Source of the DNA: a virus
Strand: one strand, 5' to 3'
Virus record (IMG/VR): IMGVR_UViG_3300042988_001700
Coordinates: 34,489 to 98,488 of that record
DNA length: 64,000 nt
In this document: positions 1-64,000 of the stretch, piece after piece
Layout of the letters: every line of letters starts with the position of its first letter
How positions within the stretch are numbered: the first letter of the stretch is position 1
The notes under the pieces: generated by a model
Database searches by the model: none
Seen by the model: only the letters and a program-made list of their open reading frames with translations
Told to the model about the DNA's origin: nothing
Translations under genes and position numbers: made by a program

Positions 1-1
1 A

Positions 2-529
2 AACTTTACCAGAATAGAAATATTTCTCGTAATCAATGAGGCTTCGGTTGGGGAATTTTATGTCATTAATGTTTGTGGTGCAATGTACGACAACACCTCT
101 TTGGGGATCTTCTATCCAAGCAGCAAAGTCATTGTCTGCCAAACCACCGACGAAAACAGCATCGGCACCACGTTTAATTATATCATCATGATAAACAGTA
201 CAGTGTGGACCGCCAACAACTATGTATTCGGCCTTTATTTTGGGCATAATTGAATATAGGGCAAAAGAACGCCTAGATACAGCGCTGAATCCTACGATAT
301 CGGCCTTTTCTGCGTTTATCTTGTCGATAGTCTGCTTTATTGTCAGATTGTCGAACAGTGGATCTATGATAACAACCTCATGGCCACGAAGATTCGATGC
401 AAGAGAAAGAAGTCCAAGGGGAATATATTTAACTGCTGCCGGTTGCACTGCCTTGGGAGTAATCCAACTTTGGTATTCTCCCTCACTCGGAAGCGTTGAT
501 AGGACTATTTTAAACTTTCTTTTCATCAT
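2..529 (-). CDS. B12-binding-domain radical SAM protein, N-terminal part (runs off the window)
   Basis: Manual translation MMKRKFKIVLSTLP...YIPLGLLSLASNL...DIVGFSAVS...IVVGGPHCT matches the cobalamin-binding domain of class B radical SAM enzymes; not in the ORF track because it is truncated. Confidence 0.8.
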   Translation of the reverse strand, partial: MMKRKFKIVLSTLPSEGEYQSWITPKAVQPAAVKYIPLGLLSLASNLRGHEVVIIDPLFDNLTIKQTIDKINAEKADIVGFSAVSRRSFALYSIMPKIKAEYIVVGGPHCTVYHDDIIKRGADAVFVGGLADNDFAAWIEDPQRGVVVHCTTNINDIKFPNRSLIDYEKYFYSGKV

Positions 530-530
530 T

Positions 531-1064
531 TTAACACTCAAGATCGTATAGTCCGCGATAATCAACTATCATCGAATTACCGTTATTGTTCCCAATAGCC
601 TTTGCGTAATACTTTTCGATATCCTCACATTTCCGGCACCTTGTCACACATGTATTGTCGGTATTCTGGTCAAACAGATCGGAAAAATCCTGAAGATGTT
701 GGATGCCCGGGTCGAATGGTTTGTTGTCCCCAACGATCGCCCGGATAATAACGCATGGGTTGTATCTGCCATGGGACAACTCAAATATCTTGTCCATGTG
801 ATTTATTATTTGGTCGGATGCAAGCAGCATAAAGTCATGCCGCTCGAATATTAACACCGGTTTCATACCTGCCATCGACAAACCAGTTGCCATTCCAGCC
901 ATAAGCGCCTCAGCAACAGGCATTTCAATTATCTGTACCGTTGACACCCCTGCCATGGTCCCATAGCATCTTGACCCGTTCTTGAGATTATATCCTATGA
1001 ATACTCTCTTAGGATCGGTTGCCAGTTCAAGCATTTGCTTGTGCAGCGCTTCTTTGTACTTCAT
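531..1064 (-). CDS. TPP-dependent dehydrogenase E1 beta / transketolase pyrimidine-binding domain protein (short)
   Basis: IEMPVAEALMAGMATGLSMAGMKPV...DQIINH motif; coupled to the E1 alpha-like gene. Confidence 0.85.
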   Translation of the reverse strand: MKYKEALHKQMLELATDPKRVFIGYNLKNGSRCYGTMAGVSTVQIIEMPVAEALMAGMATGLSMAGMKPVLIFERHDFMLLASDQIINHMDKIFELSHGRYNPCVIIRAIVGDNKPFDPGIQHLQDFSDLFDQNTDNTCVTRCRKCEDIEKYYAKAIGNNNGNSMIVDYRGLYDLEC

Positions 1065-1678
1065 TACATGTGCCTTTCATTGGTTCCGTAAGCTGGTACG
1101 AATTTACCGGTTTGACAGTGCGGCCATTTGCGCTCGTAATAATATCGACTAACACACGATGGCCAATCTATCGTAAATTCATTAATTCTCTCTAACGCTG
1201 TGGTACAAACGCTCAAACCATTGTCTTCGATTATGAACGTGCATGGTAGTTTCCATGCTTCAACATATCTCACTGATTCATAGAAGACACCTTCGTCTTC
1301 GGCTCCATCTCCAACAAAAACATATACGTGCTCTGTTCCTCCGCGCATTTGGATTGCCTTTGCCACACCAACTGCGATAGGGCAACACCCGGCAACTATT
1401 GACGACGAAAAGAAATTGCATGAATTGTCCATAATGTGCATGCTATTACCGGCCAATATCCACCGCTCAAGAGTAACTGGATTTCCACTCTTTAGAAGGT
1501 AGTGGTAATGGCTCCTCCACGAAGAGAACACCCAATCCTGCTTTCCGATGCCCTTGAATATCTCAATTAGCTGTGTTTCGTTTCCTCCGGATAGATGAAT
1601 CGGGTAAGGAATCTTCCCGGCATGGAATAAATCAACGATATTCTGTTCAAACGCTATCAGATCCTCTTTTTTCATCAT
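1064..1678 (-). CDS. TPP-dependent dehydrogenase E1 alpha-like protein
   Basis: HLSGGNE, WRSHYH, SSIVAG and the TPP-binding GDGA...EDN motif. Confidence 0.88.
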   Translation of the reverse strand: MMKKEDLIAFEQNIVDLFHAGKIPYPIHLSGGNETQLIEIFKGIGKQDWVFSSWRSHYHYLLKSGNPVTLERWILAGNSMHIMDNSCNFFSSSIVAGCCPIAVGVAKAIQMRGGTEHVYVFVGDGAEDEGVFYESVRYVEAWKLPCTFIIEDNGLSVCTTALERINEFTIDWPSCVSRYYYERKWPHCQTGKFVPAYGTNERHM

Positions 1679-1938
1679 TTTTTAATCTTCTTTTGGTGAA
1701 CAAGTTTTACTTTTGCAACAAATTTAGAATTTTTCTTCTCTTGTTTTATGAACATACGTTCGCTATAATTAGGTTTTCCGTATGTAATAACAATCTGATT
1801 CTTTCCTCTCTTTGTTGCCCGTATTCTTTGCTTTGGATTTTCTATCGGGTAACAAAACACAGTAGCGCTTCGTATTCCCGGAATCATAACAGCCTCTATT
1901 GCCTCTATAAAATCTTTTCTTGAAAACGAATGAAACAT
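1675..1938 (-). CDS. hypothetical protein
   Basis: RBS AAGGGGA upstream; overlaps the next gene. Confidence 0.6.
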   Translation of the reverse strand: MFHSFSRKDFIEAIEAVMIPGIRSATVFCYPIENPKQRIRATKRGKNQIVITYGKPNYSERMFIKQEKKNSKFVAKVKLVHQKKIKK

Positions 1939-1950
1939 ACTTCCCCTTTA

Positions 1951-2721
1951 TTAGATTTTAATATTTGCGCAAGAAGCTGGAATCTGTTCTGGGCGAACTA
2001 CGACAACTCCCTGCCATATATTTTCGCAGCCCTTAATATAATGACTTATTGAACCACTCGGTAGAGTATCCCACACATTTCTTTTCCATTCATCGATATT
2101 AACCGAAGAGTATTCATCCTTGTCACCAATAATGCTATTAGCAATCTTCTCTGCTATGTCTTCAAAACTTCTCCTCACCATAGCGAAATGGAATATCGGG
2201 TTTATTATGTGCGCTCTTGGAATAACCGTATTGTAACGTATTCCCTGGTAATCCATGGATGAACGCACGAACACAACCGGAGTTACTTCCCCGGCACCTA
2301 CTATACGATAAAATTGGCTTTTTATATACGTGTCCATGTTAGCGCTGATAGAATTCAAGCACTGGCTATTAAACAGCACGTCCATAGCGTTTTCCCATAC
2401 AGATTCGGTCCACACTTCGTCAGAATCAACCAGCTGGACCCAATCACAACAAGGAATGTTCTTGCGTATATAATCCATCCCAACCGTATATTGTTCTGCC
2501 TGGCTACGTGTTGAAATGTCAATAACATGGATTTTGTTCATCCAATCATTTTTTTTCTTCCAATCAAGAACGACCGAAAGCGTATCGTTTCCCGGCTTTC
2601 CAGACCAACTTATATCCGACGAAACGAAAATCATCTTATGAACATGGTGGTAATTTGACATTATGCTTGGAATGAGAAATTCGTTTCCCCTCCATATTTT
2701 ATAAAGGGAGACGAGCTTCAC
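1951..2721 (-). CDS. glycosyltransferase, GT-A fold (family 2-like)
   Basis: DWVQLVDSDEVW (DxD motif) and C-terminal IFHF. Confidence 0.65.
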   Translation of the reverse strand: MKLVSLYKIWRGNEFLIPSIMSNYHHVHKMIFVSSDISWSGKPGNDTLSVVLDWKKKNDWMNKIHVIDISTRSQAEQYTVGMDYIRKNIPCCDWVQLVDSDEVWTESVWENAMDVLFNSQCLNSISANMDTYIKSQFYRIVGAGEVTPVVFVRSSMDYQGIRYNTVIPRAHIINPIFHFAMVRRSFEDIAEKIANSIIGDKDEYSSVNIDEWKRNVWDTLPSGSISHYIKGCENIWQGVVVVRPEQIPASCANIKI

Positions 2722-3457
2722 TTGATATTCCCTTCTTTATTCTTTCGATGCAATCTGCTTTATCTATGGCACCCCAAAGCCTCATACCTTCCATAGCTGC
2801 ATCGTAATTGCTTTCGGAATACGTTTCCTTTAGGTTTGCGTCATCCGTTACTGAGTCGCAGCCAAGCAAGTGCTTTATCTTAACCTCCGGAACGAACACT
2901 ATTCCATTTTCCAGCGATAGGCCAAGATCCTTGGTATACATATCAAGTCCACGATGGTTCAATGTTCTTGGATAAACATATCCAATAGCATCGACGAACT
3001 TCCATGACCAAATCTCTGCGCCCGGGTGCTGCCATGTGTACCAATCATCGTTCAACATATCGTCACCGCAACACCATCCCCAACCGTTCGACACTTCCAT
3101 GTATCTTTTAATGAGTATTGAATCCCAATTCTGGGTAAGATACAAATGATCGTCGCAGATTATTTGATAGTACGGGATCTCTCTATACATGGAGAACACC
3201 ACATGGTTCACGACTTCTCGTAAGCATCGATGGCGACCGATAACATAATTCAATTCGAATCCGAATCTTTCCTTATGTCCCGCGATCAACTTTTTATAGT
3301 TGTCTATCTGCGGATCGTCGTTGTGGAGATACACAAATATCTGTGTTTTGTCATCCGCCCTCTTCACATAGAACGTTTCAAGCATATCGAAGAGCATTTC
3401 TGGCCGCCGGAACGATGAACAGATCGACAAAAGTCTGGTATTGTACTTGTCTATCAT
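2699..3457 (-). CDS. glycosyltransferase, GT-A fold
   Basis: SSFRRPEML, HNDDPQ, IICDDH...WD, D-x-Y and IKHL motifs. Confidence 0.65.
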   Translation of the reverse strand: MIDKYNTRLLSICSSFRRPEMLFDMLETFYVKRADDKTQIFVYLHNDDPQIDNYKKLIAGHKERFGFELNYVIGRHRCLREVVNHVVFSMYREIPYYQIICDDHLYLTQNWDSILIKRYMEVSNGWGWCCGDDMLNDDWYTWQHPGAEIWSWKFVDAIGYVYPRTLNHRGLDMYTKDLGLSLENGIVFVPEVKIKHLLGCDSVTDDANLKETYSESNYDAAMEGMRLWGAIDKADCIERIKKGISSEARLPL

Positions 3458-3458
3458 A

Positions 3459-4547
3459 TTAAATAAAATTCAAATTTATAGGTTTATTCAGGTAGTCATA
3501 ACAGAACTTATTGGTCGAATCCAACCGGCAGGACCCGCGACACTGCTTGTGGACATCGAAATTGTCTCGCATCTTGGATATCACATCCCAATAGTGCTGG
3601 CTCTCGAATATTGTCTTCAATGAACTCTCATGCACATTCCCGAACTTGTAATCTTTGAACTCGGGCTTATCTCCGAACATGAATCCGCACGGATACCAAT
3701 CGCCATTACCGCTAATTTCAGAGATAAATGGAACACTCTTGCATCCGGTGTACGGGCGAACGCCTTTCTGGTGCATTATATTCCACTTGACTATGACATC
3801 TGTCTTATTTGTTGATAGGCGCTCACACATCATTAGTGCCTGCTGCGTTTCCGGGGAATCATATTCCTTTAAGTCGAAATTTCCGATTCCTGATTCATCG
3901 TCCGGGATAGAACACTGCTTGATAACGAAGTAATCAACGCCAAGGCCAACTGCTAATCTCGACTCCAGTACCATTTCTTCTCGCATTGTGGTTGGAACGA
4001 ATACCGACTGCATGCCAATCTCGCAATCGTATTCATATTTCATCTTGACGCGAACGATCCTCTTGATATTCTCAACTACCTTGTCAAAATAGTCTCTCCC
4101 GTGAACCTCATTGTATCCCTCCCTTGTCCCGGCGCTGATACAGAAGCGCATCCACTTGCACGAAGAAAGAATTTTGTGACACTTTTCCTCGTCGTTTATC
4201 AAAAATCCGTTTGTCGATATCGCCATATCAAGCCCGATGTTCTTGGCAAGGTCAAGAGCGTCATACAAATACGGATTGCAAGTCGGCTCCCCGTCACCAA
4301 TAAAAGCTATCGACTTTACCCCGATGTCCTTTGCATCCCATATTGTTTGAAGCAGCGGCTCTTTTTCAATGAATACCTTTTGAACATCTTGATATTTGCC
4401 ATAGCAGAAAACACATGCCACATTACAGAATTTAGCAATTCCCATATCAATGTGTATAGGCGCAACTCTCCTGCCCTTGTCAAAATGTTCAATAACTCGG
4501 TCCATGTGCCATAGCAGTTTAGTAGAATCGTGCATTCTCTTGTCCAT
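3459..4547 (-). CDS. radical SAM protein with SPASM/twitch domain
   Basis: CNVACVFC (CxxxCxxC), GDGEPT, STNG, C-terminal GDWYPC...GNV...CxxxC. Confidence 0.92.
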   Translation of the reverse strand: MDKRMHDSTKLLWHMDRVIEHFDKGRRVAPIHIDMGIAKFCNVACVFCYGKYQDVQKVFIEKEPLLQTIWDAKDIGVKSIAFIGDGEPTCNPYLYDALDLAKNIGLDMAISTNGFLINDEEKCHKILSSCKWMRFCISAGTREGYNEVHGRDYFDKVVENIKRIVRVKMKYEYDCEIGMQSVFVPTTMREEMVLESRLAVGLGVDYFVIKQCSIPDDESGIGNFDLKEYDSPETQQALMMCERLSTNKTDVIVKWNIMHQKGVRPYTGCKSVPFISEISGNGDWYPCGFMFGDKPEFKDYKFGNVHESSLKTIFESQHYWDVISKMRDNFDVHKQCRGSCRLDSTNKFCYDYLNKPINLNFI

Positions 4548-4747
4548 TAAATATGCCTTTCCGGGATATCGTTCATAGGAATAACCGTGTGATTCTCGTC
4601 CTCATAAACATCTTTTGGCGTGCAGCTCTTTTCAATATCACTCAGTATTCCCCGTGACCAAGCTGCAAAAAACACTGCTACGGCAGCGAACGCACCAACA
4701 CCAATACACAAAACAACAACTCCGTCAGATATCCGATCCATCACCAT
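4547..4747 (-). CDS. small membrane protein
   Basis: one hydrophobic helix; coupled to neighbours. Confidence 0.5.
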   Translation of the reverse strand: MVMDRISDGVVVLCIGVGAFAAVAVFFAAWSRGILSDIEKSCTPKDVYEDENHTVIPMNDIPERHI

Positions 4748-5087
4748 CCCCCAATAGTTTTTTTATATATCCACAACGCTCAGCGAAACGCTCTAAAAGT
4801 CTATTGTTGTTAAATGCTATGAATAGATTTTCCAGTTCGGTATGAATTTTATTAAACTTTTTTTCGTTAGGAAAACTTGTGCTCACCGGAACACTATCGG
4901 GAGACTTGGCTTTGTAAAAACGATGTGTTTTTTTTGCAATGAGTTTTGGATTTACGTGAGTATTGCATTTGTAAAATTCTTCTCCCGGCGCATTTATATC
5001 ACCAATAATATCATCGACACCATTGGCTATATCAGAAATAAATTTTGCGCTATTATCAAGCTGGGATAGTTTTGCTTTTTTCTTCAC
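4725..5087 (-). CDS. hypothetical protein
   Basis: ORF packed into the operon. Confidence 0.55.
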   Translation of the reverse strand: MKKKAKLSQLDNSAKFISDIANGVDDIIGDINAPGEEFYKCNTHVNPKLIAKKTHRFYKAKSPDSVPVSTSFPNEKKFNKIHTELENLFIAFNNNRLLERFAERCGYIKKLLGDGDGSDI

Positions 5088-5688
5088 TTTTCATTCCCTC
5101 AAATATTGATAGAACTTCATTGTTTAACAATGATGTATTGGCTGGATCAATGATCCATCTCCCATCAAGAAACTGTATTCCAAGCTTATCATCATAATTA
5201 CAGACAAGGCGAAATTTTTTATCCACACGGAACTCTCTGCCAGCCTCAAGTCGCGAATCAAACTTTGGAATAACAATCTGTTCTCTCATTATCTTCTCAT
5301 TCCAATCATTGACGGCATCTTCCATAGTATCTTTAGAGTCTGACCGCAGGTAACAATCTGCTCTTCCGCAAAAAACAGCGTATCTTACCTTGTCAGAGCA
5401 CTCTGATTTTTCTACCTCAATATGCGGGGAAATTCCACAATGACAAAGCATTTTTGGAGTATAATCTTTCAACGTTTTATCCTCTTCCTCTTTCTTTTTC
5501 TTTTCCAAATACAAAATATTATTATTCCACAAAGCAACTGCTGAAGCAATGGAACTTTTGCTTTCTGCAATAATTCCACAATTTTCATTAAGGCACATAA
5601 CAGTAAACAAAGAACTTTGACCAAACACCTCTTTTCTTTTACAAACGTTCGGCGTCGATCCGCAAATACATTTAGAAACATCAGCCAT
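5056..5688 (-). CDS. tandem Lar (restriction alleviation)-like zinc-ribbon protein
   Basis: two CxC...CxxxxC...AVxxWN units. Confidence 0.55.
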   Translation of the reverse strand: MADVSKCICGSTPNVCKRKEVFGQSSLFTVMCLNENCGIIAESKSSIASAVALWNNNILYLEKKKKEEEDKTLKDYTPKMLCHCGISPHIEVEKSECSDKVRYAVFCGRADCYLRSDSKDTMEDAVNDWNEKIMREQIVIPKFDSRLEAGREFRVDKKFRLVCNYDDKLGIQFLDGRWIIDPANTSLLNNEVLSIFEGMKSEEKSKTIPA

Positions 5689-5780
5689 AATATACCCCTA
5701 AATCAAAAATGTCCGGGAGAAGTCCATATTGAAGGGAAAGGAATAACCTTCAATGGAGGCATGGACCCTCCCGGTGAATT

Positions 5781-6284
5781 TTACGCTTCCCATCTGCTTT
5801 CGTCGATCATCTTGCCCCACTTGTATATCCTTCGAATAGTCACACGCGCATTGATCTCTTCATCAACGCACTTGATTCCGGCATTGACCAGAACTTTTCG
5901 TATGGCGAACACTGGCTTAATGAAAATAATCGAAATGATCAAACTAAGAATATTGAACGGCATACAGATCGCCCGGATGAACCAAGCCTTTTCTCCAAGC
6001 TTTTTCTCAACGCCCTTAACCAACCAAGCCATGGCAAGGAAGTACACTATACGATCAACCATCTTTATGTATATCATCGGCGTAAGTATCTCAGCCAAAG
6101 CCATTGTGGCCGCATTTACGTTGACGTTACGTACATCAAGGAAGTGTTTCTGCATGCTGGCTCGCTTACGAGCGCGTTTTTCTGCATCCTGCCGGGCAAG
6201 AAGATATTTCTTCTTCTCTTCCATCGTCATATCCTTGACTGCTTTCACAGTGTTGGATCTTTTCATTTTCCTTTCAAAACTCAC
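5781..6284 (-). CDS. hypothetical membrane protein
   Basis: RBS AGGAGG; hydrophobic segments. Confidence 0.6.
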   Translation of the reverse strand: MSFERKMKRSNTVKAVKDMTMEEKKKYLLARQDAEKRARKRASMQKHFLDVRNVNVNAATMALAEILTPMIYIKMVDRIVYFLAMAWLVKGVEKKLGEKAWFIRAICMPFNILSLIISIIFIKPVFAIRKVLVNAGIKCVDEEINARVTIRRIYKWGKMIDESRWEA

Positions 6285-6293
6285 AATACCCTC

Positions 6294-6921
6294 CTAATCG
6301 TGTTTGTTCTCACACATAGCGGATGGCGGGTCAATGTATGCCCACCAAGCAACATGATTAAAAAATGGAAATCCAGAACTTGCCGTAGTTAGATTGTATC
6401 TTCTATTCGGCCTTATCATTGGATCATTCGAAAGAGTTACGATCAAACGCCCATCTTCGGGTTTTTCGCTTGCAGGAAACCAATCCATTACTTTATCACA
6501 ATCCCATGTGTTTTAACCGACCGACGAGCAGCGCGTTCTGCGTCTCGCTGTTTCATTCGCTCTTTAATCTCCGGAGCATCATTCCAATCTATCCTTCCAA
6601 ACCTTTCATCCCATTCTTCGTCCGAACAATCCCGGTTGAGAGAACATTCCCCTCTTGACGCAAATTTATTCAACCGTTTCCGACCCACGATACACCCTCC
6701 TGTTATTTTGTTTTCAGCGCTTCTGGCTTAACCATATCAACCACAGTCTTCTCCACCATCTTTCGGTACGATGTATTGTACTTGATCGTGTTTCCGAACG
6801 TCCAAATTCCATAGATACCGAATCCGATGCAAAAAAGAATAAGAACTACAACAAAAGCATAAAAAACTTTCATAATTTTCCTCTCTTTACCAATCAGTTG
6901 GATAAAAAATTGGAAGAACAT
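6294..6921 (-). CDS. three small hypothetical genes (6294-6488, 6488-6688, 6703-~6873 membrane protein)
   Basis: tight packing, RBSs; MDWFPASEKP start typical of small phage proteins. Confidence 0.5.
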
Positions 6922-7089
6922 GCCTTACTATTTTGCATATCCACCAACAACAAGAGGCCAATAAAACAATAAAAACAAAAAGGGCGATATGCAACAACCT
7001 GTTACTTCGCCCTGACACTTCTTTAGATTTATTACACATAATTTCCTTTTGCATACTAATATAACAAATCTCGTTATAAGTATACAACT

Positions 7090-7449
7090 TTATTTCATTT
7101 TTTTTGTTTTCCTTAGCTCTCTGGGTATCATGGTATAATCTGAAGATTTCTCAACGCGCTCTCCAGCCTCTTTTCCTGACTTCTTTATGGACTCAGAAAC
7201 TTCACGCTTCGCCTTCTCCATGTCCATACTGCCAGCGCCTTCGTTCATACCTCCGTTTTTGTAGCTATTGACTTTTGTCGGCTTTGCATTACCAGCTTTC
7301 TGGTGTGCTGCTGCGGTTGCAATTTGCTGCGCATGCGCCATGCTGCGGGGCGTTGCGTTCCCGATTTTGCCGGTCTCTTTGTATTTGTCGATCATGTCAC
7401 CGATATTTCCGCCTATTGTCTCTATTGAACTACCTGTTTTCAATGGCAT
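7090..7449 (-). CDS. small phage protein (MPLKxGxS...NI...A-x-IA type)
   Basis: RBS AGGAGG; N-terminus resembles a small-protein family seen near phage packaging genes. Confidence 0.6.
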   Translation of the reverse strand: MPLKTGSSIETIGGNIGDMIDKYKETGKIGNATPRSMAHAQQIATAAAHQKAGNAKPTKVNSYKNGGMNEGAGSMDMEKAKREVSESIKKSGKEAGERVEKSSDYTMIPRELRKTKKMK

Positions 7450-7458
7450 AGTTACCTC

Positions 7459-7668
7459 CTACTTCTTGTTAAGTCCACCACATTTAAAACCCTGGATTGC
7501 GTTTCCCTGTTTAGCTCTCGGAACGCTACCGTTTCCCCGGGTTGTCATATAATCTCTCAACGTGAACGCTTTGGGACCTGCTTGCGCCACCTTTTGAACT
7601 GGCTGCACCGCTGGCGTGTTCGATATTGTCTCGATCGGCAGTGGTCGTCTCTGGATCTTAATCGGCAT
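7459..7668 (-). CDS. hypothetical protein
   Basis: RBS AAGGAGG before ATG 7668. Confidence 0.5.
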   Translation of the reverse strand: MPIKIQRRPLPIETISNTPAVQPVQKVAQAGPKAFTLRDYMTTRGNGSVPRAKQGNAIQGFKCGGLNKK

Positions 7669-7688
7669 GATTCCCTCCTTAGTGTGAG

Positions 7689-10600
7689 TTAAACCATCCA
7701 TCCGTCTTTTTGTGTTCTGTCACCTACTATTGACGGTGGTCTTTCTGGCGGGAGGGGAACCCCATCATTATATAATTTTCCCTCTTTTGCCCGTCTTTCT
7801 ACGTCCTGAAAATATGCTGTGCCTTGATATGAGTACGGTTTTAATTTCTTTAGTGCCGGTTCAATCTTTCCCTGCTCCCACAGGATAGATACAACATTAC
7901 AAAATGCTCTTGCAAGCAGGTGTCCACTTTCTGGCTTAGTATCATTCATGGTCCAAGAACTCATTTGCCGTGAGAAATTCTGGCAACAATCATGTATTAA
8001 CAGTTTTCCACGCTCTAAAATCCTTTGACCGTACAGTATTGCACCATTTTCATCATACCGCACGTTCTTACGAAGAGTTATTCTGTACTTTCGGTATGCG
8101 CTGCGCATGTCTCCGCTGCCTGTCTTACTGAACATTTCGTCATTAGCATACCATTCCCAGCCCTGCAAATTGCGATACAAATTTCCAGTTGTCTTCCTGA
8201 TGGATGAAATCAGTGAGGAGATAACGCGCTCTGGTGCCGGTGATCCAAATAGAAATTCATCAAAAACTATCAGTCTTCCGGTCTTTGCAGTCCAAACCAT
8301 GAACAGAACACCAGTATTCTGCGCGCTATCGGTCCACTGGCTGACTATTAACCGCGTACCATTGTCTAAATTGTCCCAACCAATAACAAAATTCGAAGTA
8401 TCGCCCCTATAATCCTTGAACACTCGATTCCCAGACGTAAGCAACTTATACGCTCCCGACACACCATCTATTTGATCCCGCTTCCCAAGAGGAAATGCGC
8501 CTGCTTCTGATAGAAACGACTGATTCCACGGGCCGCGCAATAAAAACACATGTCCATTTTCAGCCAGAGCACACCACGGACGCGCTCTTTCTGTTTTCTC
8601 CCCTGTCGGAGTATCGGCATATACAACGCGATCGGGGAGAACGTTTTTCTTGAAGTGCATTGTAACAAATTTTCCAGCGCTCCCCTTTTCTTCTTCGATT
8701 CCGACCTCAACAACTCTCCCGTCACGATCAGCGCATAGCCGTACCTTGGTCTCAGTGACAGCCGGGGTTGTCCTAAAATGTTCTACGTCTGCTATATACA
8801 AATCAGCGCCATATAAACCAACCTTTGGACCGGCAGTCCAATCCGGATTTTTCCCGGGCTTCACCTCGCTTGCAGCAAAATCCCAATATCTCAGCCACTT
8901 TATACCATCTGGGGCTTGGTCTACAATCTTAAACCATTCAGGCTTAAACATTCCGCCCTTATAGCTGATATTCCAGTTGCCATGTAACAGTCTCTCCTTG
9001 GTAACAGCATCCTGTGCGCTTAGAGTGCTTTTGTATGATGGATCAGCACTTGGGTTGTCGTCTAATGTAGCAGCGATAAACGTAAAACTCTTTGGCGGCT
9101 GCCCGTCCTCATCTCTCCAGTCCTCCGGAACCCATATCACCTTGTCGTCCTGAACTGTCATGTATCTGATTACCCCGGAGCGCTCTTGGATAGCATATCC
9201 TGTGTCTGGATCGATCCACCAATCAACTAACTCACGCACCCAACCTCCAATTGGATCGTCCTTGTCTGTCGGGTTGGTTGTTGCCCTCACATAGCACGGG
9301 CCGACATATTCGTCTGGACGCCGGGACCTTGTCACCAAATACCAGAACTGAGCCCTAGAATTCCCCGTCCAACAACACCTTCCATTTACTCGAATATAAA
9401 AATTATTGTTATCTTCTACTTCTGGACAATAAACCTTACCTGAATACTTTTCAGTATACCAATCGTTTGGCTTTGTCTGACAATGTGACCGCTCAGATAC
9501 AGATATTCTCCACACATCAAACCCAGACTTAGTTCTATGATACGACTTTGTGGCAACAAGTCCCAAGTTAAACGCCATTATCTGTAAATCGTCAATAAGA
9601 CCAGAGCTACATAGCCCAATTGTTATTCCTTTTGACTTGTTTATATATCCATCACCACCAACAAAGCAATCCCAAAAAAGGCGTTGCTGTCTTTTTGAGG
9701 ACCCCAACAACCATTTTGGCAATCTTCTTTCGTGCTGATTTCCGTATGGTTTTAACAAATCATATAGCTGTCGGCTACATATAATAAACGATCCATCTTT
9801 TCTGTATTTCCACCGATAGCCCAACTCGTCAAGAATGTCACTTATTTCTTTGACATGTTCAATTTTTGTCTGTCGTATATTGACTATCCTACTATTTGTT
9901 CTATTTTTCATGGGGAACGCGCACCCCTCAGAAAAATACCAACCAAGAAACTTTATCCAAACATCAATATTCAACTTATTAATGGAATTAGAATTTTTAC
10001 CGTGACCACGCCAATTCGGCATATCAAGTAAAACATCATCAACTTCATTCCCTATAAAATTACCAGACCTTGGAATGTAACATCCTTTTGTTACCTCTTG
10101 TGCCTTTCTGAATTTCCACTCGGTTCTTTTGTTCGAAGAAACCATCACATTATGATTAGGTGTTACCCTAAAGGATACTCCGTTACGCTGTTTTATACAC
10201 TTTAAATCGCCATCGTAATTAAATGCGTGTAGTTGTTTTATTTTTTTGTATTCGATATCCCAACTATGATTCAACGAGGCGGCCTTGTCACCATTGGATA
10301 AATCCTTAATATTTTTCCACCCCGAATCTGTTAAAACATCAGTATCTTCCGTCAAACAAAAATGTGTTAGCTCGTCAAAACCGATAAAAGGATATTGCGC
10401 ACCCTGGTGGTCGAACCTATTCTTCTCATGCTCCAAATGAGAAAAAGCTATTTTTGCTCCTGAAGGAAACCTGTGCGTCAACTTCCCCTCAATCGGTACG
10501 GCTCCCTGGGATCGATATAGATTAACAGATGTGTCCCATAGCCCACCACCAATTGTAACTTGCTTGGATGTTCGGCGAAACGTGACGCCGTTGAAGGCGG

Positions 10601-11834
10601 GGTCGGCAACATTGCGTAATGGATCAAGAAGAAGGCAAAACGAATTATGCGTTACAATGAAGTCATTGCACATATACAGGCCGTTTGGATTCGACACTGT
10701 TATGCAGCGCATCGGAACAGTATTCCCGGTTCTCTCAACCGATACCACGCGACGATACATTTTTAATTGCTGATTCAACCCCTGAAGAACAGACTTCTTT
10801 CGCTCTATACGAAACAACTTCTCCGGCTGCGGATGCTTAATGTATAGCCGATATGATGTATGGCAATACACTTTTTCGCCGTTTGCGTCACGGTAGAACG
10901 GTTCTTTAGGAGTTATTACGACCGTAGAGCCAAGAGACCTCAGAATAAACGCTACATCATCGGCTAACTGCTTGCTGGAAGATGAATATTCGATATATCC
11001 ATCCTTTTCGACGTGTCCATCAGTATCAAGCAGACCTTGAATTATAGAATATCTATCATTAATCGACGCCCACTTGAATGCGTCCGGGATAAACTTCTCA
11101 TGCGACCGCCTGTTATCCAGACCATATAAGCGCATTATAGCAAGCAAATCCTTGCGGCTGTCGCCAATAAAATTGAATTTATACCCCAACCCACCTTTAA
11201 CACTGCCGGTTAGGTTATAAACACCTAAAATTTCTTCATAATGAGGGACATCGTCACGATGAATATCAAAAGTTATCGTATTTTTTCGCAGACACCCATT
11301 CCCAAGTAACGCCCCCATAGCGTAAGGATTAATACCAAAATCAAAATCGTCAATAGCAGCAAAACATTGTTCCTTGCACACTGGAATTAGCGGCCAATTA
11401 GGTCTTTCTCCAACCGATTCTTGCTCAACAGCCCTATCGCACCACTTTTTTAACCGTAGAGTATCGATTACTTTGCCAGAAGACTCTCCAAATATTCTTT
11501 TACCATTAACCTTTATACCTTTTCCAGATCTCCAAGCTAACCACAAATGCTCTGGACCACACAAAGCACTGGTATAATCGTGAAAAGTTATTCTATACTC
11601 TTCATCATTAACAATGGGATGAACACACTCAACTATTCCAATACTTCCATCAGGATTATTTATAGAGTCACCAACGTTAATGTTAATTAGCTTCTTAACC
11701 CCGTAAGGCGTTATTATATCAGAAGTTAATGGTGCTCGTTTGCCCGGTCCCGCAGAGCCACCAAAAATTGCTATATCGGCTGTGCAAGAAAGAAATGCTG
11801 TTTGCGGTCCTGGATGTGGAGAAATCTGACCCAC
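7689..11834 (-). CDS. terL: terminase large subunit with two inteins and a C-terminal extension
   Basis: after removing inteins: Walker A GGSAGPGK|S, Walker B FIGFDELTHF|S, RATTNP, nuclease RYWDFA...DWTAG...DQIDG; adjacent to terS. Confidence 0.93.
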   Translation of the reverse strand: MGQISPHPGPQTAFLSCTADIAIFGGSAGPGKRAPLTSDIITPYGVKKLININVGDSINNPDGSIGIVECVHPIVNDEEYRITFHDYTSALCGPEHLWLAWRSGKGIKVNGKRIFGESSGKVIDTLRLKKWCDRAVEQESVGERPNWPLIPVCKEQCFAAIDDFDFGINPYAMGALLGNGCLRKNTITFDIHRDDVPHYEEILGVYNLTGSVKGGLGYKFNFIGDSRKDLLAIMRLYGLDNRRSHEKFIPDAFKWASINDRYSIIQGLLDTDGHVEKDGYIEYSSSSKQLADDVAFILRSLGSTVVITPKEPFYRDANGEKVYCHTSYRLYIKHPQPEKLFRIERKKSVLQGLNQQLKMYRRVVSVERTGNTVPMRCITVSNPNGLYMCNDFIVTHNSFCLLLDPLRNVADPAFNGVTFRRTSKQVTIGGGLWDTSVNLYRSQGAVPIEGKLTHRFPSGAKIAFSHLEHEKNRFDHQGAQYPFIGFDELTHFCLTEDTDVLTDSGWKNIKDLSNGDKAASLNHSWDIEYKKIKQLHAFNYDGDLKCIKQRNGVSFRVTPNHNVMVSSNKRTEWKFRKAQEVTKGCYIPRSGNFIGNEVDDVLLDMPNWRGHGKNSNSINKLNIDVWIKFLGWYFSEGCAFPMKNRTNSRIVNIRQTKIEHVKEISDILDELGYRWKYRKDGSFIICSRQLYDLLKPYGNQHERRLPKWLLGSSKRQQRLFWDCFVGGDGYINKSKGITIGLCSSGLIDDLQIMAFNLGLVATKSYHRTKSGFDVWRISVSERSHCQTKPNDWYTEKYSGKVYCPEVEDNNNFYIRVNGRCCWTGNSRAQFWYLVTRSRRPDEYVGPCYVRATTNPTDKDDPIGGWVRELVDWWIDPDTGYAIQERSGVIRYMTVQDDKVIWVPEDWRDEDGQPPKSFTFIAATLDDNPSADPSYKSTLSAQDAVTKERLLHGNWNISYKGGMFKPEWFKIVDQAPDGIKWLRYWDFAASEVKPGKNPDWTAGPKVGLYGADLYIADVEHFRTTPAVTETKVRLCADRDGRVVEVGIEEEKGSAGKFVTMHFKKNVLPDRVVYADTPTGEKTERARPWCALAENGHVFLLRGPWNQSFLSEAGAFPLGKRDQIDGVSGAYKLLTSGNRVFKDYRGDTSNFVIGWDNLDNGTRLIVSQWTDSAQNTGVLFMVWTAKTGRLIVFDEFLFGSPAPERVISSLISSIRKTTGNLYRNLQGWEWYANDEMFSKTGSGDMRSAYRKYRITLRKNVRYDENGAILYGQRILERGKLLIHDCCQNFSRQMSSWTMNDTKPESGHLLARAFCNVVSILWEQGKIEPALKKLKPYSYQGTAYFQDVERRAKEGKLYNDGVPLPPERPPSIVGDRTQKDGWMV
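9360..10358 (-). mobile_element. TerL intein 2 (333 aa, LAGLIDADG) just after Walker B
   Basis: THF|CLTEDTDVLTDSGW ... VTPNH ... VYCPEV ... WTGN|S; LGWYFSEG and FVGGDG motifs. Confidence 0.9.
10644..11738 (-). mobile_element. TerL intein 1 (365 aa, class-3-like, LAGLIDADG) in Walker A
   Basis: GPGK|RAPLTSDIITPYG ... EHLW ... MRCITV ... IVTHN|S; MGALLGNG and IQGLLDTDG endonuclease motifs. Confidence 0.9.
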
Positions 11835-11840
11835 GGAATC

Positions 11841-12473
11841 TTATTCCTTTTGTTTTTTCGAAGCAGCAGCTATAACCCTAGCTGACTCTTTCCCGTTAGA
11901 TGGAAGGATTATCAAATTGGTTTCCACCTTAACGGACGGACCTTCTGGCTTTTCAAGTCCAAGCATGCGAGCTAACCGGTCAAGAGACTTGTCCTTATCG
12001 TAGGTTTCAAGCTTTAGCTCTGCCAAATCAACATCGATCTTGACCTCACCATTGGTTGTCGTTCGCGTGCGACACTTGGAAGATATGCTCTTTACAAGCC
12101 TGGTATCTATTTCTGACACTGGCTTTATCTTAACGCCTCTCTCGTCATAGGTATAGAAGTCCCCGGCATTGCTAAAGGCGTGTAGCGCTGTTTCCTCGAC
12201 CACTCGGTCACGTAATGCGGCAAAGTGCGCACCAGTATCGGCTCTAAGCCTGGCTATCTCTTCCTTTATGTGTGGCATGTTAAGTAACTCGTAAGCAATA
12301 GTCGTAGCAGAATGCTCTGAATAGCCTGCCTGCTTTGCTGACCGTGCACCATTAAAGCACAGGATGTATTTCTGACAAAACAGCCGTTGTTGATCGTTTA
12401 ATCCCTTTTTACGCGGCTTTCCAACTTTTTTTTTCGAAACTTTTTTGGAAATGGTGTTTTGTACTGTCTTCAT
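11841..12473 (-). CDS. terS: terminase small subunit
   Basis: LNDQQRLFCQKY...NGARSAKQAGYS...ELL...IKEEI HTH; KLETYDKDKSL; upstream of terL. Confidence 0.88.
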   Translation of the reverse strand: MKTVQNTISKKVSKKKVGKPRKKGLNDQQRLFCQKYILCFNGARSAKQAGYSEHSATTIAYELLNMPHIKEEIARLRADTGAHFAALRDRVVEETALHAFSNAGDFYTYDERGVKIKPVSEIDTRLVKSISSKCRTRTTTNGEVKIDVDLAELKLETYDKDKSLDRLARMLGLEKPEGPSVKVETNLIILPSNGKESARVIAAASKKQKE

Positions 12474-12478
12474 AACCC

Positions 12479-12817
12479 CTATAATACATCCTTTTTGGGT
12501 GATTGTGCAACTTTTTCTTCTTTTAAATAGCTATCTGCTTTTACTATTATATCCCTTATGCGCCTATACTCTTTGTCTAAGAACGCTATTTTTTCTTTCT
12601 TCATGAAAGATTCGCTGTCGAACGATTTTTTTTTGGACTTAATAGCTGCGTCTATTTGAATCTTTCGGAATTTATTATCAGCAATCCCAAAATAAGCGTT
12701 AAGCAGCTCTTTGATTGCCGAATCAGCTTTGTCATTAAAATACTTGGTTGAATTGAGAAGGCAATCACTATGCCAACCAACTATCATTGCCCGGGAGTTA
12801 TTTCTTTTCTGTTTCAT
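12479..12817 (-). CDS. hypothetical protein
   Basis: ORF in operon. Confidence 0.5.
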   Translation of the reverse strand: MKQKRNNSRAMIVGWHSDCLLNSTKYFNDKADSAIKELLNAYFGIADNKFRKIQIDAAIKSKKKSFDSESFMKKEKIAFLDKEYRRIRDIIVKADSYLKEEKVAQSPKKDVL

Positions 12818-12986
12818 TTATTTTACCATCACCATTCTCTACATATTCAATGTCAACAGGCACGCACGCCTTACAATACTTTCGACGGTCTTGCTTGCAA
12901 TCAAGTAATTCTTCATGCGGCAATTCGTGTGGACATCCTTCACACCATATTGCGAATGTTTTTATTTTTGGACATTTCATCATCAT
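12798..12986 (-). CDS. small Cys/His-rich protein, paralog of the MTase C-terminal module
   Basis: MMMKCP...WCEGCPHELPHEE...CKACVPVD. Confidence 0.6.
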   Translation of the reverse strand: MMMKCPKIKTFAIWCEGCPHELPHEELLDCKQDRRKYCKACVPVDIEYVENGDGKINETEKK

Positions 12987-13783
12987 AATTTTCTATTCCT
13001 TTTAACATTAGCACTCCTTATGATTTTTAGTTCATATTCACGCTCTTCAACCATAGAATTCCACCTGTTGACCTTTTCTTGGTATTCAGCTACCTTTTCC
13101 TTTGCTATCTTTAAATGACGAAGACACATTTCTTCACGCGTTTCTTCGCGCTCGTCGTCAACAGGAACACACATACTGCAATATTTATTAACTGATTTTT
13201 TGCAATCGGACTTTTCTTCGTGAGGCAACTCATGATCGCACCCTGCACACCACTCCGTTTTCTTTTTTGGGCATTTCATCATCATTTTTTTTTCTTCTCC
13301 TTTTTTCATAAAGCACACCCAATGGGTTTTTTGCGCTTTACCTGATGGATGGCCAAAAAGAGGCTTCTGGTCGGTGCACCTTAGTATGTTTCTGAGAGGA
13401 ATATCACACTCATTCCATTTAAAAACCAGTATTCCGCTTGGTTTGAGCACTCTAAAGCATTCTGAGAATCCTTTTTCGATATCCTCCGTCCACGTTTGCC
13501 GATCAAGCGCTCCATAGCACTTAGCCATGTAGCTTTTTTCTCCAAGGAAAAGGTGTGGTGGATCGAAAACCACAAGCTTGAAAGTTTCGTCTGGGATATC
13601 CATATTGCGGAAGTCCATTACTCTATCAGGCTGGCAGCTTCTTACCCTCCCATGTATTCCGTTACCAACAATCTCCGGCGGCATCGTGCGCTTGTCTATA
13701 AAAAGAACATCTGGGTTGTGCTTGTCGAACCAAAACGCCCGGCCACCACAGCACGCATCTAAAATATCTGGATAGTACGTCAT
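12983..13783 (-). CDS. SAM-dependent amino-methyltransferase, apparently fused to a Cys-rich small protein
   Basis: likely start MTYYPDILDACCGG (ATG 13783, GGAGG RBS); FDPPH, LVFKW and PLFGH motifs. Confidence 0.8.
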   Translation of the reverse strand: MTYYPDILDACCGGRAFWFDKHNPDVLFIDKRTMPPEIVGNGIHGRVRSCQPDRVMDFRNMDIPDETFKLVVFDPPHLFLGEKSYMAKCYGALDRQTWTEDIEKGFSECFRVLKPSGILVFKWNECDIPLRNILRCTDQKPLFGHPSGKAQKTHWVCFMKKGEEKKMMMKCPKKKTEWCAGCDHELPHEEKSDCKKSVNKYCSMCVPVDDEREETREEMCLRHLKIAKEKVAEYQEKVNRWNSMVEEREYELKIIRSANVKRNRKL

Positions 13784-14824
13784 ACCTCCCAATACCCTTC
13801 GATTAAGCCATAAACAGTATACTCGTCGCCGTTCGAATCCTTGCATACCATCCTGCTTACATTTTGGAGCCAGACGATATACTTTCCCTCCGGCTCTTTT
13901 ACGACAACCGGATACCATGCGAACCATTGGTGCCAATCGTATTTGTTTTTCGTCCGAATCTTCAGTTTCACAATAAAACCCTTTGAATGAGTTATGAGGA
14001 ATTTCATTACCTTTTCACCTTGAATGGATTTTTACGATCAAACCCCCGATGCCCCAAAGACTCGGAGGAAACAATTATGTCTTCATACATTTTAATGTAT
14101 TGCGCCTCTTCCAATAACCAATTTCCTGCCATTGCTTGCTTTGCGCATGCGGCCAAATATCGCTTGTGCATCTTACTCAGCAGGGCTTTATGTTTAGAGA
14201 TAGATTCGATCATTTCCCCTCCCAAACTCCGTTAAAATAAGCCGGAACTGTCCCCGCGTGTATCGGAGTGTGGTTGACCATCAATTGGCCAGTAGCTCCA
14301 TAGCTCCACTCGATTTCGTCATACCTCCACACACGGCCATCTTTGTGAAACACATACACGAACCCGGCAATATTCCGAACCGTAAGCCCAACCGATTCCA
14401 TGTGTTTGCGGAATACTGGCGGCTCCTGATTGTTGTGGTCTGGAATTAAAACCGGTTCGTTGGAACCACGGCCAAGCGCGTCTTCGACGTCCAATGGTAT
14501 CTGGAGACTGGGGCGTCTATTGTTCACCGCTTTCATAAGATAATCAACGATATTATAAACACTCCCATCTTTGATAGAATCAATCCCAGAATTGTATTCA
14601 TCTATCTTATCGGGAGATTTAATAGCCACAAAAGCCTCTAAACACTCCTTACACCTCTGTGTCCAGCCCATCCCCCACTTGGTAACATCAAGCACACAAC
14701 CAAATAATCGGCACTCAACCTGCATACCCAATTTTGATATGCCAAGATATTTGCAGAATTTTCCTGGCTCAGAAGCACAATTCTTCTCTCCACACTCTAT
14801 TTCGTCAGTCCTCACGTATTTCAT
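13780..14824 (-). CDS. three hypothetical genes (13780-14007, 14007-~14213, 14210-14824)
   Basis: overlapping starts and stops. Confidence 0.5.
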
Positions 14825-14927
14825 ATTACACCTTTTGTCACATTATTTTAACATTGAAAGGCTTAAAATCTTATTCCAGACCGAAGATTTCTTCCATTTT
14901 TAGGCAAAAAATAATCCGAATTTCACA

Positions 14928-15317
14928 TTAACCCTCTAAAACACTTCTTTCTTTATCCAAATCGCGGTTCAAAACAGCGTTGTAATCAAATTTTAACGGG
15001 AAGCGAGCCTTTAGCTTGTCGATATTCATCTGCATTACCTGATCGAACGATGACCCGATAGCCCGAAGAGCGAGTGCTGCATACCAGCAGATATCTCCCA
15101 ATTCTTCTTTTAGGTTGACGATATCCAGATTGTCGTTATAAAATAGATGTCTCTTGATTGAATCAGCGAATTCACCTGTCTCAGTCGTAAGTCCAAGTGC
15201 AGCATGTAACAGATCAACCAATGTACTGCAATTATCGACGAGTTTAATGGCAACATCGGCGCACTGTTCCGGATCGGCGGTCCTGGCTGACTGCTTGAGA
15301 TATTCTTCGTTTGTCAT
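14928..15317 (-). CDS. MazG-like NTP pyrophosphohydrolase
   Basis: LGLTTETGEFADSIK...EELGDICWY...NIDKLKARF. Confidence 0.88.
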   Translation of the reverse strand: MTNEEYLKQSARTADPEQCADVAIKLVDNCSTLVDLLHAALGLTTETGEFADSIKRHLFYNDNLDIVNLKEELGDICWYAALALRAIGSSFDQVMQMNIDKLKARFPLKFDYNAVLNRDLDKERSVLEG

Positions 15318-15650
15318 AAAAACCTTATGTCCTCGTTTTTAACTGAAATTGTTTTTCCATCCACCAACTCAACGATTCCACACAGCGCTTTTTCAGCATC
15401 CTTGTAATACCCGCAGAATCTCCCGACCACATTTCCGTTGCTAAATACGCATTCTACTATTACAATGTCATATTTACCAACCCACGGAGGCATACCAAGC
15501 CATACGTGGTGAGGAATACCATCCAAGTATTTTTTAGCGTCAGAGGAACCGCTACTCAGGATTTTCATCTCAGAGTCCCCGAAATGTAGTGGTGCGCAAC
15601 AAAAGAGGAGCGATATCGTTGAAATATCGCCCCGGCAGGAATATATACGA

Positions 15651-16283
15651 TTACCGAACATTCTGAAAAGTCATTTTCTTAAAAGCTTTTTGCTGGCTCG
15701 GTGTCATGAAAGTCTTCCGACCAAGAGCATCATACCGAACCAAGCTTTTGGTGGATAGCTTAATAGCCGTCACCCCCTTACCTGCAAGTACCGGCGTACT
15801 GGCGTATTGCTTAGCTATAGGTGTAGACTTATAGGTAATTACGGAATACCTGCCGTATATCACCTGAGTCTCCATAATTTGATACTTATACCCAAACCCC
15901 GGATTTATCCCGGAACTATTTGGCGCTGCCGAATCATACTGAACATACCCGTAAACATCGCTGCCTCGCCTAAGCATCTGGGTGATTTTATTATTTTGGA
16001 ATCCCCATGATTGCATGTAAGAACTGATAACGATATTGCTCTGGGTAAAATCGGGATTATACACCTTATTGTTGTAAAAAATCCATTCCGGCTGGACCCC
16101 CAACGAGCGAACCATATTGTCATAGGTTTGCCGGTCCTTGATAACGACATTGGTTGTCGGGAAATAGCTCCCGCTTTCGGTCATCGAGAACACGGTGGTG
16201 AACGGGACAATACGCTGGGCATTGATAGCGAAAATCGATCCAACCAGCAAAATGAGAGTAAAAACACATAAAAACTTACGCAC
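15651..16283 (-). CDS. secreted protein with signal peptide and YDALGRK C-terminal motif
   Basis: N-terminal signal peptide, AGGAGG RBS, T9SS-CTD-like motif. Confidence 0.6.
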   Translation of the reverse strand: MRKFLCVFTLILLVGSIFAINAQRIVPFTTVFSMTESGSYFPTTNVVIKDRQTYDNMVRSLGVQPEWIFYNNKVYNPDFTQSNIVISSYMQSWGFQNNKITQMLRRGSDVYGYVQYDSAAPNSSGINPGFGYKYQIMETQVIYGRYSVITYKSTPIAKQYASTPVLAGKGVTAIKLSTKSLVRYDALGRKTFMTPSQQKAFKKMTFQNVR

Positions 16284-16403
16284 TTGAACCTCCTGTAAAA
16301 TTAAAGTTTATGGAAAAAATACTTAAACACGAAATGCGCCAGCACTCCCCCTAAGAATCCGGCGGAAACAATAATACCAACAAACAAACATGCAAAAAAC
16401 ATA

Positions 16404-17120
16404 TCACTTACCATTGCGACGACCTCCCAAGGATGAACGCAGGCTCTCTTCGAGCCACGCACTATATTGGTCTTTTGATTCACCACCGCGCAGCAATATT
16501 CCTCTGCTACTATTTGACATGTGAAGCGGATGGCGAACAAGCCTTTGGTGCGCCCGATCAATGACTACTACCTTCTTTTCCTTCGCCTTAATATAGGCAT
16601 AAAGAACAGCAACGTCAAAATTATCAACATCACCTTCCTGCAACCGGACAATTCCCTTACGGCCATCCTTTAATATGACGATAGTGATGGGATGTCCGGT
16701 CCGACCACTCGACCGAATAATTTTCGATATTTTGGGAAACCGACCGATGAAATACTCGCGACTCGATTCCTCTTTGGATTTTCCGAGAGTGCTTTTTAAA
16801 GCATCCTCAACCATCGTAGAAGTAGGATCAACTTTCATTCCGCGATACTCTTTGTATTCCGATTCAAGAACAAGCTCTTTCTTATCGCAAAACCACATGT
16901 TCTTAATAGATTTATCAACAACCGGAATTCTATTATTAGAATCCCCATAAACAAAACCGCCACAGCAATGCCCGCCAGTGAATCCATCAAACGCAACAGC
17001 AAAAGAGATATCTTCAGAAAGACTCGCATAAGCAGAATACCCAACAACAACACCACGCATACCACCATTAACACAAGTGTTTGGAACAACACAAACAACC
17101 CTATCACCAATCTTAAACAT
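16404..17120 (-). CDS. hypothetical protein with SH3/KOW-like N-terminus
   Basis: MFKIGDRVVCV; GGGAGG RBS. Confidence 0.6.
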   Translation of the reverse strand: MFKIGDRVVCVVPNTCVNGGMRGVVVGYSAYASLSEDISFAVAFDGFTGGHCCGGFVYGDSNNRIPVVDKSIKNMWFCDKKELVLESEYKEYRGMKVDPTSTMVEDALKSTLGKSKEESSREYFIGRFPKISKIIRSSGRTGHPITIVILKDGRKGIVRLQEGDVDNFDVAVLYAYIKAKEKKVVVIDRAHQRLVRHPLHMSNSSRGILLRGGESKDQYSAWLEESLRSSLGGRRNGK

Positions 17121-17624
17121 CTTTCCTCCCGGTTAAAATGCCTCCCCTAAAAAAACCGATAATAGAGGAGGCTAAAAATGTATTTCAAGATACCACAGAG
17201 TATTTAGGTAAACCCGCTGGTATACCCCATATTGTAAGGCAAAACAGGCAACACCGGAACACTTACAACGCCACGCCAACGAACTGGACCCCGGAAATCC
17301 AAAAAGCGACAATAGTCAAAATCCGGAATACAATACTCAAAATTAATACCATCAGAACCACAAAAGGCACCAGCAACCAAAAAAAATATCACTTACTCGC
17401 CTTGTTAACCGTAAACCGAACAGCCTCACGAACCTCCTGCGCGTTGCTGAAACCATAACGCTCCAGCAAAATTCTCGCGCTATCCGGCGTCATGTAACAC
17501 GACATAAAATTTCCCTTTTCCTCTAACGGTTCACCAGACATAAAACCCTCCAGTTTTAATTGTTAACCACAAAAACAACAGTACAAATATAACTACCGCA
17601 AATTATAATGTCAATAAAAATAAA

Positions 17625-18498
17625 TTATTTATTTTCAGATATTTTCTTCAGTCGGCCAACGTATTCAGAGAAATAAATGGGATACAATGACGGCTGACAA
17701 CACTCCATATCGCTAACAACACAATCGATTTCAGAGCCATAAACATGCTTCTGATATGCGCACCCATGAAGGAACATATTGAAAGCATCGTTTGTCTTTC
17801 CATCATTATACCAACCATACCCAGCGGGAATATGTTCGCGCTCCCGAATAGTCGGCTTTTCGAACCGCATCCCGGCAGCGACCTTTTCAAACATCGCCAT
17901 TGCTTCATCGAATTCTTTTGAATATGCTTTCACAATTAAAACTCCCCCCTATAAATGCGAGATTCAAATCGCGCTCTTATCCTTGGCGGAAGATCATGCT
18001 CACGGACGATAAAATTTCCGTTAAGCAATATTTGGGCGCGTCGATACCAAGTCAAATCCCTTAACTCTCGAATAACCAACCCTCCGCGTTTATTGATTTT
18101 GTCGTTGATTATCTCCAAATATTCTTGACGAATCTTTTCACCATTAGCAGGCCACCATCCCTTAATCGATCTGGAAAACATCAATTCAGGATTGTCCTTT
18201 GCCTTCTGAATCGCCTTGATAAAATCAGGTATCGACATACGAAACCCGTCCATTGTTAGCGCAATCGTTTTCATATTACTCCTATAGGGGATTTCTCCCC
18301 CGGTTGGTGTTAGTCTATCTCTGGATCGTATGCGCCTTCATTGGCAAGAGCAATACTCTCCTCCTGGTCGGCGACCGAATTGCTTCTACAATGGTCAGGA
18401 GTGTTGCCGATATCACACCCATGGTTTTCACAGAAAAAAGCGCACGCGCTATTGACACTACGACTGCCATTAACCGTCTTGCAATATTCGTTACCCAT
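17625..18498 (-). CDS. three hypothetical genes (17625-17933, 17936-18274, 18310-18498)
   Basis: RBSs; downstream of the promoter at 18540-18568. Confidence 0.55.
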
Positions 18499-18539
18499 AC
18501 TAACTCCTTAAAAATTGTTAAAAACTAATCGCGTCAATA

Positions 18540-18568
18540 AATATAACCATTCCTATTTATAATGTCAA
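18540..18568 (-). promoter_or_regulatory. sigma70 promoter TTGACA-17-TATATT with operator
   Basis: consensus -35 and near-consensus -10 in an AT-rich divergent intergenic region. Confidence 0.75.
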
Positions 18569-18611
18569 TAGCAAATCACAAAAAATATTTTATTTATTTT
18601 AGGAAAATGTA

Positions 18612-18640
18612 TTGACAGTATTAAAATAAGTAGTTATATT
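18612..18640 (+). promoter_or_regulatory. sigma70 promoter TTGACA-17-TATATT for the plus-strand operon
   Basis: ttgaca gtattaaaataagtagt tatatt, followed by AAGGAG RBS and ATG 18683. Confidence 0.8.
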
Positions 18641-18682
18641 ATATGACAAGTTAAGGTTATAAACAACAATCAAGGAGATAGT

Positions 18683-20394
18683 ATGACGCCACCAGTAATC
18701 AAAAGAAACAGAAAGTCTATCGATGTCAAGTTAAGGGTAATAGCGCGATATGCAAGCGGCGATTTCGCAGAAAGCGACATGGATGTTCGCGTTCCAATTG
18801 CTCTTCTTGGTGAAAATATGATTGAATCTGCGATTGCCTTGGCTAAGAAGCATACCGAAAAAAAACTTATTAACTTTGTCCGTTTCGCATAAGGAGTAAT
18901 CATGGCAACAGAATCCGTCGGTGTTAGTGGTTGTGTTAGTGAATACACGAAGGTAGAACGTATTGCGGAAATTGACCGGGTGATATATGAAGTCAGAAGA
19001 ATGATCGTTGACGAAGAATATTATCCTTCCGACCTTAGAAACTATCCTATTCTTACTAAATTAAATACTTATTTAGAAAAACTTAACGCTATGAAAAAGG
19101 AGCTTGCATGAACACCAACGAACCAATTTTAACTGAAGAGAAGATTGACTTTGTTGACCCATTCACCATCTACGGAATTGACGAAAAAAGCAACCCCAAG
19201 AAAATAAAGTATAGCGAACTGATATTAATCGAAGACGGTCTTCTCGCTCGCACGGAAAAATCGGGAAGCGAAGGATGGTATGTCGAAGTAGCCCGGTGGA
19301 ACGAAACAAATCAATCGTATCAAAGATTCTGCTTCTTGAAGCTTTTCGATCAATCCGACGCCGACGAAATAACTAATGCTATAAACTATCAGTTCCGCAG
19401 CGACCTTTGCGCCCTAATACACTCTTTACAGAATTATGGGGAATAACACCATGGCCAAGAAAAAGTCTCCTACGGTCATTCTAACGCCTTCAGACGTAAC
19501 ATTGGAAATGTGCAAGAAGTCTGCCTTTGGATGCCGTAATTGTCTCTGGAATAGCTGCGAATGTACTTTGGGATCAAATTTCGTTCCCGAAGTAGCGTTC
19601 AATGGCAAATACGCAACCTGCAAATCATACGCATACTACAATTAAAGGAGGGTGACGTGATCAAAAAGGAAAAAGCTATCCTGTGCGCTGCTTTAGCAAT
19701 GGCGGAGCCGGTTGAGGACCCGGCAACCATCCAAGCGCACAAAGCATGGTCGAATACAGTCTACAACCTATTGATACGCAAGATAATCAAAGATGAAGAC
19801 ATGGAAAAAACAAGGTTTCATTATTATGCTACTCACCGTTTCCCGGAAGGATTCTAAAATGGAAAACAGGACCGACCCTATTCAGATGTCAAACGAAGAA
19901 GAAGATCGCTATCTCGACCTCGTTGTTAAGGCAACCGTTAAAAAGCCAAAAACCATGGCTCAACTCAAAGCAGAAAACCATGGATTTATCAAAAACGATG
20001 CTGACCTGGCTGCCATCGTCGCAATCAATCGCTTTCAGCAGATCCTTGTACGGTGCGGCAATGGCCGTTTCTTATGCCCGGCGCAGGACGTTAAAATTTT
20101 CACTGATATCATAGACAAAAGCGAAGACAATTATGTGCGGGACATATCGTTCCCGGCAGTAGATTGTGGTGGAAAATAATGAGTTTTCCCGAACACTGGC
20201 TCCAGCTCATAAAGGAGTCTGGAATTCCACTGCAAACGATCAGCCTTCAAATGGGGTGGAGGAAACAAAGACTCCACCAATTGGTAAAACCCAATCGAAC
20301 GTATAGATTGCGTGAGGGTGAGTATAAAAAACTATTGCCATACATAACTCAATTGGAGGAAGAAAGTGACAAAAAAAAACCTACTCCTGATTAA
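18683..20394 (+). CDS. divergent operon of about 7 small genes (18683-18892, 18902-19111, 19108-19446, ~19451-19645, ~19657-19857, ~19859-20179, ~20179-20394; last is HTH-like)
   Basis: AAGGAG/GGAGG RBSs and coupled ORFs; only plus-strand gene block in the window. Confidence 0.7.
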
Positions 20395-20693
20395 TGTTGT
20401 CGAATGTATCGCCGAAGACATTCCCACTTGCCCTTACATCAGGACAATAGAAATTGCTCAGCGCCACATAGATGAAATGATAGAAAAAATCAAAAAGGAA
20501 ATTAAATTATAATGTGTTATGGACTTGGTTGTAAATGGGAAATCAAAGGAGTCGGGGAGCATGCCGGTGAATGCAGAAAACCAAGAAACGAAGAATGCCC
20601 AGAAAAAGAATCGGATGGCGACCGCCAACAAGAACCCGAATAGTTAGCCTGCCTAACGGGTATCTTGTGGCGATCACCACATTTTACCCTTTT

Positions 20694-21304
20694 TTATCTA
20701 TTAAAAAACAATCCGCATGTAGCCATTACCATACCAACGCCAAAACCAATCATGTGCGAAGCAGCTACGCTGTTTCTTGAAATACATCTACCAATTATTG
20801 ATATACCCATAACAGATGCCACAAAAACACCAACAATCTGAATAATTGGAACAATCATCATGCACCCTCCTTTAAAATTTGACTTCTTGCACCACGGCAC
20901 GCCATTCCGTTCCACATAGACGGCCCCTTACACAAAAACCGCAATGAGCATGTGTTACAAGTAAAAGCGCTATCAGGAGAAACGGCAGTTTTATCGTTCT
21001 GAACCGCCACCACGGCTCTATTTTCAAACGACCTGTTTATTGCATTGCTTAAGTCTTCCATGGCCTTCAATGCGGTTTCCCTTGCGCTATCTATCTCGTC
21101 GGAGGGGGTGAGGCATTCTCGTATTGCTTCGTGTTCTGAACCAGAAGAAGAATCACCATCCAAAACCTTTTGAATCATCCGCAAGGCATCGGCAACCAAA
21201 ACAAGATGGTCAGCAAAAGCAATATGCAAAGAATCGTTTGAAGATTGCCTCAACACTTCGGCAGCATCGATAACTCTGGTATGAACGTAATTTAAACCCA
21301 TCAT
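20694..21304 (-). CDS. two hypothetical genes (20694-~20861 membrane protein, 20858-21304)
   Basis: RBSs and coupling. Confidence 0.5.
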
Positions 21305-21328
21305 ACATTAACCCTCGTAATACTTTCT

Positions 21329-22129
21329 TTACGATAATAAGTATCCACCCCACTGGCGAGCCATCTCCCTGGCTATGCCACTATACGTTTTTGCTCGCAA
21401 AGCAGCCCGCTCTTTGCTTGGACCCAACTTATTCTGGCCAGATGGCGTTTGATTGCTCCAGACTGGTTTCCCCAAGAAAGTATCCTTGCAAGCGAATTCG
21501 TATCCATTCACAGTAACGATTCGTATTCCTTCTTCGTGAGGACCAACGCATTCACAATCCGAATAGTGTTCACCATGCTCAGAGCACCATGGCTCGTCAC
21601 AGCATGGACACAACGGAAGATCGGAAGCATAAACAACCGGCTTAAAATTTTTTGGAGGAATTATTACTGTATGCTCTAACTTCGGAAACCCTTTAAGCCA
21701 CAAGCATGTTTGTTTACTGGCATCGTCGCCAAAAAACCACGGCTGAACAATCTGGTCTGGCTTGCGGATCGATTTACTTAAAGCGCCAATTGGATTCTCT
21801 ATTGCAATATGACCACAATTGGCATCCCATATAGAAAAAACAAATTCCTTTGCCTGCTCAGTAAGACGCGGATCGCGCAACCCTCTCGTTGTCCAGTGCA
21901 TACCACTCGAACAAAGATAGGTGCACGGAGGAAAAGCTATTATAGCATCCCAATGATATTCATCTAATATTGGCAAAACATCATCCTGAAAATGCCATTC
22001 CGCATGCTCCCCGCTTGTAGGAAGAATATCGCACGAATACGCCGTAAAACCAAGCTTACGGAATTCACTGCATACCACCTGAGATTCTTCGCACGCGATT
22101 AAAACATTAAAATCTTTTGCGCATTTCAT
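21329..22129 (-). CDS. DNA cytosine-5 methyltransferase-like protein with Cys-rich insertion
   Basis: VLIACEESQ (motif I), AFPPCT (catalytic PC), AIENP (motif VI), KQTCLWL, RAKTY. Confidence 0.8.
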   Translation of the reverse strand: MKCAKDFNVLIACEESQVVCSEFRKLGFTAYSCDILPTSGEHAEWHFQDDVLPILDEYHWDAIIAFPPCTYLCSSGMHWTTRGLRDPRLTEQAKEFVFSIWDANCGHIAIENPIGALSKSIRKPDQIVQPWFFGDDASKQTCLWLKGFPKLEHTVIIPPKNFKPVVYASDLPLCPCCDEPWCSEHGEHYSDCECVGPHEEGIRIVTVNGYEFACKDTFLGKPVWSNQTPSGQNKLGPSKERAALRAKTYSGIAREMARQWGGYLLS

Positions 22130-22137
22130 AAAAACAC

Positions 22138-22844
22138 CTAATTACCATTTATTGTTTTAGCATGACCCAAAATACTTTTTATGTCACACTTAATACTATC
22201 AGGACTAAGCGCCCTCGTCCAACCACAAGCAATAGCAACGATGTCTTCGGGAAGCTTTTCTAATTCACCACTATTTGTCGCAGAATTAATTATCTTCGGC
22301 AAGACAATTATTGCTACAGCCTCTTTTGTTGTTGGAATCATCATTGAAGAACCAATACATAAAAAACAGAAAATAGCAGAAATAATAGACCACCGCGCAA
22401 TCGAATGTTTAATTTTAGTTTTTTCAGTATCAGGCAAATCGCATTCATTTTCGAATACCGTCATAATAAAAATCCAAGTAGCAATATTTACCATTATGAC
22501 AGTTACACCAATACCCCTTACAAGCCCAATCATAGCATCTAACTTAAGCAAAAAATAAATATCTAAAGCACTCATATTTTAACAACCCCTTGTTTTAATT
22601 AAAATATTACATATTGCCCGGTTTTTGCCATCACATATCGAACGAAAGAGCGAACATGAGCACATTCCAATTTATCTCCAGAATGCGCAACCTCCCATTC
22701 TTTATAAATCTTTTCCATATCAATACGAGAATCGCTTGTCTCTTTGACATAATCACGGATCTCTTGTAACGCCTCGCGATACGAAACCCCCACATGTTGA
22801 TCAACCAGACTTTGCAAAGCAGCTTGAGCTATCGCTATACCCAC
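22138..22844 (-). CDS. membrane protein (22138-22575) and hypothetical protein (22599-22844)
   Basis: TM helices; RBSs. Confidence 0.55.
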
Positions 22845-22875
22845 ATTAACCTCCGTATAAAAATTGAATTACTAA

Positions 22876-22988
22876 ACTTTGTTGGTGCGCCCTTTTGAAC
22901 GGCTTTTAAGCACCGTCTACTATTTATGGACCCGTTAACTCCCGGCCCACGGGCCAAGTGGCGGGATTAGAGCACACCAACGAAATTT
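22876..22988 (-). ncRNA. structured RNA motif, copy A
   Basis: 13-bp closing stem GUUGGUGUGCUCU/AGGGCGCACCAAC with G-U pairs on the minus strand; core shared with the copy at 25.6 kb. Confidence 0.55.
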
Positions 22989-23006
22989 AACACCAGCAAA
23001 ATCTAT

Positions 23007-23079
23007 AGTCCCCCACCGGAATCGAACCGGCCCGTCACGGAAGTACTACCTCCGATTCCATCACCAGAATGTGAAGGAC
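23007..23079 (-). tRNA. degenerate tRNA-like cloverleaf (anticodon position AGT, no CCA)
   Basis: acceptor GTCCTTC/GGGGGAC, D-stem ATTC/GAAT, anticodon stem CGGAG/TTCCG with 7-nt loop GTAGTAC, T-arm GCCGG-TTCGATT-CCGGT; lacks U8 and a canonical D-loop. Confidence 0.5.
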
Positions 23080-23201
23080 ACACATTGACACCTTGTGTGG
23101 TGCGGAACACGCTACAGAAGAGCCTTTGACCATCCACCACCAAAGGAATCAGAGCATCGGCAGTTGGAGTCAACCGTTTCCGCACCATACAAGGCACCAA
23201 A

Positions 23202-24848
23202 CTATTCAAAACAAACACTGTTAAATCCATTTTCACAATTAACACCTTCAAGCCAATACCGCGTGTGCCAATTGTGGATCTCAACGCGCTCAATAGTGTA
23301 TTGAGATCCAACCTCCAAAACACCACGCGGATCTGAAACGCTGCTAACCTTTGCCTGTTCGTCGCTGCAACCAGTATAAGTTACAACGCTTCCGCTATCC
23401 TTAATTCCTCCCATAATCCCTCCAGATTAAATTTACGCTGCCGGAAAAGTGTCTTGTGGTGCGCCAGTCTACTTTTCCCCCGCGCACAGGATATTTAAGC
23501 AGCAACAATACAAATATAACTTGTGCCAATTATAATTGCAACTTAGTTATGGGAGTATCTTCAAAAACATGATACACGAAATTTCCATTATCCATCTGTA
23601 TTGTTCCAACGTATTCACCTTCCATTCTTTCTCGGGATTCTCCAGTAACGTAAATCGTAAACGTGCGCTCCTGCTTAATAACTGAATCGGTGTCTGGGAC
23701 TAAAAACCATATAGCAGCTCTTTCTTTTTGGTTTTGGACACATAATATTTTTGATCCAATCGGAACAAATATAAAGTTCTTTTCGGGATGGTCTAAATAA
23801 AACTTATAAATTGATTTCATGAGCACTCTCCTTAGTGTGGTATTTTGTGGGTTGGAGGAAAATACACGATGTCCATATTAAATTCACGTTCTGACATAAC
23901 GTCTATTGTTATACTAACCCCTTTTGACAAAGCATATTCTTTTACTTCATCCGGAATTACACTTTCCTTTGGAAGCAGCAATGTACTTCCTTCTAAAGGC
24001 AAGCGTTTCGTTTCGTAAAACTCTACTAAATCATCGATGTATTGTTTGTTTATTAACATTAAGCAACCTATTTTATTTTTTGACTTTTCTATACATTGGA
24101 TAGTACGCTGTTTTATTCCAACGTTTTCCAACCGAAACAGTATTTCCAATAACTTTAAAAGAATCCTCTCTTGCAACATAATCGTCGGGAAGAATAACAT
24201 CCCCCTTGCGTAACGCAATATAGGTTGGGTCTTCGGGATATGAAATCTTCCTTTCGCGGATTCCTTCAACCACAGGCAGCACAGCATCTCCACCGCCAGC
24301 GACCAAACCAGCCATATGAAATTGGCGCAACTCTATATCACTAATAGCAAACCATTCCATTTTACTCTCCATTCTCCATTTACCTACAATTTAATACCCT
24401 TCGAACTACACAGGTCAGTAGGGTCAAGGCACAGACCAGATTCGGTTGCGCTACGATAACGGCAAATTGCATCAGGACAACCGCAAGTTCTATCTACAAC
24501 TACTTGGCTTCTCGATGAATCGCAAGTTATCTCTTTGCCGATCTGTTTAATCCACCCACGTACCTGGCGAGCATCACGGCCATTTCCGGCACGATCGCAC
24601 CCTTTTGAAAAAGCCTCCATATCTTCAAGCATTTTTTGTATTTTTGTGGCTGGTGCCGGAACAGAAATTCCTTTCGGCTTAGATTCCTTCTGACCATTGA
24701 CCCACACCTGCAATAATTCGATAATGGCATTAGCGTCGTTAGTGGACTCTATATTAACGGCGGTCCACTGATACCCGTTGTGGGTGATACGAAGACACCA
24801 ATCGCCATACCTATCACATTCCATTTCACACCTAAACTTGTTCGACAT
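23202..24848 (-). CDS. small hypothetical genes (23202-23414, 23530-23826, 23832-~24059, 24073-24372, 24384-24848)
   Basis: RBS-preceded ORFs in tandem. Confidence 0.5.
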
Positions 24849-24851
24849 ACA

Positions 24852-26244
24852 CTAAACCCCTTTATTGTTACTTAACTGTCTACTCCACCGCTCTATGTGA
24901 GCAGAGGCATGTATTGGTTCGCTATCGGCATGTTTTACAGCAAAATCGTGCATCTCGGAAGAAACCTCCAATGCGCTGTTGTGCGATAAGTTTTGAACAA
25001 CCGCCAGTTCTGCGCGAATTGCTTCCATCGCCCTGCGCAAAGCCATTGGCCTCATTTGTGGAAGCTCGACATCGACTATCTCAAGTGCTTTTTCTAAGTT
25101 CATTCCCATGAGCGCCTCCGAACATAAAAATGACAAAAACTTTCAACCAACGTTCCGCAAACCCGCAAGCCGTATTAAAGTGAAAACCTGCTGCCGCACT
25201 CTGGACAGAAATTCCACACGACGCTCACTCCACTCCCACCACAAACCTGACATGGCTTGAATTGCGTGTTAGGCGTAGTGCCCAACTCCACAGTTTTAAG
25301 AGCGCGAATTTGATCGCACAAAATAGCAAAGTTGTCATAATGATAAGCCATAGATTGACCGAGCGACTCTCGAACCTTGTTCTCCGCCACCATACCATCG
25401 CGCTCTGTTATCAAAGCCTGTAATTCTATAAAGTTGTTTTCCACGATCGCGCTCCTATAAGTTAAAGGAATTTCGCCCAACGTTTTCCGCACTCCAGAAC
25501 GTGAGGTATTTTACCAGTAGAGCTACCCCGCATTTTGGGCTGCGGTTGTTGTAAGATGTATGCGGTTCTTCCATAATTTTCAGCGCGGCTAATACTCGTT
25601 CTACACTTTCTCCGGCAGTGTTGCCATCATGGGACCCGTTAACTACGAGATGTTGGTTATCCCCTTACGGGACAAGTGGGGGCCGCGCCTACAATTTCAA
25701 AGAACCGCATATTTCTTACAACGTTCAGCCAACACTGCGCGACAGTTTGCGCGACGGATGCACTGAACACTCCGCACCCATACACGCACCGTTAAATCGC
25801 ATATACCCACAATTCTTACCATATAAAGCGCAAATTTCGACGCTTGGCTTGTTGGACGCTGCAAACTTTTTTTCCAAATAAAGCCAGGCCGCTTTCGCTG
25901 CTTGTTTCTGCGCAATAGGATAGCACAGCCAATCGTGTTTTTGCTTCCACCACTCTTCGAAACGCTCATCTTCAGCGGCCATAAGAACTCCAAAGAAAAA
26001 GTTTATTGCATTCCAACTTGACAAATGTATGCCGTGCTTACACTACTGGTTTCCATTTAGCACAAACACCTGCCTGCATGCTACATTCTTTATTGCCACA
26101 ACTGATGCAGCATGGCATACTTTGTTTGTTGGTTGACTGTTGAGCGAGTACAGCGGTTTTCAGAGTTTGCCACTCCTCGCAATCGCGAACAAGAACGTAC
26201 TGTGATAAAAACTTTTCAAACATACCAACCTCTATGTCTAACAC
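24852..26244 (-). CDS. cassette ORFs 26038-26244, 25725-25982, 25175-25444, 24852-25109 (hypothetical; three have Cys-rich tails)
   Basis: GGAG RBS before each; C-termini encoded by the attC-like hairpins. Confidence 0.6.
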
Positions 26245-26303
26245 GGTAAACTCCTACGAAAAAATTTAAGAGCGAAATCGCAACCAACTTGACAAAGTGT
26301 GCC
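24965..26303 (-). mobile_element. integron-like cassette array: attC-like hairpins at 26011-26135, 25714-25857, 25474-25556, 25143-25275; half-sites at 26281-26303 and 24965-24986
   Basis: each site is ...YAAC [imperfect inverted repeat] GTTG...; each cassette is T-rich leader, RBS and a short ORF reading into the site; R' of site n is complementary to R'' of cassette n+1. Confidence 0.7.
25582..25690 (-). ncRNA. structured RNA motif, copy B (inside a cassette)
   Basis: closing stem GCGCGGC/GCCGCGC; core CCACUUGUCCCGU...AGUUAACGGGUCC. Confidence 0.5.
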
Positions 26304-26304
26304 A

Positions 26305-27903
26305 TTAACCACATTTAATTTCAATATCATCAAAAACAACCGGAATCAACTCTTTAAACTTTTTAAGCATCGGAATCGTAAGCTCAAGCATCTGAGGATG
26401 TGGCTTTCCACTTTCCCCGGCAGCACGCAACTTAAAAAACTTGCGCCACTCCCTCAAATTTGCAGTTAAAAACATCTCGGTCTTTGTGCTCCTATTCAGG
26501 ACCGACCGCGCCATCTGGGGAGATTCACCAAGCTCTATCAATTTAAGATAGCTCTTTTCAGCGCTCTTGCACGCATCAATCCATACCGAAGCCGATTCCG
26601 GGTTCTTAAAATGCTCAATAGGATCAATGAACGTAACTGAATTATCAAATTTGTCCTTTGAATAGTTGCAGTTATGAACAACGACACCGTTAGACACAAA
26701 ATTTTTAAAATCAGACATAACAGACACATCATAAACATCTACAAACCCAACCGATTCTATTGATACAATTTTATCAAAAAATATAGTTTCCAAATTTTTC
26801 GAATGAATTCTAAAATGACACGAAGCACAAGTAGTTATTAAATTCTCTACAGCATTATTATTGCGATCACCATCTACGTGATGAACATTTAGTCCAGTTT
26901 CAGAAGAGCATATTTCGCATTTGTTTTTTTGTATTTTTCTATAAGACCCTTTTCCAAGTTTATACAATCTATCTTTTTTTTGTTTTCCAGTATAACGACC
27001 CTCATTCCAATGGTTTTCACGTAAAGAATTTATTTGTCTTTTTACCCTTTCGTCCGAACCGTCCAACCCAGCGTTCCAAGGTTTTCTGCCAATATTAAAA
27101 TAGCTTTTTGGTTTTTTTGGCAACTTATGTTTTCTAACCCAACTCTTAATAGCAGACAACCCAAAGCCAAACTCTCTACTTATATCTACTGCCGTTTTGT
27201 TCAACACATTATACTGGTTATATAGCCAATCCCTGTTCTTATAAAGAAGACAAGACCCATTTACGGCGACGCATCCACCAACAAGCAACTCCTTGACTGC
27301 CACATATCCGTAATCAGTATATATTTTATGATCAGCAGTAGCTACAATAGAATACCCCAAAAAAGTATTTATTTTAATAACAGGCTTTACTCCAGAATAA
27401 AAAATATCGTTGATTTTACAAAATTGCAACTCTCCAGTGCGCTCATTATATTGACGTATTCCAATTCTTTTCCACGAACCATTACAAGAATTTATCTTCT
27501 TTTTATACAAATCACTTAGCGTTAATCCATAATGAGGATTTTTTGTGGTTAGTTTCATGTTTCCAGCAACACAGTATCTCGTACTTTCTTGCGATACCCC
27601 CGGATTCCATTCCATATCGAATACAAAATCGTCATCAACATGGACAAGCCGATGCCTAGTCCACTCCTGGCTCACGCCAAGGTCGCAAATAACCTTGACA
27701 CTAACAGAAACATGCTCAAGCATCGATTCGTGCCCACCGTCTATCGCGTGACTTTTAACAAAAGAATACGCAGGGTTTATTCCCGGCAAACAACCATCTT
27801 TAGAAGACTTGTAACAGGTCCTTCCGGCCTCCTCAATATGATTAAGAGCAATAAATCCCGGAAATAACATTTTTACAGTGAACTCAGAAAGCATAATATT
27901 CAT
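26305..27903 (-). CDS. thyX: FAD-dependent thymidylate synthase with intein
   Basis: GHESMLEH, RHR...SQESTRY|CNY, ARSVL...NLREWRKFFKLR...HPQM; likely start MNIMLSEF at 27903. Confidence 0.93.
   Translation of the reverse strand: MNIMLSEFTVKMLFPGFIALNHIEEAGRTCYKSSKDGCLPGINPAYSFVKSHAIDGGHESMLEHVSVSVKVICDLGVSQEWTRHRLVHVDDDFVFDMEWNPGVSQESTRYCVAGNMKLTTKNPHYGLTLSDLYKKKINSCNGSWKRIGIRQYNERTGELQFCKINDIFYSGVKPVIKINTFLGYSIVATADHKIYTDYGYVAVKELLVGGCVAVNGSCLLYKNRDWLYNQYNVLNKTAVDISREFGFGLSAIKSWVRKHKLPKKPKSYFNIGRKPWNAGLDGSDERVKRQINSLRENHWNEGRYTGKQKKDRLYKLGKGSYRKIQKNKCEICSSETGLNVHHVDGDRNNNAVENLITTCASCHFRIHSKNLETIFFDKIVSIESVGFVDVYDVSVMSDFKNFVSNGVVVHNCNYSKDKFDNSVTFIDPIEHFKNPESASVWIDACKSAEKSYLKLIELGESPQMARSVLNRSTKTEMFLTANLREWRKFFKLRAAGESGKPHPQMLELTIPMLKKFKELIPVVFDDIEIKCG
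26671..27573 (-). mobile_element. ThyX intein (301 aa) with HTH and HNH endonuclease
   Basis: STRY|CVAGNMKL ... ATADH ... CEIC...VHHVDGDRNNN...NLITTCASCH ... VYDVSV...NGVVVHN|C. Confidence 0.92.
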
Positions 27904-28502
27904 CGTACACCAACCTCGTCGGACAACAAGAGTATTAACGCACTGATCTTTCCCATACAGTCCCAAGCCTTCCTGATGTGCGCCTGAATGCTTCCGCGAC
28001 TATTTTCACCAGCAGCACTTCTAACCACGGTCAACTTCTCTGATTCTATTTGATATATAAGGCACAGCCTTTCACACGCTCTAACAACACTGGTAGTGTC
28101 TTGATATTTATTAAGCAATAACCAGTGCATATAGCGTATCTGATCATCACAATCCATTTCAGCCGTCTTCTTGTATAAAACATTCGAATACAATAGCGAC
28201 CGAACAGCGGCAATATCACGATCGAATTGGTCTATAACTATACCCTCCGGGCTTTTTGGATCTATTGTCACCATCCGCATAGACACATTGGCAGAAGGAA
28301 CAGCGACCGGATCTTTTTTTGCACGATCAAGCGCAATAGAATCATCAAGACGCTTCTTTTCGACAGAAGCCTTATAAGCAGCTTCAGCATCACCAAAACC
28401 AGAAACATCGATAGCAGGAACGCGACGATTCATAACCACCGAACCATCACCAGAGAAAGACACCAACGAAAAGCACAAAACAAACAAAAAAACCTTAAAC
28501 AT
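27900..28502 (-). CDS. exported hypothetical protein
   Basis: signal-peptide-like N-terminus, GGAGG RBS. Confidence 0.6.
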   Translation of the reverse strand: MFKVFLFVLCFSLVSFSGDGSVVMNRRVPAIDVSGFGDAEAAYKASVEKKRLDDSIALDRAKKDPVAVPSANVSMRMVTIDPKSPEGIVIDQFDRDIAAVRSLLYSNVLYKKTAEMDCDDQIRYMHWLLLNKYQDTTSVVRACERLCLIYQIESEKLTVVRSAAGENSRGSIQAHIRKAWDCMGKISALILLLSDEVGVR

Positions 28503-28821
28503 AAAACCTCCAAAAAAAATAAATTAAAAAAACGTGTATGCTACGTTCAGTGTGGCGTGCTATTTAGATCCAGCATTCCCGGAACAGAACACGCACCGCA
28601 TAAGTCGTCACCTATTTTTTCACCAGCACCTATAGTCGCATACACATTAGATATTAACATGCCATTAATATAACTAATGGAGATTATATTGTCAAGTTAC
28701 TTGTTTTCTATTTTAAAATAAAAAAAGCCCTTGCTTTTCACTATCCTACGCACGCTCTCCGGCGGGTATATTTCCATAGGATTAGATACGCAAGGGCACC
28801 TACACAGGCACTACTGGCCGT

Positions 28822-29775
28822 TTATTTTGTCAACATAGTAATAACATGACGAACATTTACCGCTGCAACGCGAAGCCACATTGAATGATCATGGTCGGTA
28901 TCGGCAAACTTGTCAGCGGCAATACCAAGTTCGCAAGCGATTATGTTCAGTGTTTCGACAGCCTCTTCGTTTCCCTTGGAAGACAAAGCCTTTATCTCGT
29001 CCAACTTTTTTTTGGCAGCAATCTCTGAATTGCGCTTTTCGTCTTCGACGCGCTTTCTTTCGATAGCAGCATTCCTTTCTGCCAATTCTCTTTGCGCCTT
29101 TATTTCAGCATCAGCCTTTGCCTTCTGGTCGCGAAGAAGCTTTTCGGACGCCTCTTTTTGACGATTGATTTCTGCTTCTGCATCTTGCCTTGCCTTTTGC
29201 GCTTCCATTTTAGCCTGAGCCTCCTTGCGCATAGCCTCTCTTTCGGCAGCCTCTCTTTCATGGCGCTCTTTTGCTATAACGCGCTCTCGCTCTTCGGCCT
29301 CACGACGCAACCGATCATTTTCGAGCTGCATGGCGTACCTGGCTTCCGCCTCCGCCTTTTCTTTTGCAACGCGCTCATGCTCTAAGCGTGCTGCCTCGAC
29401 ATCAGCCAACCGCTTTTCCTCCTGCTTGGCAAGTATCTCGACGTACTTTTCCTGCTTCTCAAGGTACTCTTCTATCGGCTCTATCAATTCAGTCAATGTT
29501 TTGGCTATTCGGTCGATTGCTTTTCCAGCCTCAAGATATTCAGCCTTTAGAGCTTTCCGTTTTCTTTCAACAGCAACGCGCTTATCACGCAAAAACAGTC
29601 TTCCCTCCCGAGCCAGTTTCATTTCCTTTAATTGAATTGGATTTGTCACAACAATTGTTTTAGCTTTTGACTTCCACTCTTCTGCCATAGCGAAAAAATC
29701 ACCAAAATCATCAAGTAATTCCGCTGCTTTTGATTCGCTGAGACCATCAACCAACTGCAATGTTTTTTGTTCCAC
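28822..29775 (-). CDS. coiled-coil phage protein
   Basis: E/K/R/A-rich helical protein; likely GTG start at 29775. Confidence 0.7.
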   Translation of the reverse strand: MEQKTLQLVDGLSESKAAELLDDFGDFFAMAEEWKSKAKTIVVTNPIQLKEMKLAREGRLFLRDKRVAVERKRKALKAEYLEAGKAIDRIAKTLTELIEPIEEYLEKQEKYVEILAKQEEKRLADVEAARLEHERVAKEKAEAEARYAMQLENDRLRREAEERERVIAKERHEREAAEREAMRKEAQAKMEAQKARQDAEAEINRQKEASEKLLRDQKAKADAEIKAQRELAERNAAIERKRVEDEKRNSEIAAKKKLDEIKALSSKGNEEAVETLNIIACELGIAADKFADTDHDHSMWLRVAAVNVRHVITMLTK

Positions 29776-30388
29776 AACCAACTTCCTTTTTAACGTTTTG
29801 TTTAAGGTGAATATTCTTGCAATAACTTTTCTCAAACACACTGTCAACCCACGACTGATCGTGAGGCAAAGCACCCTTTCCCGTCATAGCTCCAACTATA
29901 ACAAGTTCAAACCTATCGCTTATTGAATATTTTACCATACCAAGAATAGGTTCGATACTCAAAAATGGACGCCTACCAACCTTGGCAAACCAATCAACAT
30001 GTTCATAGTTTGAATCATTAATATGCGTTACAGTCAATCCACACATGACGTTTTTTGGAATATTAATTCCCATATAAGCGCCCGGAGACTTAGATAAAAA
30101 CATAAACGTATGCTGAGGACACTCGAAACAAACTTTCATGACAGCAAGCTTTTCGTCAATTGTCCAATACGCGATATCTGTCATCGATCCGACAAATATA
30201 ACTGTATGAGAAGTTATTTTCTTTGGCTGATCCAACCGTTCAGGGTGAAAGACTATCTTCTCGAAAGGTATCTTGTAAAACCTATTATACATTTTTTTAG
30301 CGTAGCAATAGTGGCATTTTCTGAGACACCCGACAACAGGATTCCAAGTATAGACAAGTCCCGGCCAATCTATGTTTGTTCTATTCAT
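29747..30388 (-). CDS. phage Gp37/Gp68 (DUF5131) radical-SAM-like protein
   Basis: TWNPVVGCLRKCHYCYA, IFVGSMTD, PQHTFMFLSK, FLSIEPIL. Confidence 0.85.
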   Translation of the reverse strand: MNRTNIDWPGLVYTWNPVVGCLRKCHYCYAKKMYNRFYKIPFEKIVFHPERLDQPKKITSHTVIFVGSMTDIAYWTIDEKLAVMKVCFECPQHTFMFLSKSPGAYMGINIPKNVMCGLTVTHINDSNYEHVDWFAKVGRRPFLSIEPILGMVKYSISDRFELVIVGAMTGKGALPHDQSWVDSVFEKSYCKNIHLKQNVKKEVGCGTKNIAVG

Positions 30389-30929
30389 TTTTCTTTAACC
30401 CTGGAACCGGTCCTCCAAAGTGCATTCCACCAGCAAGCCGAAGAATGTTGTATCCAAGGGTAGCGCGGTCTATTTCGTCAATATTCCCGGCAGCACAATC
30501 GATATAGATCGCCTTATACATCTGATCACACGCCTTGCGACCAAGAGTTAGCGGCATAGGTTCATCGTATTTACCAATTATATTTAACTCATACGGAACA
30601 TTTGTATTCTTTTTTCCACCTTCCGTGCGATACAAAAGATCATGAACCAGAGCAGCCATGCGGCAAATGCCATCAGGAGACATTTTTACAATTGACCAGA
30701 ATATTGACGGAACAGATTGGCCATCACAAATAAAACCTTCAGATATGCTGATCCTAAACATAGAGGTATCATTGGGGCACCCTTTTTTTGTTTTAAAGGA
30801 TGCCAGCCAACGATACTCTACAGGAGCATACAGTTTGTATATGCGCTCGTCAATCGGGCGAATATCAGGCATATCTTTGTTTTTATTCATCGTCCAAGCA
30901 ACAGAAACAAACTCTTCAATGTGCATTAT
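30381..30929 (-). CDS. DUF1353-like protein
   Basis: GFICDGQSVP...AALVHDLLY...CD. Confidence 0.75.
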   Translation of the reverse strand: MMHIEEFVSVAWTMNKNKDMPDIRPIDERIYKLYAPVEYRWLASFKTKKGCPNDTSMFRISISEGFICDGQSVPSIFWSIVKMSPDGICRMAALVHDLLYRTEGGKKNTNVPYELNIIGKYDEPMPLTLGRKACDQMYKAIYIDCAAGNIDEIDRATLGYNILRLAGGMHFGGPVPGLKKNE

Positions 30930-32490
30930 TTCCCCGTAGATTGAAATTCCCAAGAATTATCTTGGACAACCATATTGATCGACCCATAATACATGTTGAC
31001 ACCAAGATCTCCACACTTATCCTCAATCGTCTCTCGGATTGCGTTAGTTATCTGCTCGTCAATACCAACACTCCGAAAAGAAAACGATATCGTAATGTCG
31101 CCATTGTTTTCGGAAAACGCGAATGTAGGTTCTGCGGAAATCTTTACAACAGAATCACACAGCTTCAATATCGGAACAGTGACAGATATTTCGGTAGGAT
31201 AATCGGCAAGTTCTTTCCCGCCGACTTTGCTTGTAACCATGTAAACATAATTGCCCCGATCATCCTTCTGGCGATTGACTTCTGTTACCTTCTGAAGAGA
31301 CAAACTTCTTGCCATTGCAAGAATCTGCATGCTTCTCGAATCAATATACTTTCGCAAATTGATAAACTGGCTTTCAATCTGGCTCAGGCTAAAACTATTC
31401 GAACTAAACAGGTTTTGCACCAAATGCAATTGCTCTGTTTTTTCGATTCTGCATTCGGCCACAGGTACGCAATATCGACTAACGGCGACCTCGCGCAATG
31501 AAATGTGGTTGTCGCTATAAAATAACGAGAACCCATTGTTCCCCCTGAATTTTTCACAATAATCAACGAAAGACTCAAGAGAAGACGTTTTAAAAGTCGA
31601 ACTTGTATGATCCTGAAGCACGCGATACGAAGATCCGTTCAGAATCTCAACTTTTGCCGCACCATCCTTTGCAACAACAACAACTTTATTTTCCATTGCC
31701 ATCTCCCCCTTGAACTTTGAATTCGAATTCATCTTTGAACATGTCAAGCTGCAACATTCCTTCGACAACCGAAACTGAATCGCTTATGATCGTTCCTTGC
31801 GAATCAACTTCGACGGGAACCTTTATCGATTGCCGGGGAGGAGTAGCAATTTTGACGTTAAACATTACCTGGCCAAACCGGTCCTGGTCTCGGTTGGGTG
31901 GAGAAACAGTTATTGTCGCCGTAACCTTGCACTCTTTACCGCGATCAAAAGCCTGCTTCTGAGCATCTTCGAACGCCTCTTGCATCCACTGAGCGAACCG
32001 GCCACTTCCAATCTCGTAAAAAGCCAACTTCCTTTTTACCATGTTATTCTCCAATACTATCCGGCGCAACGCCGACAGTGTAGGTTTGTAGATCACCACA
32101 CGGCAAAACACTCGGAATAGTGTTTTCAGCATCAGAAAGAATACCATTCATAACAACATGCGCACGCTTTACCAGCACCCGGCGAGAAGCAGAAAGAGCA
32201 TCACGTATCAACGAAGAAACGGCTTCGGCTGTCTCGGAATCAAGCTTGTCAGTAACAAGAACATCCTTTACCTTCACCCCGAAACGGCCAAGGCTATTTA
32301 CGCTTGTGGTGATTTTAACATCACCAATTTCGTCGGCAGCGCGCACCAAAAGCTCTGCCATTTTAAGACGGTCGAAAAGAGACTCACCCATAAAACCTCC
32401 AATAAAATTTTTAACAGAACACACCACAAATTTATTTCTTCGTAAGAAGAAGATACAATCGCCTTGTTGCAACGATGTCAGACATAGCAT
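30926..32490 (-). CDS. three phage genes: 30926-~31702 (DUF2303/YfdQ-like), 31686-~32042, 32044-~32391
   Basis: SLESFVDY motif; gene pair resembles YfdP/YfdQ-type pairs. Confidence 0.5.
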
Positions 32491-32989
32491 CGTGCGCCTT
32501 TAGTTCAATACCGAAATGCTCGCACAAAGTAGATAGCTTATAATTCGGAAGGCGCAACCCATCAACAACCTTTTTGGCGATTTCGGATTGAACATCAATG
32601 CGAACATTAAAAAACATACTTCCGTAATACTTGTCTCCGCATTTTTGCCAAAACTTTCGAAGAAAAGAATCGTCGAACGCAATGTTTTTCCCGGCAAGAA
32701 CAAGCTTGTCCACCTTGTCAAACTTGTCGCAATACTTGCACAAGAACGCAAGCAATTTCCGGTAGGCATCTATCGGAGGCATGCGCGAAGGTATAGACGC
32801 ACGATCTATACCGTTAACCGCAAGAGCCTCATCGTTTATTTCGTCATCCGGGAAAGTGGCAAGCTCAAGATTAATAGTGTCGATAACAACGTCGTCGATC
32901 TCCATCAATCCGGAAATTTGAAGTATCCCGTTCTTCTCCGGGCTTGTACCAGAATCCTCAGTATCAACCCAAAAAATCTTTTTCTTCAT
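32432..32989 (-). CDS. DEDDh 3'-5' exonuclease (DnaQ-like)
   Basis: WVDTE, NIAFD, AHDAMSD. Confidence 0.9.
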   Translation of the reverse strand: MKKKIFWVDTEDSGTSPEKNGILQISGLMEIDDVVIDTINLELATFPDDEINDEALAVNGIDRASIPSRMPPIDAYRKLLAFLCKYCDKFDKVDKLVLAGKNIAFDDSFLRKFWQKCGDKYYGSMFFNVRIDVQSEIAKKVVDGLRLPNYKLSTLCEHFGIELKAHDAMSDIVATRRLYLLLTKK

Positions 32990-33267
32990 ACACTTTCCTT
33001 TTCAGCTGCGCGTATGATCGAATCGAGTATATCAAGTTTCTTTTCAGAAAGCCTCTTGATAACACGCGAAAGCCGTTTTACTTTTGACTCGTAAGATACC
33101 CGAACCTTTAGCACTGCAAAAATTCTATCCGACATAGCCTTACTTGGTGTTTTCGTTCCACTCTCAACAAAAGAAACGTATGCCTGGCTGACACCAAGAA
33201 TCTTTGACAGGGCAACCTGGCCAAGCCCTTTTTTCTTTCTCGCTAAAATCATTTGTATGTTTTTCAT
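32986..33267 (-). CDS. XRE-family HTH transcriptional regulator
   Basis: RKKKGLGQVALSKILGVSQAYVSFVESGTKTPS. Confidence 0.88.
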   Translation of the reverse strand: MKNIQMILARKKKGLGQVALSKILGVSQAYVSFVESGTKTPSKAMSDRIFAVLKVRVSYESKVKRLSRVIKRLSEKKLDILDSIIRAAEKESV

Positions 33268-33280
33268 GTGTTTAATATAA

Positions 33281-33835
33281 CTATTGCGCGTTATAGGCGC
33301 AAGCCATTTGTTTGGACTTGGTTAAAAATTTATCAAAATCAACCTTGAATTCATCGACGCTACTCCACGTCCGTATGCTATTGCCCATTCCCCACGCCTT
33401 TTGAGCATGGTTCAACCTATCCTTGCCAACCTTAATATCTCCCTGCAAGCAGGTATTAAAGCCTTCTCCTATTGGATACCACACTATCAAGTCAATAACT
33501 CCCTTGAAAGCATCCATTAGAATTTTCTTAAGATGTAATGCTTGGTTTATTCCCAACTGGCGCTCAAAGCAGAATGAAAGCTGGTTGGGCTTGAACGGAT
33601 CGCCTATAGCACACAACTGATATAGTTCGTTAGGTATGTGCATATACTTCAATCCGTGAGCCTCAACAAGGTCAATACATGCGTTAAGAACGTCATCATG
33701 CCTTGGTTGTATTGTTATCTTACCATCCTTATCGACGACAACCTTTGCGCGACGCCACCCTCCCGGCCTGGACTTTCTTCTTGTTGGTTTTGGAATGTGC
33801 CCCTTGAATTGGGGCACACCTTTATCATACGCCAT
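33281..33835 (-). CDS. VRR-NUC-like nuclease
   Basis: HIPNE...GVIDL...DIK...LNHAQKAW pattern. Confidence 0.55.
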   Translation of the reverse strand: MAYDKGVPQFKGHIPKPTRRKSRPGGWRRAKVVVDKDGKITIQPRHDDVLNACIDLVEAHGLKYMHIPNELYQLCAIGDPFKPNQLSFCFERQLGINQALHLKKILMDAFKGVIDLIVWYPIGEGFNTCLQGDIKVGKDRLNHAQKAWGMGNSIRTWSSVDEFKVDFDKFLTKSKQMACAYNAQ

Positions 33836-34266
33836 TAGAAGTTATACTCGTCTTCTGAAGGCATTGGGGGAGAAGGATCTGGCTGGTTCCGATCTCTTTG
33901 TGGTGGAGACGAATTATTTCTTCCGCCATTCCCTCCACCATCTTTCTTGTCCTGAAGGAACTCGAATTTTTCAACAACGATATCGGTTTGATTCCTCTTG
34001 TTACCGTCCCGGTCATCCCATTGCCGGTACGAAACGCGACCCATAACGCAAATTCTGTCTCCTTTCTTAACCCATTCACTGAATGTTTCAGCAGACTTTC
34101 CCCATATCTGCAAGTTATGCCAATCAGTTTTGTCTTGGCGATTACCGTCCTTTCCCTTGAACGATTCGGTTGTCGCCAAGGAAACTCCAACAACTGATGT
34201 CCCGGATGCCGTCGTCCGAAGCTCGGGATCTTTTCCAATTCTTCCGATCAATACAACGTGATTCAC
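33835..34266 (-). CDS. ssb: single-stranded DNA-binding protein
   Basis: MNHVVLIGRIGKDPELRTT...TDWH...W...acidic tail. Confidence 0.95.
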   Translation of the reverse strand: MNHVVLIGRIGKDPELRTTASGTSVVGVSLATTESFKGKDGNRQDKTDWHNLQIWGKSAETFSEWVKKGDRICVMGRVSYRQWDDRDGNKRNQTDIVVEKFEFLQDKKDGGGNGGRNNSSPPQRDRNQPDPSPPMPSEDEYNF

Positions 34267-34772
34267 TTTTTACCAACTTTCCTTTTGGTTGATTTTTTTG
34301 GTGGAAGAGATGTCATTTTGTTTTTTAACTGTCGTTTTTTATGAAATTCGTATTTTAAAGCATCGGAAATTCTTCTGGCATTGTCTTTTGAAATACTGTA
34401 TGCTATCATCCCAGAATCAATATCCCTCAGAGAATCTTCCTTTCTCTTTTCTTCTAACCGAATTCGCTCGATTATGAGTCCCTTTAAAAGAACAAGGTAA
34501 TTAATTTCGTCGCCGAACTTCTCGTCAAGCATAGCCATTGTGGGCAATATTCCGTTATCGATATCATCAATGATATCTTCGACGGAAACGCAATGCTTCT
34601 CCTTCATTCCGGCGAGTGCTCTTTCTGGAGAAATATTCCTGCGGCGGCCAGCAACTTTGAAATTGTGAAACCTTTCGCCATTGCGAACATATTCTCCAGT
34701 TTTCTTTTGTAGAGACGACTTCATCTTTTCGATGCAATCATCAACAATTAAATTAAAGTCTTCATTGTTCAA
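34263..34772 (-). CDS. hypothetical phage protein (possible nucleotide-modification-associated family)
   Basis: KTGEY...FHNF...DEINYLVLL. Confidence 0.5.
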   Translation of the reverse strand: MNNEDFNLIVDDCIEKMKSSLQKKTGEYVRNGERFHNFKVAGRRRNISPERALAGMKEKHCVSVEDIIDDIDNGILPTMAMLDEKFGDEINYLVLLKGLIIERIRLEEKRKEDSLRDIDSGMIAYSISKDNARRISDALKYEFHKKRQLKNKMTSLPPKKSTKRKVGKK

Positions 34773-37522
34773 ACAGAAACCTCCTTTAAAATACTTACGT
34801 TTAAAATTTCAGGGCATTGCCTGCGATATTTCTTGCAAATAACAAATCCAAGGGCAGCCTGCTTAGCCGTCAAACTAACTTTATCGGCCAATTCATGGCC
34901 TATAAAAACATCGACTTTGCTGAAACCCATTCCATTACGAATGTTTGCATGGTCGAAGTCAAAACCTTTTAACTTTAACAAGCAACCATGAATAATACCA
35001 ATGTCATTCTCGTCAATCTTTTTCGATATTTCTTCTATCTGGTCCCTCCGAACTCTTTTTGTGGCCGGAACACTGCTATCATCTTTCGGGTTCGACATAC
35101 TATCAACAACGTCGAAATCATGTTGATTTATGTCTGCAATAACATCATCGACACATTTTCCACCACCATCCAAAGCAGCACTTATAATATTCAACTTATC
35201 GACAACCGTTGTTGCAAGCTTCTGGTCCAGCGACCCATCCAAAGCTATGTAATAGACATTCGTGCTGTTACCGGTTGCCCCTATTCGGTTGCACCGAGCC
35301 TCAACCTGGCTCATATTGGCCGGAACCCAATCAAATTCGACGATAGCAACGTTAGAAGCTGCGGTTAGTGTTATTCCAACCCCGGCAGCGGTAATTGATC
35401 CTACGAAGACTCTGACCGACTTGTCGCGCTGGAAAGCGTCAACCGAAGCCTGTTTCTCTTCAATGTTATTCTTTCCCGTCAAAACAACTGGATTGTATTC
35501 AGACAACCCAGACATCAGCCCATCTATAACGTCATGGTGCCAAGCGAAAACAGCTATTTTATCAACACCAGAATCAAGCATATCTGAAATCGACTCTACA
35601 GCATAAGGAATTTTAAGCACAGCCGTATCATGACGCACCTTCGCCATAGAAGTAAAGGCGATCCTGTTTCCCTCTTTTAAATTGTCTATCGCCTTTAAAT
35701 ACTCTTCCTCTCCCTCAGATTTTGCCATTTCAGCAAGAACCTGCAACCTCTCAACACTCTCAATAGATTTTTTCTCTATTTCTTTTTCAATTTCTATCTG
35801 CTTTCGACACCCATCGGCAGGAATAACCATGATCGTTCGCCTAATTAAAGGAAGATCCTTCAAAACGTCGCACTTAAGCCTTCTTACCATACACGAAGAT
35901 CTAAGCTCCATCTGAAGCCTGTCAAGATTGCTGGCACCTTTAACTTCCCACCCGTACCTTGTTTGTTTTCCCTCGCAAAAGGTTTCCACGTATGAAACCC
36001 AATTCGGAAACGCTTTTGGCGCTATTCCGTGAACTAATGGCCATAACTCAATAGGGCGATTTGGTATAGGCGTACCGGTCAATGCAACTATGAATTTAGC
36101 GCCAATTGGTGGAACATAATCTTTATGTCCTTTTTTTTGTCTACCCCAAACAGAATATCCGCGTTGAGATTTTTTAGACTTTACCATTTGGCATTCATCA
36201 ATTATAAGAGAGTCTAATTCTCCAATAGCATCAATGCTTTCTCTCCAAGCATTAAGTATATTGTAATTAATTATTATCCACTTAAAATCATCAGAAAGGA
36301 TATTATTATGAACAAAGTTTGCATTTCTGAATCTCTCGCGAAGAACATATCTCAGGACATACAGATCGGAAAGACTACACTTAGAAAGGCTGGAGATAGC
36401 ATTGGAATCCATCACTCCACCCTTAAAAATCATCTTTGCAAGCTCAACCTTCCATGGCAACCACCCGCTATCATCGTCAAAAACGGATTTTCCTTTTGGA
36501 GATCGAGAGTAGATATTCCCACCATCATTGCATCCGTCGAAAGAATCAAGCAAGGGGAGTCCTACACAACCGTTTGCGCCTCTATTGGAATACATATTTG
36601 TGAACTCAGAAGACTTAGTAAGAGGCTTGGAATTTGTGTTAACAAGCAGCGGCCCGATAGCCCGTTTACTGTCCCCCAAAGACCCATCGACCTCTCCTAT
36701 CTTGCGGGAATCATCGACGGAGAAGGATGTGTTAGTCCTCCCAGAAAAAGTCATACAACATGGTCTATTTGTGTTTATAACACCTATAAGCCCGTTATTG
36801 ATTGGTGTTGCTCTTTCGGAGGGTTCTCCTACGAAAGGAAACCCCGTGGCTTCGGAAATCTGACTCAATATGGATGGCATATTAATAGGAAAACCGATGT
36901 TATCGCATGCCTCTCCGCCATTACTCCTTATATGAAAATCAAGAGATTTAAGGCAATTCAAGCCCTCTCTTTCCTCCTTGATAAGCCCATTAGTTTTATT
37001 GAGATTAACTATCCTCCCGCGTGATACATCCCATTTTGAAATTTCTCTTGTCCAATTTACACGCAAACTGGCAGGGCACACAACAAGAACTTTTTTGAAA
37101 GAATCAATTGCGTTTATAACTCCAATAGCCTGAATAGTTTTGCCTAAACCTATTTAGCCCATCTCGTCGCCGAACAAAACGCCGGAACAAGATGGAATTA
37201 GCCCTCCTTTCGAGTAAATGTTTACAGCATAATTTATTCCAGCCACTTGATACGGAAGATACGACAAACCTTCAGGGCATGGAATTTTAGCGCTCGACTC
37301 TGACGCCATAGAATCTTCAATTGCCTTCTTTTTATCAGCTATTATTTTGTTAATAGCTCCAGTAGCCTTTTCGTCAGCGCTTCCCATTAATTTTACTGCC
37401 ACATTAACATTGTCGGTCCACCACTTTATAATGGGGTCAAAATTCATTCCGGCAGCTTTTGGAATGTTTCTGGATTCGTATCCACCACACCACACAAAAA
37501 TATTATTTGAATAAGTCAACAT
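34769..37522 (-). CDS. SNF2/SF2 helicase, interrupted by a 9-nt stop insertion (~37151-37159) and an antisense HEG (~36302-36988)
   Basis: LPYQ...DEMG*IGLGKT, VVCPASL, DECQ, LTGTP, RRLK, GVGITL, QVEARCNRIG all in one frame. Confidence 0.85.
36308..37024 (+). mobile_element. single-motif LAGLIDADG homing endonuclease with N-terminal HTH-like region, antisense inside the helicase
   Basis: DLSYLAGIIDGEGCV...ICVYNT...WHI...LSAITPYMKIK; AAAGGA RBS. Confidence 0.85.
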
Positions 37523-37561
37523 GGTCTAAATATAACTAATTGGGGTTATCGTGTCAATACC

Positions 37562-38896
37562 TTAGAAATTTTTTCCGTCAACGTCAGAAACTTCGTCAAA
37601 TCTGCCGTATTCTCCGACGAACATAAACTTTGAATTGACGGTTCCAGTTTCTCCATCACGCTGCTTTCCGACAATTATTTCGGCGACACCCTTTGGAGCG
37701 TCTTTTTTATACTTGTCTTCTCTAAACGGGAAAATAACAATATCGGCATCCTGCTCTATTTCGCCAGACCCCCTAAGATCCGCCAGTGTTGGTCTGTTAT
37801 CTCCGCGCTGTTCGACAAGCCTGGATAGTTGAGAAAGAGCTATTACTGGAACGTCAAGCTCCTTTGCAAGCGCCTTAAGCCCACGGGATATTGCGCCTAT
37901 GGCAAGGTTGTTGTTTTCGTACTTTCCTTCGTGCGGCATAAGCTGAAGGTAGTCAACAACGATCAGTTTTAGATTATTGTTTTTTTTCATTCTGCGGCAC
38001 TTTGCTTTTATCACAGAAAGAGTATTTGAGCTATCGTCGTCAAGGAAAAGAGGGTACTTGTCAAGGTTTGAACACATATCGTTTATCTTACGCCACTCTT
38101 CTGTTCCCAAGTCTCCTGTTCGCATCTTATAAATACTTATGCTTAGTGCTATAGCAATCAATCTACGCATAAGTTGTTTGTTTGACATTTCATAAGAAAA
38201 AACAGCGCAATAAGCACCTTGGACAGTCATTGCACTATAAATCATACATAGCGCAAGTGCTGTCTTTCCCATAGATGGACGACCAGCAATAATTATAAGG
38301 TTTCCACCTTCCATTCCACCGATCATCATATCAAGTCCTACATACCCCGTTGTTAGGCCAACAATTTGACCCCGCATTCGTTTGTCTAAGTCGTCAGTAG
38401 TTTCAGCCATAACTTCACGTATCGTTTTCTCTTCTCCCGAAAACCGAGATAACGATACTTCAGATATTTCCTTTTCTGCCGAATCTATTATTTCAGAGCA
38501 ATCGGCATCAGGATCAAACGATCTATTTGCTATTCCAGTAGAAACAGATATCATCTTACGAAGCATCATCTTATCTTTTAATATCTTTATATGACTATCA
38601 ATCGAATTAAAAGACTGAACATCGTATGCAATATCGCTCAGATAGCATTCTCCGCCAACGCTCTCAAGCTCTCCAATCGACCTCAATTTTTCAGATACGG
38701 TAAGAACGTCAACGGCAACACCCTTAGAAAACATTTCTACGATTGCACTAAAAATTGTTTTGTTTGCAGAAGAATAAAAATAATCTTCATTTATAAAACC
38801 AACATTGTCTGCTATTATCGAAATGTTTGTCATCATAGAAGCGATAACTGATTTTTCGATATCTATTGCACTTGGAGGAACTCTTAAGTGTTCCAT
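37562..38896 (-). CDS. dnaB: replicative DNA helicase
   Basis: PPSAIDIEKSV, AGRPSMGKT, VVDYLQL, LSQLSR, DLRGSGEIEQDAD, KQRDG. Confidence 0.96.
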   Translation of the reverse strand: MEHLRVPPSAIDIEKSVIASMMTNISIIADNVGFINEDYFYSSANKTIFSAIVEMFSKGVAVDVLTVSEKLRSIGELESVGGECYLSDIAYDVQSFNSIDSHIKILKDKMMLRKMISVSTGIANRSFDPDADCSEIIDSAEKEISEVSLSRFSGEEKTIREVMAETTDDLDKRMRGQIVGLTTGYVGLDMMIGGMEGGNLIIIAGRPSMGKTALALCMIYSAMTVQGAYCAVFSYEMSNKQLMRRLIAIALSISIYKMRTGDLGTEEWRKINDMCSNLDKYPLFLDDDSSNTLSVIKAKCRRMKKNNNLKLIVVDYLQLMPHEGKYENNNLAIGAISRGLKALAKELDVPVIALSQLSRLVEQRGDNRPTLADLRGSGEIEQDADIVIFPFREDKYKKDAPKGVAEIIVGKQRDGETGTVNSKFMFVGEYGRFDEVSDVDGKNF

Positions 38897-38897
38897 A

Positions 38898-39890
38898 TTA
38901 ATACTTTCCCCCCGTAAGTTTTCCTTTTTCGTGTATTGCTTTTCTTAACTTTGCCATATAATTATTAGCATGTTCAACCCTGGCAGCCTCTCTATCGGCG
39001 AGTTCCTGCTCGCTTAGTTGTTTAATTATTAGATGGCCATCAGAGTCAAACATATCTTCAGGTATAGGTTGTTTTACTGGAATTTCTCTCTTAGGCGCTT
39101 TCTGGTGGTAATCAGGCTCTATCATAAGCTCTTTTGACGCATACGTGATTGGTTTATAAGTATTCTTGCGCTCTTCGAAGATCCCCTGATACCCAGAAGC
39201 AACAGAATATTCTATTGCATCCAAAGCACGTTTTTCAGTGTCGCACATTCTTTTAAGCTTGTTTAATGCGCTTTGCTCTGAATCGAAGCACTTAAACTTA
39301 AACCTGTGCTGTTCTTTTTTATATTTCTTCCACCTATCCCACGCAGCTACGAATGTTTCAGTATTCCATGGCAAAGAAATAATTTTATTTTCAAGGTTTC
39401 CCCTTGCATCCCCTTCCAATACAAATGCAGAAGCAGAAGCAGAAGCAGAGGAGTTCGAACATGTTCGAACGTGTTCGGTATTGTTCGAACATGTTCGTTC
39501 TTGTTCGGAATTATCAATAGACGATTCGTTTTTTTTAGAAGAAGATTCTCGTTTTTTTCTCATTCTAATGGCATCAGGTGTATCGGAGTGTGATTTTTCC
39601 CTATATTTTTGGTAGTTAATTATTTCATACCCACCATCTATGCGCCTTATTCGTCTTCCCTCGTCGTTTAGAGACTTACTGTATTCGTCTGGCGATTCAA
39701 GCACCTTTAAAGCTTCAACAGCTTGCTCAACACTTATAAAGCAGCATCCAGCAATACCGGGAGCGGTTGTTCTTGCTATTCCATCACTCTTGCATTTTGC
39801 TAACAGGGCAATCCATACCTTAAAAGCAACTGGATTGACCCACATAATAGAGCTATCTAAAATGCCCTCGTCAAGTTTCGTAAATCCCAT
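38898..39890 (-). CDS. phage replication initiator (O-like)
   Basis: N-terminal FTKLD...SSIM...IINYQKYR domain, iteron-coding linker, position upstream of dnaB. Confidence 0.75.
   Translation of the reverse strand: MGFTKLDEGILDSSIMWVNPVAFKVWIALLAKCKSDGIARTTAPGIAGCCFISVEQAVEALKVLESPDEYSKSLNDEGRRIRRIDGGYEIINYQKYREKSHSDTPDAIRMRKKRESSSKKNESSIDNSEQERTCSNNTEHVRTCSNSSASASASAFVLEGDARGNLENKIISLPWNTETFVAAWDRWKKYKKEQHRFKFKCFDSEQSALNKLKRMCDTEKRALDAIEYSVASGYQGIFEERKNTYKPITYASKELMIEPDYHQKAPKREIPVKQPIPEDMFDSDGHLIIKQLSEQELADREAARVEHANNYMAKLRKAIHEKGKLTGGKY
39427..39511. repeat. putative replication origin iterons
   Basis: six (T)GTTCG units at exact 10-bp period (39452-39511; consensus palindrome TGTTCGAACA), about 4 GCAGAA units, adjacent T-rich tract. 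Confidence 0.7.
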
Positions 39891-40703
39891 AAGGTGTCCC
39901 CCAAAATAAAAAAAACCCTTAGATACTTAGTATGGGTGGTTAGTCCATTCAACCGGCTTGGGTCCGGTTTTACTAAGTATCTAAAGGCTTTCAAATTTTA
40001 ATGTTCCCAAGACACAAAAGATGGTTAACCAATCCATCTATATTCAAACAATATACTATCCGTTAAAATAAAAGTCAAACTTGTTGTTTTCCAACATTAT
40101 TAAAAACACCAGACACAACAACCTTTTCATAGTCTTCAAATTCACTTTTTTTTGGTGGATTTTTTAGAATATGCCACTCAATTAGTATTCTTCCCCACGC
40201 CGAAATTGTTTCAGCATCACCTTTTTTTGATACATGTTCGCACATCCTTGAAATGTCCAAGTCAATTTTTTCTGACATCTCCGGTCCTTTCTTTTATGTC
40301 TGCCTTGTTTAAGAATGAATGATATTCGAAATACATCTTTGCTGCTTTAATCCAATCCTCGGATGGCATTTCAACCTCTACGCCATCAAACTTTATTTTG
40401 ACTCTTTTGTTTTGCATTTATTTTCCATTTCTCGCTTAGCTGAGACCATAGCCAGTAGCTTTTCTCTCTCCGGGTGGTGTTCATCTACCATTGCCCACAA
40501 TTCAAGCTCCTGAAGGCTCCTACGCTCGTTGTTTTTAAGAGGATTTAATCTCCAAACTTCATCAGACATATTTTGTTGTTTATTAATTAAAAAAATGCTC
40601 TATAAACTGAGCTACCCTTGCCCTGCCGAAGCACTCTTGCAGATTCGACCGTTACCGGTAGGCAACCATTTTTTCAGCGCTGCTAGCTCAGTTTACGGAG
40701 CAC

Positions 40704-41057
40704 TCAATATTTCCTTCCACAATTAGGGCAAAAAGCAAAATTGGGATTGGGTTTCTGTTCATCACATTCAACGCACTTGTCTTTAATTTTTACTTTCCCG
40801 GCTCCATGACATGTTCCGCAAACATGTTCACCTCCAACGTCGCCTCCAAACGAAGCACCAGTACCAAGACATGGATTACAATAAGTATATTCGGATTCTA
40901 TTTTGAAAATACAATTACGAAACTCGTTTTCGTTAAGCAGTTCTACAATCTCTACAACAACGCTATTGTCATCATTGTTTCCAATGAACTCTATATTTAG
41001 ACAATGGCGGAATTTGTTGGGCATTGTTTTATGCGCAGCTAAAATTTTGTTTTTCAT
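40704..41057 (-). CDS. zinc-finger protein (DnaJ-like CxxCxGxG repeats and zinc ribbon)
   Basis: CNPCLGTG, CGTCHGAG, CVEC, CPNCG. Confidence 0.6.
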   Translation of the reverse strand: MKNKILAAHKTMPNKFRHCLNIEFIGNNDDNSVVVEIVELLNENEFRNCIFKIESEYTYCNPCLGTGASFGGDVGGEHVCGTCHGAGKVKIKDKCVECDEQKPNPNFAFCPNCGRKY

Positions 41058-41488
41058 TTATCATCACACTCATTTGGTAATGGTATATAAATATTTAACT
41101 CCATAGCCCATCGACGTATATTTTCCATGCGTTCTTCCCACTGGACCGTTGTCCAATTACCCTCAGAAGTAGACCGAATGTATTCTTTCCCATCAGGAAG
41201 AAAATCGTTCCATAGCCCGGCGCTTTGCAGTACACCGTGCGTTTCCTCGACCGTATACCCGGTATGTTCTGCTATCAAAGGAATAACTACTCCGCGATAA
41301 TATCTTTGCTGCCTGCTGCTACTTGGCTTTTTAACAGTTCTGACTACAACTTCAACTTTCTTTCCCGATTTAATCAAAAAATCGATATACTCAAGCCATT
41401 TAAAATAGTCCCACCTCACCTTTTCATCTACTGTTATTTTGTAAGATGTTACCGAACTTACAGGAAAGGCAGGAACTATTTTTTTCAT
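41054..41488 (-). CDS. NinB/Orf-like recombination protein
   Basis: SSRQQRYYRGVV...TGY...H...STS. Confidence 0.6.
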   Translation of the reverse strand: MKKIVPAFPVSSVTSYKITVDEKVRWDYFKWLEYIDFLIKSGKKVEVVVRTVKKPSSSRQQRYYRGVVIPLIAEHTGYTVEETHGVLQSAGLWNDFLPDGKEYIRSTSEGNWTTVQWEERMENIRRWAMELNIYIPLPNECDDK

Positions 41489-41492
41489 GATA

Positions 41493-42560
41493 TTACTTCT
41501 TTGCCGCCAAGTCTTTTGCTGCGGTCAAAACATCGACGTACCAAGCAGACGGAACATCGATTAGTTTTTCAACCTTTGCATTAAGGCTTTGCGAGAATCC
41601 AACAATCCAATTGTACCATTCGATTGGGTCAACTTGTGCGCCGATCAATATTCCTTCGATTTCTTCTACCTGATGCGCAGATAACAAATCATTAAAATAT
41701 TGATAGTTGGCATTAAGCTTCAGGTCGATATACCGCTTCCCCGACTCAGAAGAAGGAACGTATGCCTCTATTTCCTTGCCGCGCTTTGTTGCGAGCATGC
41801 AAACTTTAGCATAATGCTTTTCCTGTATGTCCCACCAAGAAACGCCAAGCTCAGAGCTAATGAAAGAAAGAAATTTTTGAGTATCGACTTTTGCTGTTTC
41901 GAGAATCAAAAATAATCCCTTTGCCTGATCGCTGGTAATGCAACCAATTTTTTTCTGGTTTTCGTCGTCAAGCTTTTTGTCCTTCATGCGCTCTTTTGGT
42001 GGAGAAGGAATTTTGGGCTTGTCCTTTTTCGGTGGAATTGCGGCCTGACCGTTACTTGACGGAGGAGTACTTGCTGGCTGGCGTTGCTGGTTTGACTGAT
42101 TGTTAGGCTGGTCACGATTCCCCTCGTCGCGTTCGGGATCGTCAGTCGTAGGAACATTGAATATGTTCGATATCAGATACTTCTTTCCTCCGGTAATGGC
42201 TTTATAAATTGCCTTGTCAGCACGGTCCTGTCCCTCCCCGTAACCTATATAGTCCTCGAACTCTCCACTTTCATGGAGAAGGCGACCGGTTAGAGTAACA
42301 ACAACAACGTGCTCGTCTTTGTTGTTGGATGTTTTTCTGTCTGGAAGGCGCTCAACGTTTGCGACGTTAATGGTCAGTGCAAGTCCGTTACTGGCCATTG
42401 CCGGGCGAACAACTTCACAATAATCATGAAGTGTCGCATAGTCGTACTTGTCGTAATCGTTCGTCCCACTTTTCCCGGCAGAAGTACAAGCCGCTTGCGC
42501 TTTTGATATTGCACTATACAGCTTTTGCTTTGACGATTCATCCTGAAACATTTTATCCAT
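41493..42560 (-). CDS. ERF-family ssDNA annealing protein
   Basis: KSGTN...YDYATL...LLHESGE...DKAIYKAITGGKKY...F...DDP. Confidence 0.85.
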   Translation of the reverse strand: MDKMFQDESSKQKLYSAISKAQAACTSAGKSGTNDYDKYDYATLHDYCEVVRPAMASNGLALTINVANVERLPDRKTSNNKDEHVVVVTLTGRLLHESGEFEDYIGYGEGQDRADKAIYKAITGGKKYLISNIFNVPTTDDPERDEGNRDQPNNQSNQQRQPASTPPSSNGQAAIPPKKDKPKIPSPPKERMKDKKLDDENQKKIGCITSDQAKGLFLILETAKVDTQKFLSFISSELGVSWWDIQEKHYAKVCMLATKRGKEIEAYVPSSESGKRYIDLKLNANYQYFNDLLSAHQVEEIEGILIGAQVDPIEWYNWIVGFSQSLNAKVEKLIDVPSAWYVDVLTAAKDLAAKK

Positions 42561-42625
42561 AAAATTCCTTTCTTGTTGTTGATAAAATATAACTAATGGA
42601 AATTATAAATGCAAGATATTGTTGA

Positions 42626-43618
42626 TTAATATCCCGCCTGACCAACGCACGAAACGTTTCGGTTAAAATATGAACAAAATTTATTTCCACGGCAATACTC
42701 TTCGCAGCGTTTGTCGGTCCCCCGGCGTTTCTCCCACTTCCAAATCGCCTTTGGGTATTCCATTTTGGCCTTTGCAAGATACGTTGCCATACCATCAGTG
42801 TCGCCTTCATCGAATACCTTTGTAGCTTTTACGTTGTCGTTTTTTAACAATGCTACTGTTCCGGCGCTATACCACCGATCCTCTTCTGAGCACTCGGGAA
42901 GATTAGAATCAATCTTCTTTGACGCTTCGATGAATATTTTGGTTCTTTCAAGAATGTAATCCTTGCGGTCTTTGTCTGGCCAAACAGGAAGGTTCTTTTG
43001 AGCAATTGGTGTCGCGGGGTAATCTCCGCCTTCTGCGGCCTTGCGCTTGTCAAAGTCTTTAAAGAAGAAGCATACGCGACAGACTTCTACAGGAAACCCG
43101 GCAAGAGAAAGAGCGAATGCGCCTATGTTCAACTGGCGCTCTCTCGAAGGCTTAATTCCGTGAACCCATTCCCACGGTGATGTCCTTTTATAATCCTCTA
43201 TCGCCTTTTCTTCTGGATCGTAATGGTCGAATTTTACAGAGCAATAATACTTTTCCATTGAATACCACGGCTGGTCCTCAATTTTTGTTCCCGGCATTTT
43301 TTGATAAACAGCCCATTCTCCGCGATAAACAGGAACTTCGATATAGAAACGCTCTTCGCTTAGACGGTCGCTTCCCTTTGACTTGTTGCTCATTTCAATG
43401 GCATAGTGGACGGCGCTGCCATCGAGAAGCCATACGTTATCAAGAACGTCAATCGTTATTTCGGAATCGTGACGAGTTCTTAAAAAATATGGCCTTGGAG
43501 CGTCGATAATGGTCGTACAGGAAAAGATATTCGGCGGAGGAAGAGACAAGTCATAGTCGTCGAAAGTCAATGCGTCAACAACGGATTTTGACAATCCTGC
43601 TTTATTTGTAACATTCAT
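42626..43618 (-). CDS. PD-(D/E)xK (Cas4-like) exonuclease
   Basis: GSAVH, FD...EDYK, QLN, C-terminal RCEEYC...FC. Confidence 0.75.
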   Translation of the reverse strand: MNVTNKAGLSKSVVDALTFDDYDLSLPPPNIFSCTTIIDAPRPYFLRTRHDSEITIDVLDNVWLLDGSAVHYAIEMSNKSKGSDRLSEERFYIEVPVYRGEWAVYQKMPGTKIEDQPWYSMEKYYCSVKFDHYDPEEKAIEDYKRTSPWEWVHGIKPSRERQLNIGAFALSLAGFPVEVCRVCFFFKDFDKRKAAEGGDYPATPIAQKNLPVWPDKDRKDYILERTKIFIEASKKIDSNLPECSEEDRWYSAGTVALLKNDNVKATKVFDEGDTDGMATYLAKAKMEYPKAIWKWEKRRGTDKRCEEYCRGNKFCSYFNRNVSCVGQAGY

Positions 43619-43620
43619 AC

Positions 43621-44342
43621 CTAAATCTCCATATTACAGTTGTGGTTTTGAAATAACATAGCGGAATCGCATTGCTGGCAATGTCCTTTTGCCCAGAACG
43701 AAACCAGTTCATGCACGAAACTTTCTTGAGTATGTCTTGGGGAGCCAACATCCCTGGCAATGACGTTTCTCCTATCAACTATTTGATTAATTTCCCCAAG
43801 ATCAGCCTCGGTACACCTTACTTGAGACAAAGCAACCCCCTATACCTTTGTGGTTTTTGAATCCAATTCTCGACACTTCTCAAGAATTACACGAAAACAT
43901 TCGGAGTCATACGGTATTTTTGCAACAACCCTTGTTGCAGCCGAAAAATCACCGTGATCAAACATTCGAACGCTCAACGAAACGCTAAGCTCGTTTTCAA
44001 GAAATTTAAACTCCGAATCCGTCATCCCTGTAAACGCGGAAGCGCCAAACCCGTCTTCTCCATTTCGGTAGCTGGCATCGCACCCATAAGACATTGGCAC
44101 CTCACTCACACGAACCTCCTTTCCGATATAAGTTTTTACCTTCATATTATCCCTCACTTTCTATCTTTCTTATAATTTTTAAAACCATTCTCAGCGTTTC
44201 CATTTGAACGCCAAGCATACCAAACAAAACAGAATTTGCATCCTTGCCTTTTCCGTCATCCATAAAAGACTTCATGGCATCTCTTGATTTATTCATATCA
44301 ACAAGCATTCCAATTATCTCTTTTTTGATTTTTTCAATCATA
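43621..44342 (-). CDS. three small hypothetical genes
   Basis: tandem ORFs behind a promoter-like site at ~44386-44414. Confidence 0.45.
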
Positions 44343-44514
44343 TATCCACCGATAGTTGATTTGACAAAAACACCAATATGCACTTAAAATACATAATTGC
44401 AACACTGTTGTCAACAAAAAAAATACAAACAATATTATTAAAAACAAGCTATATTACGAAAAAGGGGAAGACTGTGCTTCCCCCTACCCAACAAGAGCAA
44501 CGAATAGAATGGCG

Positions 44515-45348
44515 CTATTCGTTTGCTTTTGTAATTTTCATCTTATTTACTATCATTTTAATTGCTGCCGCAGTCATTGAGGCAAGAAGGCACCCAGCGA
44601 TTGCAGCGACTGCCTTTTCGGTATCTCCCGGCATTCCTTCCATTGCTTTTATTAAAAACTCGTAGGCTGCGTAACCAACCGCTGTCGATATTCCGCCAAG
44701 TGTAGCGCCGTCAATTCCCTTTTTCATATTGATAAGCGGATCGAATTCGGGCGGAATGTTCTTTGCTGCCATTATAAGGTCTGTTTTTGCCGCCTGATTA
44801 AGCCCTAGCCCTGGGCAAGCATTTTCAAGCACGGCATCAACTTTGGCCTCGGCAACTTCTTTTTTAGTAGGCATACCATCTCCTTGTAAGTAATCGCGGA
44901 TTGTAAGGGTTCCACGTTCACCCGTAGTAATGAATGAGATCATCTTGTCAAATTCTTCTTTATGTGAAGTTAGACACCCGCTGCTCCCGCGCCATTCAGG
45001 ATTTTTTGATCCGAATCCGCCGACGTGCCAAAAAACTTCGCTTATGATAAATTGGTTCTTATGGTTCGAATTTTTAATCCTTGATAAAATAGCTTCTCCG
45101 CCATTGATAAGTAAACACTTTTTGTATTTTGGGTGCTCAACACACGTCCAATTATACTCGCCCGGAGCAACCCAACCATACGCTTGCGCCCACGGGGTAA
45201 GGCTTTTTGGCTTAAATGGATTCGGGCAAGTTGAACAGTGCCCGGAATCGAGAATGGACCCGTCGCTTTCCGACATGACAAAATGGTCTGCGTATCCGTA
45301 TTTCGGCATAACCGGGGTGGAACAGACGGTAATTTTTATTGATTTCAT
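44515..45348 (-). CDS. L,D-transpeptidase-like peptidoglycan enzyme with C-terminal membrane region (lysis candidate)
   Basis: FWHVGG...RGSSGCL (H...SxGC); two hydrophobic helices at the C-terminus. Confidence 0.55.
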   Translation of the reverse strand: MKSIKITVCSTPVMPKYGYADHFVMSESDGSILDSGHCSTCPNPFKPKSLTPWAQAYGWVAPGEYNWTCVEHPKYKKCLLINGGEAILSRIKNSNHKNQFIISEVFWHVGGFGSKNPEWRGSSGCLTSHKEEFDKMISFITTGERGTLTIRDYLQGDGMPTKKEVAEAKVDAVLENACPGLGLNQAAKTDLIMAAKNIPPEFDPLINMKKGIDGATLGGISTAVGYAAYEFLIKAMEGMPGDTEKAVAAIAGCLLASMTAAAIKMIVNKMKITKANE

Positions 45349-45761
45349 TATGGCATCCTCGCATTGATACTTTTGATGTCACCTTCGACGGCACCAACGC
45401 GCTCTTCAACCTGCCTTACGCGATCAAACGTTTCGTCGAAGTATTTGTCGGTACGATTGGCCAATTCTGCAACGGCGGTAATACTTGATCTTTGAAGTAT
45501 TACCATCTCGGTTGTTTTCTGCATCAGATCAGCATGGCTACTACAGGGAACATTGCACGACGCCGATTCTTTTAGCAACGCACGCATTTTTTCAACGTCA
45601 ATAGACTCTTTTGAAGAATCCTTTTTGGTTCCAGCGCTAATTATAGCAGATATCTTTTGGACTGTCTCTATAGTTAGCTTTACACCGAAGACAATGCCGA
45701 CAACCATTAGGCCCGTTCCAGCGAAGTCACTAGCGAGTGGTGTTGTAAGAATTGGGTCCAT
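45348..45761 (-). CDS. holin-like single-TM protein with coiled coil
   Basis: N-terminal TM helix; upstream of the lysis candidate. Confidence 0.45.
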   Translation of the reverse strand: MDPILTTPLASDFAGTGLMVVGIVFGVKLTIETVQKISAIISAGTKKDSSKESIDVEKMRALLKESASCNVPCSSHADLMQKTTEMVILQRSSITAVAELANRTDKYFDETFDRVRQVEERVGAVEGDIKSINARMP

Positions 45762-45763
45762 CT

Positions 45764-48700
45764 TTAATTATTCCTCCCCTTGTATGTTAAATTGTACCAT
45801 GCGTTTGCTCTTCCGAGCTGTCTTAACTCGCGCGGAGCCAGGGAAGCTATAAAGTGGTTCCTGTATTTGTCCGGCAACGCGGCTAAAGGATCTGCGTTTC
45901 GAATGCTTGTGCTTATGCCATCTATCGTACCTCCTGCTTTAAGGTATTCTTTAAGCCAACGTATAGCTGACTTCTGGTCTTTATACACTATCGATTTCTT
46001 ATAATAATATAGTGCATTCGCCTTGTTTGTTGGGTCATTTTGATTGACTTCATACTTGTTGTCGTCAAGGAATTTATAAACCTTTGATTTTATCTCCTGA
46101 TAAGCCGCTTCGCCGGGATCTGTGATATAAACAACGGCAGTCGGAATACTGTTGATAAAACCCTTGCTTGGTTTTCCGGCAAGATACCTATACGGGATAT
46201 CCATAGCCATCGTTCTCGCAACATTCTCCCATGGATCTCGTATCGGGGAAGGATTAAAAACATTCGGGTAAAAAGATTTCTTTGTCAATAACTCAACGGG
46301 AGACTTGATCATTGGCGTCAAAGATGTCCCGATTCTCTGGAATGGGGCAACCGCCGCCTCTTTGATCATATCAGAAAACTTCTTGGAGCCGCTTGCAAGG
46401 TCCGAAACGTCATAGGGCAGGTCTTCTAAGCCTATCCACGAAAGCGCGTCAGAAAGCGCCCCTTGGAATCTTAAGGAGGCAATTGTCCCATCGCTTCTTC
46501 GTGACGTCAAATTTCCGTTCGCCAGCTCTTCGATATTCGGCAATAACAAGTGCGCTTGCCGTCTCCGCTGCATAAGCTCTTCTTTTTCGTCATCCGGGAA
46601 TAATTGATTCCAAAGCATGACCGCTGCATACAGAGCGCCAGCTTTAACCATAAGCATTGCCGAAGAGAATGCGGCGTTCTTCCCAAGAATTGCTGCGCTC
46701 GTAAGACCAAGTTTCGCGGTCCTGGCTGCACGGGTTTTTGAATCACGGTCCCCTTCGTGCGGAGCGTTTTGCATTAGGCGATAGTATCTTGGTGCGTTTA
46801 TTTCAAGCCAGCTATAAAACGGAATTAGGTACCTTCTAAGCCACTGGCCGCCTTTCGATATGTTGCCGTAGTCTCCAATAAGCTCACGCGCCAGCTTTGC
46901 CGCCTTGTCATCTTGGTCTGTGATTTTTTCTATCGCCAGCCTGTTGGATGCGCCGAACGTAGTATCGGGATACTTCTTGAGATGATCGACAAAAAATCTA
47001 TAAGCAGCAAGCCTCAAAATATTTTCTCTCCATTGAGTGAAATTCTTGGTTGTCTGCCAATATCTTTCGATCATACCGACTTTTTCTCCCGAGAGAATCT
47101 TAAGGAACATGTCTTTGTTCAAATCAGTTATCTCGCTAACCGAAAGCCCGGAACTTATTACGCCTTTTTTGATAAGTTTCAACATTTCTTCTGTCGGTGC
47201 TTTCCCCTTAAGATTGTAACCCCAAAGGTCTTTTGCTGCTTTTTGAGCATAGGCCATTATTTTTGGGTCATAAGCCATAGCGATATCCAAATCCCCAGAC
47301 ATATTATTGATATTGTACTTAATAACACTCGGAGGATTGAGAAGTCTCCAAATTTTCCAAGAATTTTGGATTTTTTGAAGTGCTTTCGCTATAAAATTGT
47401 CAATCGGGAAATCAACAACCTTGTCAAGCGTAGCTGCAAGTTCTGACGGCAATGCCCACGATTGGCGTTTTCTCAGGGCAAGCAATGTCTGAAGATCCTG
47501 TTCCTCTACAACCTGGCTCCCATTTTGATCTATTTGAGAAGCAATTTTGTCAGGAATAGTTGTCGCTTCGTACATTCCAAACCCTCTCTTTGGCTGCCAT
47601 TCGACATATCCTTCAGGTAAAATGTCCTGCCATTTCTTAAATTGTGCGCCGGTGGTAGATTTAATCAACTCTTTTCTTTGGCTAATTGCCTTGAATATCA
47701 TTCCGGCGTACTGTGAACCATCAAGCCCCTTGTCCATTAAATAAGAAAGAAATTCCCACCAATCCTCGTCAGATCCGGCAGTGGAATCGACATCCATTTC
47801 AACGCCACTTTTTTTAGAGAAGTATCCGCTTGACAACTTCTCTATAATCAAACTGTATTCTGGTGCATCTATTTCATCCTTTGATGCCATTTTTTCAAGC
47901 TGACTAACAGCAATGGCAATACTTTTTCGATACGGCATAAATGGATCGAACATGTCGTAGTCGGGCGATTTTTCGTCTATTCCGGCTGCCTTTGCCAATC
48001 TCTTCTTTGTAAGTTCATTATTCATTTCAGTAGCATCTTGCTTCAGTTGGCCAGATATATCTGCCACCATTTTCATCTTTTTGAGAGAATCTGCCGCTTC
48101 GAGCAATGCTATTCCTTGGGCAACAACCTCAAATTCAGATTCGGTATATTTCGTGTTGTACGGCTTATCGTATCCAACGCGACCGTTCTGCCAACCTTTT
48201 CTTTTGGTCCTGAAGTCAGAAGAAGTGGTTCCAGTTGTAAGATATTCCTTTGTTTCCATAGCTTCAATAACTTGGTGGTGGAAATATCTATCATCCTTTA
48301 ATACGTCTTCATGCAAGAATTTCTCTCTAACTAAAGATTCCCTCAAGTCCCTCATAAATCGATTTCTTAAATCAAGAGCATTAGAAATATCCGGATTAAG
48401 AGCAGCAAGCCGCATAGCCTCTTTATTATCAGCCTTGACATCGTCAATGCTTTGGTATCCAAACGGAAGCTTCTTTGGTGTTCCGTCAGGAAATGTATAT
48501 AATCCGGATTCGATGTCTTTCAGAAGATCGGGTAGTATTATGTTTCTTTCGAAAACAATCTGCTTTTTAGGACCCATCCCGGCGATAATGCCTTTTACCA
48601 CATTGTATGCACTCGCCTTTGAGAATTCTGGAACAGACTCAAAGTGCCTTAAAATATCTATCTCTCGCGCAAAAACAACCGGGTCAAGAAGAGGATAGTG

Positions 48701-51700
48701 GCGTGTCATATCGTTTTTGGCAGTCGTAATAGCCGCCATTGTTTTAGCGTAAATGGTATTCAGGTTCTTTTGGAGACCACGGGATTCATTCATTATTTTG
48801 TCAACGTTTTCGTCAACCGACTTGAACCCGCCACCTTTGATATTATATTTGGCTCTCGGTTCCCACAATTGAGGGGTATTTTTAATGTTTTTAATTGACT
48901 CACCATTATTAGTGCTCGATCCACGCGCATCTCCAAAACCCAAAACACCAATTTTTCGAGCGCTATCATAAGATCCGTCTTTATAAACATAAACAATGTC
49001 ATGTGTTATATCATATTCCGGTTCAGAAGACGACCGAGTGCTTTTAATTATTCTCGAACCAGTCATAAAAATTTTTCTATCATCGGTTGCAATAACTGCC
49101 CAAGTCCCACCAGATTCTCTTACTCTCTGATAGACTCTGCTTGGAGCTAATTGCTCTATTCCTTTTATTGGATACCAAGCTACAACCATATTTTGATTGT
49201 CTAAAACAAGAAGACTTGTATGGTTTTCTCCCTGAAAAGTATCGCGTGTTAAGTTGGCAACGTCGATAGCCTGTCTTATTTGTGGTCGATTTCTTGTCGC
49301 TTCGTTAAAGTCTTCTTTTGGTATATCAAAACTTATTGTTTGAGCAGTAGGTAATCCTCTGTGATCAATTTCTTCACCAATAAACAAGAATCTGTCATGA
49401 TCAAGAACAACATGCCCAGAAAAACCGGGAATATTATTTATAAAATATTTTGTTATAAACTTGTCGGGATCGCTTGCTTCCATTCTACCTGACGGGTGAT
49501 TATGAACAATGAAATACTTTGTTGCTCCAAGTCTTTCCATTCTATTTTTTATAATGTAATTATTTGCAGAAAGACCAGTTCTGGTTCCTACTACAGAACT
49601 ATTTGTCAAACCAGAAGACATTGCGTTATGCGCAAGAATTTTACCGTTATCATCAGTATAAATAATGTGGAAATGCTCAATTCTTGGATGGCGGAACACA
49701 GAAAACATATTGGCAAGTTCGGTCGCATTATTTATTACCCTGCCGCGAAAATCGATTCTTCTATGTTTCTTCCAATCCCCGCGAACAGTTGTTGCGCCAG
49801 CCTTACCGAGAACAGGAGAAATAGGCGATTTAGAAAATTGGTTTTCTATTTCAGTATTTGCTTTTTCAACTTCCTCTTTCGACCCAAACACTATTTCAGT
49901 ATCATTTTTCGACATCGGGGTTCCAAAATCCAACTCTGTTTGCACACCCCAATCTTTCAAGAACTCCCTTTGTTCGAACAGCGATTGCCCATTATAAACA
50001 ACGTCATTTTTAACGGCGTCATTAATGGCTATCGATTGCTGCGAAACGCCAGTGCCGATATTGATATTCTCAACCTTCAAACCCCACGGCTTTCCGTACT
50101 TTTCGTAAAACTGAGAAATCTTTTTATCATAAAGATTATAAGCCCAATCTCCACCGACACTAAGGCTTTCGCCGTCCAGCCTTGTCCAATCCCTGTATGC
50201 TTTATCTTTTACTTTTGTGCCTTCCGAATTAAATATTCTTTTTGAGATATCTTTTCCAAGAAGACGAGACACCTCTTCAATGCTTAAATCCTCTTTATAA
50301 ATGCCGTCGTTTTCGTCTATGTGTGGTGCATCGATATTATAGGTTTCATCGTCGTTCTTTTCCCAATCGATATATTTTACCTGCTTTTGCAAGTCATATC
50401 TATCTGCTGTCTGCCTTCCAGTTATCCACGAAACTTTGTCGTATCCATTTTCGGATGCGTAACGCAATGCAAATTTGAGAACAACGTCCATCCAGTTATT
50501 TGCGAATGGCATAGGAAGAACACCTGGGCCATAAGACTTTTTGAATTTTTCAATAGCCTCTTCTCGCGTATCTCCAGTTACAAAATCAATACCAGATATA
50601 CCGGCTCTCCACTTATCTCCAGACTGAAACACCCTATCGGGAACTCTATTTGTTGCTGCCACATTCCCTTCGCGCAATTCTTGGGACCATTTTGACTGTA
50701 TTTCCTCAAGGAAGAGAACTTTGTTTCCTTCGCTATCGGTTCTATCGTCCATGCGAATGTGGGCATAAACGTTTTTTCCGAGACCATGTGGTTCATCGTA
50801 TTCAGCAAACATTCCAAATGTGTCTTCTGGCAACGAAAGAGTAACTTCTTTATAATTTTGATATCCCGGCAATGTTAGATCGTCGTATTTGTTGGGGCCA
50901 TATTTCGTTTTTCTTGGTTCATATTTATCGTACCATTCTTGTGCAAATTTTTTTGCAGCATTAACATCAGATTCATTCTGTATAAATTCTTTATTATAAT
51001 AAATAGCAAAAGAATCTTCCAATTGCCCAATCTTTCTGATTTTTATACTCAAATTTGTGTTCGAGTAAATAATAGGGCCACTAAGTTTATTTGGTTCTTC
51101 CCATTCTATTTTTGGTATATCATAATCATTAACGGCTATTTTAGAATCAATCATGTTTCCGCTGATGAATTTAATTATTTCGTCTTTTGTGACCGATTCT
51201 TTTCCTGAAAACTCTTGAGACAATCCAATCCAATCAACCTCCGCTTTTTTTACTCCGGGCTGATTGAGAATCATAGCGACAAGCTGACTTCCAGTTCCCT
51301 TTTCCTGTTTTAAGTCTTGTGCTGCACGGAGTAGGGGAGAATAAAAATAAGGAACGGCAGACCGATACTCTTCGACCGAAGCGTATTTTTTAATCTTTTC
51401 AGGATATTTTGCGGGAAGCTTTTCGCGCATTTTGTTTAGTCTATCACCAACGTCACGCGGATCTCGCGTATAGAACGTTCCAGTCGTAACTGGATCGGAA
51501 AAAGACAAAGCAACAACCCGGTCAGCTATTCCAAGCTGGGGGCCATCAAAATGTATTCCGTATTTGTCGGCTGCTTGCTTTGCCTGTTCAATAAGACCCT
51601 TGTCAAGCTCGCTAAACTTTCCTTCTTCTGAAGCCATCTTTTCTGCGCGGTCTTCTTCGTAATCAACAATATCGCCATAAGGACTTCCCGGCTCGAACAT

Positions 51701-54700
51701 AACACCATTTTGATTCAAGAATCCTTTAATATCCTCTTTCGATACGGTCTCGTCGCCTTTGCTGGAAAGATAATCTGAAAGTCCAGTGAATTTCATTTCA
51801 TCCATTTTTGTTCCGCGACCGCTTGAAGGATCGAGCATCTTGAGCCACTGGCTTGCGGGAGCCTTTGGCATATCGATAGAATTGACTGCTTGCATAGCAT
51901 TGCTATACAATGATTCTCTTGCGCCATAAGAAGCGCCAGGTTCTCTGAACATGTTGGCGGTATCGGTTGAATATTCGCCACTATTATTTGTAGCCGACTT
52001 TATTTGTTTTGGATTAAAAGCAATATAGACATCTGACAACGGGGCACGCTTGGTATCTGTGTAAGTGTCTTTTGTGTTTCTGATTATTATTCCGTCATAA
52101 CCATTTTCTTTTGCAAATTCAATCTGTTCTCTTTGAGCCTTCGGACCCCCGCGCTTTCCCCACTCAACGCCGCCAGCGTCAATAACCATTGGGTTCTTAA
52201 GCGAAAGATATACTCCAAATACACTTGGCTCTGCGTTTTGATAATCAAAAGCCATTTTGTCATTAGCGTATGTTCTGGCAGTATTGTTGTGGTTTGTAAA
52301 AAAATACGCTCTTTCTTTTAATGTATTAGTCTGTCCTTCGGGAGAAAGAGTGTCAAAATATTGTTCTTTAGCGGTTTTAAACACCCCGTTTTGTTTTACG
52401 TCTCTTGCGTCAGGAGTTCCGTGATAAACAACCAGCGGCATGCCTAAATCATCAACGACTTTACTTGCTGTTTCCGAATTTGATTCCCAATCGCCAAACC
52501 ATTTTTTAAACTCTGTTGATTGAATATCTCCGCCATAAGAAGCGCCAGGCTCAAACAGGCTCAACTGTTCTGTTCCGCCAACTATTCCGGCACCACCTTC
52601 GAACATAGGAAGGCCAGTAACGTCTGGCGATCCACCGATACGCTTTTCGTTTTTCTTTCGAATCTCAGCGGCAATAGCTTTTTGAACAGGGGTTCGCTTA
52701 TCCTCAAAACCAGTTCCAGAGAATAAGTCACCGGTTTCGTACTTTGATTTTGGCTCCTCCGTAATTAGATCGTCGTTGACTAACCCTTGATACGGGCTAA
52801 TCATTTTTATCGTTGCGCCAATTTGAGGAAGGCTATCGTCAATGAACTTGTTGACATTGTCCTTTGCCTTATTTGATGATGACGACGGCGCGTCGGTAGC
52901 AGTAAGGTCCTTGACTGCCTTATGGACAAGAATCATTTCTTTGATAGAATTAATTCCAGCTTCGTCTTCGAATGGAATAAACCATTTTTTATTCCAGCTA
53001 CTAATGTATTCGCTAAACGCCCCGTATCTTTTGAGTTCGTCAAGATTAGGAGACCATAAATTTCTAAGCTCAATACGCGGCTGGTTGTGAACGTTAACCG
53101 GCGCTATTTGCCATCCGTTATCAAGCTCAACTATTCCATGGTCGTACTTCACAAGATTAAACAGCTCTACTGCCGACAATTGCGAGAAAGAATTCCCAAT
53201 ACCAAGCCTTAACTTTATACCGGCAATTTGTTTCTGTTTAAGGCTTATGCCAAGATATGTTTCGTTATCTCCAGTTGTTGCCTGAACAACGGTCTGTTTT
53301 TCGTGAGAAGCAAAAGCAGAATCGTTGTCAATTTTTTTAGGATAAATCTTATCGTAAATTGGATAAATAATCCCGGTAAGAATAGTATGCTTTTCCGTTG
53401 TGTATTCAGGAATTTCACTTAGTTCCTTTTCCCAAAGAACCTCCGCGTCTCCGCGATTAACTTCCATGAGACCATGATTAAACTCTTCGTTATCCAGACT
53501 ATGTCTTATTCCCTTTGGATTCGTTAGCTGATATACTTCTTTCTCTATTCCATTTGTAGTAATTTTTACCGTAATAACAGAGTATATTCTTTTGCTTTTA
53601 ACGTTCTGATAATATCCAACCCAATAATCAGTGAAGTCTTGAATATGAGAAACCTCGAACGACAATTTATTGCTTGGAACCTCACCGGCCAAGTATACCA
53701 AGTGCGTTTTTGCCTTCGAAATTGGATCTACATAAATCAATTCGGCAGGCTTGTCTATTCTAAGGTTCTTTGCACGTATCTTTTGAACACCAGAATCGAA
53801 ATTTCCCTTTGCTTTAGCGTTTGCAATATTCTCTTGGTATTTTTCATAAAACTTTTCAAACACTTCATTTTGGCGGCCAATTGGAAGAACGAGTATTCTA
53901 TTAAGAAATTTATCTACAGTTACGTCTTCTTTCGCCTCTCCCTTTTTGTTTAACAAACCCATTTCGGCAAGCGATTTTCTTGAAAGTCCAGTAATGACGC
54001 TTTGTAATGCGTTTTCTCCGTATTCGTCGGTAAGATCCTCTATTGAGAACATTCCACCACCAAGAGACTCTCTGTTCCCGCTGGTCATAGCGCCAAGGCT
54101 GGCAAGCCTACGAGACACTGCATTAACAAGTCTTTCTTGTCCCTTGATATCTGTTTTAACCAGCTTAATAATCGGCGGGACTTCTTGGTTTGATCTATGA
54201 ACCCTACCAAAAACCTGCATCTGAGTGTCTGCCGACCATGATAATTGCATTGCGTAAAATACGCGCTGCTGCTTATTTTCTGCCTTTTTATCGGAATGAA
54301 GCGATATCCCGGTGGATGCCGCTGCCGATATGATTGCTACACGCTTCTTTCCGCTCTGAAACTGCTTAGTTTCGTACTCGTTGACATCCTTCGACGTTCC
54401 ATTCTCGTTTATTCTTCTGACATATTTTTGGTTTTTACCAACACCTTCAAGCCTCATTTTCCTTCCGGATATTTCAGCAATATTATCGGCACCAAAAGCA
54501 TTGACAATCCTATCAAAAGGATTCGGAGGAAGGTTCAAGTTTGAAATAATCTCAAGAAGTCTTTGCTGTTCCTGAAAGTTTTCTCTGTTTATTACCGGTT
54601 CCCCTTGCGCGTCAAGCTCCATAACTGTTTCGTCTTTGCCGGTAACAATGTTCTTTTGTGTTACATATTGATATATCGGAAAACTTGTTTTTACCATGCT

Positions 54701-57700
54701 GGCAATCATGTCTTTTGAACTAAAATCCATGTCGTCAATATCTTCAATTCCACTTGCCTTTGCTGCGGCAACGCTTTTCTTGGTCAGTCCCTCGTTCGTG
54801 CTAAACATGCTGATAACAACTGAGCGCCCTGCCGCAAGCTGTTTTTTTGCGTCATTAACAACCTCGTCATACTGAAGAGAAGTCATTAACTGCAAAAAGA
54901 ATCTCTGTTGAGTAGAATAGAACGCCGTATAATGTCCAGATCCTTTTTTCTTTTTCTCACCCGAATTTTCGGCAGCATTCTCAAACGCAACCAATAACTT
55001 CGACCACAAATCCGCTGCATCATTATATACGTTTCGCTCTCCCTCGGTAACGTTGTGCTGTATTGTCTCAAATTTTACCCCGGCATAGCTAATTGATCTG
55101 CTTATATAAGATCCTATAGCCTTAAGGTCTCTTGTAAGCGCCTCCATTGCGCCAAGCCCACCGCGCGTCATAGCTGTCAGGAAATCCATGAAATCAGTAA
55201 ATGGAGCACCGGCACCCCACATTCCAAGTCTACTTAAATAAGCCATGTTTCGCGCAACCGTAGCAGACGTAGCCGACATATTGAATATGCGTGCGTTCTT
55301 ATACGCTTTTTTAAGCATAAGACCGACATTCCCGCGCTCTGAACCTGCCTTTGAACTTGCCTCTCCGCCGATACCAGCACCAACGGCGTTTTTCATAAAA
55401 TGAGATTCGTCGAAGACAATAACGCCGTCGAAGTCGTCTCCAAGCCAATCTTGTATTTGCTTCAATCTCGCCTGAGTAGAAATTCCATTTTTATCTTTTT
55501 CGCTTCCCGACATAAGTCCGTATGACGTGAAAAGTATTCCGTCTTTATCTGGTAGCTTATCCCATGTTTTTGTATCGGCCTGAGAAATTACTTCCATTGG
55601 AACGCCTACGTCTGAAACGTCTCGTTCTGCCGAAGGCTTTAAATCAAAATTAACACTAATCCAAACTGCACGTTTTCTTCCGTGCATGAAATTATCATAA
55701 ATAACACCTACAGCGGTCCTACCTTTGCCGACCCCTGTAGAATCGCCTAATAAGTACTCCGCGCGTTCGCCACTTAATAATCTTTGGTTGTGTCTTTGCC
55801 CTGCATATACGATAGCCTCCATCTGAACATCAGAAAGCCTTCCCTCTTCGATAACTTCCTTTGGGATCTTTGGGGTATAAACGACATCGGGAGCCTCTGT
55901 CGCGGCAAGCGCCGTAGATTGAACGATGTTTCCCGGGTGTTTTATTGTTCCTTCAATTGTGGCTTTTTTGACAACGTAAGGAGAGTATTGCGAATCTTCC
56001 TCTTGCTCTACGTCCTTTACTCCGCCACTTCCTGGAACGCCGCTCGTTCCGTTGCCTGGCCCCACTGGACTAAGCCCATCGCTAACTGCATCGCCCATGC
56101 GCGCATCGATGATTGGTCTGTCAGTTGATTCAGGACTTCCGCTTTCGCTTGTTCCGGAAATTGCTCCGTTAGGATCTCCAATACCGCCCCGTGTATTCTT
56201 GGATCTTCCACTACCAGATCCCACTCGTCCTGTATCTCCAGAAAGTCCGGTTGTGTCTCGTTCTCCAAGAGAAGATCCATCAGGGGGATTAACGACGTTG
56301 TCTGATTGGCTGCGAAGTTTCTTTTTGTTAGATCGAACATTGCCGCCAGCTTTTCCTTTGCTACTTGATCCAGCTTTTCCGCCAATGCGTTCATTTATGT
56401 CCTCCTCTGCGATATCTTTTAACAGGTCTATAGTTCCTTCAGGCGTTAGTCCTTCAGATCGAACAACATTCGCCATTCTTTCATTTCTATTCATTCCGGG
56501 AGTCGGACCCGTTTTATCGATAATCAATATTTGATTGTCGAATCCGGTCCCGTATTTTGCGTAAGCCTTTCCGTCTATACCGATATTCGCCCGAACGTCG
56601 TTTTTCTGCTCCATCTTATCCCACCACGCACTAAACGATGGTCTTTCATGTGCCATTCCGCGACCAACGATGGCAACTAACCTACCACCATCCCTTACCC
56701 TGAGAAGGGCGTGCGTTACATGGCTTGCGCCAACTTCGGTATTATGGGAAGCTGTTCTTCCTCCGGTAGCAGAGAATGGAGGATTCATTATAACGACATC
56801 GGCCATTATTGTCTGAGGAAGATTGTTGTTCAGCTTTTCGGCGTCAACGCTATACGTTTCGAACCCCTGCATATTCAACAATCCAAGTCTTCTTGGAGAT
56901 ATCTCATTCGCTACAACCTTCGCACCGGCAATGTGCGCCATTGTCGCAATATTCCCTGTCCCGGCGCTTGGTTCTATAACGGTCATGCCTTTTGATACCC
57001 CGGATGCCCAAACAGCTATAAACGCCTCCGCTGGTGGCGTGGAGAACTGTTGGAACTCAATCTGTTCTTCAGTACGGTCAACTTGCCTCGGGATTATATC
57101 ATTAAGATCGTTAAGTCTCTTTACCGTATCTTCTGGGTTGCTGAAATCGACGATTCCAGATTCGAGTATGTATTCATTGATAGCGACTTCAAGAGCGTCA
57201 TACATGTCCCTTGGATCGTATGCGCCATCTCCCCGGGTTCCGCCAAATGAGCTGTCTGCCATTTTTGTCAACTGAGGATTCCCAAATTTTACACCGGTAC
57301 GAAGTTGCTGCTTAATAGTCTCGATCAAAGCACCGGTTCCGGGAACAACGTTTTTATCGTCTACCCGCGAAATAGGAACGTTAATAGGAGGTTGATTTTC
57401 TTTTTTGTCTCCACCTACTTTTGCGTATGTTGGAACGAAATTTTCGTAATCGTAGAATAATGTGCTTCCTTTAAATTTTAATTTCGCCGATCTTCCCGAT
57501 CCTATAACTTCTTCAACCTCTAATACATCAAGTTTGAAAAGAGTAATAGGAATTCCAACGTTCTCTCTTGCTTTCGCCAAGTCTCCAACTTTTGGCGTCC
57601 ACTCTTTAAGCATCGCCTGTGTTCTTGCGATATCTTCTTGAACCAAATCTGGATTTATTTCAACATCGTATGTCTTTTGGAAATCAGCAATACTGACATT

Positions 57701-60700
57701 CCAGTCTTGAATAAACCAATTGTTACCAACTTTATTTTTAACAAAAACCTTTTCGCCGATTACATCTATTCCGGTTAGAATGTATTTGTTCCCGTTAGAA
57801 CGAATAAATTCATCTCCAAATCCAATAGTTTTCTTTTCTTCTTCTTTAGGAACTTCGATTATTTTGTCAACATTTATAGCATGCTCGTTATCAACGGAAT
57901 AATCGTCAATCAATCTGTCTTTTGCCATTTTGGAAAGAACCTTTTCAACATCAGGTTCATCCTTTACGTCAAAGTCCCAAGTTGAACTAACTGAATTCCA
58001 CCTTCTCGGAATACCGTATTTTAAAAGGCCGCTCTTCAACGCTTCAGTAACTTGTTTTCCGGGATATTTCCCAAAAGTTATTCCTCTTAAGTCCAACACA
58101 TTCATGTGTGGATGAATAGTTGCAGATACTCCAACCTTCTTAACTTCTGGTTTTTCTACCTTCTTCTCTTGTTTTGCGACGAAATTTGACAGCAAAACGC
58201 CATTGCGCGGATCTATTCCACCATTAACCTTGTAGTAGGCGTCGTAAGACATCTCGACAACTTTTTGAAAACTTGCTTTAGCGGCTGATTCCGGAATCAT
58301 TTCAGCTATCATTTTTGCGATAGAATCAAAATTTGTCATTCCGCCTTCGATCATATCTGCAACGGCATCGAACGCAAGGTCTTCGTCTTCCTGGGAAGCC
58401 TTTTCGTATGAAGCACCTGGCTCTTTTAATGAATATTCAGCCGGTTCCTCCTGCATCCTATCACCAAGTTTTTTGAATTTCTCCATTGCACGCTTAATAG
58501 ATTCGTTCTGTTCGGGAGAAGCCTCTTTTTCAGTTTTACCATGAGAGGGTTTGGCTACTATTATGTGTTTATCAATGAAATCTTTTTGTGATTCCTTTTC
58601 TGTTTCTTTGCTAAACGGCTTTCTGAGAGTTATCTTTCCTTCCAGAATACCATGTCGTACCCTATCTGATATGTCCTGTTTTAAAAGCCAAGAAGACATT
58701 TCTGGCCAATCTTTTCCAAGATCATCCTTGAGGCGATCAATGTCAATCGGCCTAAGCGTTTCGGGAGAATCGGCCACTAACTGAAGGCGCGACAAATAAT
58801 TCATCTTTGGAAGCGGAAGAAGCGCATCTCTGCTTTTCGTAAGATTGCTTTTGTCTTTTGACGACTGAGCTTCCTCTTCCTGCATTCTCTTTAATTCCGC
58901 ACGAGCTTTTTCTCTTGGGGTAAGTTCTTTTTTGGCTGGTTCTGGTATCTTTGTCAACGATTCGTCTAATTTTGTATTTGTTGACTTTTCAAATTCACCA
59001 ACACTTTTTGCCATGAAAACCCTTGAGACAACCATACCTTTAAGAGATAGGTCAATTGCGTTTATGTTAACAGATCCGTCTTCGCTTACAGAAACGCTCT
59101 CCAGCCTATATTGTCGTCCATTAAAATCAAATTTAGATCCTATAGATATCTCTTGTGGCTTTCTTAAGCTTTCCTCTTGGCTTTTTGTTAGTTTTTTGAG
59201 CTGTTCCGGCCTTACGGTTACGAATGGATCTTTAATGTCGTCGTGAAATTTTACATTTATTACATCGTCTTCGGTTTCATCAGTTGAACGCATAAAGCCA
59301 TAAACAGTTCCAAGTCTCCCCAAATATTGAACCTTGTCTCCTATCGAATACTCTCCAAGAGTAAATTTTTTTACGTCTGGTGCCTTTTTGGTAAAAACTT
59401 TCGACAGGGAATCTTCTTGTTTTTGCTGTTCGGCAGTCGGTTTGTTTTCTGCGGCTTTGTCTTCTTTTTTATTTGAATAAGTTTGTTCTAAATCAAGGTT
59501 TGTTAGTCTGGAAAATTTCTTTTTTGCCCAATCAATCAACTCGACATCCGTAGGATTGTGGGCATCGGTCCAAACCTTTAACATTGTTCTATACGCTGTT
59601 GCGTGTGATCTGTCGTATTCTTTCCCAATTGCATCCGTAATCAACAAATGAACTTCTAGTGAGTGTTGTTGTTTTTTTGCTGATTCTGGGATTTTAGTTA
59701 AAGATTCATCTGTTTTTTTCTTTTCAAACGGTTTGCCGGTAAACAGCGCCTTTGTTCCCTTTAGCGTTCCCGGCAATTTTACACCGGTAATCTCAGTAAA
59801 CAATTTCCTACTATTCTTGTTAGTCAGATGAAGAATATCGCCATACTCGCCAAGAGCAATAGCTTTAAGAACCTTTTTTGCTGCAATCTTTGAAGGCTTT
59901 TCGCGGATTTCTCCACCTGTTTTATCGACAAGCCATTGCGCCCACTTATCAATCTCTGCCTGGTCGGGAACATATTCTTGCTTTGCAACTTCTTCCCCCT
60001 GGGCAATACCCTCTTCTATAGCCTTTTTAGCATTATGAGAGGCATTCTTGTACATCTCTGCTATTTCGTCACGATTTGTAACAGCATCGATAACTAACTG
60101 TCTGAAAGAATCGTAATCCCCGGGAATGAGTTCTTCCGACATTCTGTTTTCTTCTGTCCAGACGCGCTTTCCTTCGTCGGTGGAAAAGTATTCGGTAAGT
60201 CCTTTGAAGTATTTCCTTTGCTCCGGAGACATTCTGCTTTCGCCAAGGTCTTTTATGGCTTGCTGATATTTCTTTCCGGTAACGTCGCCAAGATTAAAAG
60301 CGTCTCTGAACGCAAGATTTAGATCGTACTTATATGCCTCAAAGTTAAGATCGCTTAACTCTTCATCATTAAGATTGTCCGTCTTAAAAGCGGATCTTCC
60401 GGAAGACCGTATTGGTCTATTCCCGGTCGATTTAACGATGGCGGCATCGTCTGTTTTTGCTTCTTTTTGGATTTCTGGCGCAACAGTCGCTTCGCCTTCA
60501 CTTGGGAGGCGTACTCCGGCGTCACCGGCTCCGGTTCGCTGTAATTCATTTTGTACTGTTTCTGTTCCATTCCTTTTTCCTCCTGACCATGTTTGTGAAC
60601 GGCCACTTTCCTTTGCCTTATATAATTGTTCGTCTGCATTAGAAATTCCAATTCCGTGACCAGCCGAAAATGTTACTCCCGTAAGCTTCCCGTCAGCAAA

Positions 60701-63340
60701 TTCCTCCTTTTTAAATTCGTCTCGCAACGAATCAATTCTATTTAAAACTTCGCCTATTGGCTTATCGGTAGTTGGAACTATCGCAAATTCTTCCCCGCCC
60801 CATCGCCCGGCGATATATTCACCATTTGAATTGTCATTTAAAAAATTACCAAGCGACTCAAGAACCTCGTCTCCAACTCCATGACCATAAGTGTCATTTA
60901 CACTTTTGAACTTGTCTACGTCCAAGATTATGACATCTGATTTATCGACGCTTTTGCCTATTTCGTTTGCCTTTGTCTCAAGCCCTCTTCGGTTAAACAT
61001 TCCGGTAAGAGGATCAACTGAAGCTATCTTCTTTTCTTCTTGATGTGCAGCGTGCAGCTTTGCGTATTCTGCGGCAAGCTGATCGGGTGGCAACTGAGAT
61101 ATCTCTTCAGGAGAAAGTATCTTTGTTGGCTCTTTCTGTTCCTGTGCATTAGAACCGGAAGTCGGTTTTTCTATTTGATTTTGAACCGTACTTCCTTCAT
61201 CCATCCACGCCAAAAAGTCATCGTGTGTTTTTTCTGGATTGGCATCCATGTAATCAGTAAAAAGCCCAGCATACTTGTCGTTTATTGCAAGCCTTTCTTC
61301 TGGTGTCGCCGTAGCTATATTTTTTGAAGCATTGGCAACTTCATCGCGACGAGCGGTTAAAAGGTCCGGAGTAGCAGGCCCCGGCTGTGGTGTAGCAGCC
61401 TGTGGTTGTTCTGCCGATTGTCCGACGGCAGAAGGTGGGGCCTGTTCCGGAGTGGTTGGCTTTCCAATAGTAATATTATGTGGAACATCTGGTTTATTTG
61501 CTATGTGTTTTGAAATTCCTCCACCAAGTCCTATAAGTCCCAATATTCCCATTGGACCGGCAGCCCCACCGACTTCTTGGACATAATTTTTAAGCAACTG
61601 CGGAAGAAGCTCTCCAACATCCTTACTCGAAACTCCATCGGTTTGCTTCCCTATTTCAACACCTATGTCCGTTACAAGTCTTTGCATCCCCTCTTCGTTT
61701 ATTTCCTTAAGAAAATCTTTGCCTTTTTCAACAGCAAGTTTTCCGACAACTTTCGCTATACTATCTCCAATTGCTTTTTGTGTTATTTTTCCACCAAGAT
61801 TAGTCAATTGTTTTAATTGTATTTTTTCAATTGCAGCATAGATTATTCCTGTTAATGGAGCAATTTCTCTGGCAGTTTCAAAAGATACCCCGGATTGCAC
61901 CATTTGATCTGAAGCGTCGCCAGCACCCTGGATAGCCCATTGCGATAGCCCAATAGCAGGGCCAACAACAGGAATAGAAGAAATTGCAGCTGTTTGCACC
62001 ATCGGGGGAAGCATTTCAATTGTTTGCAAAATGAGATTTTTAAATGCGCCGTTCTTTTTTGTTTTATCTTCAATTTTAACAGTGTTTTCGTAATCACGCA
62101 TTAATTTTTGCATTTTCAAAAAGGAATCTTTGTCTCCAGCGTAATTATATCCACCCATAGCTTTTTGAATTACAAAAGAAATATCTCCCCTTTCAAAAGC
62201 GTTAGCATATTCATTCCCGCCACTTTCTTTTAATTGGTTTATTCGGCGTTCTATCTTGGGAATTTTTAAAATGATAGGATCAAAAGCTTTGGCACCTTCA
62301 GAGTAAATTTTTTCTTGTTCAGATGAAAATTCAGATATTTTCTTTTGGTCAATTGATTTTTGGAGCCTTGAAAGATTGAAATCAATATCATCCTTAACGC
62401 TGTTTTTGATTTCTGGTATTGAAGAAATCTTTTTCCACCCAACGTTTTCATTCGCCAATTCAGATTTCCTCGAAACAAAATTACCATCAGCATCTTTAAA
62501 ATCATCAATGGAAACGCCGTATTTTTTTAGGTCTTTCTTTAATCCACCGGTAGCGTAATATTCTTCATACCCGCTACGCAACTTACTCGTTTCTTTTTCT
62601 CCATGATAAATTGAAGCAAGTGCCGTTTGTGTTGCAGCCTCAAGCGGATCTTTCTGGCCTTTTGCCACAACCATCTGAAGGACTTCTTTTTGCTGGTCGG
62701 GTGGAACATTTTCAGAAATTAGTTTGGCGTGCTCCGACGACGGGTGTGAAAAAATTTGGTCGGCTGTCTTTTCCAAAGCGTAGGAAGGAGTATCGGTAAC
62801 AGTCTCAACAGGCTTGCTTACTTCTTTTGGCAACTTAACGCTTATATTTTGGGCAGGAGAATAAACTGTTTGTGGCTTTGTTACTTCTTGCGGTACAACT
62901 ATTCCGCGCCCTCCACCGGTTCCCGAAATAAGATCGAAATCACTTGTGTCATAGGTTGGTGGCTTTGGGCGAGAAGCCTCTTGTTGCAACGCCGTTTGTC
63001 CCTTTAGTTGAATATATGGTGAAACAGTCTCCGCTGGTGGCATTGCGCTTTTTTTTGCAATATCCTCTTGCGCACGCATAGCGGCGTCGCTCATTACTTC
63101 CGCTGAAATATTCCATGGATCAACCGGTTCTGGCTGTGGTGCCGGTGCGCTTTGTACGGGAACAGGAGATGGTTTTGAGGGAGGAGCGCTTGCTATTGAA
63201 TCAAGATATGCGAATTCATCGTCATTTATTGAGGCCGAAATTGGCTGTTGAATATTTTGTGTTGTAGGCGGAGTGGCTCCGCTTGCAATAGAATCTAATG
63301 ACGCAAACTCTTCATCGGAGATCGGTGTATTGATTGCCAT
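45764..63340 (-). CDS. giant polyvalent (DarB-like, probably virion-injected) protein, 5858 aa
   Basis: GGDEF (~60590-61020), N6-MTase (EPSAGTG, NPPF 56774-56785), strawberry-notch-type SF2 helicase (GDSTGVGKGR, FDESH, GRVHRSNQ), ART-like (VYHGT...QIKSA), EEIQS domain, JAB/RadC (HNHPSG), helical C-terminal region. Confidence 0.9.
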   Translation of the reverse strand: MAINTPISDEEFASLDSIASGATPPTTQNIQQPISASINDDEFAYLDSIASAPPSKPSPVPVQSAPAPQPEPVDPWNISAEVMSDAAMRAQEDIAKKSAMPPAETVSPYIQLKGQTALQQEASRPKPPTYDTSDFDLISGTGGGRGIVVPQEVTKPQTVYSPAQNISVKLPKEVSKPVETVTDTPSYALEKTADQIFSHPSSEHAKLISENVPPDQQKEVLQMVVAKGQKDPLEAATQTALASIYHGEKETSKLRSGYEEYYATGGLKKDLKKYGVSIDDFKDADGNFVSRKSELANENVGWKKISSIPEIKNSVKDDIDFNLSRLQKSIDQKKISEFSSEQEKIYSEGAKAFDPIILKIPKIERRINQLKESGGNEYANAFERGDISFVIQKAMGGYNYAGDKDSFLKMQKLMRDYENTVKIEDKTKKNGAFKNLILQTIEMLPPMVQTAAISSIPVVGPAIGLSQWAIQGAGDASDQMVQSGVSFETAREIAPLTGIIYAAIEKIQLKQLTNLGGKITQKAIGDSIAKVVGKLAVEKGKDFLKEINEEGMQRLVTDIGVEIGKQTDGVSSKDVGELLPQLLKNYVQEVGGAAGPMGILGLIGLGGGISKHIANKPDVPHNITIGKPTTPEQAPPSAVGQSAEQPQAATPQPGPATPDLLTARRDEVANASKNIATATPEERLAINDKYAGLFTDYMDANPEKTHDDFLAWMDEGSTVQNQIEKPTSGSNAQEQKEPTKILSPEEISQLPPDQLAAEYAKLHAAHQEEKKIASVDPLTGMFNRRGLETKANEIGKSVDKSDVIILDVDKFKSVNDTYGHGVGDEVLESLGNFLNDNSNGEYIAGRWGGEEFAIVPTTDKPIGEVLNRIDSLRDEFKKEEFADGKLTGVTFSAGHGIGISNADEQLYKAKESGRSQTWSGGKRNGTETVQNELQRTGAGDAGVRLPSEGEATVAPEIQKEAKTDDAAIVKSTGNRPIRSSGRSAFKTDNLNDEELSDLNFEAYKYDLNLAFRDAFNLGDVTGKKYQQAIKDLGESRMSPEQRKYFKGLTEYFSTDEGKRVWTEENRMSEELIPGDYDSFRQLVIDAVTNRDEIAEMYKNASHNAKKAIEEGIAQGEEVAKQEYVPDQAEIDKWAQWLVDKTGGEIREKPSKIAAKKVLKAIALGEYGDILHLTNKNSRKLFTEITGVKLPGTLKGTKALFTGKPFEKKKTDESLTKIPESAKKQQHSLEVHLLITDAIGKEYDRSHATAYRTMLKVWTDAHNPTDVELIDWAKKKFSRLTNLDLEQTYSNKKEDKAAENKPTAEQQKQEDSLSKVFTKKAPDVKKFTLGEYSIGDKVQYLGRLGTVYGFMRSTDETEDDVINVKFHDDIKDPFVTVRPEQLKKLTKSQEESLRKPQEISIGSKFDFNGRQYRLESVSVSEDGSVNINAIDLSLKGMVVSRVFMAKSVGEFEKSTNTKLDESLTKIPEPAKKELTPREKARAELKRMQEEEAQSSKDKSNLTKSRDALLPLPKMNYLSRLQLVADSPETLRPIDIDRLKDDLGKDWPEMSSWLLKQDISDRVRHGILEGKITLRKPFSKETEKESQKDFIDKHIIVAKPSHGKTEKEASPEQNESIKRAMEKFKKLGDRMQEEPAEYSLKEPGASYEKASQEDEDLAFDAVADMIEGGMTNFDSIAKMIAEMIPESAAKASFQKVVEMSYDAYYKVNGGIDPRNGVLLSNFVAKQEKKVEKPEVKKVGVSATIHPHMNVLDLRGITFGKYPGKQVTEALKSGLLKYGIPRRWNSVSSTWDFDVKDEPDVEKVLSKMAKDRLIDDYSVDNEHAINVDKIIEVPKEEEKKTIGFGDEFIRSNGNKYILTGIDVIGEKVFVKNKVGNNWFIQDWNVSIADFQKTYDVEINPDLVQEDIARTQAMLKEWTPKVGDLAKARENVGIPITLFKLDVLEVEEVIGSGRSAKLKFKGSTLFYDYENFVPTYAKVGGDKKENQPPINVPISRVDDKNVVPGTGALIETIKQQLRTGVKFGNPQLTKMADSSFGGTRGDGAYDPRDMYDALEVAINEYILESGIVDFSNPEDTVKRLNDLNDIIPRQVDRTEEQIEFQQFSTPPAEAFIAVWASGVSKGMTVIEPSAGTGNIATMAHIAGAKVVANEISPRRLGLLNMQGFETYSVDAEKLNNNLPQTIMADVVIMNPPFSATGGRTASHNTEVGASHVTHALLRVRDGGRLVAIVGRGMAHERPSFSAWWDKMEQKNDVRANIGIDGKAYAKYGTGFDNQILIIDKTGPTPGMNRNERMANVVRSEGLTPEGTIDLLKDIAEEDINERIGGKAGSSSKGKAGGNVRSNKKKLRSQSDNVVNPPDGSSLGERDTTGLSGDTGRVGSGSGRSKNTRGGIGDPNGAISGTSESGSPESTDRPIIDARMGDAVSDGLSPVGPGNGTSGVPGSGGVKDVEQEEDSQYSPYVVKKATIEGTIKHPGNIVQSTALAATEAPDVVYTPKIPKEVIEEGRLSDVQMEAIVYAGQRHNQRLLSGERAEYLLGDSTGVGKGRTAVGVIYDNFMHGRKRAVWISVNFDLKPSAERDVSDVGVPMEVISQADTKTWDKLPDKDGILFTSYGLMSGSEKDKNGISTQARLKQIQDWLGDDFDGVIVFDESHFMKNAVGAGIGGEASSKAGSERGNVGLMLKKAYKNARIFNMSATSATVARNMAYLSRLGMWGAGAPFTDFMDFLTAMTRGGLGAMEALTRDLKAIGSYISRSISYAGVKFETIQHNVTEGERNVYNDAADLWSKLLVAFENAAENSGEKKKKGSGHYTAFYSTQQRFFLQLMTSLQYDEVVNDAKKQLAAGRSVVISMFSTNEGLTKKSVAAAKASGIEDIDDMDFSSKDMIASMVKTSFPIYQYVTQKNIVTGKDETVMELDAQGEPVINRENFQEQQRLLEIISNLNLPPNPFDRIVNAFGADNIAEISGRKMRLEGVGKNQKYVRRINENGTSKDVNEYETKQFQSGKKRVAIISAAASTGISLHSDKKAENKQQRVFYAMQLSWSADTQMQVFGRVHRSNQEVPPIIKLVKTDIKGQERLVNAVSRRLASLGAMTSGNRESLGGGMFSIEDLTDEYGENALQSVITGLSRKSLAEMGLLNKKGEAKEDVTVDKFLNRILVLPIGRQNEVFEKFYEKYQENIANAKAKGNFDSGVQKIRAKNLRIDKPAELIYVDPISKAKTHLVYLAGEVPSNKLSFEVSHIQDFTDYWVGYYQNVKSKRIYSVITVKITTNGIEKEVYQLTNPKGIRHSLDNEEFNHGLMEVNRGDAEVLWEKELSEIPEYTTEKHTILTGIIYPIYDKIYPKKIDNDSAFASHEKQTVVQATTGDNETYLGISLKQKQIAGIKLRLGIGNSFSQLSAVELFNLVKYDHGIVELDNGWQIAPVNVHNQPRIELRNLWSPNLDELKRYGAFSEYISSWNKKWFIPFEDEAGINSIKEMILVHKAVKDLTATDAPSSSSNKAKDNVNKFIDDSLPQIGATIKMISPYQGLVNDDLITEEPKSKYETGDLFSGTGFEDKRTPVQKAIAAEIRKKNEKRIGGSPDVTGLPMFEGGAGIVGGTEQLSLFEPGASYGGDIQSTEFKKWFGDWESNSETASKVVDDLGMPLVVYHGTPDARDVKQNGVFKTAKEQYFDTLSPEGQTNTLKERAYFFTNHNNTARTYANDKMAFDYQNAEPSVFGVYLSLKNPMVIDAGGVEWGKRGGPKAQREQIEFAKENGYDGIIIRNTKDTYTDTKRAPLSDVYIAFNPKQIKSATNNSGEYSTDTANMFREPGASYGARESLYSNAMQAVNSIDMPKAPASQWLKMLDPSSGRGTKMDEMKFTGLSDYLSSKGDETVSKEDIKGFLNQNGVMFEPGSPYGDIVDYEEDRAEKMASEEGKFSELDKGLIEQAKQAADKYGIHFDGPQLGIADRVVALSFSDPVTTGTFYTRDPRDVGDRLNKMREKLPAKYPEKIKKYASVEEYRSAVPYFYSPLLRAAQDLKQEKGTGSQLVAMILNQPGVKKAEVDWIGLSQEFSGKESVTKDEIIKFISGNMIDSKIAVNDYDIPKIEWEEPNKLSGPIIYSNTNLSIKIRKIGQLEDSFAIYYNKEFIQNESDVNAAKKFAQEWYDKYEPRKTKYGPNKYDDLTLPGYQNYKEVTLSLPEDTFGMFAEYDEPHGLGKNVYAHIRMDDRTDSEGNKVLFLEEIQSKWSQELREGNVAATNRVPDRVFQSGDKWRAGISGIDFVTGDTREEAIEKFKKSYGPGVLPMPFANNWMDVVLKFALRYASENGYDKVSWITGRQTADRYDLQKQVKYIDWEKNDDETYNIDAPHIDENDGIYKEDLSIEEVSRLLGKDISKRIFNSEGTKVKDKAYRDWTRLDGESLSVGGDWAYNLYDKKISQFYEKYGKPWGLKVENINIGTGVSQQSIAINDAVKNDVVYNGQSLFEQREFLKDWGVQTELDFGTPMSKNDTEIVFGSKEEVEKANTEIENQFSKSPISPVLGKAGATTVRGDWKKHRRIDFRGRVINNATELANMFSVFRHPRIEHFHIIYTDDNGKILAHNAMSSGLTNSSVVGTRTGLSANNYIIKNRMERLGATKYFIVHNHPSGRMEASDPDKFITKYFINNIPGFSGHVVLDHDRFLFIGEEIDHRGLPTAQTISFDIPKEDFNEATRNRPQIRQAIDVANLTRDTFQGENHTSLLVLDNQNMVVAWYPIKGIEQLAPSRVYQRVRESGGTWAVIATDDRKIFMTGSRIIKSTRSSSEPEYDITHDIVYVYKDGSYDSARKIGVLGFGDARGSSTNNGESIKNIKNTPQLWEPRAKYNIKGGGFKSVDENVDKIMNESRGLQKNLNTIYAKTMAAITTAKNDMTRHYPLLDPVVFAREIDILRHFESVPEFSKASAYNVVKGIIAGMGPKKQIVFERNIILPDLLKDIESGLYTFPDGTPKKLPFGYQSIDDVKADNKEAMRLAALNPDISNALDLRNRFMRDLRESLVREKFLHEDVLKDDRYFHHQVIEAMETKEYLTTGTTSSDFRTKRKGWQNGRVGYDKPYNTKYTESEFEVVAQGIALLEAADSLKKMKMVADISGQLKQDATEMNNELTKKRLAKAAGIDEKSPDYDMFDPFMPYRKSIAIAVSQLEKMASKDEIDAPEYSLIIEKLSSGYFSKKSGVEMDVDSTAGSDEDWWEFLSYLMDKGLDGSQYAGMIFKAISQRKELIKSTTGAQFKKWQDILPEGYVEWQPKRGFGMYEATTIPDKIASQIDQNGSQVVEEQDLQTLLALRKRQSWALPSELAATLDKVVDFPIDNFIAKALQKIQNSWKIWRLLNPPSVIKYNINNMSGDLDIAMAYDPKIMAYAQKAAKDLWGYNLKGKAPTEEMLKLIKKGVISSGLSVSEITDLNKDMFLKILSGEKVGMIERYWQTTKNFTQWRENILRLAAYRFFVDHLKKYPDTTFGASNRLAIEKITDQDDKAAKLARELIGDYGNISKGGQWLRRYLIPFYSWLEINAPRYYRLMQNAPHEGDRDSKTRAARTAKLGLTSAAILGKNAAFSSAMLMVKAGALYAAVMLWNQLFPDDEKEELMQRRRQAHLLLPNIEELANGNLTSRRSDGTIASLRFQGALSDALSWIGLEDLPYDVSDLASGSKKFSDMIKEAAVAPFQRIGTSLTPMIKSPVELLTKKSFYPNVFNPSPIRDPWENVARTMAMDIPYRYLAGKPSKGFINSIPTAVVYITDPGEAAYQEIKSKVYKFLDDNKYEVNQNDPTNKANALYYYKKSIVYKDQKSAIRWLKEYLKAGGTIDGISTSIRNADPLAALPDKYRNHFIASLAPRELRQLGRANAWYNLTYKGRNN

Positions 63341-63367
63341 TCATGTTTCTCCTGTCGGGTATTCATA

Positions 63368-64000
63368 CTAATTACCAAATTTCCTTGCGATATACGCATC
63401 AATCTTATCTTGAGGAGTTCCCCTTGCTCTTAAATTAGCTATTGCCGCTTCTTTAGCGATATTATTTTGTTGAATTGGTGCCGGTTTATTTTGTTGCGCT
63501 TGGATAGTTGCCATTTTTTCTGAGGCGGTTTTAAATGCTCCGGATATTTTTTGGCCCAAAGTTGGCTTTGCGGGTGGAGGAGGAGGAATCGGTTTTACCA
63601 TGTTGACATCGCCGCCAAGTGACTTAATCGCAGTGGATATAGCTTCATCATCATACCCTTGAAGCCATGGATATGAAGGGCTTTTTGTTAAAAGCCCATT
63701 AACGCCATCGTAACTTGAGATATCAACACCATCATTTCTGATTTTTTCAGCTATTTCTGATGCCTGCTTTGATATGTTTTGATCAACAATTTTCGGTGCC
63801 ATTCTAAATGTTTCAGAATATGGAATATTGGTGTTTTCTGCGGCAATTCTTTCTGCGGCGGCACTCTCTTTTGCTCTTCTTAAAGCATTAACGTATTCGT
63901 CGTTCGTTTGTCCCTTTATGGCTGTTAGGTTCTCTAACGTTATATCTGCATCAGTAAGTCCTTCTGCAATCAACTGCCCTTTAAGAATGTCTCCTATGGC
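63368..64000 (-). CDS. C-terminal part of a hypothetical (internal virion?) protein
   Basis: frame is open to the window edge; directly upstream of the giant gene. Confidence 0.6.
   Translation of the reverse strand, partial: AIGDILKGQLIAEGLTDADITLENLTAIKGQTNDEYVNALRRAKESAAAERIAAENTNIPYSETFRMAPKIVDQNISKQASEIAEKIRNDGVDISSYDGVNGLLTKSPSYPWLQGYDDEAISTAIKSLGGDVNMVKPIPPPPPAKPTLGQKISGAFKTASEKMATIQAQQNKPAPIQQNNIAKEAAIANLRARGTPQDKIDAYIARKFGN

Follow-up and report, generated by a model that had tools for sequence, protein, structure and literature searches.

A candidate family of pseudoknotted small RNAs in phage tRNA gene arrays and two related elements in a 98-kb phage genome

Introduction

Small stable RNAs that are not tRNAs have been known in phage tRNA clusters since T4, and to our knowledge their function has never been explained. 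The T4 examples, rnaC (species 1, 139 nt) and rnaD (species 2, 119 nt), are of tRNA-like size, stand in line with the phage tRNA genes and are annotated as small stable RNAs of unknown function; in these respects they are like the RNAs described below. Phages and prophages also carry GOLLD and ROOL, large ornate structured RNAs of several hundred nucleotides that are represented in Rfam, often adjoin tRNA genes and have no known function. The HDV fold is a nested double pseudoknot (P1-P2-P3-P3'-P1'-P4-P4'-P2') with the cleavage site at its 5' end, and the tymovirus tRNA-like structure has a pseudoknotted acceptor arm that ends in CCA. Theta ribozymes, minimal HDV-like ribozymes lying beside phage tRNAs, have been proposed to act in tRNA maturation (Nat Commun 2024, PMC10879173). 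The PeSL cassettes of T4-type phages are repeated intergenic stem-loops of variable early regions, many per genome, with a promoter and a terminator stem-loop, and they are proposed to allow the gain and loss of small modules (PMC2839356, PMC4122927).

The window analysed here, the whole stretch of 64,000 nucleotides from an uncultured virus, holds two elements, copy A and copy B. Copy B belongs to a previously uncatalogued phage RNA family of about 105-117 nt, and phage tRNA gene arrays are where this RNA normally resides.

Two related elements on the minus strand

A preliminary description had proposed two non-coding elements with common words, and both were found at the places claimed, with the words recurring exactly. 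On the minus strand, CCACUUG(G/U)CCCGU lies at 22949-22961 in copy A and at 25667-25679 in copy B, and AGUUAACGGGUCC at 22928-22940 and 25632-25644 respectively; neither 13-base word recurs anywhere else in the window or the complete virus record of 98,488 bp. By our estimate, which assumes 12-13 specified bases per word, the same order, the same strand and a spacing of about 10-25 nt, the chance expectation for such a two-word recurrence in a 98-kb genome is about 1e-8. The minus strand also carries all the genes of the region and the adjacent tRNA. The features of copy B are as follows.

25582..25689, minus strand: copy B, full-length (long-form) family member, matched by the covariance models R1, R2 and R3
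25689-25682 / 25589-25582, minus strand: closing helix P1c, GGCGCGGC / GCCGCGCU, 8 bp
25661..25681, minus strand: 5' pseudoknot hairpin, S1 CCCC 25681-25678 / GGGG 25664-25661
25671-25667, minus strand: P2 5' strand CCCGU, which with ACUUGU makes up the S1 loop
25635..25639, minus strand: P2 3' strand ACGGG, which pairs with the S1 loop; AGUUA before, UCCCA after
25595..25649, minus strand: helix P3, CUCGU 25649-25645 / ACGAG 25599-25595
25603..25625, minus strand: 3' pseudoknot, P4 GGC 25625-25623 / GCC 25616-25614
25621-25617 / 25607-25603, minus strand: P5, ACACU / AGUGU, which crosses P4 as a pseudoknot

In copy B, the P2 3' strand and the 3' pseudoknot both lie inside P3, and P3 thus crosses P2. 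The unit around copy B was said to lack a substantial ORF, and indeed no credible one is present. The closing helices of the two elements are unrelated in sequence, as had been noticed. Copy A and its surroundings comprise the following.

22874..22988, minus strand: copy A, candidate short-form relative (fold z -3.6 and the two 13-mers in common with copy B)
22988-22972 / 22890-22874, minus strand: closing helix of copy A, AAAUUUCGUUGGUGUGC / GCGCACCAACAAAGUUU, 17 positions, 16 paired
22965-22960 / 22947-22941, minus strand: S1, CCCGCC / GG(C)CGGG
22953-22949 / 22935-22931, minus strand: P2, CCCGU / ACGGG, then UCCA
23007..23079, minus strand: tRNA-Thr (anticodon AGU), found by ARAGORN, the only tRNA found in the window
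23513..23541, minus strand: candidate sigma-70-like promoter TTGCAA-17-TATATT, a consensus match only

Copy A had been placed at 22876-22988; the element is real, but its closing helix spans 22874-22988. The preference for the minus strand attributed to it is found in folding, with -49.7 kcal/mol (z -3.6) on the minus strand and -38.2 kcal/mol (z -1.9) on the plus strand, and the closing helix has on the minus strand two G-U wobbles and one C-A mismatch. By inspection, only P1c, S1 and P2 can form in copy A, whose 3' part is unlike that of copy B and contains a hairpin around 22920-22898, and it is absent from the hit lists of R1, R2 and R3 (E up to 10, filters off). Copy A would thus be a partial, shortened relative of copy B, the link being the two 13-mers, the pairing potential of S1 and P2, the closing helix and the same layout. 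It lies just 3' of tRNA-Thr on the same strand with 18 nt between them; Rfam gives only a weak tRNA-clan match at this tRNA (tRNA-Sec model, 19.4 bits, E 2.7). A further structured element is seen at 23091-23194 in the same run. The candidate promoter could drive the ORF at 23414-23202, the element at 23194-23091, tRNA-Thr and copy A as one transcript.

A family of RNAs in phage tRNA arrays

The scan of Rfam 15 that had been suggested for both elements returned nothing at gathering threshold in the window, nothing overlapping copy A or copy B at E up to 10, and noise of 8-13 bits only when each element was searched alone; on eight related loci it returned tRNAs only. No description of any such RNA was found in the literature searched. 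The earlier view of an undescribed structured RNA of minus-strand sense is therefore borne out, with no Rfam family matching it.

Homologs of copy B were nevertheless found among uncultured phages. The first came from a plain BLAST search, in an uncultured phage of 636 kb, where it has tRNA-Val on one side and tRNA-Gly on the other; it aligns with copy B without gaps over 112 columns, in which 26 of 26 pairs are formed and 14 are compensatory. Pattern scans added about 20 loci, and the family as assembled has 17 distinct sequences, all from uncultured phages of up to 636 kb, among them complete genomes of 288 kb and 430 kb. Since most members were found by patterns that fix UUAACGG, CCGU, CUU and CCAU, the invariance of those words is partly imposed. 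R1, a covariance model built from copy B and the first homolog only, scores the pattern-found loci at E 1e-7 to 1e-19, including the parts that the patterns left free. In the opposite direction R3, built from 16 sequences of other phages and no sequence of the window, picks out copy B at 38.8 bits (E 7e-9, whole window), and R2 scores it at 105 bits.

Several candidates were set aside. The 636-kb phage gave some weak R1 matches (E 0.2-9) that are not near tRNAs and resemble noise, and the pattern loci L014, L018/L024, L019, L021, L022 and L046-L048, which have no tRNA, no S1 or a mismatched P2, were taken as chance. These chance loci still reach 14-19 bits with R3 because the words of that model had been selected by the patterns, and L015 and L020 (10-14 bits with R3) are for this reason not counted as proven members.

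Exact and relaxed two-block patterns derived from copies A and B matched nothing in viral or metagenome contigs, so that their versions of the words appear specific to this phage. A megablast search of the 10-kb region against phages gave no match either; in protein searches DUF7352 led to one distant locus, and the 154-aa ORF and the DnaB helicase led to none, which indicates that this phage is without close kin in IMG/VR. A blastn search with three family members against 50,697 GenBank phage records had as its sole match the uncultured LR756504.1, and thus no cultured phage with the RNA was found.

Most members occupy what may be called a tRNA slot, starting 0-8 nt after one tRNA and ending 0-5 nt before the next, and tRNA genes adjoin most of them within a few bases on one or both sides. 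The RNA is present in one copy per genome in five other records, and it is single even in arrays with 20 or more tRNAs. Locus L034 is like copy B in having no tRNA beside the RNA; copy B has a 23-bp outer stem instead. Comparison of the flanks revealed no partner gene that all loci share, nor one shared with this window. In one cluster of four loci (L029, L031, L032 and L041; the RNA elements of L031 and L041 are identical) the RNA has a Ro60-like gene nearby; identity with the bacterial Y RNA YrlA and its Ro60 partner was rejected on finding neither a TROVE (Ro60) match in this phage nor a YrlA match in Rfam.

Fold and covariation

The fold consists of a closing helix (P1c), two H-type pseudoknots (S1/P2 and P4/P5) and a clasping helix (P3), in the order P1c-S1-P2-S1'-P3-P2'-P4-P5-P4'-P5'-P3'-P1c'; P1c, S1, P2, P3 and P5 can all be formed in copy B. 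The search for homologs and covariation by which the structural claim was to be judged thus yielded, besides the 17 distinct sequences, many compensatory pairs: in the model-fitted alignment the pairing is 94.9%, 17 of 22 pairs are changed on both sides and none of 500 shuffles is as good, and in an unfitted MAFFT alignment with P2, P4 and P5 the pairing is 89%, with 12 of 21 pairs compensatory and again 0/500 shuffles as good. S1 occurs in compensatory variants (CCCC/GGGG, ACCAC/GUGGU, ACCG/CGGU and ACCA/UGGU), and all five pairs of P3 are changed on both sides across the family. P5 covaries strongly (ACACU/AGUGU, CCUAU/AUAGG, GUCU/AGAC, GCUUG/CAAGC, ACUC/GAGU and ACCU/AGGU). P4 has two invariant G-C pairs and a third that is C-G, U-A or unpaired. 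The pairing of CCCGU with ACGGG had been proposed earlier, and it stands as P2, which is in no model structure and is paired in 17 of 17 sequences with an outer pair that switches between C-G (two sequences) and U-A (15); it is a pseudoknot stem, however, and not the simple hairpin first imagined. Around 30 unpaired positions are conserved across the family. The G-U pairs in P1c, S1 and P3 would be A-C mismatches on the opposite strand, which places the constraint on an RNA of minus-strand sense.

Two pairings of earlier models, P4 as a 4-bp hairpin stem and a tertiary RCUU/AAGY interaction, were replaced by the covarying P5. A K-turn at AUGAUGG/CCGAAG was also dropped, on inspection, for want of the required G-A after the bulge.

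Comparison with described RNAs

Homology with rnaC and rnaD of T4 was rejected at the level of both sequence and structure: the T4 sequences lack the S1 loop, the UUAACGG word and the P5 features of the family, rnaC ends in a tRNA-like T-arm whereas the RNAs of the tRNA slot have none, and R2 gave noise only on the T4 region. Theta ribozymes are, like the family, small pseudoknotted RNAs at tRNA 3' ends in uncultured phages; the family differs from them by its length of about 110 nt, by being closed by its own termini and by its helix order. An HDV-like or theta fold was therefore rejected, its helix order being different from that of HDV. The length of the family also sets it apart from GOLLD and ROOL, and it matches neither model. 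By inspection, the order of strands in the family resembles that of the tymovirus structure (hairpin stem, loop strand, return of the stem, loop partner, 1-2 nt, CCA); unlike in tymoviruses its CCA is internal, with about 45 more nucleotides after it, and no mimic of a T-arm or anticodon arm is evident. A resemblance to 5S rRNA was traced to common short words in a different order, with the GAUGG region forming P4/P5 in the family, and the 5S rRNA model gave no match at E up to 10.

The inverted repeat around copy B

The element had also been read as the cargo of an attC-like cassette, on account of the inverted repeat that surrounds it.

25700..25722, minus strand: 5' arm (RNA sense) of the outer helix, a 23-nt inverted repeat, 21/23 complementary
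25548..25570, minus strand: 3' arm of the outer helix, forming with the 5' arm a duplex of about 23 bp below an internal loop and P1c

The 5' arm overlaps the final eight codons and the stop codon of the ORF at 25993-25697. The 22-nt arm sequence, searched with up to three mismatches, occurs in the window only as the two arms around copy B, and the best other repeat there shows 76% similarity over 25 nt, so that related sites do not form an array. No tyrosine recombinase (PF00589) was matched in the complete 98-kb genome, whereas positive controls were matched in 14 of 14 genomes. The repeat is simply a 23-bp extension of the closing helix of the copy B RNA itself, and with this, the missing recombinase and the lack of related sites, mobilisation as an attC-like cassette was not upheld. 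The outer duplex may rather be compared with a processing stem of the RNase III type.

A DNA-level element would be an attC-like site or a miniature mobile element with the 23-bp inverted repeat at its borders, the shared words then being protein-binding sites on DNA. The ends of the repeat (GTTGTAAG...CTTACAAC) do resemble attC core sites; another contig of the freshwater source sample has both arms around 169 nt of unlike sequence, compared with 135 nt here, and in a third contig, of higher abundance, 25552 is joined to 25992 and both the ORF and copy B are skipped. However, the sequence matches at these contig joints are 21-26 nt long, and matches of this kind often stem from other organisms. 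Elsewhere in the family such arms are absent, the RNA having just short closing helices between tRNAs, and compensatory changes, together with G-U pairs that hold on one strand only, preserve the helices. We regard such an element as largely refuted and give it next to no weight. The likeness to PeSLs bears on the same impression of a cassette and on the module-sized joint 25552-25992; unlike PeSLs as described, the arms around copy B have no further copies in the window and form part of a structured RNA.

Possible functions

On balance we think it probable that copy B, as a member of the family, and copy A, as a shortened relative, are forms of an excised, stable and trans-acting RNA that binds a protein or a ligand. 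From the tRNA-slot placement it follows that RNase P and the tRNA 3'-end enzymes, in freeing the neighbouring tRNAs, would release a separate RNA whose ends are paired. This phage has one tRNA only and instead has longer closing helices (17 positions in copy A; 8 bp plus the 23-bp duplex in copy B), which could act as excision stems for an enzyme of the RNase III type; processing by RNase P, Z or III is in each case proposed from the gene layout alone. The released RNA would be a stable molecule whose knotted core and many conserved unpaired bases may recognise a particular protein or small ligand, probably with a link to tRNA or translation. The analysis shows the sequences, the family, its helices and the placement in tRNA slots, from which transcription, excision, stability and binding are inferred; no RNA run containing the sequence was found. 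Copy B and L034, which lack an adjacent tRNA, argue for a function of the RNA itself beyond that of an aid to tRNA processing. Copy B now stands outside the tRNA context and has acquired a long outer duplex, which suggests that excision is needed irrespective of the neighbouring genes and that the RNA hence acts in trans.

A role in cis is the alternative to which we would give a modest share of the probability, although we consider it unlikely: a rigid punctuation or stability module that separates tRNAs or genes and guides processing or blocks exonucleases, and that is functionless once released. It would agree with the position of the RNA, always between other genes of one transcript, with the long closing stems of this phage, which look like processing sites, and with the structured element and the tRNA of the same run; but a spacer needs neither some 30 conserved unpaired positions nor two pseudoknots kept across unrelated flanks, and one copy per genome in large arrays argues against a general punctuation. 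Improbable, in our view, is a self-cleaving ribozyme that would cut polycistronic tRNA or mRNA precursors as a functional analogue of the theta ribozymes. The compact multi-pseudoknot fold, the conserved unpaired bases and a start a few bases after a tRNA 3' end, which is the context reported for theta ribozymes (PMC10879173), speak for it; yet the outermost strands of the 5' and 3' sides pair with each other, with no HDV-type nesting of P1 and P2 by our comparison, and not one ribozyme model of Rfam gives a match up to E 10. Additionally, where tRNAs lie on both sides host enzymes already define both ends, and next to copy B and L034 there is no tRNA for a ribozyme to process.

The prospects of a ligand-binding aptamer, which might for example sense or soak up a nucleotide signal of host immunity (the c-di-GMP idea) or a tRNA-related metabolite, appear poorer still: only the riboswitch-like conservation of junctions and the pseudoknotted architecture point to it, with no expression platform, no consistent downstream gene and no match to a riboswitch family. 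A bolder proposal, which we hold to be doubtful, is that the tRNA array expresses a phage counter-defence or take-over molecule in the form of a decoy of the tRNA acceptor end, or else a new class of self-cleaving ribozyme or a sponge for a nucleotide signal. In the decoy version the pseudoknotted helix and the CCA would mimic the acceptor end of a tRNA and sequester a host enzyme or toxin directed against the 3' ends or anticodons of tRNAs.

Significance

The RNAs described here add a well-defined family to the non-tRNA small RNAs of phage tRNA clusters. So intricate and conserved a fold in an RNA of 110 nt usually means catalysis or the specific recognition of a protein or ligand, which makes the family a concrete target that can be synthesised and then studied by structure probing, ligand screens and pull-downs. 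If the bolder proposal were true, the decoy, ribozyme or sponge borne by the array would be made and matured together with the phage's own tRNAs.

Copies A and B in the Window

The two non-coding elements of the preliminary description (copies A and B) are both present on the minus strand, and the words said to be shared by them, CCACUUG(G/U)CCCGU and AGUUAACGGGUCC, each have two exact occurrences in the entire genome, with their order unchanged between the copies. The virus record, from a freshwater metagenome, is a complete genome of 98,488 bp with direct terminal repeats; its right-hand 64 kb form the window. Every gene between 20 and 30 kb of the window lies on the minus strand, and no close kin of the phage was found in viral or metagenome collections. 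Elsewhere in the window, one open reading frame (45764–63340, minus) is 5,858 codons long, very large for a 98-kb phage, and a ThyX thymidylate synthase gene is split by an intein that carries an HNH endonuclease.

Features in the window
22874–22988, minus: copy A; 17-position closing helix (one mismatch, two G-U pairs)
23007–23079, minus: tRNA-Thr(AGU), the sole tRNA found by ARAGORN in the window
25582–25689, minus: copy B; 8-bp closing helix
25548–25570 / 25700–25722: inverted repeat around copy B, 23 nt, outside an internal loop
26305–27966, minus: ThyX/intein gene (Pfam Thy1, Intein_splicing, HNH)

Copy A lies 18 nt downstream of the tRNA-Thr, and the minus-strand bias ascribed to it was borne out against shuffled sequence (z -3.6 on the minus strand vs. 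-1.9 on the plus strand). The tRNA-Thr itself has a weak Rfam score (19.4 bits, best model tRNA-Sec). Immediately upstream of it is a further structured element (23091–23194, minus), whose closing stem measures about 22 bp. Rfam gives no match for it, and its sequence is unlike that of the family of copy B; the 116-nt stretch 23085–23200 folds at -47.7 kcal/mol (z -3.8, equaled by 0 of 200 shuffles). The order on this run is thus ORF, element 23091–23194, tRNA-Thr and copy A.

Relatives in Other Phages

Rfam 15 gave no match to either copy, whether gathering thresholds or a limit of E 10 were applied, and patterns taken directly from the two copies found nothing in viral or metagenome collections. 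The first homolog came from a sensitive blastn search of copy B against GenBank phages, as a 43-nt match in LR756504.1, a 636-kb uncultured phage. The match falls in a 112-nt stretch that takes up all of the room between tRNA-Val and tRNA-Gly, which belong to an array of six tRNAs. Copy B and this homolog can be aligned with no gap, and each sequence forms every one of the 26 proposed pairs, 14 of which differ on both sides. Patterns redrawn on three sequences (copies A and B and this homolog) yielded about 20 more loci from IMG/VR, from metagenome contigs (near-identical copies) and from one MAG contig. These score 38–84 bits (E 3e-7 to 3e-19) with R1, a covariance model whose only input was copy B and the LR756504.1 sequence; they are considered true homologs because this score covers regions left free by the patterns. 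The long form, with the full fold as in copy B, comprises 17 distinct sequences; among the carriers are three complete genomes (288, 288 and 430 kb), and the five records searched in full hold one copy each. No copy was detectable in the cultured phages of the GenBank set.

Fold and Covariation

From 5′ to 3′, the long form reads P1c (the closing helix), S1 (ACCCY), a loop of GCUUGU plus YCCGU, S1′ (GGGGU), UAUAAAG and P3 (a clasping helix), followed by ARUUA, ACGGR, RCCCAUGAUGG, P4/P5, CCGAAGAAA, P5′, AAAG, P3′ and P1c′. The CCCGU/ACGGG pairing first suggested corresponds to helix P2, in which YCCGU of the S1 loop pairs with ACGGR in every sequence, giving an H-type pseudoknot; since its 3′ strand lies inside P3, P2 crosses P3 as well. 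Another pseudoknot of the H type is made up of P4 (GGY/RCC) and P5.

The model-fitted alignment has 94.9% of its cells paired, with changes on both sides in 17 of 22 pairs; none of 500 shuffles was as good, and sliding the partner by one column reduced pairing to about 50%. The outer pair of P2, a helix absent from the model, is C-G in 2 sequences and U-A in 15. A MAFFT alignment, blind to structure and with P2, P4 and P5 scored as pseudoknots, gave 89% of cells paired and 12 of 21 pairs compensatory (0/500 shuffles equal), with all four P5 pairs covarying. The search patterns fixed UUAACGG, CCGU, CUU and CCAU, so the invariance of these words is in part a product of the search; the helices were left free. 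This is almost certainly a structured RNA family.

R3, a 5′-domain model whose 16 training sequences all come from other phages, singled out copy B when the two strands of the window were scanned in full (E 7e-9), so its membership has passed an independent test. None of the covariance models R1, R2 and R3 matches copy A, whose tie to the family consists of its position beside a tRNA and the two exact 13-mers in common with copy B, far above chance. It retains the closing helix, P2 and the AGUUA linker followed by UCCA, with an S1 whose sequence has changed (CCCGCC / GG-C-CGGG), and has a single hairpin instead of the S1-to-P2′ linker, P3, P4 and P5. We read copy A as a shortened paralog.

Placement in tRNA Arrays

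Most members start 0–8 nt past a tRNA and end 0–5 nt ahead of the next, some of these tRNAs having been missed by ARAGORN and found by the Rfam tRNA model. The flanking pairs are Val/Gly, Ile/Val, Ser/Ser, His/Arg, His/Phe and Asn/Met; since they vary, the RNA is not bound to one tRNA. Locus L029 (12.1 kb) is a very dense array, with 22 ARAGORN tRNAs on one strand and more Rfam tRNA matches, and has exactly one copy, between tRNA-Ile and tRNA-Val. Two members, copy B and L034, have no adjoining tRNA. L034 (1045–1155, plus) has no tRNA within 3.5 kb, no evident closing helix and a U-run downstream; because UAUUUUUUU follows P3, its RNA may end at an intrinsic-terminator-like site.

Four loci (L015, L017, L020 and L023), positioned after tRNA-His or a tRNA with an ARAGORN-called four-base anticodon, have compensatory S1 (CCGGGG/CCCCGG), P2 and P3, and are only candidates for a second short form since their R3 score is no higher than that of chance pattern matches. 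Directly upstream of the L020 candidate, ARAGORN calls a tRNA with anticodon AATA (1789–1863, minus); this could be a tRNA of the frameshift-suppressor kind or an error of the program.

In some loci a Ro60-like gene, a T4 Rnl1-type RNA ligase, a Pnkp-like kinase or GIY-YIG endonucleases lie near the array; none is universal, and Ro60 is absent from the window's phage. Pnkp is a tRNA-repair enzyme.

Neighbor genes in other loci
L029:8450–10075, minus: Ro60-like protein (TROVE + vWA)
L028:2588–3538 and 4052–5173, plus: Pnkp-like kinase/phosphoesterase and T4 Rnl1-type RNA ligase
L029:10387–11022: GIY-YIG endonuclease genes, located inside the tRNA arrays

Cassette, Ribozyme or Excised RNA

Copy B had been thought to be mobilized as an attC-like cassette, a form of the rival reading that the element acts as a DNA site. 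This idea was not supported: the complete 98,488-bp genome encodes no tyrosine recombinase, the arm sequence occurs in the window around copy B alone, and members elsewhere have short closing helices only. Furthermore, G-U pairs in P1c, S1 and P3 place the constraint on RNA of the strand whose fold is given above, not on DNA. The 5′ arm of the inverted repeat runs into the end of the upstream ORF. The best reading of the repeat is that it lengthens the closing helix of the RNA; its outer duplex of about two helical turns would be of the type cut by RNase III, a means of excision replacing the tRNA neighbors.

Two contig observations from source-sample DNA, both resting on matches of 21–26 nt, bear on variation at this site. 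One contig (depth ~11) has the two 22-nt arms, each with a single mismatch, on either side of a 169-nt stretch that fails to align at 80%. In others (depth 39–47; phage 29–35), 25552 is joined to 25992 (stretches 25532–25552 and 25992–26017), skipping 439 nt that hold the ORF 25993–25697 and copy B. They may represent a diverged homolog and module-level gain and loss between co-occurring phages, like that described for PeSL-bounded modules of T4-type phages (PMC2839356, PMC4122927).

A ribozyme is another rival: HDV-like theta ribozymes are located at phage tRNA 3′ ends (PMC10879173), a position alike to that of the family, whose helix order is however different. An aptamer and a cis-acting punctuation module were the remaining rivals. 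By context, the closest known RNAs are rnaC and rnaD of phage T4, two small stable RNAs from the end of that phage's tRNA cluster, which were rejected as relatives since they are not homologous. Identity with 5S rRNA, with which short words are in common, fails the Rfam and helix tests. Tymovirus tRNA-like structures have a pseudoknotted acceptor arm and CCA, which the strand order brings to mind, although the family's CCA is internal.

The reading that we favor is a stable, trans-acting RNA, and its excision as a discrete molecule is somewhat probable. The enzymes that mature the neighboring tRNAs would release it, with RNase III taking their place where the closing helix is lengthened, and the knotted core of the released RNA would bind a specific partner; a decoy role related to tRNA or translation is conceivable and rather improbable.

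Follow-up and report, generated by a model that had tools for sequence, protein, structure and literature searches.

The question raised by this locus is whether a row of small genes and palindromes, found behind thyX in a phage genome, is a cassette array of the integron type and, if so, what moves its cassettes. We analysed a stretch of 64,000 nt (hereafter the window, whose coordinates are used throughout). The source phage genome is complete (98,488 bp, i.e. 98.5 kb, with a terminal overlap; 42% GC) and nearly all of its genes lie on the minus strand. No GenBank phage matches it at the DNA level, and protein identity to GenBank phages is at most 40%. Searches of IMG/VR with a neighbouring 154-aa protein, ORF D, thyX, the protein P0002 (see below) and an alignment of the alpha tail returned no usable relatives. 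The array lies between thyX, which is interrupted by an HNH intein (26305-27966, minus strand; Pfam Thy1 6e-27, Intein_splicing 2e-12, HNH), and a block of small genes ending near a tRNA-Thr gene. Our main reading, which we consider probable, is that of a cassette array of the integron type that lacks an integrase and whose sites are non-canonical and translated; which enzyme acts on it, and exactly where the crossover falls, are inferences. It rests on the complementarity footprint, on the conservation of structure and not of sequence, on a centre that varies and on the units that relatives have exchanged, all of which are properties of integron cassettes.

The array comprises five units on the minus strand (24852-26305) and begins with a half-site, directly after the thyX stop codon. 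Each unit opens with GTTG and some unit-specific bases (R0 to R4), followed by a T-rich leader, a ribosome binding site (RBS) of the GGAG type and a start codon, and ends within the ORF, at unit-specific bases followed by CAAC (L1 to L5). The units are separated by imperfect palindromes of the form YAAC...GTTR, and the palindrome running from Li to Ri encodes the C-terminal tail of the ORF. By motif reading, the right-hand motifs are R0 GTTGGTTGC (26288-26280), R1 GTTGGAATG (26017-26009), R2 GTTGTAAGA (25722-25714), R3 GTTGGGCGA (25481-25473) and R4 GTTGGTTGA (25151-25143), and the left-hand motifs are L1 CAACCAAC (26135-26128), L2 GCGTCCAAC (25859-25851), L3 TCTTACAAC (25556-25548), L4 CGCCTAAC (25275-25268) and L5 TCGCACAAC (24986-24978). 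The preliminary description of this DNA had claimed these motifs, a half-site after thyX and, behind the right-hand sites, an RBS and short ORFs continuing into the hairpins. All the motifs are present on the minus strand, off by a base or two at most, the half-site is found at 26305-26289, and an RBS and a start follow each R site, with ORFs reading through into the hairpins.

The half-site consists of a right arm of the delta type (ATGGCACACTTTGTCAA) followed by R0 (26280-26305, minus strand); it is a direct repeat of the R1 region and pairs with 26112-26135. Unit A (26128-26288, minus strand) contains R0, read here as GTTGGTTG, the leader, the RBS, the N-terminal half of ORF A (start at 26244) and L1. 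Site 1 (26014-26131, minus strand), a CAAC..GTTG imperfect palindrome of the delta type, encodes the Cys-rich tail of ORF A (ORF 26038-26244). Unit B (25851-26017, minus strand) runs from GTTGGA at R1 through leader, RBS and the N-terminal half of ORF B (start at 25982) to TCCAAC at L2, and site 2 (25713-25860, minus strand) is a folded site encoding the tail of ORF B, which reads through it to a stop codon 5 nt ahead of GTTG. The third unit (25548-25722, minus strand) carries a non-coding, structured cargo in which R2 and L3 close a stem of about 38 bp, as judged from inverted repeats and minimum free energy (MFE). The site behind it, site 3 (25472-25557, minus strand), is short, has a beta-like left arm (CAACAACCGCAGCCCAAAA) and sits within a remnant ORF, ORF C. 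Unit D (25268-25481, minus strand) joins R3 (GTTGGGCG), leader, RBS and the N-terminal domain of ORF D (start at 25444) to L4; the folded site 4 (25142-25277, minus strand) then encodes the zinc-ribbon tail of ORF D, for which Pfam gives zinc-ribbon hints. Unit E (24978-25151, minus strand) consists of R4, leader, RBS, the N-terminal half of ORF E and L5. The array ends with a terminal tail module of the E type (SALEV...NNKGV; 24852-24986, minus strand) that has no right arm; in another record, L014, a module of this kind does close with an R site. The tails of ORFs A, B and D are Cys-rich, that of ORF D containing a CxxC...CxxC zinc ribbon.

A separate unit lies outside the array, bounded by GTTGGTGTGC and GCGCACCAAC (22881-22981, minus strand). 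It surrounds a second copy of the structured cargo, right after the tRNA-Thr gene (23007-23079), and shares CCACTTGnCCCGT and AGTTAACGGGTCC with the first copy (25548-25722). A third, looser copy was found behind a beta site in an unrelated phage (L009, 3251-3408, minus strand). This non-coding cargo has no Rfam match and its function is unknown; no consensus fold of the three copies was obtained, and Rfam matches up to E = 10 between 22300 and 29000 include none of relevance. The N-terminal 55 residues of ORF D (ORF portion 25175-25444) are a member of a widespread small-protein family (164 representatives at E <= 1e-3) without a Pfam model, whose proteins often stand alone with a length of 55-70 aa.

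We compared folding energies against dinucleotide shuffles. Among the hairpins formed by each site on its own, L1..R1 alone is significant (MFE z = -3.2), the remaining three reaching z values of -1.9, -1.4 and +0.7. The strongest structure is R2..L3 (MFE -73.5 vs. -43.0; z = -8.25), which is a pairing with the next site and not a hairpin of the attC type. We also used a covariance model (R1, a name it shares with a site) made from 11 sites of other, unrelated phages, the sites of the window being excluded from training. In 6 kb searched without filters on both strands (22000-28000), the top three matches of this model are hairpin 2 (25713-25860; 26.2 bits, E = 9e-6), hairpin 3 (25472-25557; 21.7 bits, E = 1e-4) and hairpin 4 (25142-25277; 16.1 bits, E = 3e-3), all on the minus strand; site 3 was also retrieved when about 400 kb were searched with a model. 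The hairpins of the window are thus real members of a family despite their modest folding energies. Of the four hairpins proposed initially, hairpins 2, 3 and 4 are recovered by the model and hairpin 1 stands out by its energy; energy alone would not have supported the other three.

In six other phage records, the same model retrieves sites in arrays, with 4-7 sites each. When 24 sites not used for training are aligned, pairing holds in 94% of cells, and single positions show many kinds of compensatory pair; AAC and GTT are invariant in 23-24 of the 24 rows, while the centres differ in sequence. The span from YAAC to GTTR is 47-169 nt. The fold of the beta type can be written x'CAAC-A-CAGGCA-GCCC-..-TTGCCG ... 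CGGCAA-..-GGGC-[GGG bulge]-TGCCTG-A(N2-4)-GTTGy, and one compensatory base change in sites of this type costs the protein an R-to-W substitution. An ORF of at least 90 nt enters every one of the 38 sites examined, with a stop codon within the last 35 nt before GTTR in 31 of them, and the reading frame at YAAC is 0, 1 or 2 in 25, 6 and 7 sites, respectively. Since the sites are paired with compensation and are read in three frames, the conserved entity is a nucleic-acid structure and not a peptide. As ORFs traverse them in any of the three frames, the sites act as a source of interchangeable C-terminal tails, which are often Cys-rich.

According to the preliminary description, the bases behind each right-hand GTT match the left core of the next cassette and not their own. 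In 227 kb of sequence (this genome and related loci), we counted 23 perfect 9-nt repeats of the form GTTGx5...x5'CAAC at a spacing of 50-450 nt. In comparison, 96 control four-base cores of equal GC gave a mean of 2.5 (sd 2.9), the next-highest cores being shifted versions of the GTTG/CAAC motif. The "own" arrangement gave 3 repeats, i.e. the background level. For consecutive sites detected by the model, the six bases after GTTR and the six before the next YAAC pair better than random pairs (P = 0.0016), vs. P = 0.40 for pairing within the same site. The claim thus stands: equal complementarity in controls, which the preliminary description had named as a refutation, was not observed. Within the window, R0/L1, R2/L3 and R3/L4 are complementary (R3/L4 at 7/8), R1/L2 is weak, and the end repeats of unit E (R4/L5) show no complementarity, a failure that had been reported from the outset. 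As a positive control, we used a genuine integron array of the Vibrio type in phage MK672802. At 11 junctions there, reverse-complementing GTTA and the five bases behind it gives the next inverse core, with nine bases out of nine at nine junctions and eight out of nine at two.

A protein search with ORF B retrieved P0002, which up to ..NK is 78% identical to the N-terminal half of ORF B and continues as the C-terminal half of ORF E. Its gene is carried by a JGI contig, L002, and beyond the downstream end of the array this contig and the window are collinear. The edges of homology between the two coincide with R0, L1, R1, L2 and L5: the homology begins exactly at the G of R0, stops about 20 nt beyond L1, resumes just after R1, stops at L2 and restarts just after L5. 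Unit B is 80% identical to L002 487-650, with homology ending at L2, and the terminal E-type tail module is 89% identical to L002 659-934 from just after L5. The contig lacks the entire stretch from L2 to L5, and a B-type tail (right arm) stands ahead of its A unit. It had been accepted beforehand that a fixed gene order among relatives, with breakpoints unrelated to GTT, would refute cassette exchange; the relatives reorder their units instead, with edges at the sites, and both refutation tests of the preliminary description thus favour its interpretation. Breakpoints lie at G|TT, where the crossover had been proposed, and at the L (CAAC) ends as well.

Among 17 small metagenome proteins related to the A homologue of L002, unrelated N-terminal modules are joined to a few tail modules. 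A single N-terminal module was found with the alpha tail, the beta tail, a third type of tail, or alpha and beta in tandem, and one type of tail is joined to at least seven N-terminal modules. The A unit is shared by three phages, but its conservation is confined to the stretch between GTTG and CAAC inclusive: each phage has a left flank and a tail of its own. A change in one end repeat is compensated in the other, GTTGGTTG/CAACCAAC having become GTTGTTTG/CAAACAAC. A mini-site of 64 nt with the arms of site 1 is 98% identical in two unrelated phages and is bounded by AAC and GTTGTGCGAAAT. Beyond A and B, we found no homologous units across genomes, and an indel of 41 nt between the records L009 and L013 has no relation to the sites. 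In another record (L003, 4551-5156), an ORF of 201 aa has two L sites within it, together with an entire module. The R core expected there, GTTGTCGG, reads GATGTCGG, as if a mutation of the core had locked two cassettes into one gene.

Site-family members occur in at least ten unrelated uncultivated phages. The arms of the beta tail are near-identical at the DNA level at ten IMG/VR loci, on nine unrelated contigs of 14-466 kb, and the arms of one site type share 23-26 identical nt across unrelated phages. The beta-type arm is present in 0-2 copies per genome. The exact beta-arm motif gave three matches in 185,579 species genomes, only one of which is a true site, on a 9-kb contig carrying an entire array; the covariance model had no match in 150 further genomes of the same order as that genome. 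All members of the family came from phage contigs, and the bacterial genomes searched yielded none. The model does not recognise real Vibrio attC sites either (best score, 8.7 bits). This blindness and the sites that it detects in unrelated phages bear out the early guess that the sites form a distinct family.

We searched for the enzyme that could act on these sites. The suggestion of a recombinase encoded outside the window did not hold for the four families tested, as the complete 98.5-kb genome has no tyrosine (PF00589), serine (PF00239), IS110 (PF01548) or Y1 (PF01797) recombinase, and Pfam searches on 20 further ORFs gave no recombinase candidate. A tyrosine recombinase is also missing from nine of the ten other site-bearing records, and four of these nine are at least 96% complete. 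Given this absence of PF00589 matches, the array is CALIN-like at most (CALINs being attC clusters without integrase). An all-against-all comparison of seven site-bearing phage genomes revealed only structural and replication genes as shared, with no enzyme candidate. The exception is L012, a phage of about 25% GC, in which a gene for a XerA-like tyrosine recombinase of 298 aa (10226-11122) is directly followed by a co-directional array (11123-13845) with at least six sites and about 42% GC. The best match of this recombinase is a XerA-type model; the XerC, XerD and integron-integrase models also match, and all matches are below the cut-offs. Immediately behind the recombinase gene, the array opens with GTTATACG-9 nt-CGTATAAC, which is a possible primary site. 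L012 is the only case seen here of an array adjoining a recombinase gene, and L038, which has a distant homologue of this recombinase, has no array. Readings involving bridge RNA (IS110), IS200/605, an intein or an invertase were dropped because the enzymes are absent or the geometry is unfit.

To our knowledge, phage-borne attC clusters have so far been reported only as rare, canonical-looking sites. CALINs were described in 17 of 10,705 phage genomes and involve virulent phages (Qi et al. 2023, PMC9892861), and five of six phage attC sites assayed with IntI1 recombined (PMC9892861). In the literature, we found no report of translated, non-canonical sites of the kind present in the window, nor of Xer-type enzymes beside such phage arrays. 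The array resembles integrons and CALINs in its co-directional small ORFs separated by imperfect palindromes, in the invariant AAC...GTT ends around a variable centre, and in the pairing of the bases behind GTT with the next inverse core, as in the array of MK672802. As with CALINs, the phage has no integrase and the cassette content varies among relatives. The geometry differs, however, from canonical attC: spacers are of 1-2 nt vs. 4-6 nt in attC, and the asymmetry of the arms is opposite, the bulge being on the 3' arm of the coding strand and hence mirrored relative to the ORFs. By eye, some cores fit RYYYAAC/GTTRRRY (GCCTAAC, GTCCAAC, GTTGGGC) but many do not (e.g. TTACAAC, GTTGTAA, GTTGGTT). 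Moreover, ORFs of the window family span the whole site and stop 5-12 nt ahead of GTTR, whereas the sole ORF checked in the Vibrio array stops just ahead of its attC. Exchange in the window family takes place at both ends of the site, and the only adjacent enzyme seen is the Xer-like recombinase of L012, co-directional with its array.

Xer/dif systems include the pdif modules of Acinetobacter plasmids and IMEX elements such as the CTX phage. They are similar in that gene modules are bracketed by sites for Xer-type tyrosine recombinases, and the CTX site acts in a folded, single-stranded form (see PMC7399989). In the window family, by contrast, the conserved part is limited to YAAC/GTTR plus structure. 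On reading the junctions, we saw no dyad of a 28-bp dif-like site (11-6-11), and no dedicated search for the dif pattern was made.

How such an array could work can be proposed from these observations. Folded, imperfectly palindromic DNA sites, about 50-170 nt long and with YAAC and GTTR at their ends, alternate with units that hold either a structured non-coding cargo or the N-terminal part of a small gene behind a leader and an RBS. Circular cassettes, each carrying one palindromic site and opened at the GTT/AAC triplet, would yield the complementarity with the next site. A tyrosine recombinase acting in trans would recognise the structure of the folded, single-stranded site and cut it at the conserved triplet; this enzyme is inferred, the candidates being a compact Xer-like recombinase such as that beside the L012 array, or a host enzyme. 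That the cassettes may travel as circles is likewise an inference, and neither circles nor population variants were examined. If either folded strand can recombine, which is presumed here, crossovers at both YAA|C and G|TTR would follow, and with them the two-ended (L and R) breakpoints. The predicted outcome is that small accessory genes are gained, lost and re-ordered, and that N- and C-terminal halves are recombined in frame.

Several points nevertheless count against the main reading: the genome has no recombinase of the four families, the geometry is not that of attC, and breakpoints at both ends of the site are unlike the one-sided crossover of IntI. To these may be added the three of four hairpins in the window that are not significant by energy alone. 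Action of IntI itself on these sites is not shown. We also put forward, as a tentative idea that could easily prove wrong, that phages run their own analogue of the integron, in which compact Xer-type recombinases that some phages carry act in trans on the arrays of other phages, at folded sites that stay open for translation in three frames. If so, a crossover at either end of a site would move small genes or swap N-terminal domains and C-terminal tails in frame. Small accessory proteins, perhaps counter-defence proteins, that circulate among unrelated phages would thus have a natural device for shuffling their domains. Integrons are regarded as a bacterial device, and a distinct family of sites shared by phages, with the same footprint, points to a currency of gene exchange from phage to phage. 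Recombination at translated sites would, in addition, join N- and C-termini in new combinations, which would explain by a defined mechanism why small phage proteins are mosaic. For a test, both strands of the four sites and one Xer-like candidate are at hand.

The main rival to the integron-like reading is homologous recombination of the PeSL type combined with a role in RNA. PeSLs, known from T4-type phages, are direct repeats with an early promoter and a terminator stem-loop that act by homologous recombination (PMC2839356, PMC4122927). There too, small accessory ORFs in a plastic region lie between repeats of intergenic motifs, and the insertions, deletions and replacements that distinguish related phages have their borders at these motifs; this kind of modular shuffling is documented (PMC2839356, PMC4122927). 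According to this explanation, the arms and R sites are regulatory or RNA-structural elements, such as signals for mRNA processing or stability, units are exchanged by ordinary or relaxed homologous recombination through Erf and an exonuclease, and the complementarity is maintained by selection on RNA helices. The phage does encode an Erf-like annealing protein and an exonuclease, the 23-26 nt of arm identity between unrelated phages are sufficient for annealing, all sites lie in transcribed and translated sequence, and breakpoints at both ends of the sites are explained. However, the sites of the window are long palindromes that are translated and whose inverted ends differ from unit to unit, and the search of the minus strand at R0-R4 showed neither a sigma-70-like promoter nor an intrinsic terminator; this is a weak negative result, as the promoter type of the host is unknown. 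Homology alone does not explain why non-homologous partners are joined exactly at ...AC|GTTG, and stems melted by ribosomes at each pass would make poor stabilisers. Furthermore, a real integron has exactly this "next, not own" footprint, and there the recombination mechanism produces it. We regard this explanation, taken as a whole, as rather unlikely.

We consider still less likely that the sites are selfish palindromic elements, similar to MITEs or to the palindromic elements of Rickettsia, inserted in frame at the 3' ends of phage genes and accumulated into an array. Palindromes of about 100-150 nt within coding sequence are indeed translated in Rickettsia palindromic elements and in-frame MITEs (PMC10969869), and the sites of the window are likewise translated inside host ORFs, have conserved inverted ends around a variable centre and are spread over unrelated phages. 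But those elements occur as many near-identical copies scattered in one genome (PMC10969869), whereas the window family has few copies per type, with only one or two of a given type per genome, in ordered arrays that bear a cassette-type footprint. We saw no target-site duplications at the borders of the units and no transposase of the tested families. The complementary ends of each intervening unit would remain unexplained, and the difference between L002 and the window suggests that whole units between GTT triplets, and not the palindrome alone, are what changes.

Finally, that the units are tandemly duplicated paralogous small genes, whose linker codons (xxC AAC) and upstream regions mimic cores with complementarity by chance, can draw on the similar upstream regions of A and B, and of D, E and the region behind B, and on the N-x-x-S-x-P-x-C pattern common to the tails, but it is very improbable and already largely refuted by the controls (complementarity about ninefold over control cores), the model, the covariation and the frames, as the ORFs cannot be aligned outside the junction and the identical architecture recurs in three reading frames and, with covariation, in unrelated phages.

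Other differences between the window and L002 lie downstream of the array. About 690 nt (roughly 23848-24532) are additional in the window, between the gene encoding the 154-aa protein and a DUF7352 gene (region 23832-24372); this extra region includes a AACGTTGG motif (24118-24125). The gene for the 154-aa protein is itself 72 nt longer than in L002 (24627-24698). Elsewhere in the window, the large terminase (1381 aa; 7689-11834) has additional segments matching PHROG families of primase, helicase and thymidylate synthase, which may be inteins, although no intein model was applied to them. A single ORF of 5858 aa extends from 45764 to 63340.

Follow-up and report, generated by a model that had tools for sequence, protein, structure and literature searches.

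Can a phage helicase whose catalytic motif I is broken by a stop codon still be made as a single protein, and where would such a break come from? The question is raised by a 64,000-nt stretch of DNA, here called the window, which was taken from an IMG/VR phage record of 98,488 bp that is complete and has terminal repeats. The phage is of freshwater origin. Nearly all genes of the window lie on the minus strand, and one of them, an SNF2 helicase gene located downstream of a DnaB-like helicase gene, starts at position 37522 and runs into a TAA codon at 37156-37154, after 122 codons. A preliminary description of this site had given the reading DEMG*IGLGKT, had pointed out that removal of 9 nt restores the motif DEMGLGKT, and had proposed a minimal ribosomal bypass between matched glycine codons. 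The reading proved to be exact: the minus strand from 37170 to 37139 is GAC GAG ATG GGC TAA ATA GGT TTA GGC AAA ACT. Programmed bypassing has long been based on one phage paradigm (T4 gene 60) together with yeast mitochondrial cases.

The interrupted helicase gene

Past the TAA, the helicase frame is open down to 34769 and has Pfam matches to both SNF2-rel_dom and Helicase_C, with SNF2-rel_dom positions 1-74 matching the stretch from 37065 to 37147 across the stop codon. The earlier statement that all other helicase motifs lie intact in the same frame therefore stands as far as these two domains are concerned, but it had left unremarked that about 230 codons of the frame, between motif Ia and motif II, come from the strand antisense to a LAGLIDADG-like ORF. 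The stop-bearing gene is the one SNF2 gene of the 98-kb genome. The features of the locus are collected in Table 1.

Table 1. Features of the helicase locus, in the order in which the helicase gene is read (positions are those of the window)
Feature	Position	Strand	Basis
SNF2 helicase N-terminal domain and Q-motif region (aa 1-102), native	37217..37522	-	ORF, translation, phmmer relatives
Probable cassette-derived leader remnant YSKGGLIPSCSG	37181..37216	-	Absent from intact relatives (12-residue spacer there)
Presumed cassette copy of host motif VLFGDEMG ('HomR'-like), ending at the take-off GGC	37157..37180	-	L136/L039 comparison, pN/pS
Putative take-off codon GGC	37159-37157	-	Directly 5' of TAA
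9 nt that would stay untranslated if the ribosome hops	37148..37156	-	TAA 37156-37154, ATA 37153-37151, GGT 37150-37148
Helicase after presumed resumption: LGKT (rest of motif I) and motif Ia VVCPASLRVNW	37065..37147	-	Translation, L002 alignment
859-nt replacement segment, stop-free in the helicase frame	36206..37064	-	blastn breakpoints; 160 nt in L002
LAGLIDADG-like ORF, 238 aa, LAGIIDGEG motif	36308..37024	+	PHROG 5046, E 2e-15
Helicase motif II (DECQ) to C-terminus, including stop codon	34769..36205	-	Pfam SNF2-rel_dom, Helicase_C

The insert is real and not an assembly artefact, a possibility already raised in the preliminary description, because the runs of the source sample, a contig from a second study and the related contig L002 agree. 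In Logan contigs, two runs of what is probably the source sample (~26x) show no difference over 36000-37600; this check was made on contigs, and two of its three runs were of the probable source sample. The TAA site is unchanged in a contig from another study (X3, a 2019 sediment metagenome), and the IMG/VR contig L002, with 86-94% nucleotide identity to the window, has the same 18 nt, DEMG-TAA-ATA-GGT-TTA. The identical 9 nt were found in L002, L286 and X3, and within the viral contigs the exact window-type pattern occurs only in L002/L008.

Several searches around the site and across the genome were also performed. Rfam gave no group I or II intron and no other family over 35800-37700, and none of 50,697 phage records matched the locus by blastn; with the N-terminal part as tblastn query, the sole match was Rhodothermus phage RM378, in which the helicase is intact. 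A genome scan for other in-frame interrupted genes returned ordinary adjacent genes only. TAA is the commonest true stop codon of this genome, ending 33 of the 55 long minus-strand ORFs, the sole tRNA is Thr(AGT), no suppressor tRNA is present in the genome, and neither ORF ends nor tRNA content indicated a stop codon reassigned as a genome-wide sense codon.

Stop-bearing inserts recur in related helicases

A phmmer search with the 122-aa N-terminal part identified 625 relatives, most of them full-length SNF2 helicases. Among the best 150 of these, however, 19 representative clusters (groups at 50% identity) end exactly at ...DEMG or ...DEMGL, and several further relatives stop about ten residues past the Q motif, at ...FGD. 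The spacer before DEMG comprises 21-29 residues in all 19 clusters that end in this way, and often reads K-G-G-x-x-P-S; in intact relatives, among them the nearest full-length ones, it is 12 residues long and is followed by an unbroken DEMGLGKT.

Scanning viral and metagenome contigs for DNA patterns revealed 21 distinct sites with stop-bearing inserts of 5-9 nt at DEMG|LGKT. Two additional sites were found in bacterial MAGs by a narrow-pattern scan of genome contigs; these were the two true sites of that scan, which yielded no cultured host. Gaps of 5, 6, 7, 8 and 9 nt occur and all three stop codons, TAA, TAG and TGA, are used, and at every site, including those with out-of-frame inserts (+5, +7, +8), skipping the gap gives DEMGLGKT. 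Two classes can be distinguished by the codon preceding the stop. In the Leu class, CTN-stop-CTN is found in nine distinct codon/stop combinations (e.g. CTT TGA CTA and CTT TAG CTA), next to CTT TGA C CTC (+7), CTT TGA CC and CTT TGA AT (both +5) and CTT TGA ATA. The Gly class includes inserts of 9 nt (GGC TAA ATA GGT, as in the window, and GGC TGA ATA GGC), four of +8 (GGC TAA AT GGT, GGC TGA AC GGC and two similar ones) and one type of +6 (GGC TAA GGT).

The stop codon directly follows the take-off codon at 21 of the 21 sites, and at 18 of them the first two bases of the take-off codon are repeated in the triplet directly ahead of the resume codon, a match that has a chance of 1/16 per site and that was not demanded by the scan pattern. 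This comparison supports the earlier proposal of a minimal bypass with matched Gly codons GGC and GGT at the window site as a plausible one. The landing triplet does not match in L126 (TGACC), L245 (TGAAT) and L210 (TGAATA), and therefore simple re-pairing cannot explain every case. The matched codons could in part be a by-product of the joining of cassette and host gene, rather than a decoding signal.

The inserts are the 3' ends of putative homing-endonuclease cassettes

In many stop-bearing loci the helicase is also split further upstream, 16-24 codons before the GAY GAR ATG codons for DEM, and a same-strand endonuclease ORF ends at this upstream split. The preliminary description had suggested looking in homologs for co-occurrence of the insert with the gene for the LAGLIDADG enzyme. 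The endonucleases of these loci belong instead to the HNH_3 type in six loci (L110, L130, L186, L245, L279, L300), to the DUF559/Vsr-like type in two (L272, L289) and to the Endonuclease VII type (Endonuclease_7) in one (L224). The downstream piece opens with ATG, often behind a Shine-Dalgarno-like run, and encodes a short leader and VLIADEMG(L), which is then followed by the stop codon. The leader often has the form K-G-G-x-x-P-S-x-x-G, and its pN/pS is 0.96 (ungapped comparison).

Two pairs of loci expose the borders of this element. The helicases of L136 and L039 (intact) are nearly identical, but L136 has 45 extra nt, VLIADEMG codons with recoding at 6 of 8 wobble positions, and then CTT TGA C, after which it returns to the native sequence exactly at CTC GGC AAA; this pair directly displays a recoded, element-encoded copy of the host motif. 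L289 differs from L242 by a 587-nt insert with a DUF559 endonuclease gene, located immediately before the KGG leader, and the two agree throughout the 127 nt of 3' flank, in which the stop insert lies. Sequence comparison thus documents the anatomy of the inserts, their recurrence and their cassette structure.

An endonuclease gene splitting the host gene directly upstream is absent from the window, where a single ORF of 122 aa encodes the N-terminal part. The 12 additional codons and the common anatomy point to a recoded host-motif copy here as well, and we read the window, L002, L011, L136, L231 and L242 as putative endonuclease-less, fused forms of the element. By its insert sequence, the window appears closest to the DUF559-associated Gly class. 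In addition, L029 carries an HNH-bearing intein exactly at motif I (DEMG|C...HN|CGKT), and motif I is therefore targeted by several kinds of selfish elements.

The LAGLIDADG gene is probably a separate, later insertion

The insert had previously been linked to the LAGLIDADG enzyme encoded about 130 nt away, whose target it was thought to destroy. This link has to be abandoned: both L002, the closest relative, and the second-study contig carry the stop insert and lack the LAGLIDADG segment, and therefore the 9 nt are not a protection against that enzyme. In the second-study contig, 36205 is joined to 37065 via 160 other letters. The segment of the window replaces 160 nt by 859 nt and has flanks that are host-like but diverged, and the comparisons argue that the gene was inserted separately, later and in antisense orientation.

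The LAGLIDADG-like ORF is codon-aligned with the helicase frame to which it is antisense, has a weak Pfam match to LAGLIDADG_3 (E 0.074) and has 146 distant relatives in viral contigs. None of its 238 codons is TTA, CTA or TCA, and therefore the helicase frame stays open through it. By the codon usage of the genome, the absence of these codons has a P of ~1e-4, and 1 of 313 comparable windows is alike. An open, aligned antisense frame was also found in 6-8 of 80 distant endonuclease relatives, mostly without a clear host gene, which weakens the open host frame as a proof of selection. The ~230 antisense codons may impair the helicase copy of the window, whatever happens at the TAA.

A proposed ribosomal hop across the insert

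We propose that the 9 nt derive from a homing-endonuclease cassette, of which they form the 3' end, and that full-length helicase is produced by a short ribosomal hop, an explanation which the sequence comparisons make probable. Motif I of the SNF2 helicase of this phage would once have been invaded by a cassette consisting, from 5' to 3', of an endonuclease gene, a short leader, synonymously recoded VL(I/F)(A/G)DEMG codons and a stop codon with 0-6 bases, its junction with the host gene lying at a native Gly or Leu codon. By analogy with MobA, recoding and insert together would destroy the target of the endonuclease. The lineage of the window would have lost the endonuclease gene but kept the stop insert, and the leader would have become an in-frame continuation of the N-terminal domain.

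During translation, peptidyl-tRNA-Gly(GCC) would be positioned on GGC in the P site, with TAA in the A site. The tRNA would then unpair, the mRNA would slip by 9 nt, and after re-pairing of the tRNA on GGT decoding would restart at TTA, yielding ...GDEMGLGKT.... The tryptic peptide spanning the junction would be ...GVLFGDEMGLGK in case of a hop and ...DEMG-X-IGLGK in case of readthrough, and ribosomes that terminate would give an N-terminal product of 122 aa. That a hop takes place, how efficient it would be and that the cassette protects against the endonuclease is what we infer from the arrangement of the cassettes.

The stop codon had been described earlier as lying in a mini-hairpin. This structure can be folded on paper, at -3.4 kcal/mol, but it is at chance level (z -0.37, 55 of 200 shuffles folding equally well or better) and is not common to the other insert types, none of those tested having structure above the shuffles either. 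At the window site, neither a stable take-off stem-loop enclosing the stop codon nor another stimulator of the hop was identified. The cassette leader may act as a signal in cis.

Constraint on the helicase and alternative explanations

The comparisons indicate constraint at the protein level on both sides of the stop codon. For the nine codons that precede the stop, pS is 0.65 and pN 0.14 (ratio 0.22) over the 21 cassettes, an apparent conservation of the cassette motif that is inflated by the scan filters, which demanded hydrophobic-hydrophobic-small-Asp/His and then E-M-G; for the ten codons after the gap, pN/pS is 0.19. Between the window and L002, dN/dS is 0.20 for the N-terminal part, 0.16 for the 38 codons after the gap and 0.12 for the 463 C-terminal codons, giving no sign of the relaxation downstream that had been named as a mark of a pseudogene, but the pair has possibly been exchanged recently and the argument is therefore weakened. 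The doubt arises from ~170 nt around the stop, in which the two differ at 3 positions (6-14% in the flanks); this near-identity suggests either a recent exchange of the cassette or an extra constraint. In 9 distinct loci with a stop insert the downstream ORF is complete, with a length of 415-584 aa; in others it is still open where the contig ends, and the downstream part is intact in most loci that could be checked.

These data bear first on the alternative that survives best, albeit as an unlikely one: that a selfish cassette, spreading by homing drive, has inactivated a helicase which the phage can do without, with the reading frames not yet decayed. A homing element is able to spread even when it is harmful, the sequence surrounding the stop seems to have been exchanged not long ago, and the copy in the window contains a second large insertion. 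The distribution of the stop alleles also counts in its favour, as in a tree of the C-terminal part with 14 rows they are scattered among intact alleles with 12 changes, at least 5 of them forced, and cluster no more than shuffled labels do; the same scatter fits repeated horizontal gain by homing. A dead gene is harder to reconcile with cassettes that are at synonymous saturation yet keep the coding of VLIADEMG, the start codon and the exact junction, the motif copy being recoded and hence conserved as protein and not as DNA. The complete downstream ORFs of the nine loci, the host frame that is open through the antisense LAGLIDADG gene, and the fact that this is the sole SNF2 gene of its genome likewise speak against it.

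A still more doubtful explanation is that the stop is decoded, by readthrough at the in-frame inserts and by +1 or -1 frameshifting at the out-of-frame ones, which would give P-loops with 1-3 additional residues (here DEMG-X-I-GLGKT). The insert of the window is indeed in frame, and G-X-I-G-L-G-K-T still satisfies GxxGxGKT; all four +8 inserts give L-N-G in the -1 frame. The string CTT TGA C, which is that of the prfB +1 shift site, can be counted for frameshifting as well. Since out-of-frame gaps occur, plain readthrough is excluded as a general mechanism, and three different mechanisms would be needed to produce P-loops of four lengths within one family, with CTT TGA CTA running into TAG after a +1 shift. 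Moreover, there is no suppressor tRNA for a TAA that is the main stop of the genome, and one common product results from skipping only.

It is very improbable that two polypeptides are made, with an N-terminal fragment ending at DEMG and the remainder restarting by termination-reinitiation. The relatives that keep the endonuclease are truly split into two ORFs further upstream, cf. T4 gp39/gp60, and in the window ATA directly follows TAA. No in-frame ATG, GTG or TTG is present at or near the resume point in any insert type, however, the first candidate start in the window being a GTG at 37081, past the P-loop, and the break would fall within the Walker A loop. Removal or bypass of the 9 nt in the RNA, by a micro-intron or by editing, was considered together with a sequencing error since the predicted product lacks the gap cleanly, but neither found support and both can practically be dismissed, as no intron model matched, the gaps of 5-9 nt have no common structure, and three assemblies, from two studies, have the same DNA here.

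Comparison with known systems

The closest counterpart of the proposed hop is T4 gene 60 with its homing endonuclease MobA. The MobA element is composed of an endonuclease, an N-terminal extension, an element-encoded homologous region and the bypass, and endonuclease-less derivatives keep the bypass cassette (bioRxiv 10.1101/2022.08.31.505936); the T4 mobA/gene 39/gene 60 element is that of Bonocora et al. 2011, to the extent cited in the same preprint. The analogy with gene 60 and MobA, drawn already in the preliminary description, fits well, as the cassettes of the relatives appear to have the same layout: a homing endonuclease gene that interrupts a DNA-metabolism gene at a conserved catalytic motif, a downstream ORF made up of an element leader and then an element-encoded, recoded host motif, and a Gly take-off codon with a stop and a matched landing codon followed by a Leu codon. 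There are also differences. The host gene of T4 encodes topoisomerase II, here an SNF2 helicase; the gap in gene 60 is 50 nt (20 in one clade), here 9 nt and in the relatives 5-9; and gene 60 has a take-off stem-loop, whereas none above chance was found here. The present cassettes bear HNH_3, DUF559 or Endonuclease VII enzymes and have two take-off classes, Gly and Leu, and the window has no endonuclease and a leader fused to the upstream domain, with a bypass that is predicted from sequence. An associated HNH_3 protein gave 30 matches at E 1e-6 by tblastn against 50,697 phage records, with no T4-type phage among the 25 match records listed or in the displayed genus tally; judged from the tblastn matches listed, homology to the T4 MobA/gene 60 cassette was not found. 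The later gene 60 literature that was searched does not mention helicases or short natural hops.

HNH inteins in helicase P-loops provide a second parallel. The intein of L029 occupies the same site, has the same kind of endonuclease and also leaves the host function rescued; it differs in that rescue is by protein splicing, whereas the window has no Hint domain and an insert of 9 nt only.

The third parallel is synthetic. Stop-hops between matched codons around a stop, with 9 nt read as one amino acid, have been constructed in E. coli (Weiss, Dunn, Atkins, Gesteland 1987, as summarized in PMC5009743), of natural stop-hops 'no occurences are known' according to a 2016 recoding review (PMC5009743), and unstimulated hops in E. 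coli constructs are low-level (bioRxiv 10.1101/2024.12.09.627546). Strings of this kind, CTT TGA CTA and CTT TAG CTA, occur naturally in the relatives of the window helicase. CUU-stop-CUA was reportedly among the strings tested by Weiss et al. in 1987. The synthetic stop-hops were engineered, low-level and without a biological role, whereas the helicase inserts are natural and recurrent, lie in an essential motif and are carried by a mobile cassette; the window furthermore has one extra codon (ATA) between stop and landing codon. With slightly less assurance than the hop in the window itself, we think it likely that these inserts are the first natural stop-hops, that is, widespread 5-9 nt bypasses in cassettes, skipped sufficiently to supply an essential replication helicase even where the endonuclease is gone.

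Such a natural series of gaps (5-9 nt, two take-off tRNAs, all three stop codons) would make the rules of take-off, sliding and landing comparable and experimentally tractable. It would also represent a second, independent homing-endonuclease cassette that presumably shields its host gene from re-cutting at the cost of recoding, and helicase genes now annotated as split or as pseudogenes at DEMG|LGKT should probably be joined. Taken together, the sequences suggest that the helicase inserts work like the gene 60/MobA cassette combined with a synthetic stop-hop, minus the long gap and the stem-loop.

Antisense endonuclease gene and flanking sequence

The LAGLIDADG-like endonuclease gene lies antisense to the SNF2 helicase gene, aligned with its codons and wholly contained within its ORF. 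None of its 238 codons is TTA, CTA or TCA, so that the helicase frame runs on uninterrupted; an open antisense frame is also found in some distant relatives of this endonuclease. The replacement segment that carries the gene measures 859 nt, and stands in place of 160 nt in the allele of L002, a close relative sharing the stop-bearing insert.

Around the stop (window 37085-37260) the two helicase genes differ at just 3 positions in about 170 nt, compared to 6-14% divergence over the remainder of the gene. Such low divergence suggests either that gene conversion recently acted on this tract or that the cassette is constrained at the nucleotide level.

Features identified in the phage window and in related loci
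Feature	Location	Strand	Remark
LAGLIDADG-like endonuclease ORF	window 36308-37024	+	within replacement segment, window 36206-37064
HNH-bearing intein in related helicase	L029 2917-5532		inserted exactly between DEMG and CGKT
Gap TGACC after CTT	L126		+5
Gap TGAAT after CTT	L245/L258/L291		+5
Gap TGAATA after CTT	L210		in frame
Single ORF, 5,858 codons	window 45764-63340	-	
tRNA-Thr(AGT)	window 23007-23079	-	sole tRNA gene of genome

Leader, gaps and genome context

K-G-G in the cassette leader is often encoded by AAA GGA GGN (window 37202-37210, and the equivalent position in other cassettes), a Shine-Dalgarno-like string about 45 nt 5' of the stop. For the gaps TGACC, TGAAT and TGAATA that follow CTT in related loci, a landing triplet matching the take-off codon (the codon preceding the stop) is absent; in both +5 gaps, a +2 slip onto TTG would add one residue. 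Elsewhere, the single ORF of 5,858 codons is very large given a phage genome of 98 kb.

Endonucleases in related helicase loci

In DUF559-type cassettes (L289 136-1125; L188, L272), the endonuclease gene is crossed by an open frame of the helicase N-part, of up to 330 aa, relative to which it lies in the +1 frame. The HNH motif of the L029 intein is similar to that of the free-standing endonucleases in hop cassettes.

Follow-up and report, generated by a model that had tools for sequence, protein, structure and literature searches.

How can a homing endonuclease gene persist inside the reading frame of a helicase if neither an intron nor an intein is there to remove it? To our knowledge, endonuclease genes have been thought to survive in essential genes only by way of self-splicing introns or inteins. 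The question was raised by a stretch of 64,000 nucleotides, referred to here as the window, taken from a virus record of 98,488 bp (IMGVR_UViG_3300042988_001700) that is complete, carries direct terminal repeats and was assembled from a freshwater metagenome. The minus strand holds nearly all genes of this genome. A first-pass annotation of the window had described a plus-strand LAGLIDADG gene between motif Ia and motif II of a helicase gene on the opposite strand, and this description was borne out by the open reading frame at 36308..37024 and by its matches to phrog_5046, to PDB entries in a profile search and in Foldseek. The best reading of the locus is a splice-free insert that is translated as a disordered loop of the helicase, and we regard this reading as fairly probable.

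The endonuclease gene and the interrupted helicase

The plus-strand gene (36308..37024) has 238 codons plus TGA. The protein that it encodes contains two HTH-like modules of three helices each, at aa 8-45 and aa 70-106, followed by a single LAGLIDADG core of the I-CreI type (aa 126-234) with the motif YLAGIIDGEG. The protein matched phrog_5046 with an E value of 2e-15, and phage LAGLIDADG genes were matched by tblastn; Pfam LAGLIDADG_3 by itself was below threshold (E 0.07). A profile built from 31 homologs of the endonuclease was compared with the PDB, and the matches were I-MsoI (7e-23), I-CvuI (9e-12) and I-CreI (1e-10). The AF2 model (mean pLDDT 90) contained the two three-helix modules and an alpha-beta LAGLIDADG core, and Foldseek assigned this model to I-CreI with a probability of 1.0. 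The motif occupied aa 131-140, in which D137, G138, E139 and G140 were invariant across the 31 homologs. Moreover, a full-length homolog (P0001) was 54% identical, and its ends matched. These results establish the plus-strand gene as a genuine LAGLIDADG endonuclease gene of the I-CreI type. Searches with the endonuclease alignment in metagenome contigs and viral contigs yielded nothing useful.

The host gene is the sole SNF2 gene in the genome, in which a search for a second SNF2 gene found none. Its reading frame extends on the minus strand from motif I (GLGKT) to the stop (34769..37153) and is open across the insert, with matches to SNF2-rel_dom, Helicase_C and phrog_62 (E 1.6e-66); in the ORF listing the minus-strand helicase ORF is 34769..37081. 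An N-terminal helicase ORF of 122 aa (37154..37522, minus strand) is also in the ORF listing and ends in DEMG and an in-frame TAA (37154-37156) within motif I. The motif thus reads DEMG-stop-IGLGKT, and the TAA context is identical in the insert-free relatives L002 and L083. Production of the helicase must require recoding at this TAA. A promoter-like site (TTGACA-17-TATATT, 11 of 12) was located upstream of the helicase at 37529..37557 on the minus strand by consensus match only. The dN/dS values for the helicase of the window versus that of L083 were 0.19 for the N-terminal ORF, 0.05 for the 30 codons past the TAA and 0.13 for the C part. Every invariant column of 47 homologs was retained, with the TAA sitting in motif I. 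The clade of this helicase departs from 21-23 of 186 well-conserved columns, motifs II and VI among them. At the position of a near-invariant Trp ahead of motif II (Trp436), the window has Leu, and P0125, a distant helicase described below, has Phe. In the AF2 model of the helicase, the core was confident on both sides of the insert (pLDDT 85-97), and the insert emerged between strands 170-173 and 413-419. The core is thus predicted by the model to fold still with the insert present. Ordinary sense-strand inteins occur in the same helicase family, both at motif I (L096 and L125) and near residue 465 of P0013 (L132, L134, L138 and L140).

The history of the insertion was explored by comparison with uninterrupted relatives. 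Three insert-free relatives (L002, L083 and L084) were 93% identical to the window over the C-terminal 1.4 kb and 84% identical over the N-terminal part. These relatives carry 141 nt at the site versus 840 nt in the window. A contig from a sediment run also had the insert-free form, and the source sample contained only the insert-bearing contig. A blastn search of the locus against GenBank phages gave no match. In the first-pass annotation, the removal of 229 codons was said to give a plausible helicase sequence. The difference in length confirmed the insertion, but the exact junction did not stand: after removal of the 229 codons, the loop was still 2 residues longer than in the relatives, so that the junction is ambiguous by a few codons.

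The comparison also revealed that the insert is bordered on each side by approximately 75 nt of diverged helicase coding sequence. The patch boundaries were taken from blastn against L002, in which identity stopped at 37065 and resumed at 36224. The upstream patch (36989..37064, minus strand) is a candidate co-conversion tract, and the downstream patch lies at 36225..36301 on the minus strand. The flank identities between the window and L083 were 7/17 for the upstream patch and 11/25 for the other, versus 94% in the core, and the flanks were as distant from L083 as from any member of the helicase family, including those only 45% identical. With P0005 as the outgroup, 16 of the 26 residue changes specific to the window fell in the region of the downstream patch, and outside the patch no excess was found (5 changes in the window and 6 in the relative). 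The replacement of Trp436 also lies within the diverged sequence. This pattern suggests that the insert homed in from a distant donor allele and that its flanks were co-converted. The patched flanks and the few changes elsewhere would make the invasion fairly recent, and in the sequence comparison the invasion of the helicase does look recent.

The signals of the endonuclease gene are located in these same patches, as had been proposed for its ribosome-binding site and its stop. The ribosome-binding site (AAGGA) and a promoter-like site (TTGTAA-16-TAAAAT, 36261-36288) are on the plus strand of the downstream patch, and the last 11 codons and the stop are antisense in the upstream patch. According to the presence and absence of the insert in 93%-identical relatives and the patched flanks, the endonuclease is predicted to cut the insert-free allele of the helicase.

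Coding on both strands

The endonuclease codons and the helicase codons occupy the same triplets (low coordinate 2 mod 3 for both). Because of this shared register, a stop in the helicase frame would need TTA, CTA or TCA in the endonuclease gene, and the count of these three codons in the gene was 0. The 16 Leu residues were encoded by CTT (8), CTC (7) and CTG (1), and the 21 Ser residues by TCT (7), TCC (7), AGT (4), AGC (2) and TCG (1). Across 36302-36988, the helicase frame had no stop, and the remaining minus frames had 12 and 25. The codon-registered insert of approximately 687 nt with a stop-free helicase frame was therefore found as first described. The repeat TAAT, which had been pointed out at both junctions, was also present (ATTA/TAAT at 36302-36305 and 36989-36992), and it is merely a 4-nt repeat in AT-rich DNA.

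The probability of stop avoidance was calculated in three ways and ranged from approximately 1e-4 to 1e-3. TTA, CTA and TCA together represent 3.45% of the codons of the genome, and the chance of zero stops was 9.4e-5 for the Leu and Ser content of the gene under genome codon usage. Only 13 of the 14,392 sliding windows of 238 codons elsewhere in the genome were free of the three codons. When the third-position A of the gene itself (21%) was applied to its 31 CTN and TCN codons, the chance was approximately 7e-4. Stop-codon reassignment was ruled out, with TAA as the commonest stop (53 of 90 ORFs) and a Thr tRNA as the sole tRNA. A blanket avoidance of A-ending codons was also ruled out, given the third-position A of 21% and the common use of GGA, AGA and AAA.

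The behavior of the wider endonuclease family was evaluated in a census of 80 viral loci with homologs of the endonuclease, which grouped into 60 clusters when a 90% identity cut-off was applied. Counts of host-frame stops were bimodal across these loci. Zero stops were found in 7 of the 10 clusters that were antisense to their neighbours and in 2 of the 50 others (Fisher 1e-5), and both of the latter were in DNA of at least 64% G+C. For each of the seven stop-free antisense lineages, the expected chance of zero stops was 1e-4 to 4e-2, and the other two antisense frames had 6-21 stops. All seven were within genes for the major head protein (phrog_1357), in what appear to be group I introns, each of which opens, directly past GCU, with an in-frame stop. 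Substitutions are concentrated at the third codon positions of the endonuclease, and hence the endonuclease frame is the conserved protein. In many of the capsid loci the open frame does not match the frame of one exon or of either, which argues for selection for a translatable host strand even where read-through into the host protein is not its aim. These results support stop avoidance as a real and selected feature of the endonuclease family. The open frame is a family trait and may have another cause; since the stop-free relatives live in introns, it is by itself no proof that the helicase is read through the insert. The argument for read-through rests instead on the in-frame junctions, the missing ribozyme and the recurrence of the insert in P0125.

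This recurrence was found when the 229-aa insert, as read in the helicase frame, was compared with 1.84 billion representative proteins by phmmer. The only match was P0125 (E 1.8e-10), an SNF2 helicase of 945 aa from the same family. Its identity is 33% over the whole protein and approximately 39% in the core region, motif I is intact and all motifs are kept. P0125 has a homologous insert of approximately 230 aa at the same site, as one ORF in the helicase frame. A search of the P0125 insert region in a set of 5.8 billion proteins found only P0125 itself, and searches of P0125 in viral contigs and genome contigs found insert-free helicases only. P0125 is known as a protein only, and the endonuclease reading there is a degenerate antisense reading: with the two frames in codon register, each residue of the insert restricts the codons that are possible on the opposite strand. 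This degenerate reading matched the endonuclease proteins P0001 and P0002 with z values of 33 and 25 over shuffled controls. Furthermore, 128 of the 204 aligned codons were compatible with identity to the endonuclease of the window (null 35 +/- 5), and 53 of the 62 invariant endonuclease columns were compatible, DLSYIAG..DGEG included. Hence, the two helicases appear to share one backwards endonuclease gene at one common site, open and in frame at both junctions. Being in frame at both junctions has a chance of approximately 1/9 for the window and likewise for P0125. In a GC-richer genome, an antisense open frame is cheaper to keep. The search for similar genes, which had been suggested at the outset, thus gave one insert at the same site in addition to the stop-free antisense clusters of the census.

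Fate of the insert in the helicase

Read in the helicase frame, the insert (36302..36988, minus strand) is a stop-free run of 229 codons that is predicted to be disordered. It had no family match in Pfam, PHROGs or NCBIfam, and tblastn against phages gave no match. AF2 modelled it as a low-confidence coil and helix, with pLDDT values of 22-45 over helicase residues 203-355. A folded domain on the helicase strand was ruled out by the lack of a family match and by a pLDDT of approximately 25, versus 90 for the endonuclease frame. The junctions in the helicase frame, marked here by a slash, are KTN/GLIKEE and FVHN/NILS in the window and GAT/GLGTKE and FTH/DWRW in P0125.

The earlier view that there is no room for an intron core and no valid intein motif was upheld, and both kinds of removal are now considered improbable to different degrees. 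An unrecognised intron or a ribosomal bypass would produce a mature helicase without the insert. Such removal at the RNA level has some appeal in that group I introns of capsid genes harbour related endonuclease genes in antisense orientation, and in that a candidate short ribosomal hop occurs at motif I of the same helicase gene. However, no Intron_gpI was detected with Rfam, either in a 2.3-kb scan at E<=1 or in a 1-kb scan at E<=10, whereas in the same scan the capsid loci L009, L013 and L069 gave Intron_gpI at the expected place with 23-27 bits (E 6e-4 to 4e-3). At 717 nt, the endonuclease ORF more than fills the insert of approximately 690 nt and leaves no non-coding room for an intron core. 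Unlike the capsid loci, where UAA or UAG follows (GCU/UAA), the window has no stop at either junction, and no in-frame stop follows the U of a 5' splice site. Moreover, an open frame in two diverged copies would be needless if the insert were removed, and we consider removal at the RNA level improbable. The proposal of a cryptic intein, in which the insert with its antisense LAGLIDADG gene is spliced out of the protein, appears less probable still. This architecture has been published for Synechocystis dnaX and for minor capsid proteins of actinophages (bioRxiv 10.1101/2025.01.02.630785). Ordinary inteins are also found in this helicase family, at motif I among other sites, and the insert in the helicase frame terminates in VHN. 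Against it, the end residues are not those of inteins, which have Cys, Ser or Ala at position 1 and His-Asn ahead of Cys, Ser or Thr at the C-terminal junction: there is no Cys or Ser at the start, the residue past VHN is Asn, P0125 has THD, and the His at the junction is merely the antisense of the ATG start codon of the endonuclease. No Hint or intein family of Pfam and NCBIfam matched the insert with its flanks at E<=10. Furthermore, the insert of approximately 230 aa is wholly covered by the endonuclease ORF, with no room for a splicing domain of approximately 130 aa, and its model of coil and helix (pLDDT approximately 25) is not a beta-rich Hint fold.

Two further explanations concern the meaning of the open frame itself. 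In one of them, the endonuclease recently knocked out a helicase that was dispensable or already crippled; the open frame would be inherited from the endonuclease family and not selected here, and the read-through protein would be useless or not made. We judge this unlikely, although it is the strongest of the alternatives. The endonuclease relatives in capsid-gene introns are stop-free too, the invasion looks recent, motif I contains TAA, motifs II and VI carry unusual residues in this clade, and the conserved Trp436 was lost within the patch. Given a recent invasion, an intact-looking helicase is no proof that the insert is tolerated. However, the TAA and the odd residues are common to insert-free relatives under a dN/dS of 0.13-0.19, the genome has no other SNF2 gene, the inserts of the window and of P0125 are each in frame at either end, and P0125 retains a full-length helicase with all motifs. 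In the other explanation, the open frame is an ordinary long antisense ORF that arose by chance. The caveat that other antisense ORFs of approximately 200 codons occur in the window was true, and antisense ORFs of 200-250 codons exist elsewhere in it. The chance of 1e-4 to 1e-3 applies to the endonuclease gene by itself, before the in-frame junctions, the recurrence in P0125 and the link of orientation to stops in the family are considered, and an origin by chance is hardly credible.

Since no group I core and no intein signature were found and P0125 has a copy of the insert that is open and in frame, the translated loop is favoured over removal at the RNA level, and the earlier idea of a homing endonuclease gene that persists as neither an intron nor an intein is supported. 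The helicase is probably made with a floppy loop of 230 residues that no intron or intein removes. In the proposed mechanism, an I-CreI-type LAGLIDADG gene with two extra HTH-like DNA-binding modules would have homed into the sole SNF2 helicase gene. It would have entered between motif Ia and motif II, backwards and codon-registered, as neither an intron nor an intein. The ribosome would read the helicase message straight across the insert, and approximately 230 structureless antisense residues would end up in a surface loop that links two beta strands in lobe 1 of the ATPase. By avoiding TTA, CTA and TCA, the endonuclease gene would keep both strands readable. The endonuclease would be expressed from its own plus-strand signals, and it would cut insert-free helicase alleles and copy itself with approximately 75 nt of flank into them. 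From this evidence we infer that the insert is translated as part of the helicase, that the helicase still works and that the endonuclease is active.

Relation to known systems

The locus is less novel than was first supposed, given two systems that have been described. The ShiLan domain of actinophage DNA methylases is an insert that does not splice, has no stop in the host frame and hides an HNH endonuclease (Arsenault, Gosselin, Gogarten 2025, PMC11855218). The evidence for it is computation only, and the outlook section of that paper leaves to future work whether the host protein is made with the insert and still functions. Like ShiLan, the window has a homing insert in a phage gene with a stop-free host frame, no detectable intron or intein and an endonuclease in another frame; the disjunct distribution among relatives, the predicted protruding loop and the computational nature of the evidence are also shared. 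The ShiLan endonuclease is of the HNH type and lies on the same strand, out of frame, whereas that of the window is a LAGLIDADG protein encoded on the opposite strand, codon-registered, in an SNF2 helicase gene of an uncultured freshwater phage. Inteins with antisense LAGLIDADG endonucleases are known from Synechocystis dnaX, a Chloroflexus SpoVR-like gene and the actinophage minor capsid gene (bioRxiv 10.1101/2025.01.02.630785, citing Gorbalenya 1998 and Gogarten 2002). These also have an I-CreI-like gene with extra terminal domains, antisense in a host ORF that is kept open. They differ in their Hint domains and protein splicing, for which the insert of the window has neither the end residues, nor a Hint match, nor the room.

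Antisense endonuclease genes also occur in nuclear rDNA L2066 group I introns (PMC9548176). The introns with antisense endonuclease genes, at L2066 and in the capsid loci L009, L013 and L069, share with the window the endonuclease family, the orientation and homing with flank co-conversion. The window differs from these introns in that neither a ribozyme core nor a stop following a 5' splice site can be detected, and the host frame runs unbroken across both junctions. A further comparison is offered by nrdA/mobE of Aeromonas phage Aeh1, in which a free-standing endonuclease gene is inserted unspliced in an essential-type phage gene. Inserts of the Aeh1 type are co-oriented and split the host gene into two separately translated pieces, whereas the helicase of the window keeps a single continuous frame. 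In the literature, no description was found of a splice-free antisense LAGLIDADG insert or of an orientation rule for stops.

It is quite possible, as a proposal that we hold tentatively, that codon-registered antisense coding with stop avoidance is a general and selected design of I-CreI-type phage endonuclease genes. The host strand would stay translatable, so that the element could live in introns, in inteins or unspliced. If this general design is true, it would represent a fourth lifestyle of endonucleases beside the intron-borne, intein-borne and free-standing ones, with the window and P0125 as the first cases among LAGLIDADG genes. A splice-free insert with the host frame open on the opposite strand would be a cheaper route into coding DNA, and 690 nt may code on both strands under selection. 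Gene callers would report either an enlarged hypothetical helicase or an endonuclease, never both, and orientation-dependent stop avoidance may offer an easy way to screen genomes for further elements of this kind. The helicases of the window and L083 would form a natural pair for gauging the tolerance of a motor protein for a junk peptide.

Stop codon within helicase motif I

The motif I region of the window's minus-strand SNF2 helicase gene (37139-37170, -) was interrupted by an in-frame TAA at 37154-37156, and the motif read DEMG-TAA-IG-LGKT (codons GGC TAA ATA GGT). The 90-nt context of this TAA was common to the helicase loci of two close relatives that are free of the endonuclease insert, L002 (2352-2441) and L083 (451-540). 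Purifying selection acted on the helicase coding sequence both 5' and 3' of the TAA. TAA was the main stop codon of the phage genome, which was found to encode no suppressor tRNA gene. The more distant helicase homologs carried an unbroken DEMGLGKT, and in the helicase locus L096 an HNH intein (about 2984-3820) lay exactly at the point of the TAA (DEMG|C...HN|CGKT). Taken together, these features suggest that the 9-nt motif I insert may be a recoding site, used through a Gly-to-Gly hop or read-through, which may also spoil the homing site of an intein.

Antisense endonuclease genes in major head protein genes

Two sites in the major head protein genes (phrog_1357) of viral contigs with homologs of the window's endonuclease held apparent group I introns, for which the Intron_gpI matches were sub-threshold. 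The interrupted genes were located in L009 (2856-3460), L013 (784-1354) and L069 (2745-3489), and further in L019, L051, L053 and L077. The introns began with GCU followed by an in-frame stop and contained an antisense I-CreI-type endonuclease gene. The host-sense, codon-registered frame had zero stops in seven diverged lineages of these endonucleases. The antisense translation of the L009 endonuclease gene (2878-3453, -) weakly matched PHROG 29973 ("unknown function"; E 0.007); antisense ORFs of this sort may be the source of some database families.

Separately, a single ORF of 5,858 codons in the window (45764-63340, -) included a 250-codon stretch without antisense stops.

Inteins in the SNF2 helicase family

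In this helicase family, ordinary sense-strand inteins occupied motif I and also the vicinity of residue 465 (numbering of the family member P0013). The inserts included the HNH intein of L096 (2984-3820) and in-frame inserts of mini-intein size; sense-strand inteins or inserts were located in L125 (2699-3652), L132 (1543-2058) and L134 (4223-4723), and the family proteins P0093, P0101 and P0106 carried inteins or inserts. The SNF2 helicase gene is a mobile-element hot spot.

Follow-up and report, generated by a model that had tools for sequence, protein, structure and literature searches.

An EPGASY-like sequence as a probable junction peptide between modules of a giant phage polyvalent protein

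An EPGASY-like element that recurs along a giant protein of an uncultured phage is probably a selected inter-module junction peptide, situated in the disordered linkers of one sub-lineage of polyvalent proteins. The element marks the edges of autonomous cassettes, namely the ART domain, a small helical module, and the C-terminal module. Among relatives, whole cassettes are inserted, deleted, or moved, and the breakpoints lie within the peptide or at its edge.

Motif copies and modules of the giant protein

The window analyzed here is a stretch of 64,000 nucleotides of the phage genome. The features on which the analysis rests are listed below, largely in the reading direction of the giant open reading frame.

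45764-63340, minus strand: giant open reading frame of a phage polyvalent protein (P0001; 5,858 amino acids), from the open reading frame list with its translation and from Pfam.
58406-58447, minus strand: double motif EEPAEY-SLK-EPGASY, residues 1632-1645 (EPAEY at 1632, EPGASY at 1640), with codons unlike those of the other EPGASY copies.
52739-52756, minus strand: motif LITE-EPKSKY, residues 3529-3534, an extra copy overlooked in the first-pass annotation.
52553-52738, minus strand: Gly-rich spacer of 62 residues (ETGDLF...GLPMF...QLSLF) between two motif copies.
52535-52552, minus strand: motif QLSLF-EPGASY-GG, residues 3597-3602, the upstream bracket of ART; coil in the AlphaFold (AF2) model, pLDDT below 50.
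52531-52549, plus strand: 19-nt direct repeat, copy 2; its minus strand codes for PGASYG.
51944-52534, minus strand: ART-PolyVal cassette, residues 3603-3799 (197 amino acids; Pfam E=3e-18, match 3630-3789), folded in the AF2 model.
51926-51943, minus strand: motif NMFR-EPGASY-GA, residues 3800-3805, the downstream bracket of ART; coil in the AF2 model.
51922-51940, plus strand: 19-nt direct repeat, copy 1, flanking ART.
51695-51925, minus strand: small helical module, residues 3806-3882 (starting ...SLYSNAMQAV), between two motif copies; helices in the AF2 model, with homolog alignments ending at 3880-3883.
51677-51694, minus strand: motif GVMF-EPGSPY-GD, residues 3883-3888, at the right edge of the high-identity block in common with contig L003.
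49961-49984, minus strand: degenerate motif GQ-SLFEQREF, residues 4453-4460, with the large conserved domain on one side and RadC on the other.
49439-49729, minus strand: RadC-like JAB domain whose JAMM signature is intact (Pfam E=2.3e-11; NCBIfam RadC; JAMM regular expression).
48845-48862, minus strand: motif PQLW-EPRAKY-N, residues 4827-4832, immediately preceding the C-terminal module.
45767-48844, minus strand: conserved C-terminal module, residues 4833-5858, with 2,133 cluster representatives at E<=1e-3.
41493-43618, minus strand: genes for an Erf-like single-strand annealing protein and an exonuclease (PHROG E=2.7e-33 and 7e-37).

P0001, a chain of ~650 kDa, contains GGDEF, Sno-type helicase (AAA_34 and Helicase_C_4), ART-PolyVal, and RadC domains by Pfam, together with a methylase (MTase) and the C-terminal module of ~1,000 residues. 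At least two disparate activities are thus joined on one polypeptide, as in the polyvalent proteins that phages and conjugative elements encode. The portal, capsid, and terminase genes are present in the same genome, and the class-signature family PF18760 (ART-PolyVal) scored 67.4 bits, above its cut-off of 31.2. No LPD family in Pfam rose above threshold in P0001, and no further Pfam, PHROG, or NCBIfam domains were found in its unannotated segments. The MTase and AAA_34/Helicase_C_4 module is like that of P1 DarB and other Sno-type methylase-helicase antirestriction proteins, for which capsid delivery is expected; in P0001, however, the module is one of many in the chain, and the comparison leaves the motif unexplained.

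The C-terminal module was C-terminal in the inspected relatives, behind variable N-terminal cargo, and was free-standing in some. It had no match in Pfam, PHROG, or NCBIfam, while its ESM Atlas neighbors bear LPD38/LPD39, which is a lead only. The arrangement is like that of the "tail-700" PLxRFG domain (NCBIfam NF032893; about 700 amino acids), a conserved C-terminal module behind variable cargo in giant phage proteins, but homology between the two was rejected, as no similarity was detected by BLAST or NCBIfam. GenBank records of cultured phages yielded neither a DNA match nor a match to the C-terminal module, only distant ART matches, and a search of IMG/VR for close relatives found none.

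When recomputed on the minus-strand open reading frame, all motif and 19-mer coordinates of the first-pass annotation proved correct. The pattern EPxxxY occurs six times in P0001, compared with 0.68 expected from composition; EPGASY occurs three times, and a 6-mer repeated at least three times was seen in none of 200 shuffled sequences. The degenerate SLFEQREF aligns to SLFEPKSDY in P0008 and to QSLFEPESEY in P0043. EPEY at residue 4773 was dropped as a family member because its Pro is not kept in L003. EP[LM]VVY is a motif inside the ART domain and is no linker. Five of the seven copies in P0001 are concentrated within residues 3529-4832.

Motif copies coincide with the edges of cassettes

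The motif had been described as bracketing the modules of the giant protein, with copies at domain boundaries. This was overstated for the first 3,500 residues, where at least four domains are accompanied only by the double site at 1632/1640, but it holds for the ART, small helical, and C-terminal modules. Among 115 homologs, 37% of alignment ends fell within 10 residues of a motif, compared with 8.6% under random placement (P=5e-4). In the AF2 model, the three motifs around ART are coil with pLDDT below 50, lying between folded units. For ART, 35 homolog alignments start at residue 3606, with ends at 3790-3809 or 3883. The free-standing ART P0332 (204 amino acids) begins at the cassette start, and both it and the free-standing C-terminal module P0120 start just past the motif position.

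The claim that the ART-like domain lies between identical 19-mers was borne out. The 19-mer, which codes for (E)PGASYG, was found exactly twice, with none expected, and the repeat-to-repeat unit around ART measures 609 nt, or 203 codons, and is in frame. Given the codon usage of the open reading frame, the probability of the same codons at both ART-flanking sites is about 7e-4, and this DNA identity suggests a recent event. That ART is a recently gained foreign cassette was unsupported by composition (GC of 0.40-0.42, as in the flanks).

Relatives differ by whole cassettes at the motif

Domain swapping at the motif, as had been proposed, was supported by insertions and deletions among homologs in two lineages (P0118/L003 and P0008/P0360). 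P0118 reads QLSLFEPGAAYG-ARESLYS, without ART between the two motif copies; a single ENA protein, seen at the amino acid level, provides this arrangement, and it could conceivably be an assembly artefact. Contig L003 reads ART-NMFQEPGASYG-ARESLYS and is 100% identical to P0118 downstream. Homology between P0118 and P0001 begins at LITEEPK, upstream of which another ART in P0118 takes the place of the helicase-module tail found in P0001. The Gly-rich spacer is identical at the amino acid level in P0118 and aligns with a spacer in P0111. In the second lineage, P0008 has ART directly ahead of the C-terminal module, between two motifs, and in P0360 two motif copies enclose an additional module of ~290 amino acids at a place with just one copy in P0008. 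Furthermore, a DNA block of P0001 that is 91-97% identical to L003 stops at EPGSPY, while identity elsewhere is about 75-80%. Breakpoints in linkers could also reflect mere selection for foldable products, with the motif not promoting recombination.

The motif is conserved as a peptide in one lineage

Across 33 instances taken from six carriers, the motif has the consensus [LVI]-x-E-P-x-[AST]-x-Y-G-K. Its E, P, and Y do not vary, while x positions change between the window and a relative that is 81% identical (S to A twice, S to N, and R to K). Most copies, and all of those in distant carriers, keep the peptide (E-P-x3-Y-G) with different codons or on unrelated DNA; because the copies conserve the peptide with different codons, the motif appears to be selected as a peptide.

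The motif is specific to this lineage. A role general to polyvalent proteins was rejected, with 55 EPxxxY instances overall compared with 52 expected, and no enrichment was seen in the C-terminal module family (34 compared with 45.6 expected among the 150 representatives listed). Some relatives have DIRF-S or G-x-P-L-F junctions at the equivalent places. No account of such a junction motif was found in the literature.

Candidate readers of the peptide

Since E, P, Y, and G are strictly conserved while the codons are free, some protein would be expected to read the peptide. The most likely reader would be a peptidase parting the modules after packaging or delivery, and cleavage at the motif is plausible; candidates are a cis-acting RadC/JAB peptidase, a host protease, or a binding role.

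Processing of polyvalent proteins into separate domains was predicted by Iyer, Burroughs, Anand, de Souza, and Aravind in 2017 (PMC5512222), with zincin-like peptidases proposed as the processors; that paper describes no junction peptide and never uses the term "linker." P0001 is like the proteins described there in joining disparate enzymes (ART-PolyVal, RadC, methylase-helicase, and GGDEF) on one phage-encoded polypeptide of the kind predicted to be packaged and injected. It is unlike them in having a defined junction motif where relatives differ by modules and in showing no sign of a zincin: HExxH occurs nowhere in P0001, and a zincin peptidase in cis was rejected on that ground. A published virion-borne example of a polyvalent protein is gp47 of phi24B (bioRxiv 10.64898/2026.04.10.717836).

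The leading candidate reader, and a candidate only, would be the RadC-like JAB metalloenzyme of P0001 itself, the sole peptidase-like domain found in the protein. Its JAMM (E ... H-x-H-x7-S-x2-D) reads IEHF ... HNHPSGRMEASDPD, with HNHPSGRMEASDPD at residues 4613-4626, while its Pfam and NCBIfam RadC matches fall under the full-length cut-offs of the NCBIfam equivalogs. An intact JAMM is also present in P0118, P0008, P0043, P0360, and P0374. Overall, five of seven motif-rich proteins have a JAMM, compared with 30 of 347 others (n=354; Fisher P=1.3e-4, for proteins that are not phylogenetically independent). The motif is absent from most RadC-bearing homologs, and P0111 has five linker motif copies without a JAMM. 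AF2 modeling of residues 4440-4860, comprising RadC and its flanking junctions, gave a mean pLDDT of 31.7, too low for use. A nucleic-acid role for RadC is favored by Iyer et al. (PMC5512222), and no peptidase role was found in the literature. We consider it doubtful that the peptide is a self-processing code for the JAB domain of the same chain, by which the chain would cut itself into free enzymes after delivery.

Among the other readings, the motif would be somewhat less improbable as an uncleaved short linear binding motif, serving as a procapsid-loading handle (a packaging signal) or as a place where a host factor docks. The peptide is disordered, rich in information, and present at several points of the chain, in keeping with such a role, and QLSLF, before the copy at residue 3597, fits the beta-clamp consensus QL[SD]LF. 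The beta-clamp reading was dropped, however, as the pentapeptide is found at only one of the seven sites; no partner was identified, and the motif is missing from many other members of the C-terminal module family, which must be packaged too.

A head-maturation protease site was considered likewise, with the polyprotein packaged and then cut in the capsid into separate injected enzymes. Proteases of the T4 gp21/phiKZ gp175 type cut after Glu in L/I-x-E, and T4 Alt, an ADP-ribosyltransferase, is packaged and trimmed, as are internal proteins. The likeness to these substrates (Alt, internal, and inner-body proteins) lies in effectors that include an ADP-ribosyltransferase and in short sites whose P1 is Glu and whose P3 is aliphatic: an L-x-E pattern is apparent, as 27 of the 33 instances have L, V, or I at -2 and all 33 have E at 0. 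Against this, the complete 98.5-kb genome, which has terminal repeats, contains no match to an S77, S78, ClpP, or S49 protease, PF03420, PF04586, PF00574, and PF01343 gave no match in it, and no peptidase was matched among the open reading frames scanned around the portal and capsid genes. Elsewhere in the phage the motif is at chance level (five EPxxxY in the other open reading frames, none in portal, capsid, or scaffold-like ones), which argues against a general prohead-protease site. In addition, gp21/gp175 sites have nothing that corresponds to the conserved prime side, P-x-[AST]-x-Y-G, and the Pro at P1' in every instance is disfavored by most serine proteases. We regard such a site as unlikely.

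Sites in the polyproteins of eukaryotic RNA viruses offer an analogy only. Potyvirus NIa/TEV protease cuts E-x-x-Y-x-Q/G and enterovirus 2A cuts Y/G, the slash marking the cut. These are likewise recognition peptides of six to eight residues in linkers, containing Glu and Tyr and having a small residue behind the cut, but there is no homologous protease here, and the viruses and hosts are of other kinds.

Possible recombination at the junctions

The motif had also been proposed to be a microhomology joint. This stands for the ART-flanking pair, with its shared DNA, and fails for the other copies, in which the peptide is kept with different codons. It is very improbable that the motif acts purely as DNA, serving cassette exchange through microhomology or recombination and lacking any function as a peptide. 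The exact 19-nt repeats around an in-frame cassette, the presence or absence of ART at the repeat among relatives, and the nearby Erf-type annealase and exonuclease genes fit that role. On the other hand, the third EPGASY differs at four of five comparable codons and other copies are alike in amino acid pattern only; the copy in L003 already deviates within the 19-mer; E-P-x3-Y-G is kept in distant carriers on unrelated DNA; and drift is seen at the x positions and none at E, P, and Y. Least probable of all is a passive role, in which the motif would be a structural linker or domain cap that comes along with the cassettes and has no specific reader, for although relatives have other short hydrophobic-aromatic endings there (DIRF and PLF) that could cap the preceding domain C-terminally, four spaced invariant residues in low-confidence coil, in proteins otherwise dissimilar there, go beyond the needs of a spacer.

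Under the favored reading, a selected junction peptide, all cassettes have this in-frame junction in common, so that recombination between copies would give in-frame, foldable products, and the effector repertoire could be reshuffled in this way. Unequal crossing-over is one conceivable route and single-strand annealing another; for these the phage has an Erf-type annealase and an exonuclease. The identical 19-mers flanking ART might be the trace of the latest exchange, and through them ART could also be lost precisely and in frame. A homology of 19 nt is short for efficient recombination.

Significance

Polyvalent proteins, chains of up to 15 enzymes, are regarded as the earliest weapons that a phage or plasmid brings into the cell. 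A junction peptide with whole-cassette differences among natural relatives provides a concrete grammar for the modularity of these proteins. The motif also gives precise sites for examining proteolytic processing and helps to delimit unannotated modules in giant proteins. If the RadC-like JAB domain does read the peptide, this would give a function to a widespread orphan family, and sequence-specific linker peptidase would be the first defined biochemical role of RadC. Self-processing by RadC, if true, would account for cassettes traveling with their junctions.

The giant protein and its genome

The noted copies of the EPGASY-like junction peptide lie in P0001, a protein of 5,858 residues (~650 kDa) encoded by a single minus-strand ORF. 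With the Pfam domains listed here, P0001 is a textbook "polyvalent protein" as defined by Iyer et al. 2017 (PMC5512222).

Features of P0001 (domains are Pfam matches)
45764-63340, minus strand: ORF of P0001
Residues 773-915: GGDEF domain
Within P0001: methyltransferase region
Residues 2467-3186: AAA_34 and Helicase_C_4 (Sno/DarB-type helicase)
Residues 3630-3789: ART-PolyVal domain
51922-51940 and 52531-52549: identical 19-mers flanking the 609-nt ART cassette
Residues 4538-4634: RadC-like JAB domain
45767-48844, minus strand: C-terminal module (C-module, ~1,000 residues)

The source virus record (98,488 bp, direct terminal repeats, completeness rating 100%) carries portal, major-head and terminase genes; immediately downstream of the giant gene it encodes an Erf-type annealase and an exonuclease. 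Every large ORF of the 98.5-kb genome is on the same strand. Besides the gene of P0001 there is another giant ORF (L001:5661-13349; 2,562 aa), with neither a family match nor the junction motif, and the head genes adjoin several glycosyltransferase and radical-SAM genes (G000 C1 1-34488; loci L001 and L002). The middle of the large terminase ORF (window 7689-11834, 1,381 aa) also matches primase/helicase-like and thymidylate-synthase PHROGs, which would fit insertion of inteins or homing elements. Twin peptides, DEEFASLDSIAS and DDEFAYLDSIAS, occupy the extreme N-terminus of P0001 (residues 9-20 and 40-51; window ~63200-63315), a possible tag for targeting or loading.

The motif marks domain boundaries

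On recheck, the motif and 19-mer coordinates of the first-pass annotation were all right, and an additional copy that it had overlooked, EPKSKY, was found at residue 3529. EPxxxY occurs six times in P0001 against 0.68 expected; EPGASY itself occurs three times, and none of 200 shuffles gave any 6-mer with three copies. Where this could be judged, the motif sites are domain boundaries. Among BLAST alignments of giant homologues to the ART (a set of 115), 35 begin at residue 3606, and ends fall at 3790-3809 or 3880-3883; 37% of alignment ends lie within 10 residues of a motif, compared with 8.6% under random placement (P=5e-4). An AlphaFold model spanning residues 3581-3900 (pTM 0.59) shows two folded units, the ART and a small helical module, and places the three motifs in coil (pLDDT <50). 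A free-standing ART (P0332, 204 aa) starts where the ART cassette starts, and a free-standing C-module (P0120) starts just past the position of the last motif. The earlier claim of a motif bracketing the giant protein's modules is nevertheless too broad, because the distribution is uneven: residues 3529-4832 hold five of the seven copies, while the sole motif site in the first 3,500 residues is a double copy at 1632/1640.

Two other peptides were observed. QLSLF (residues 3592-3596; window 52553-52567), which matches the bacterial beta-clamp-binding consensus QL[SD]LF exactly, directly precedes EPGASY at just one of the seven junctions and is kept in the homologue P0118. DESLTKIPE, followed by xAKK, is an exact peptide repeat (residues 1211-1219 and 1459-1467; window 59684-59710 and 58940-58966) that encloses ~240 residues in the N-terminal half of P0001, and looks like another junction-type peptide.

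Modules are gained, lost and relocated at the motif in relatives

Homologue indels do map to the motif, and natural variants support the proposal that it is a joint for domain swapping. P0118, which is encoded on a 26-kb ENA contig and is 81% identical to P0001 across 2,067 residues, lacks the ART and reads ...QLSLFEPGAAYG-ARESLYS..., precisely the product of removing the segment between two EPGASYG copies; this ART-less arrangement is known from a single protein record. The metagenome contig L003 (Ga0315289_10015403) is 100% identical to P0118 downstream, yet has the window-type ART, ending ...TANMFQEPGASYG-ARESLYS. At a second junction, a different ART lies upstream of LITEEPK(A/S)KY in P0118, at a position occupied in the window by the helicase module's tail. 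An independent lineage is represented by P0008, whose C-module is 39% identical to that of P0001; its ART lies immediately before the C-module, flanked by EPQTPYG and EPSSEYG. In P0360, a relative of P0008, an additional ~290-residue module with a motif copy on either side stands where P0008 has just a single copy.

The conserved signal is mostly peptide

Mostly, the conserved signal is peptide and not DNA. When the window is compared with P0118/L003, E, P, Y and the hydrophobic residues ahead of them are invariant, while x positions vary (S to A, S to A, S to N, R to K). The consensus [LVI]-x-E-P-x-[AST]-x-Y-G-K was derived from 33 instances in six carriers (P0001, P0008, P0043, P0111, P0360 and P0374). 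The microhomology reading is secondary to the peptide-level signal, and DNA identity is confined to the ART-flanking pair. There are exactly two copies of the 19-mer, and both encode PGASYG in the same codons (P about 7e-4 given the codon usage of the ORF); the codons of the third EPGASY (residue 1640) differ from those of this pair. The DESLTKIPE copies (residues 1211 and 1459) have six synonymous differences, and so show the usual divergence of independent copies; set against these, the zero differences at the ART-flanking joint point to a recent DNA event there. Between the window and L003, a block of 91-97% DNA identity (~residues 3641-3890; window ~51670-52420, L003:15-900) has its right edge at EPGSPY, compared with ~75-80% in the rest of the gene. 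This mosaic suggests that the stretch running from the ART through the small helical module was exchanged recently between lineages.

Candidate cleavage of the junctions

A trans-acting head protease is unlikely: S77, S78, ClpP and S49 had no match in the complete phage genome, the ORFs scanned gave no peptidase match, and the motif is not above chance in the phage's other proteins. Within P0001, HExxH is absent, and the RadC domain retains the full JAMM signature. In a set of 354 proteins, this signature was present in five of seven motif-rich proteins and 30 of 347 others (Fisher P=1.3e-4), a co-occurrence that is a lead and not a test, given the relatedness of the carriers. The later-found carriers P0360 and P0374 have the signature too; P0111 has five linker motif copies without JAMM, and the majority of RadC-bearing homologues lack the motif. 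The motif's proposed role as a protease or packaging signal is an inference, with a hypothetical reader.

Distribution of the motif across the family

Clustering at 50% identity gives 2,133 representatives for the family defined by the C-module, which has no match in Pfam, PHROG, NCBIfam or cultured phages. In the members inspected (758 to >5,600 residues) it is C-terminal behind variable cargo; it has a hydrophobic stretch, possibly membrane-spanning, and is likely a delivery or anchor module. EPxxxY is not enriched in 116 homologues (55 versus 52 expected, leaving out the internal ART motif EP[LM]VVY), and P0118 is the only motif-rich protein among the 150 C-module representatives listed. 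The corresponding junctions of relatives read ...NPDIRF-S... or ...G-x-P-L-F..., so the hydrophobic-aromatic anchor is widespread. The motif itself is not general: its E-P-x3-Y-G extension is lineage-specific.
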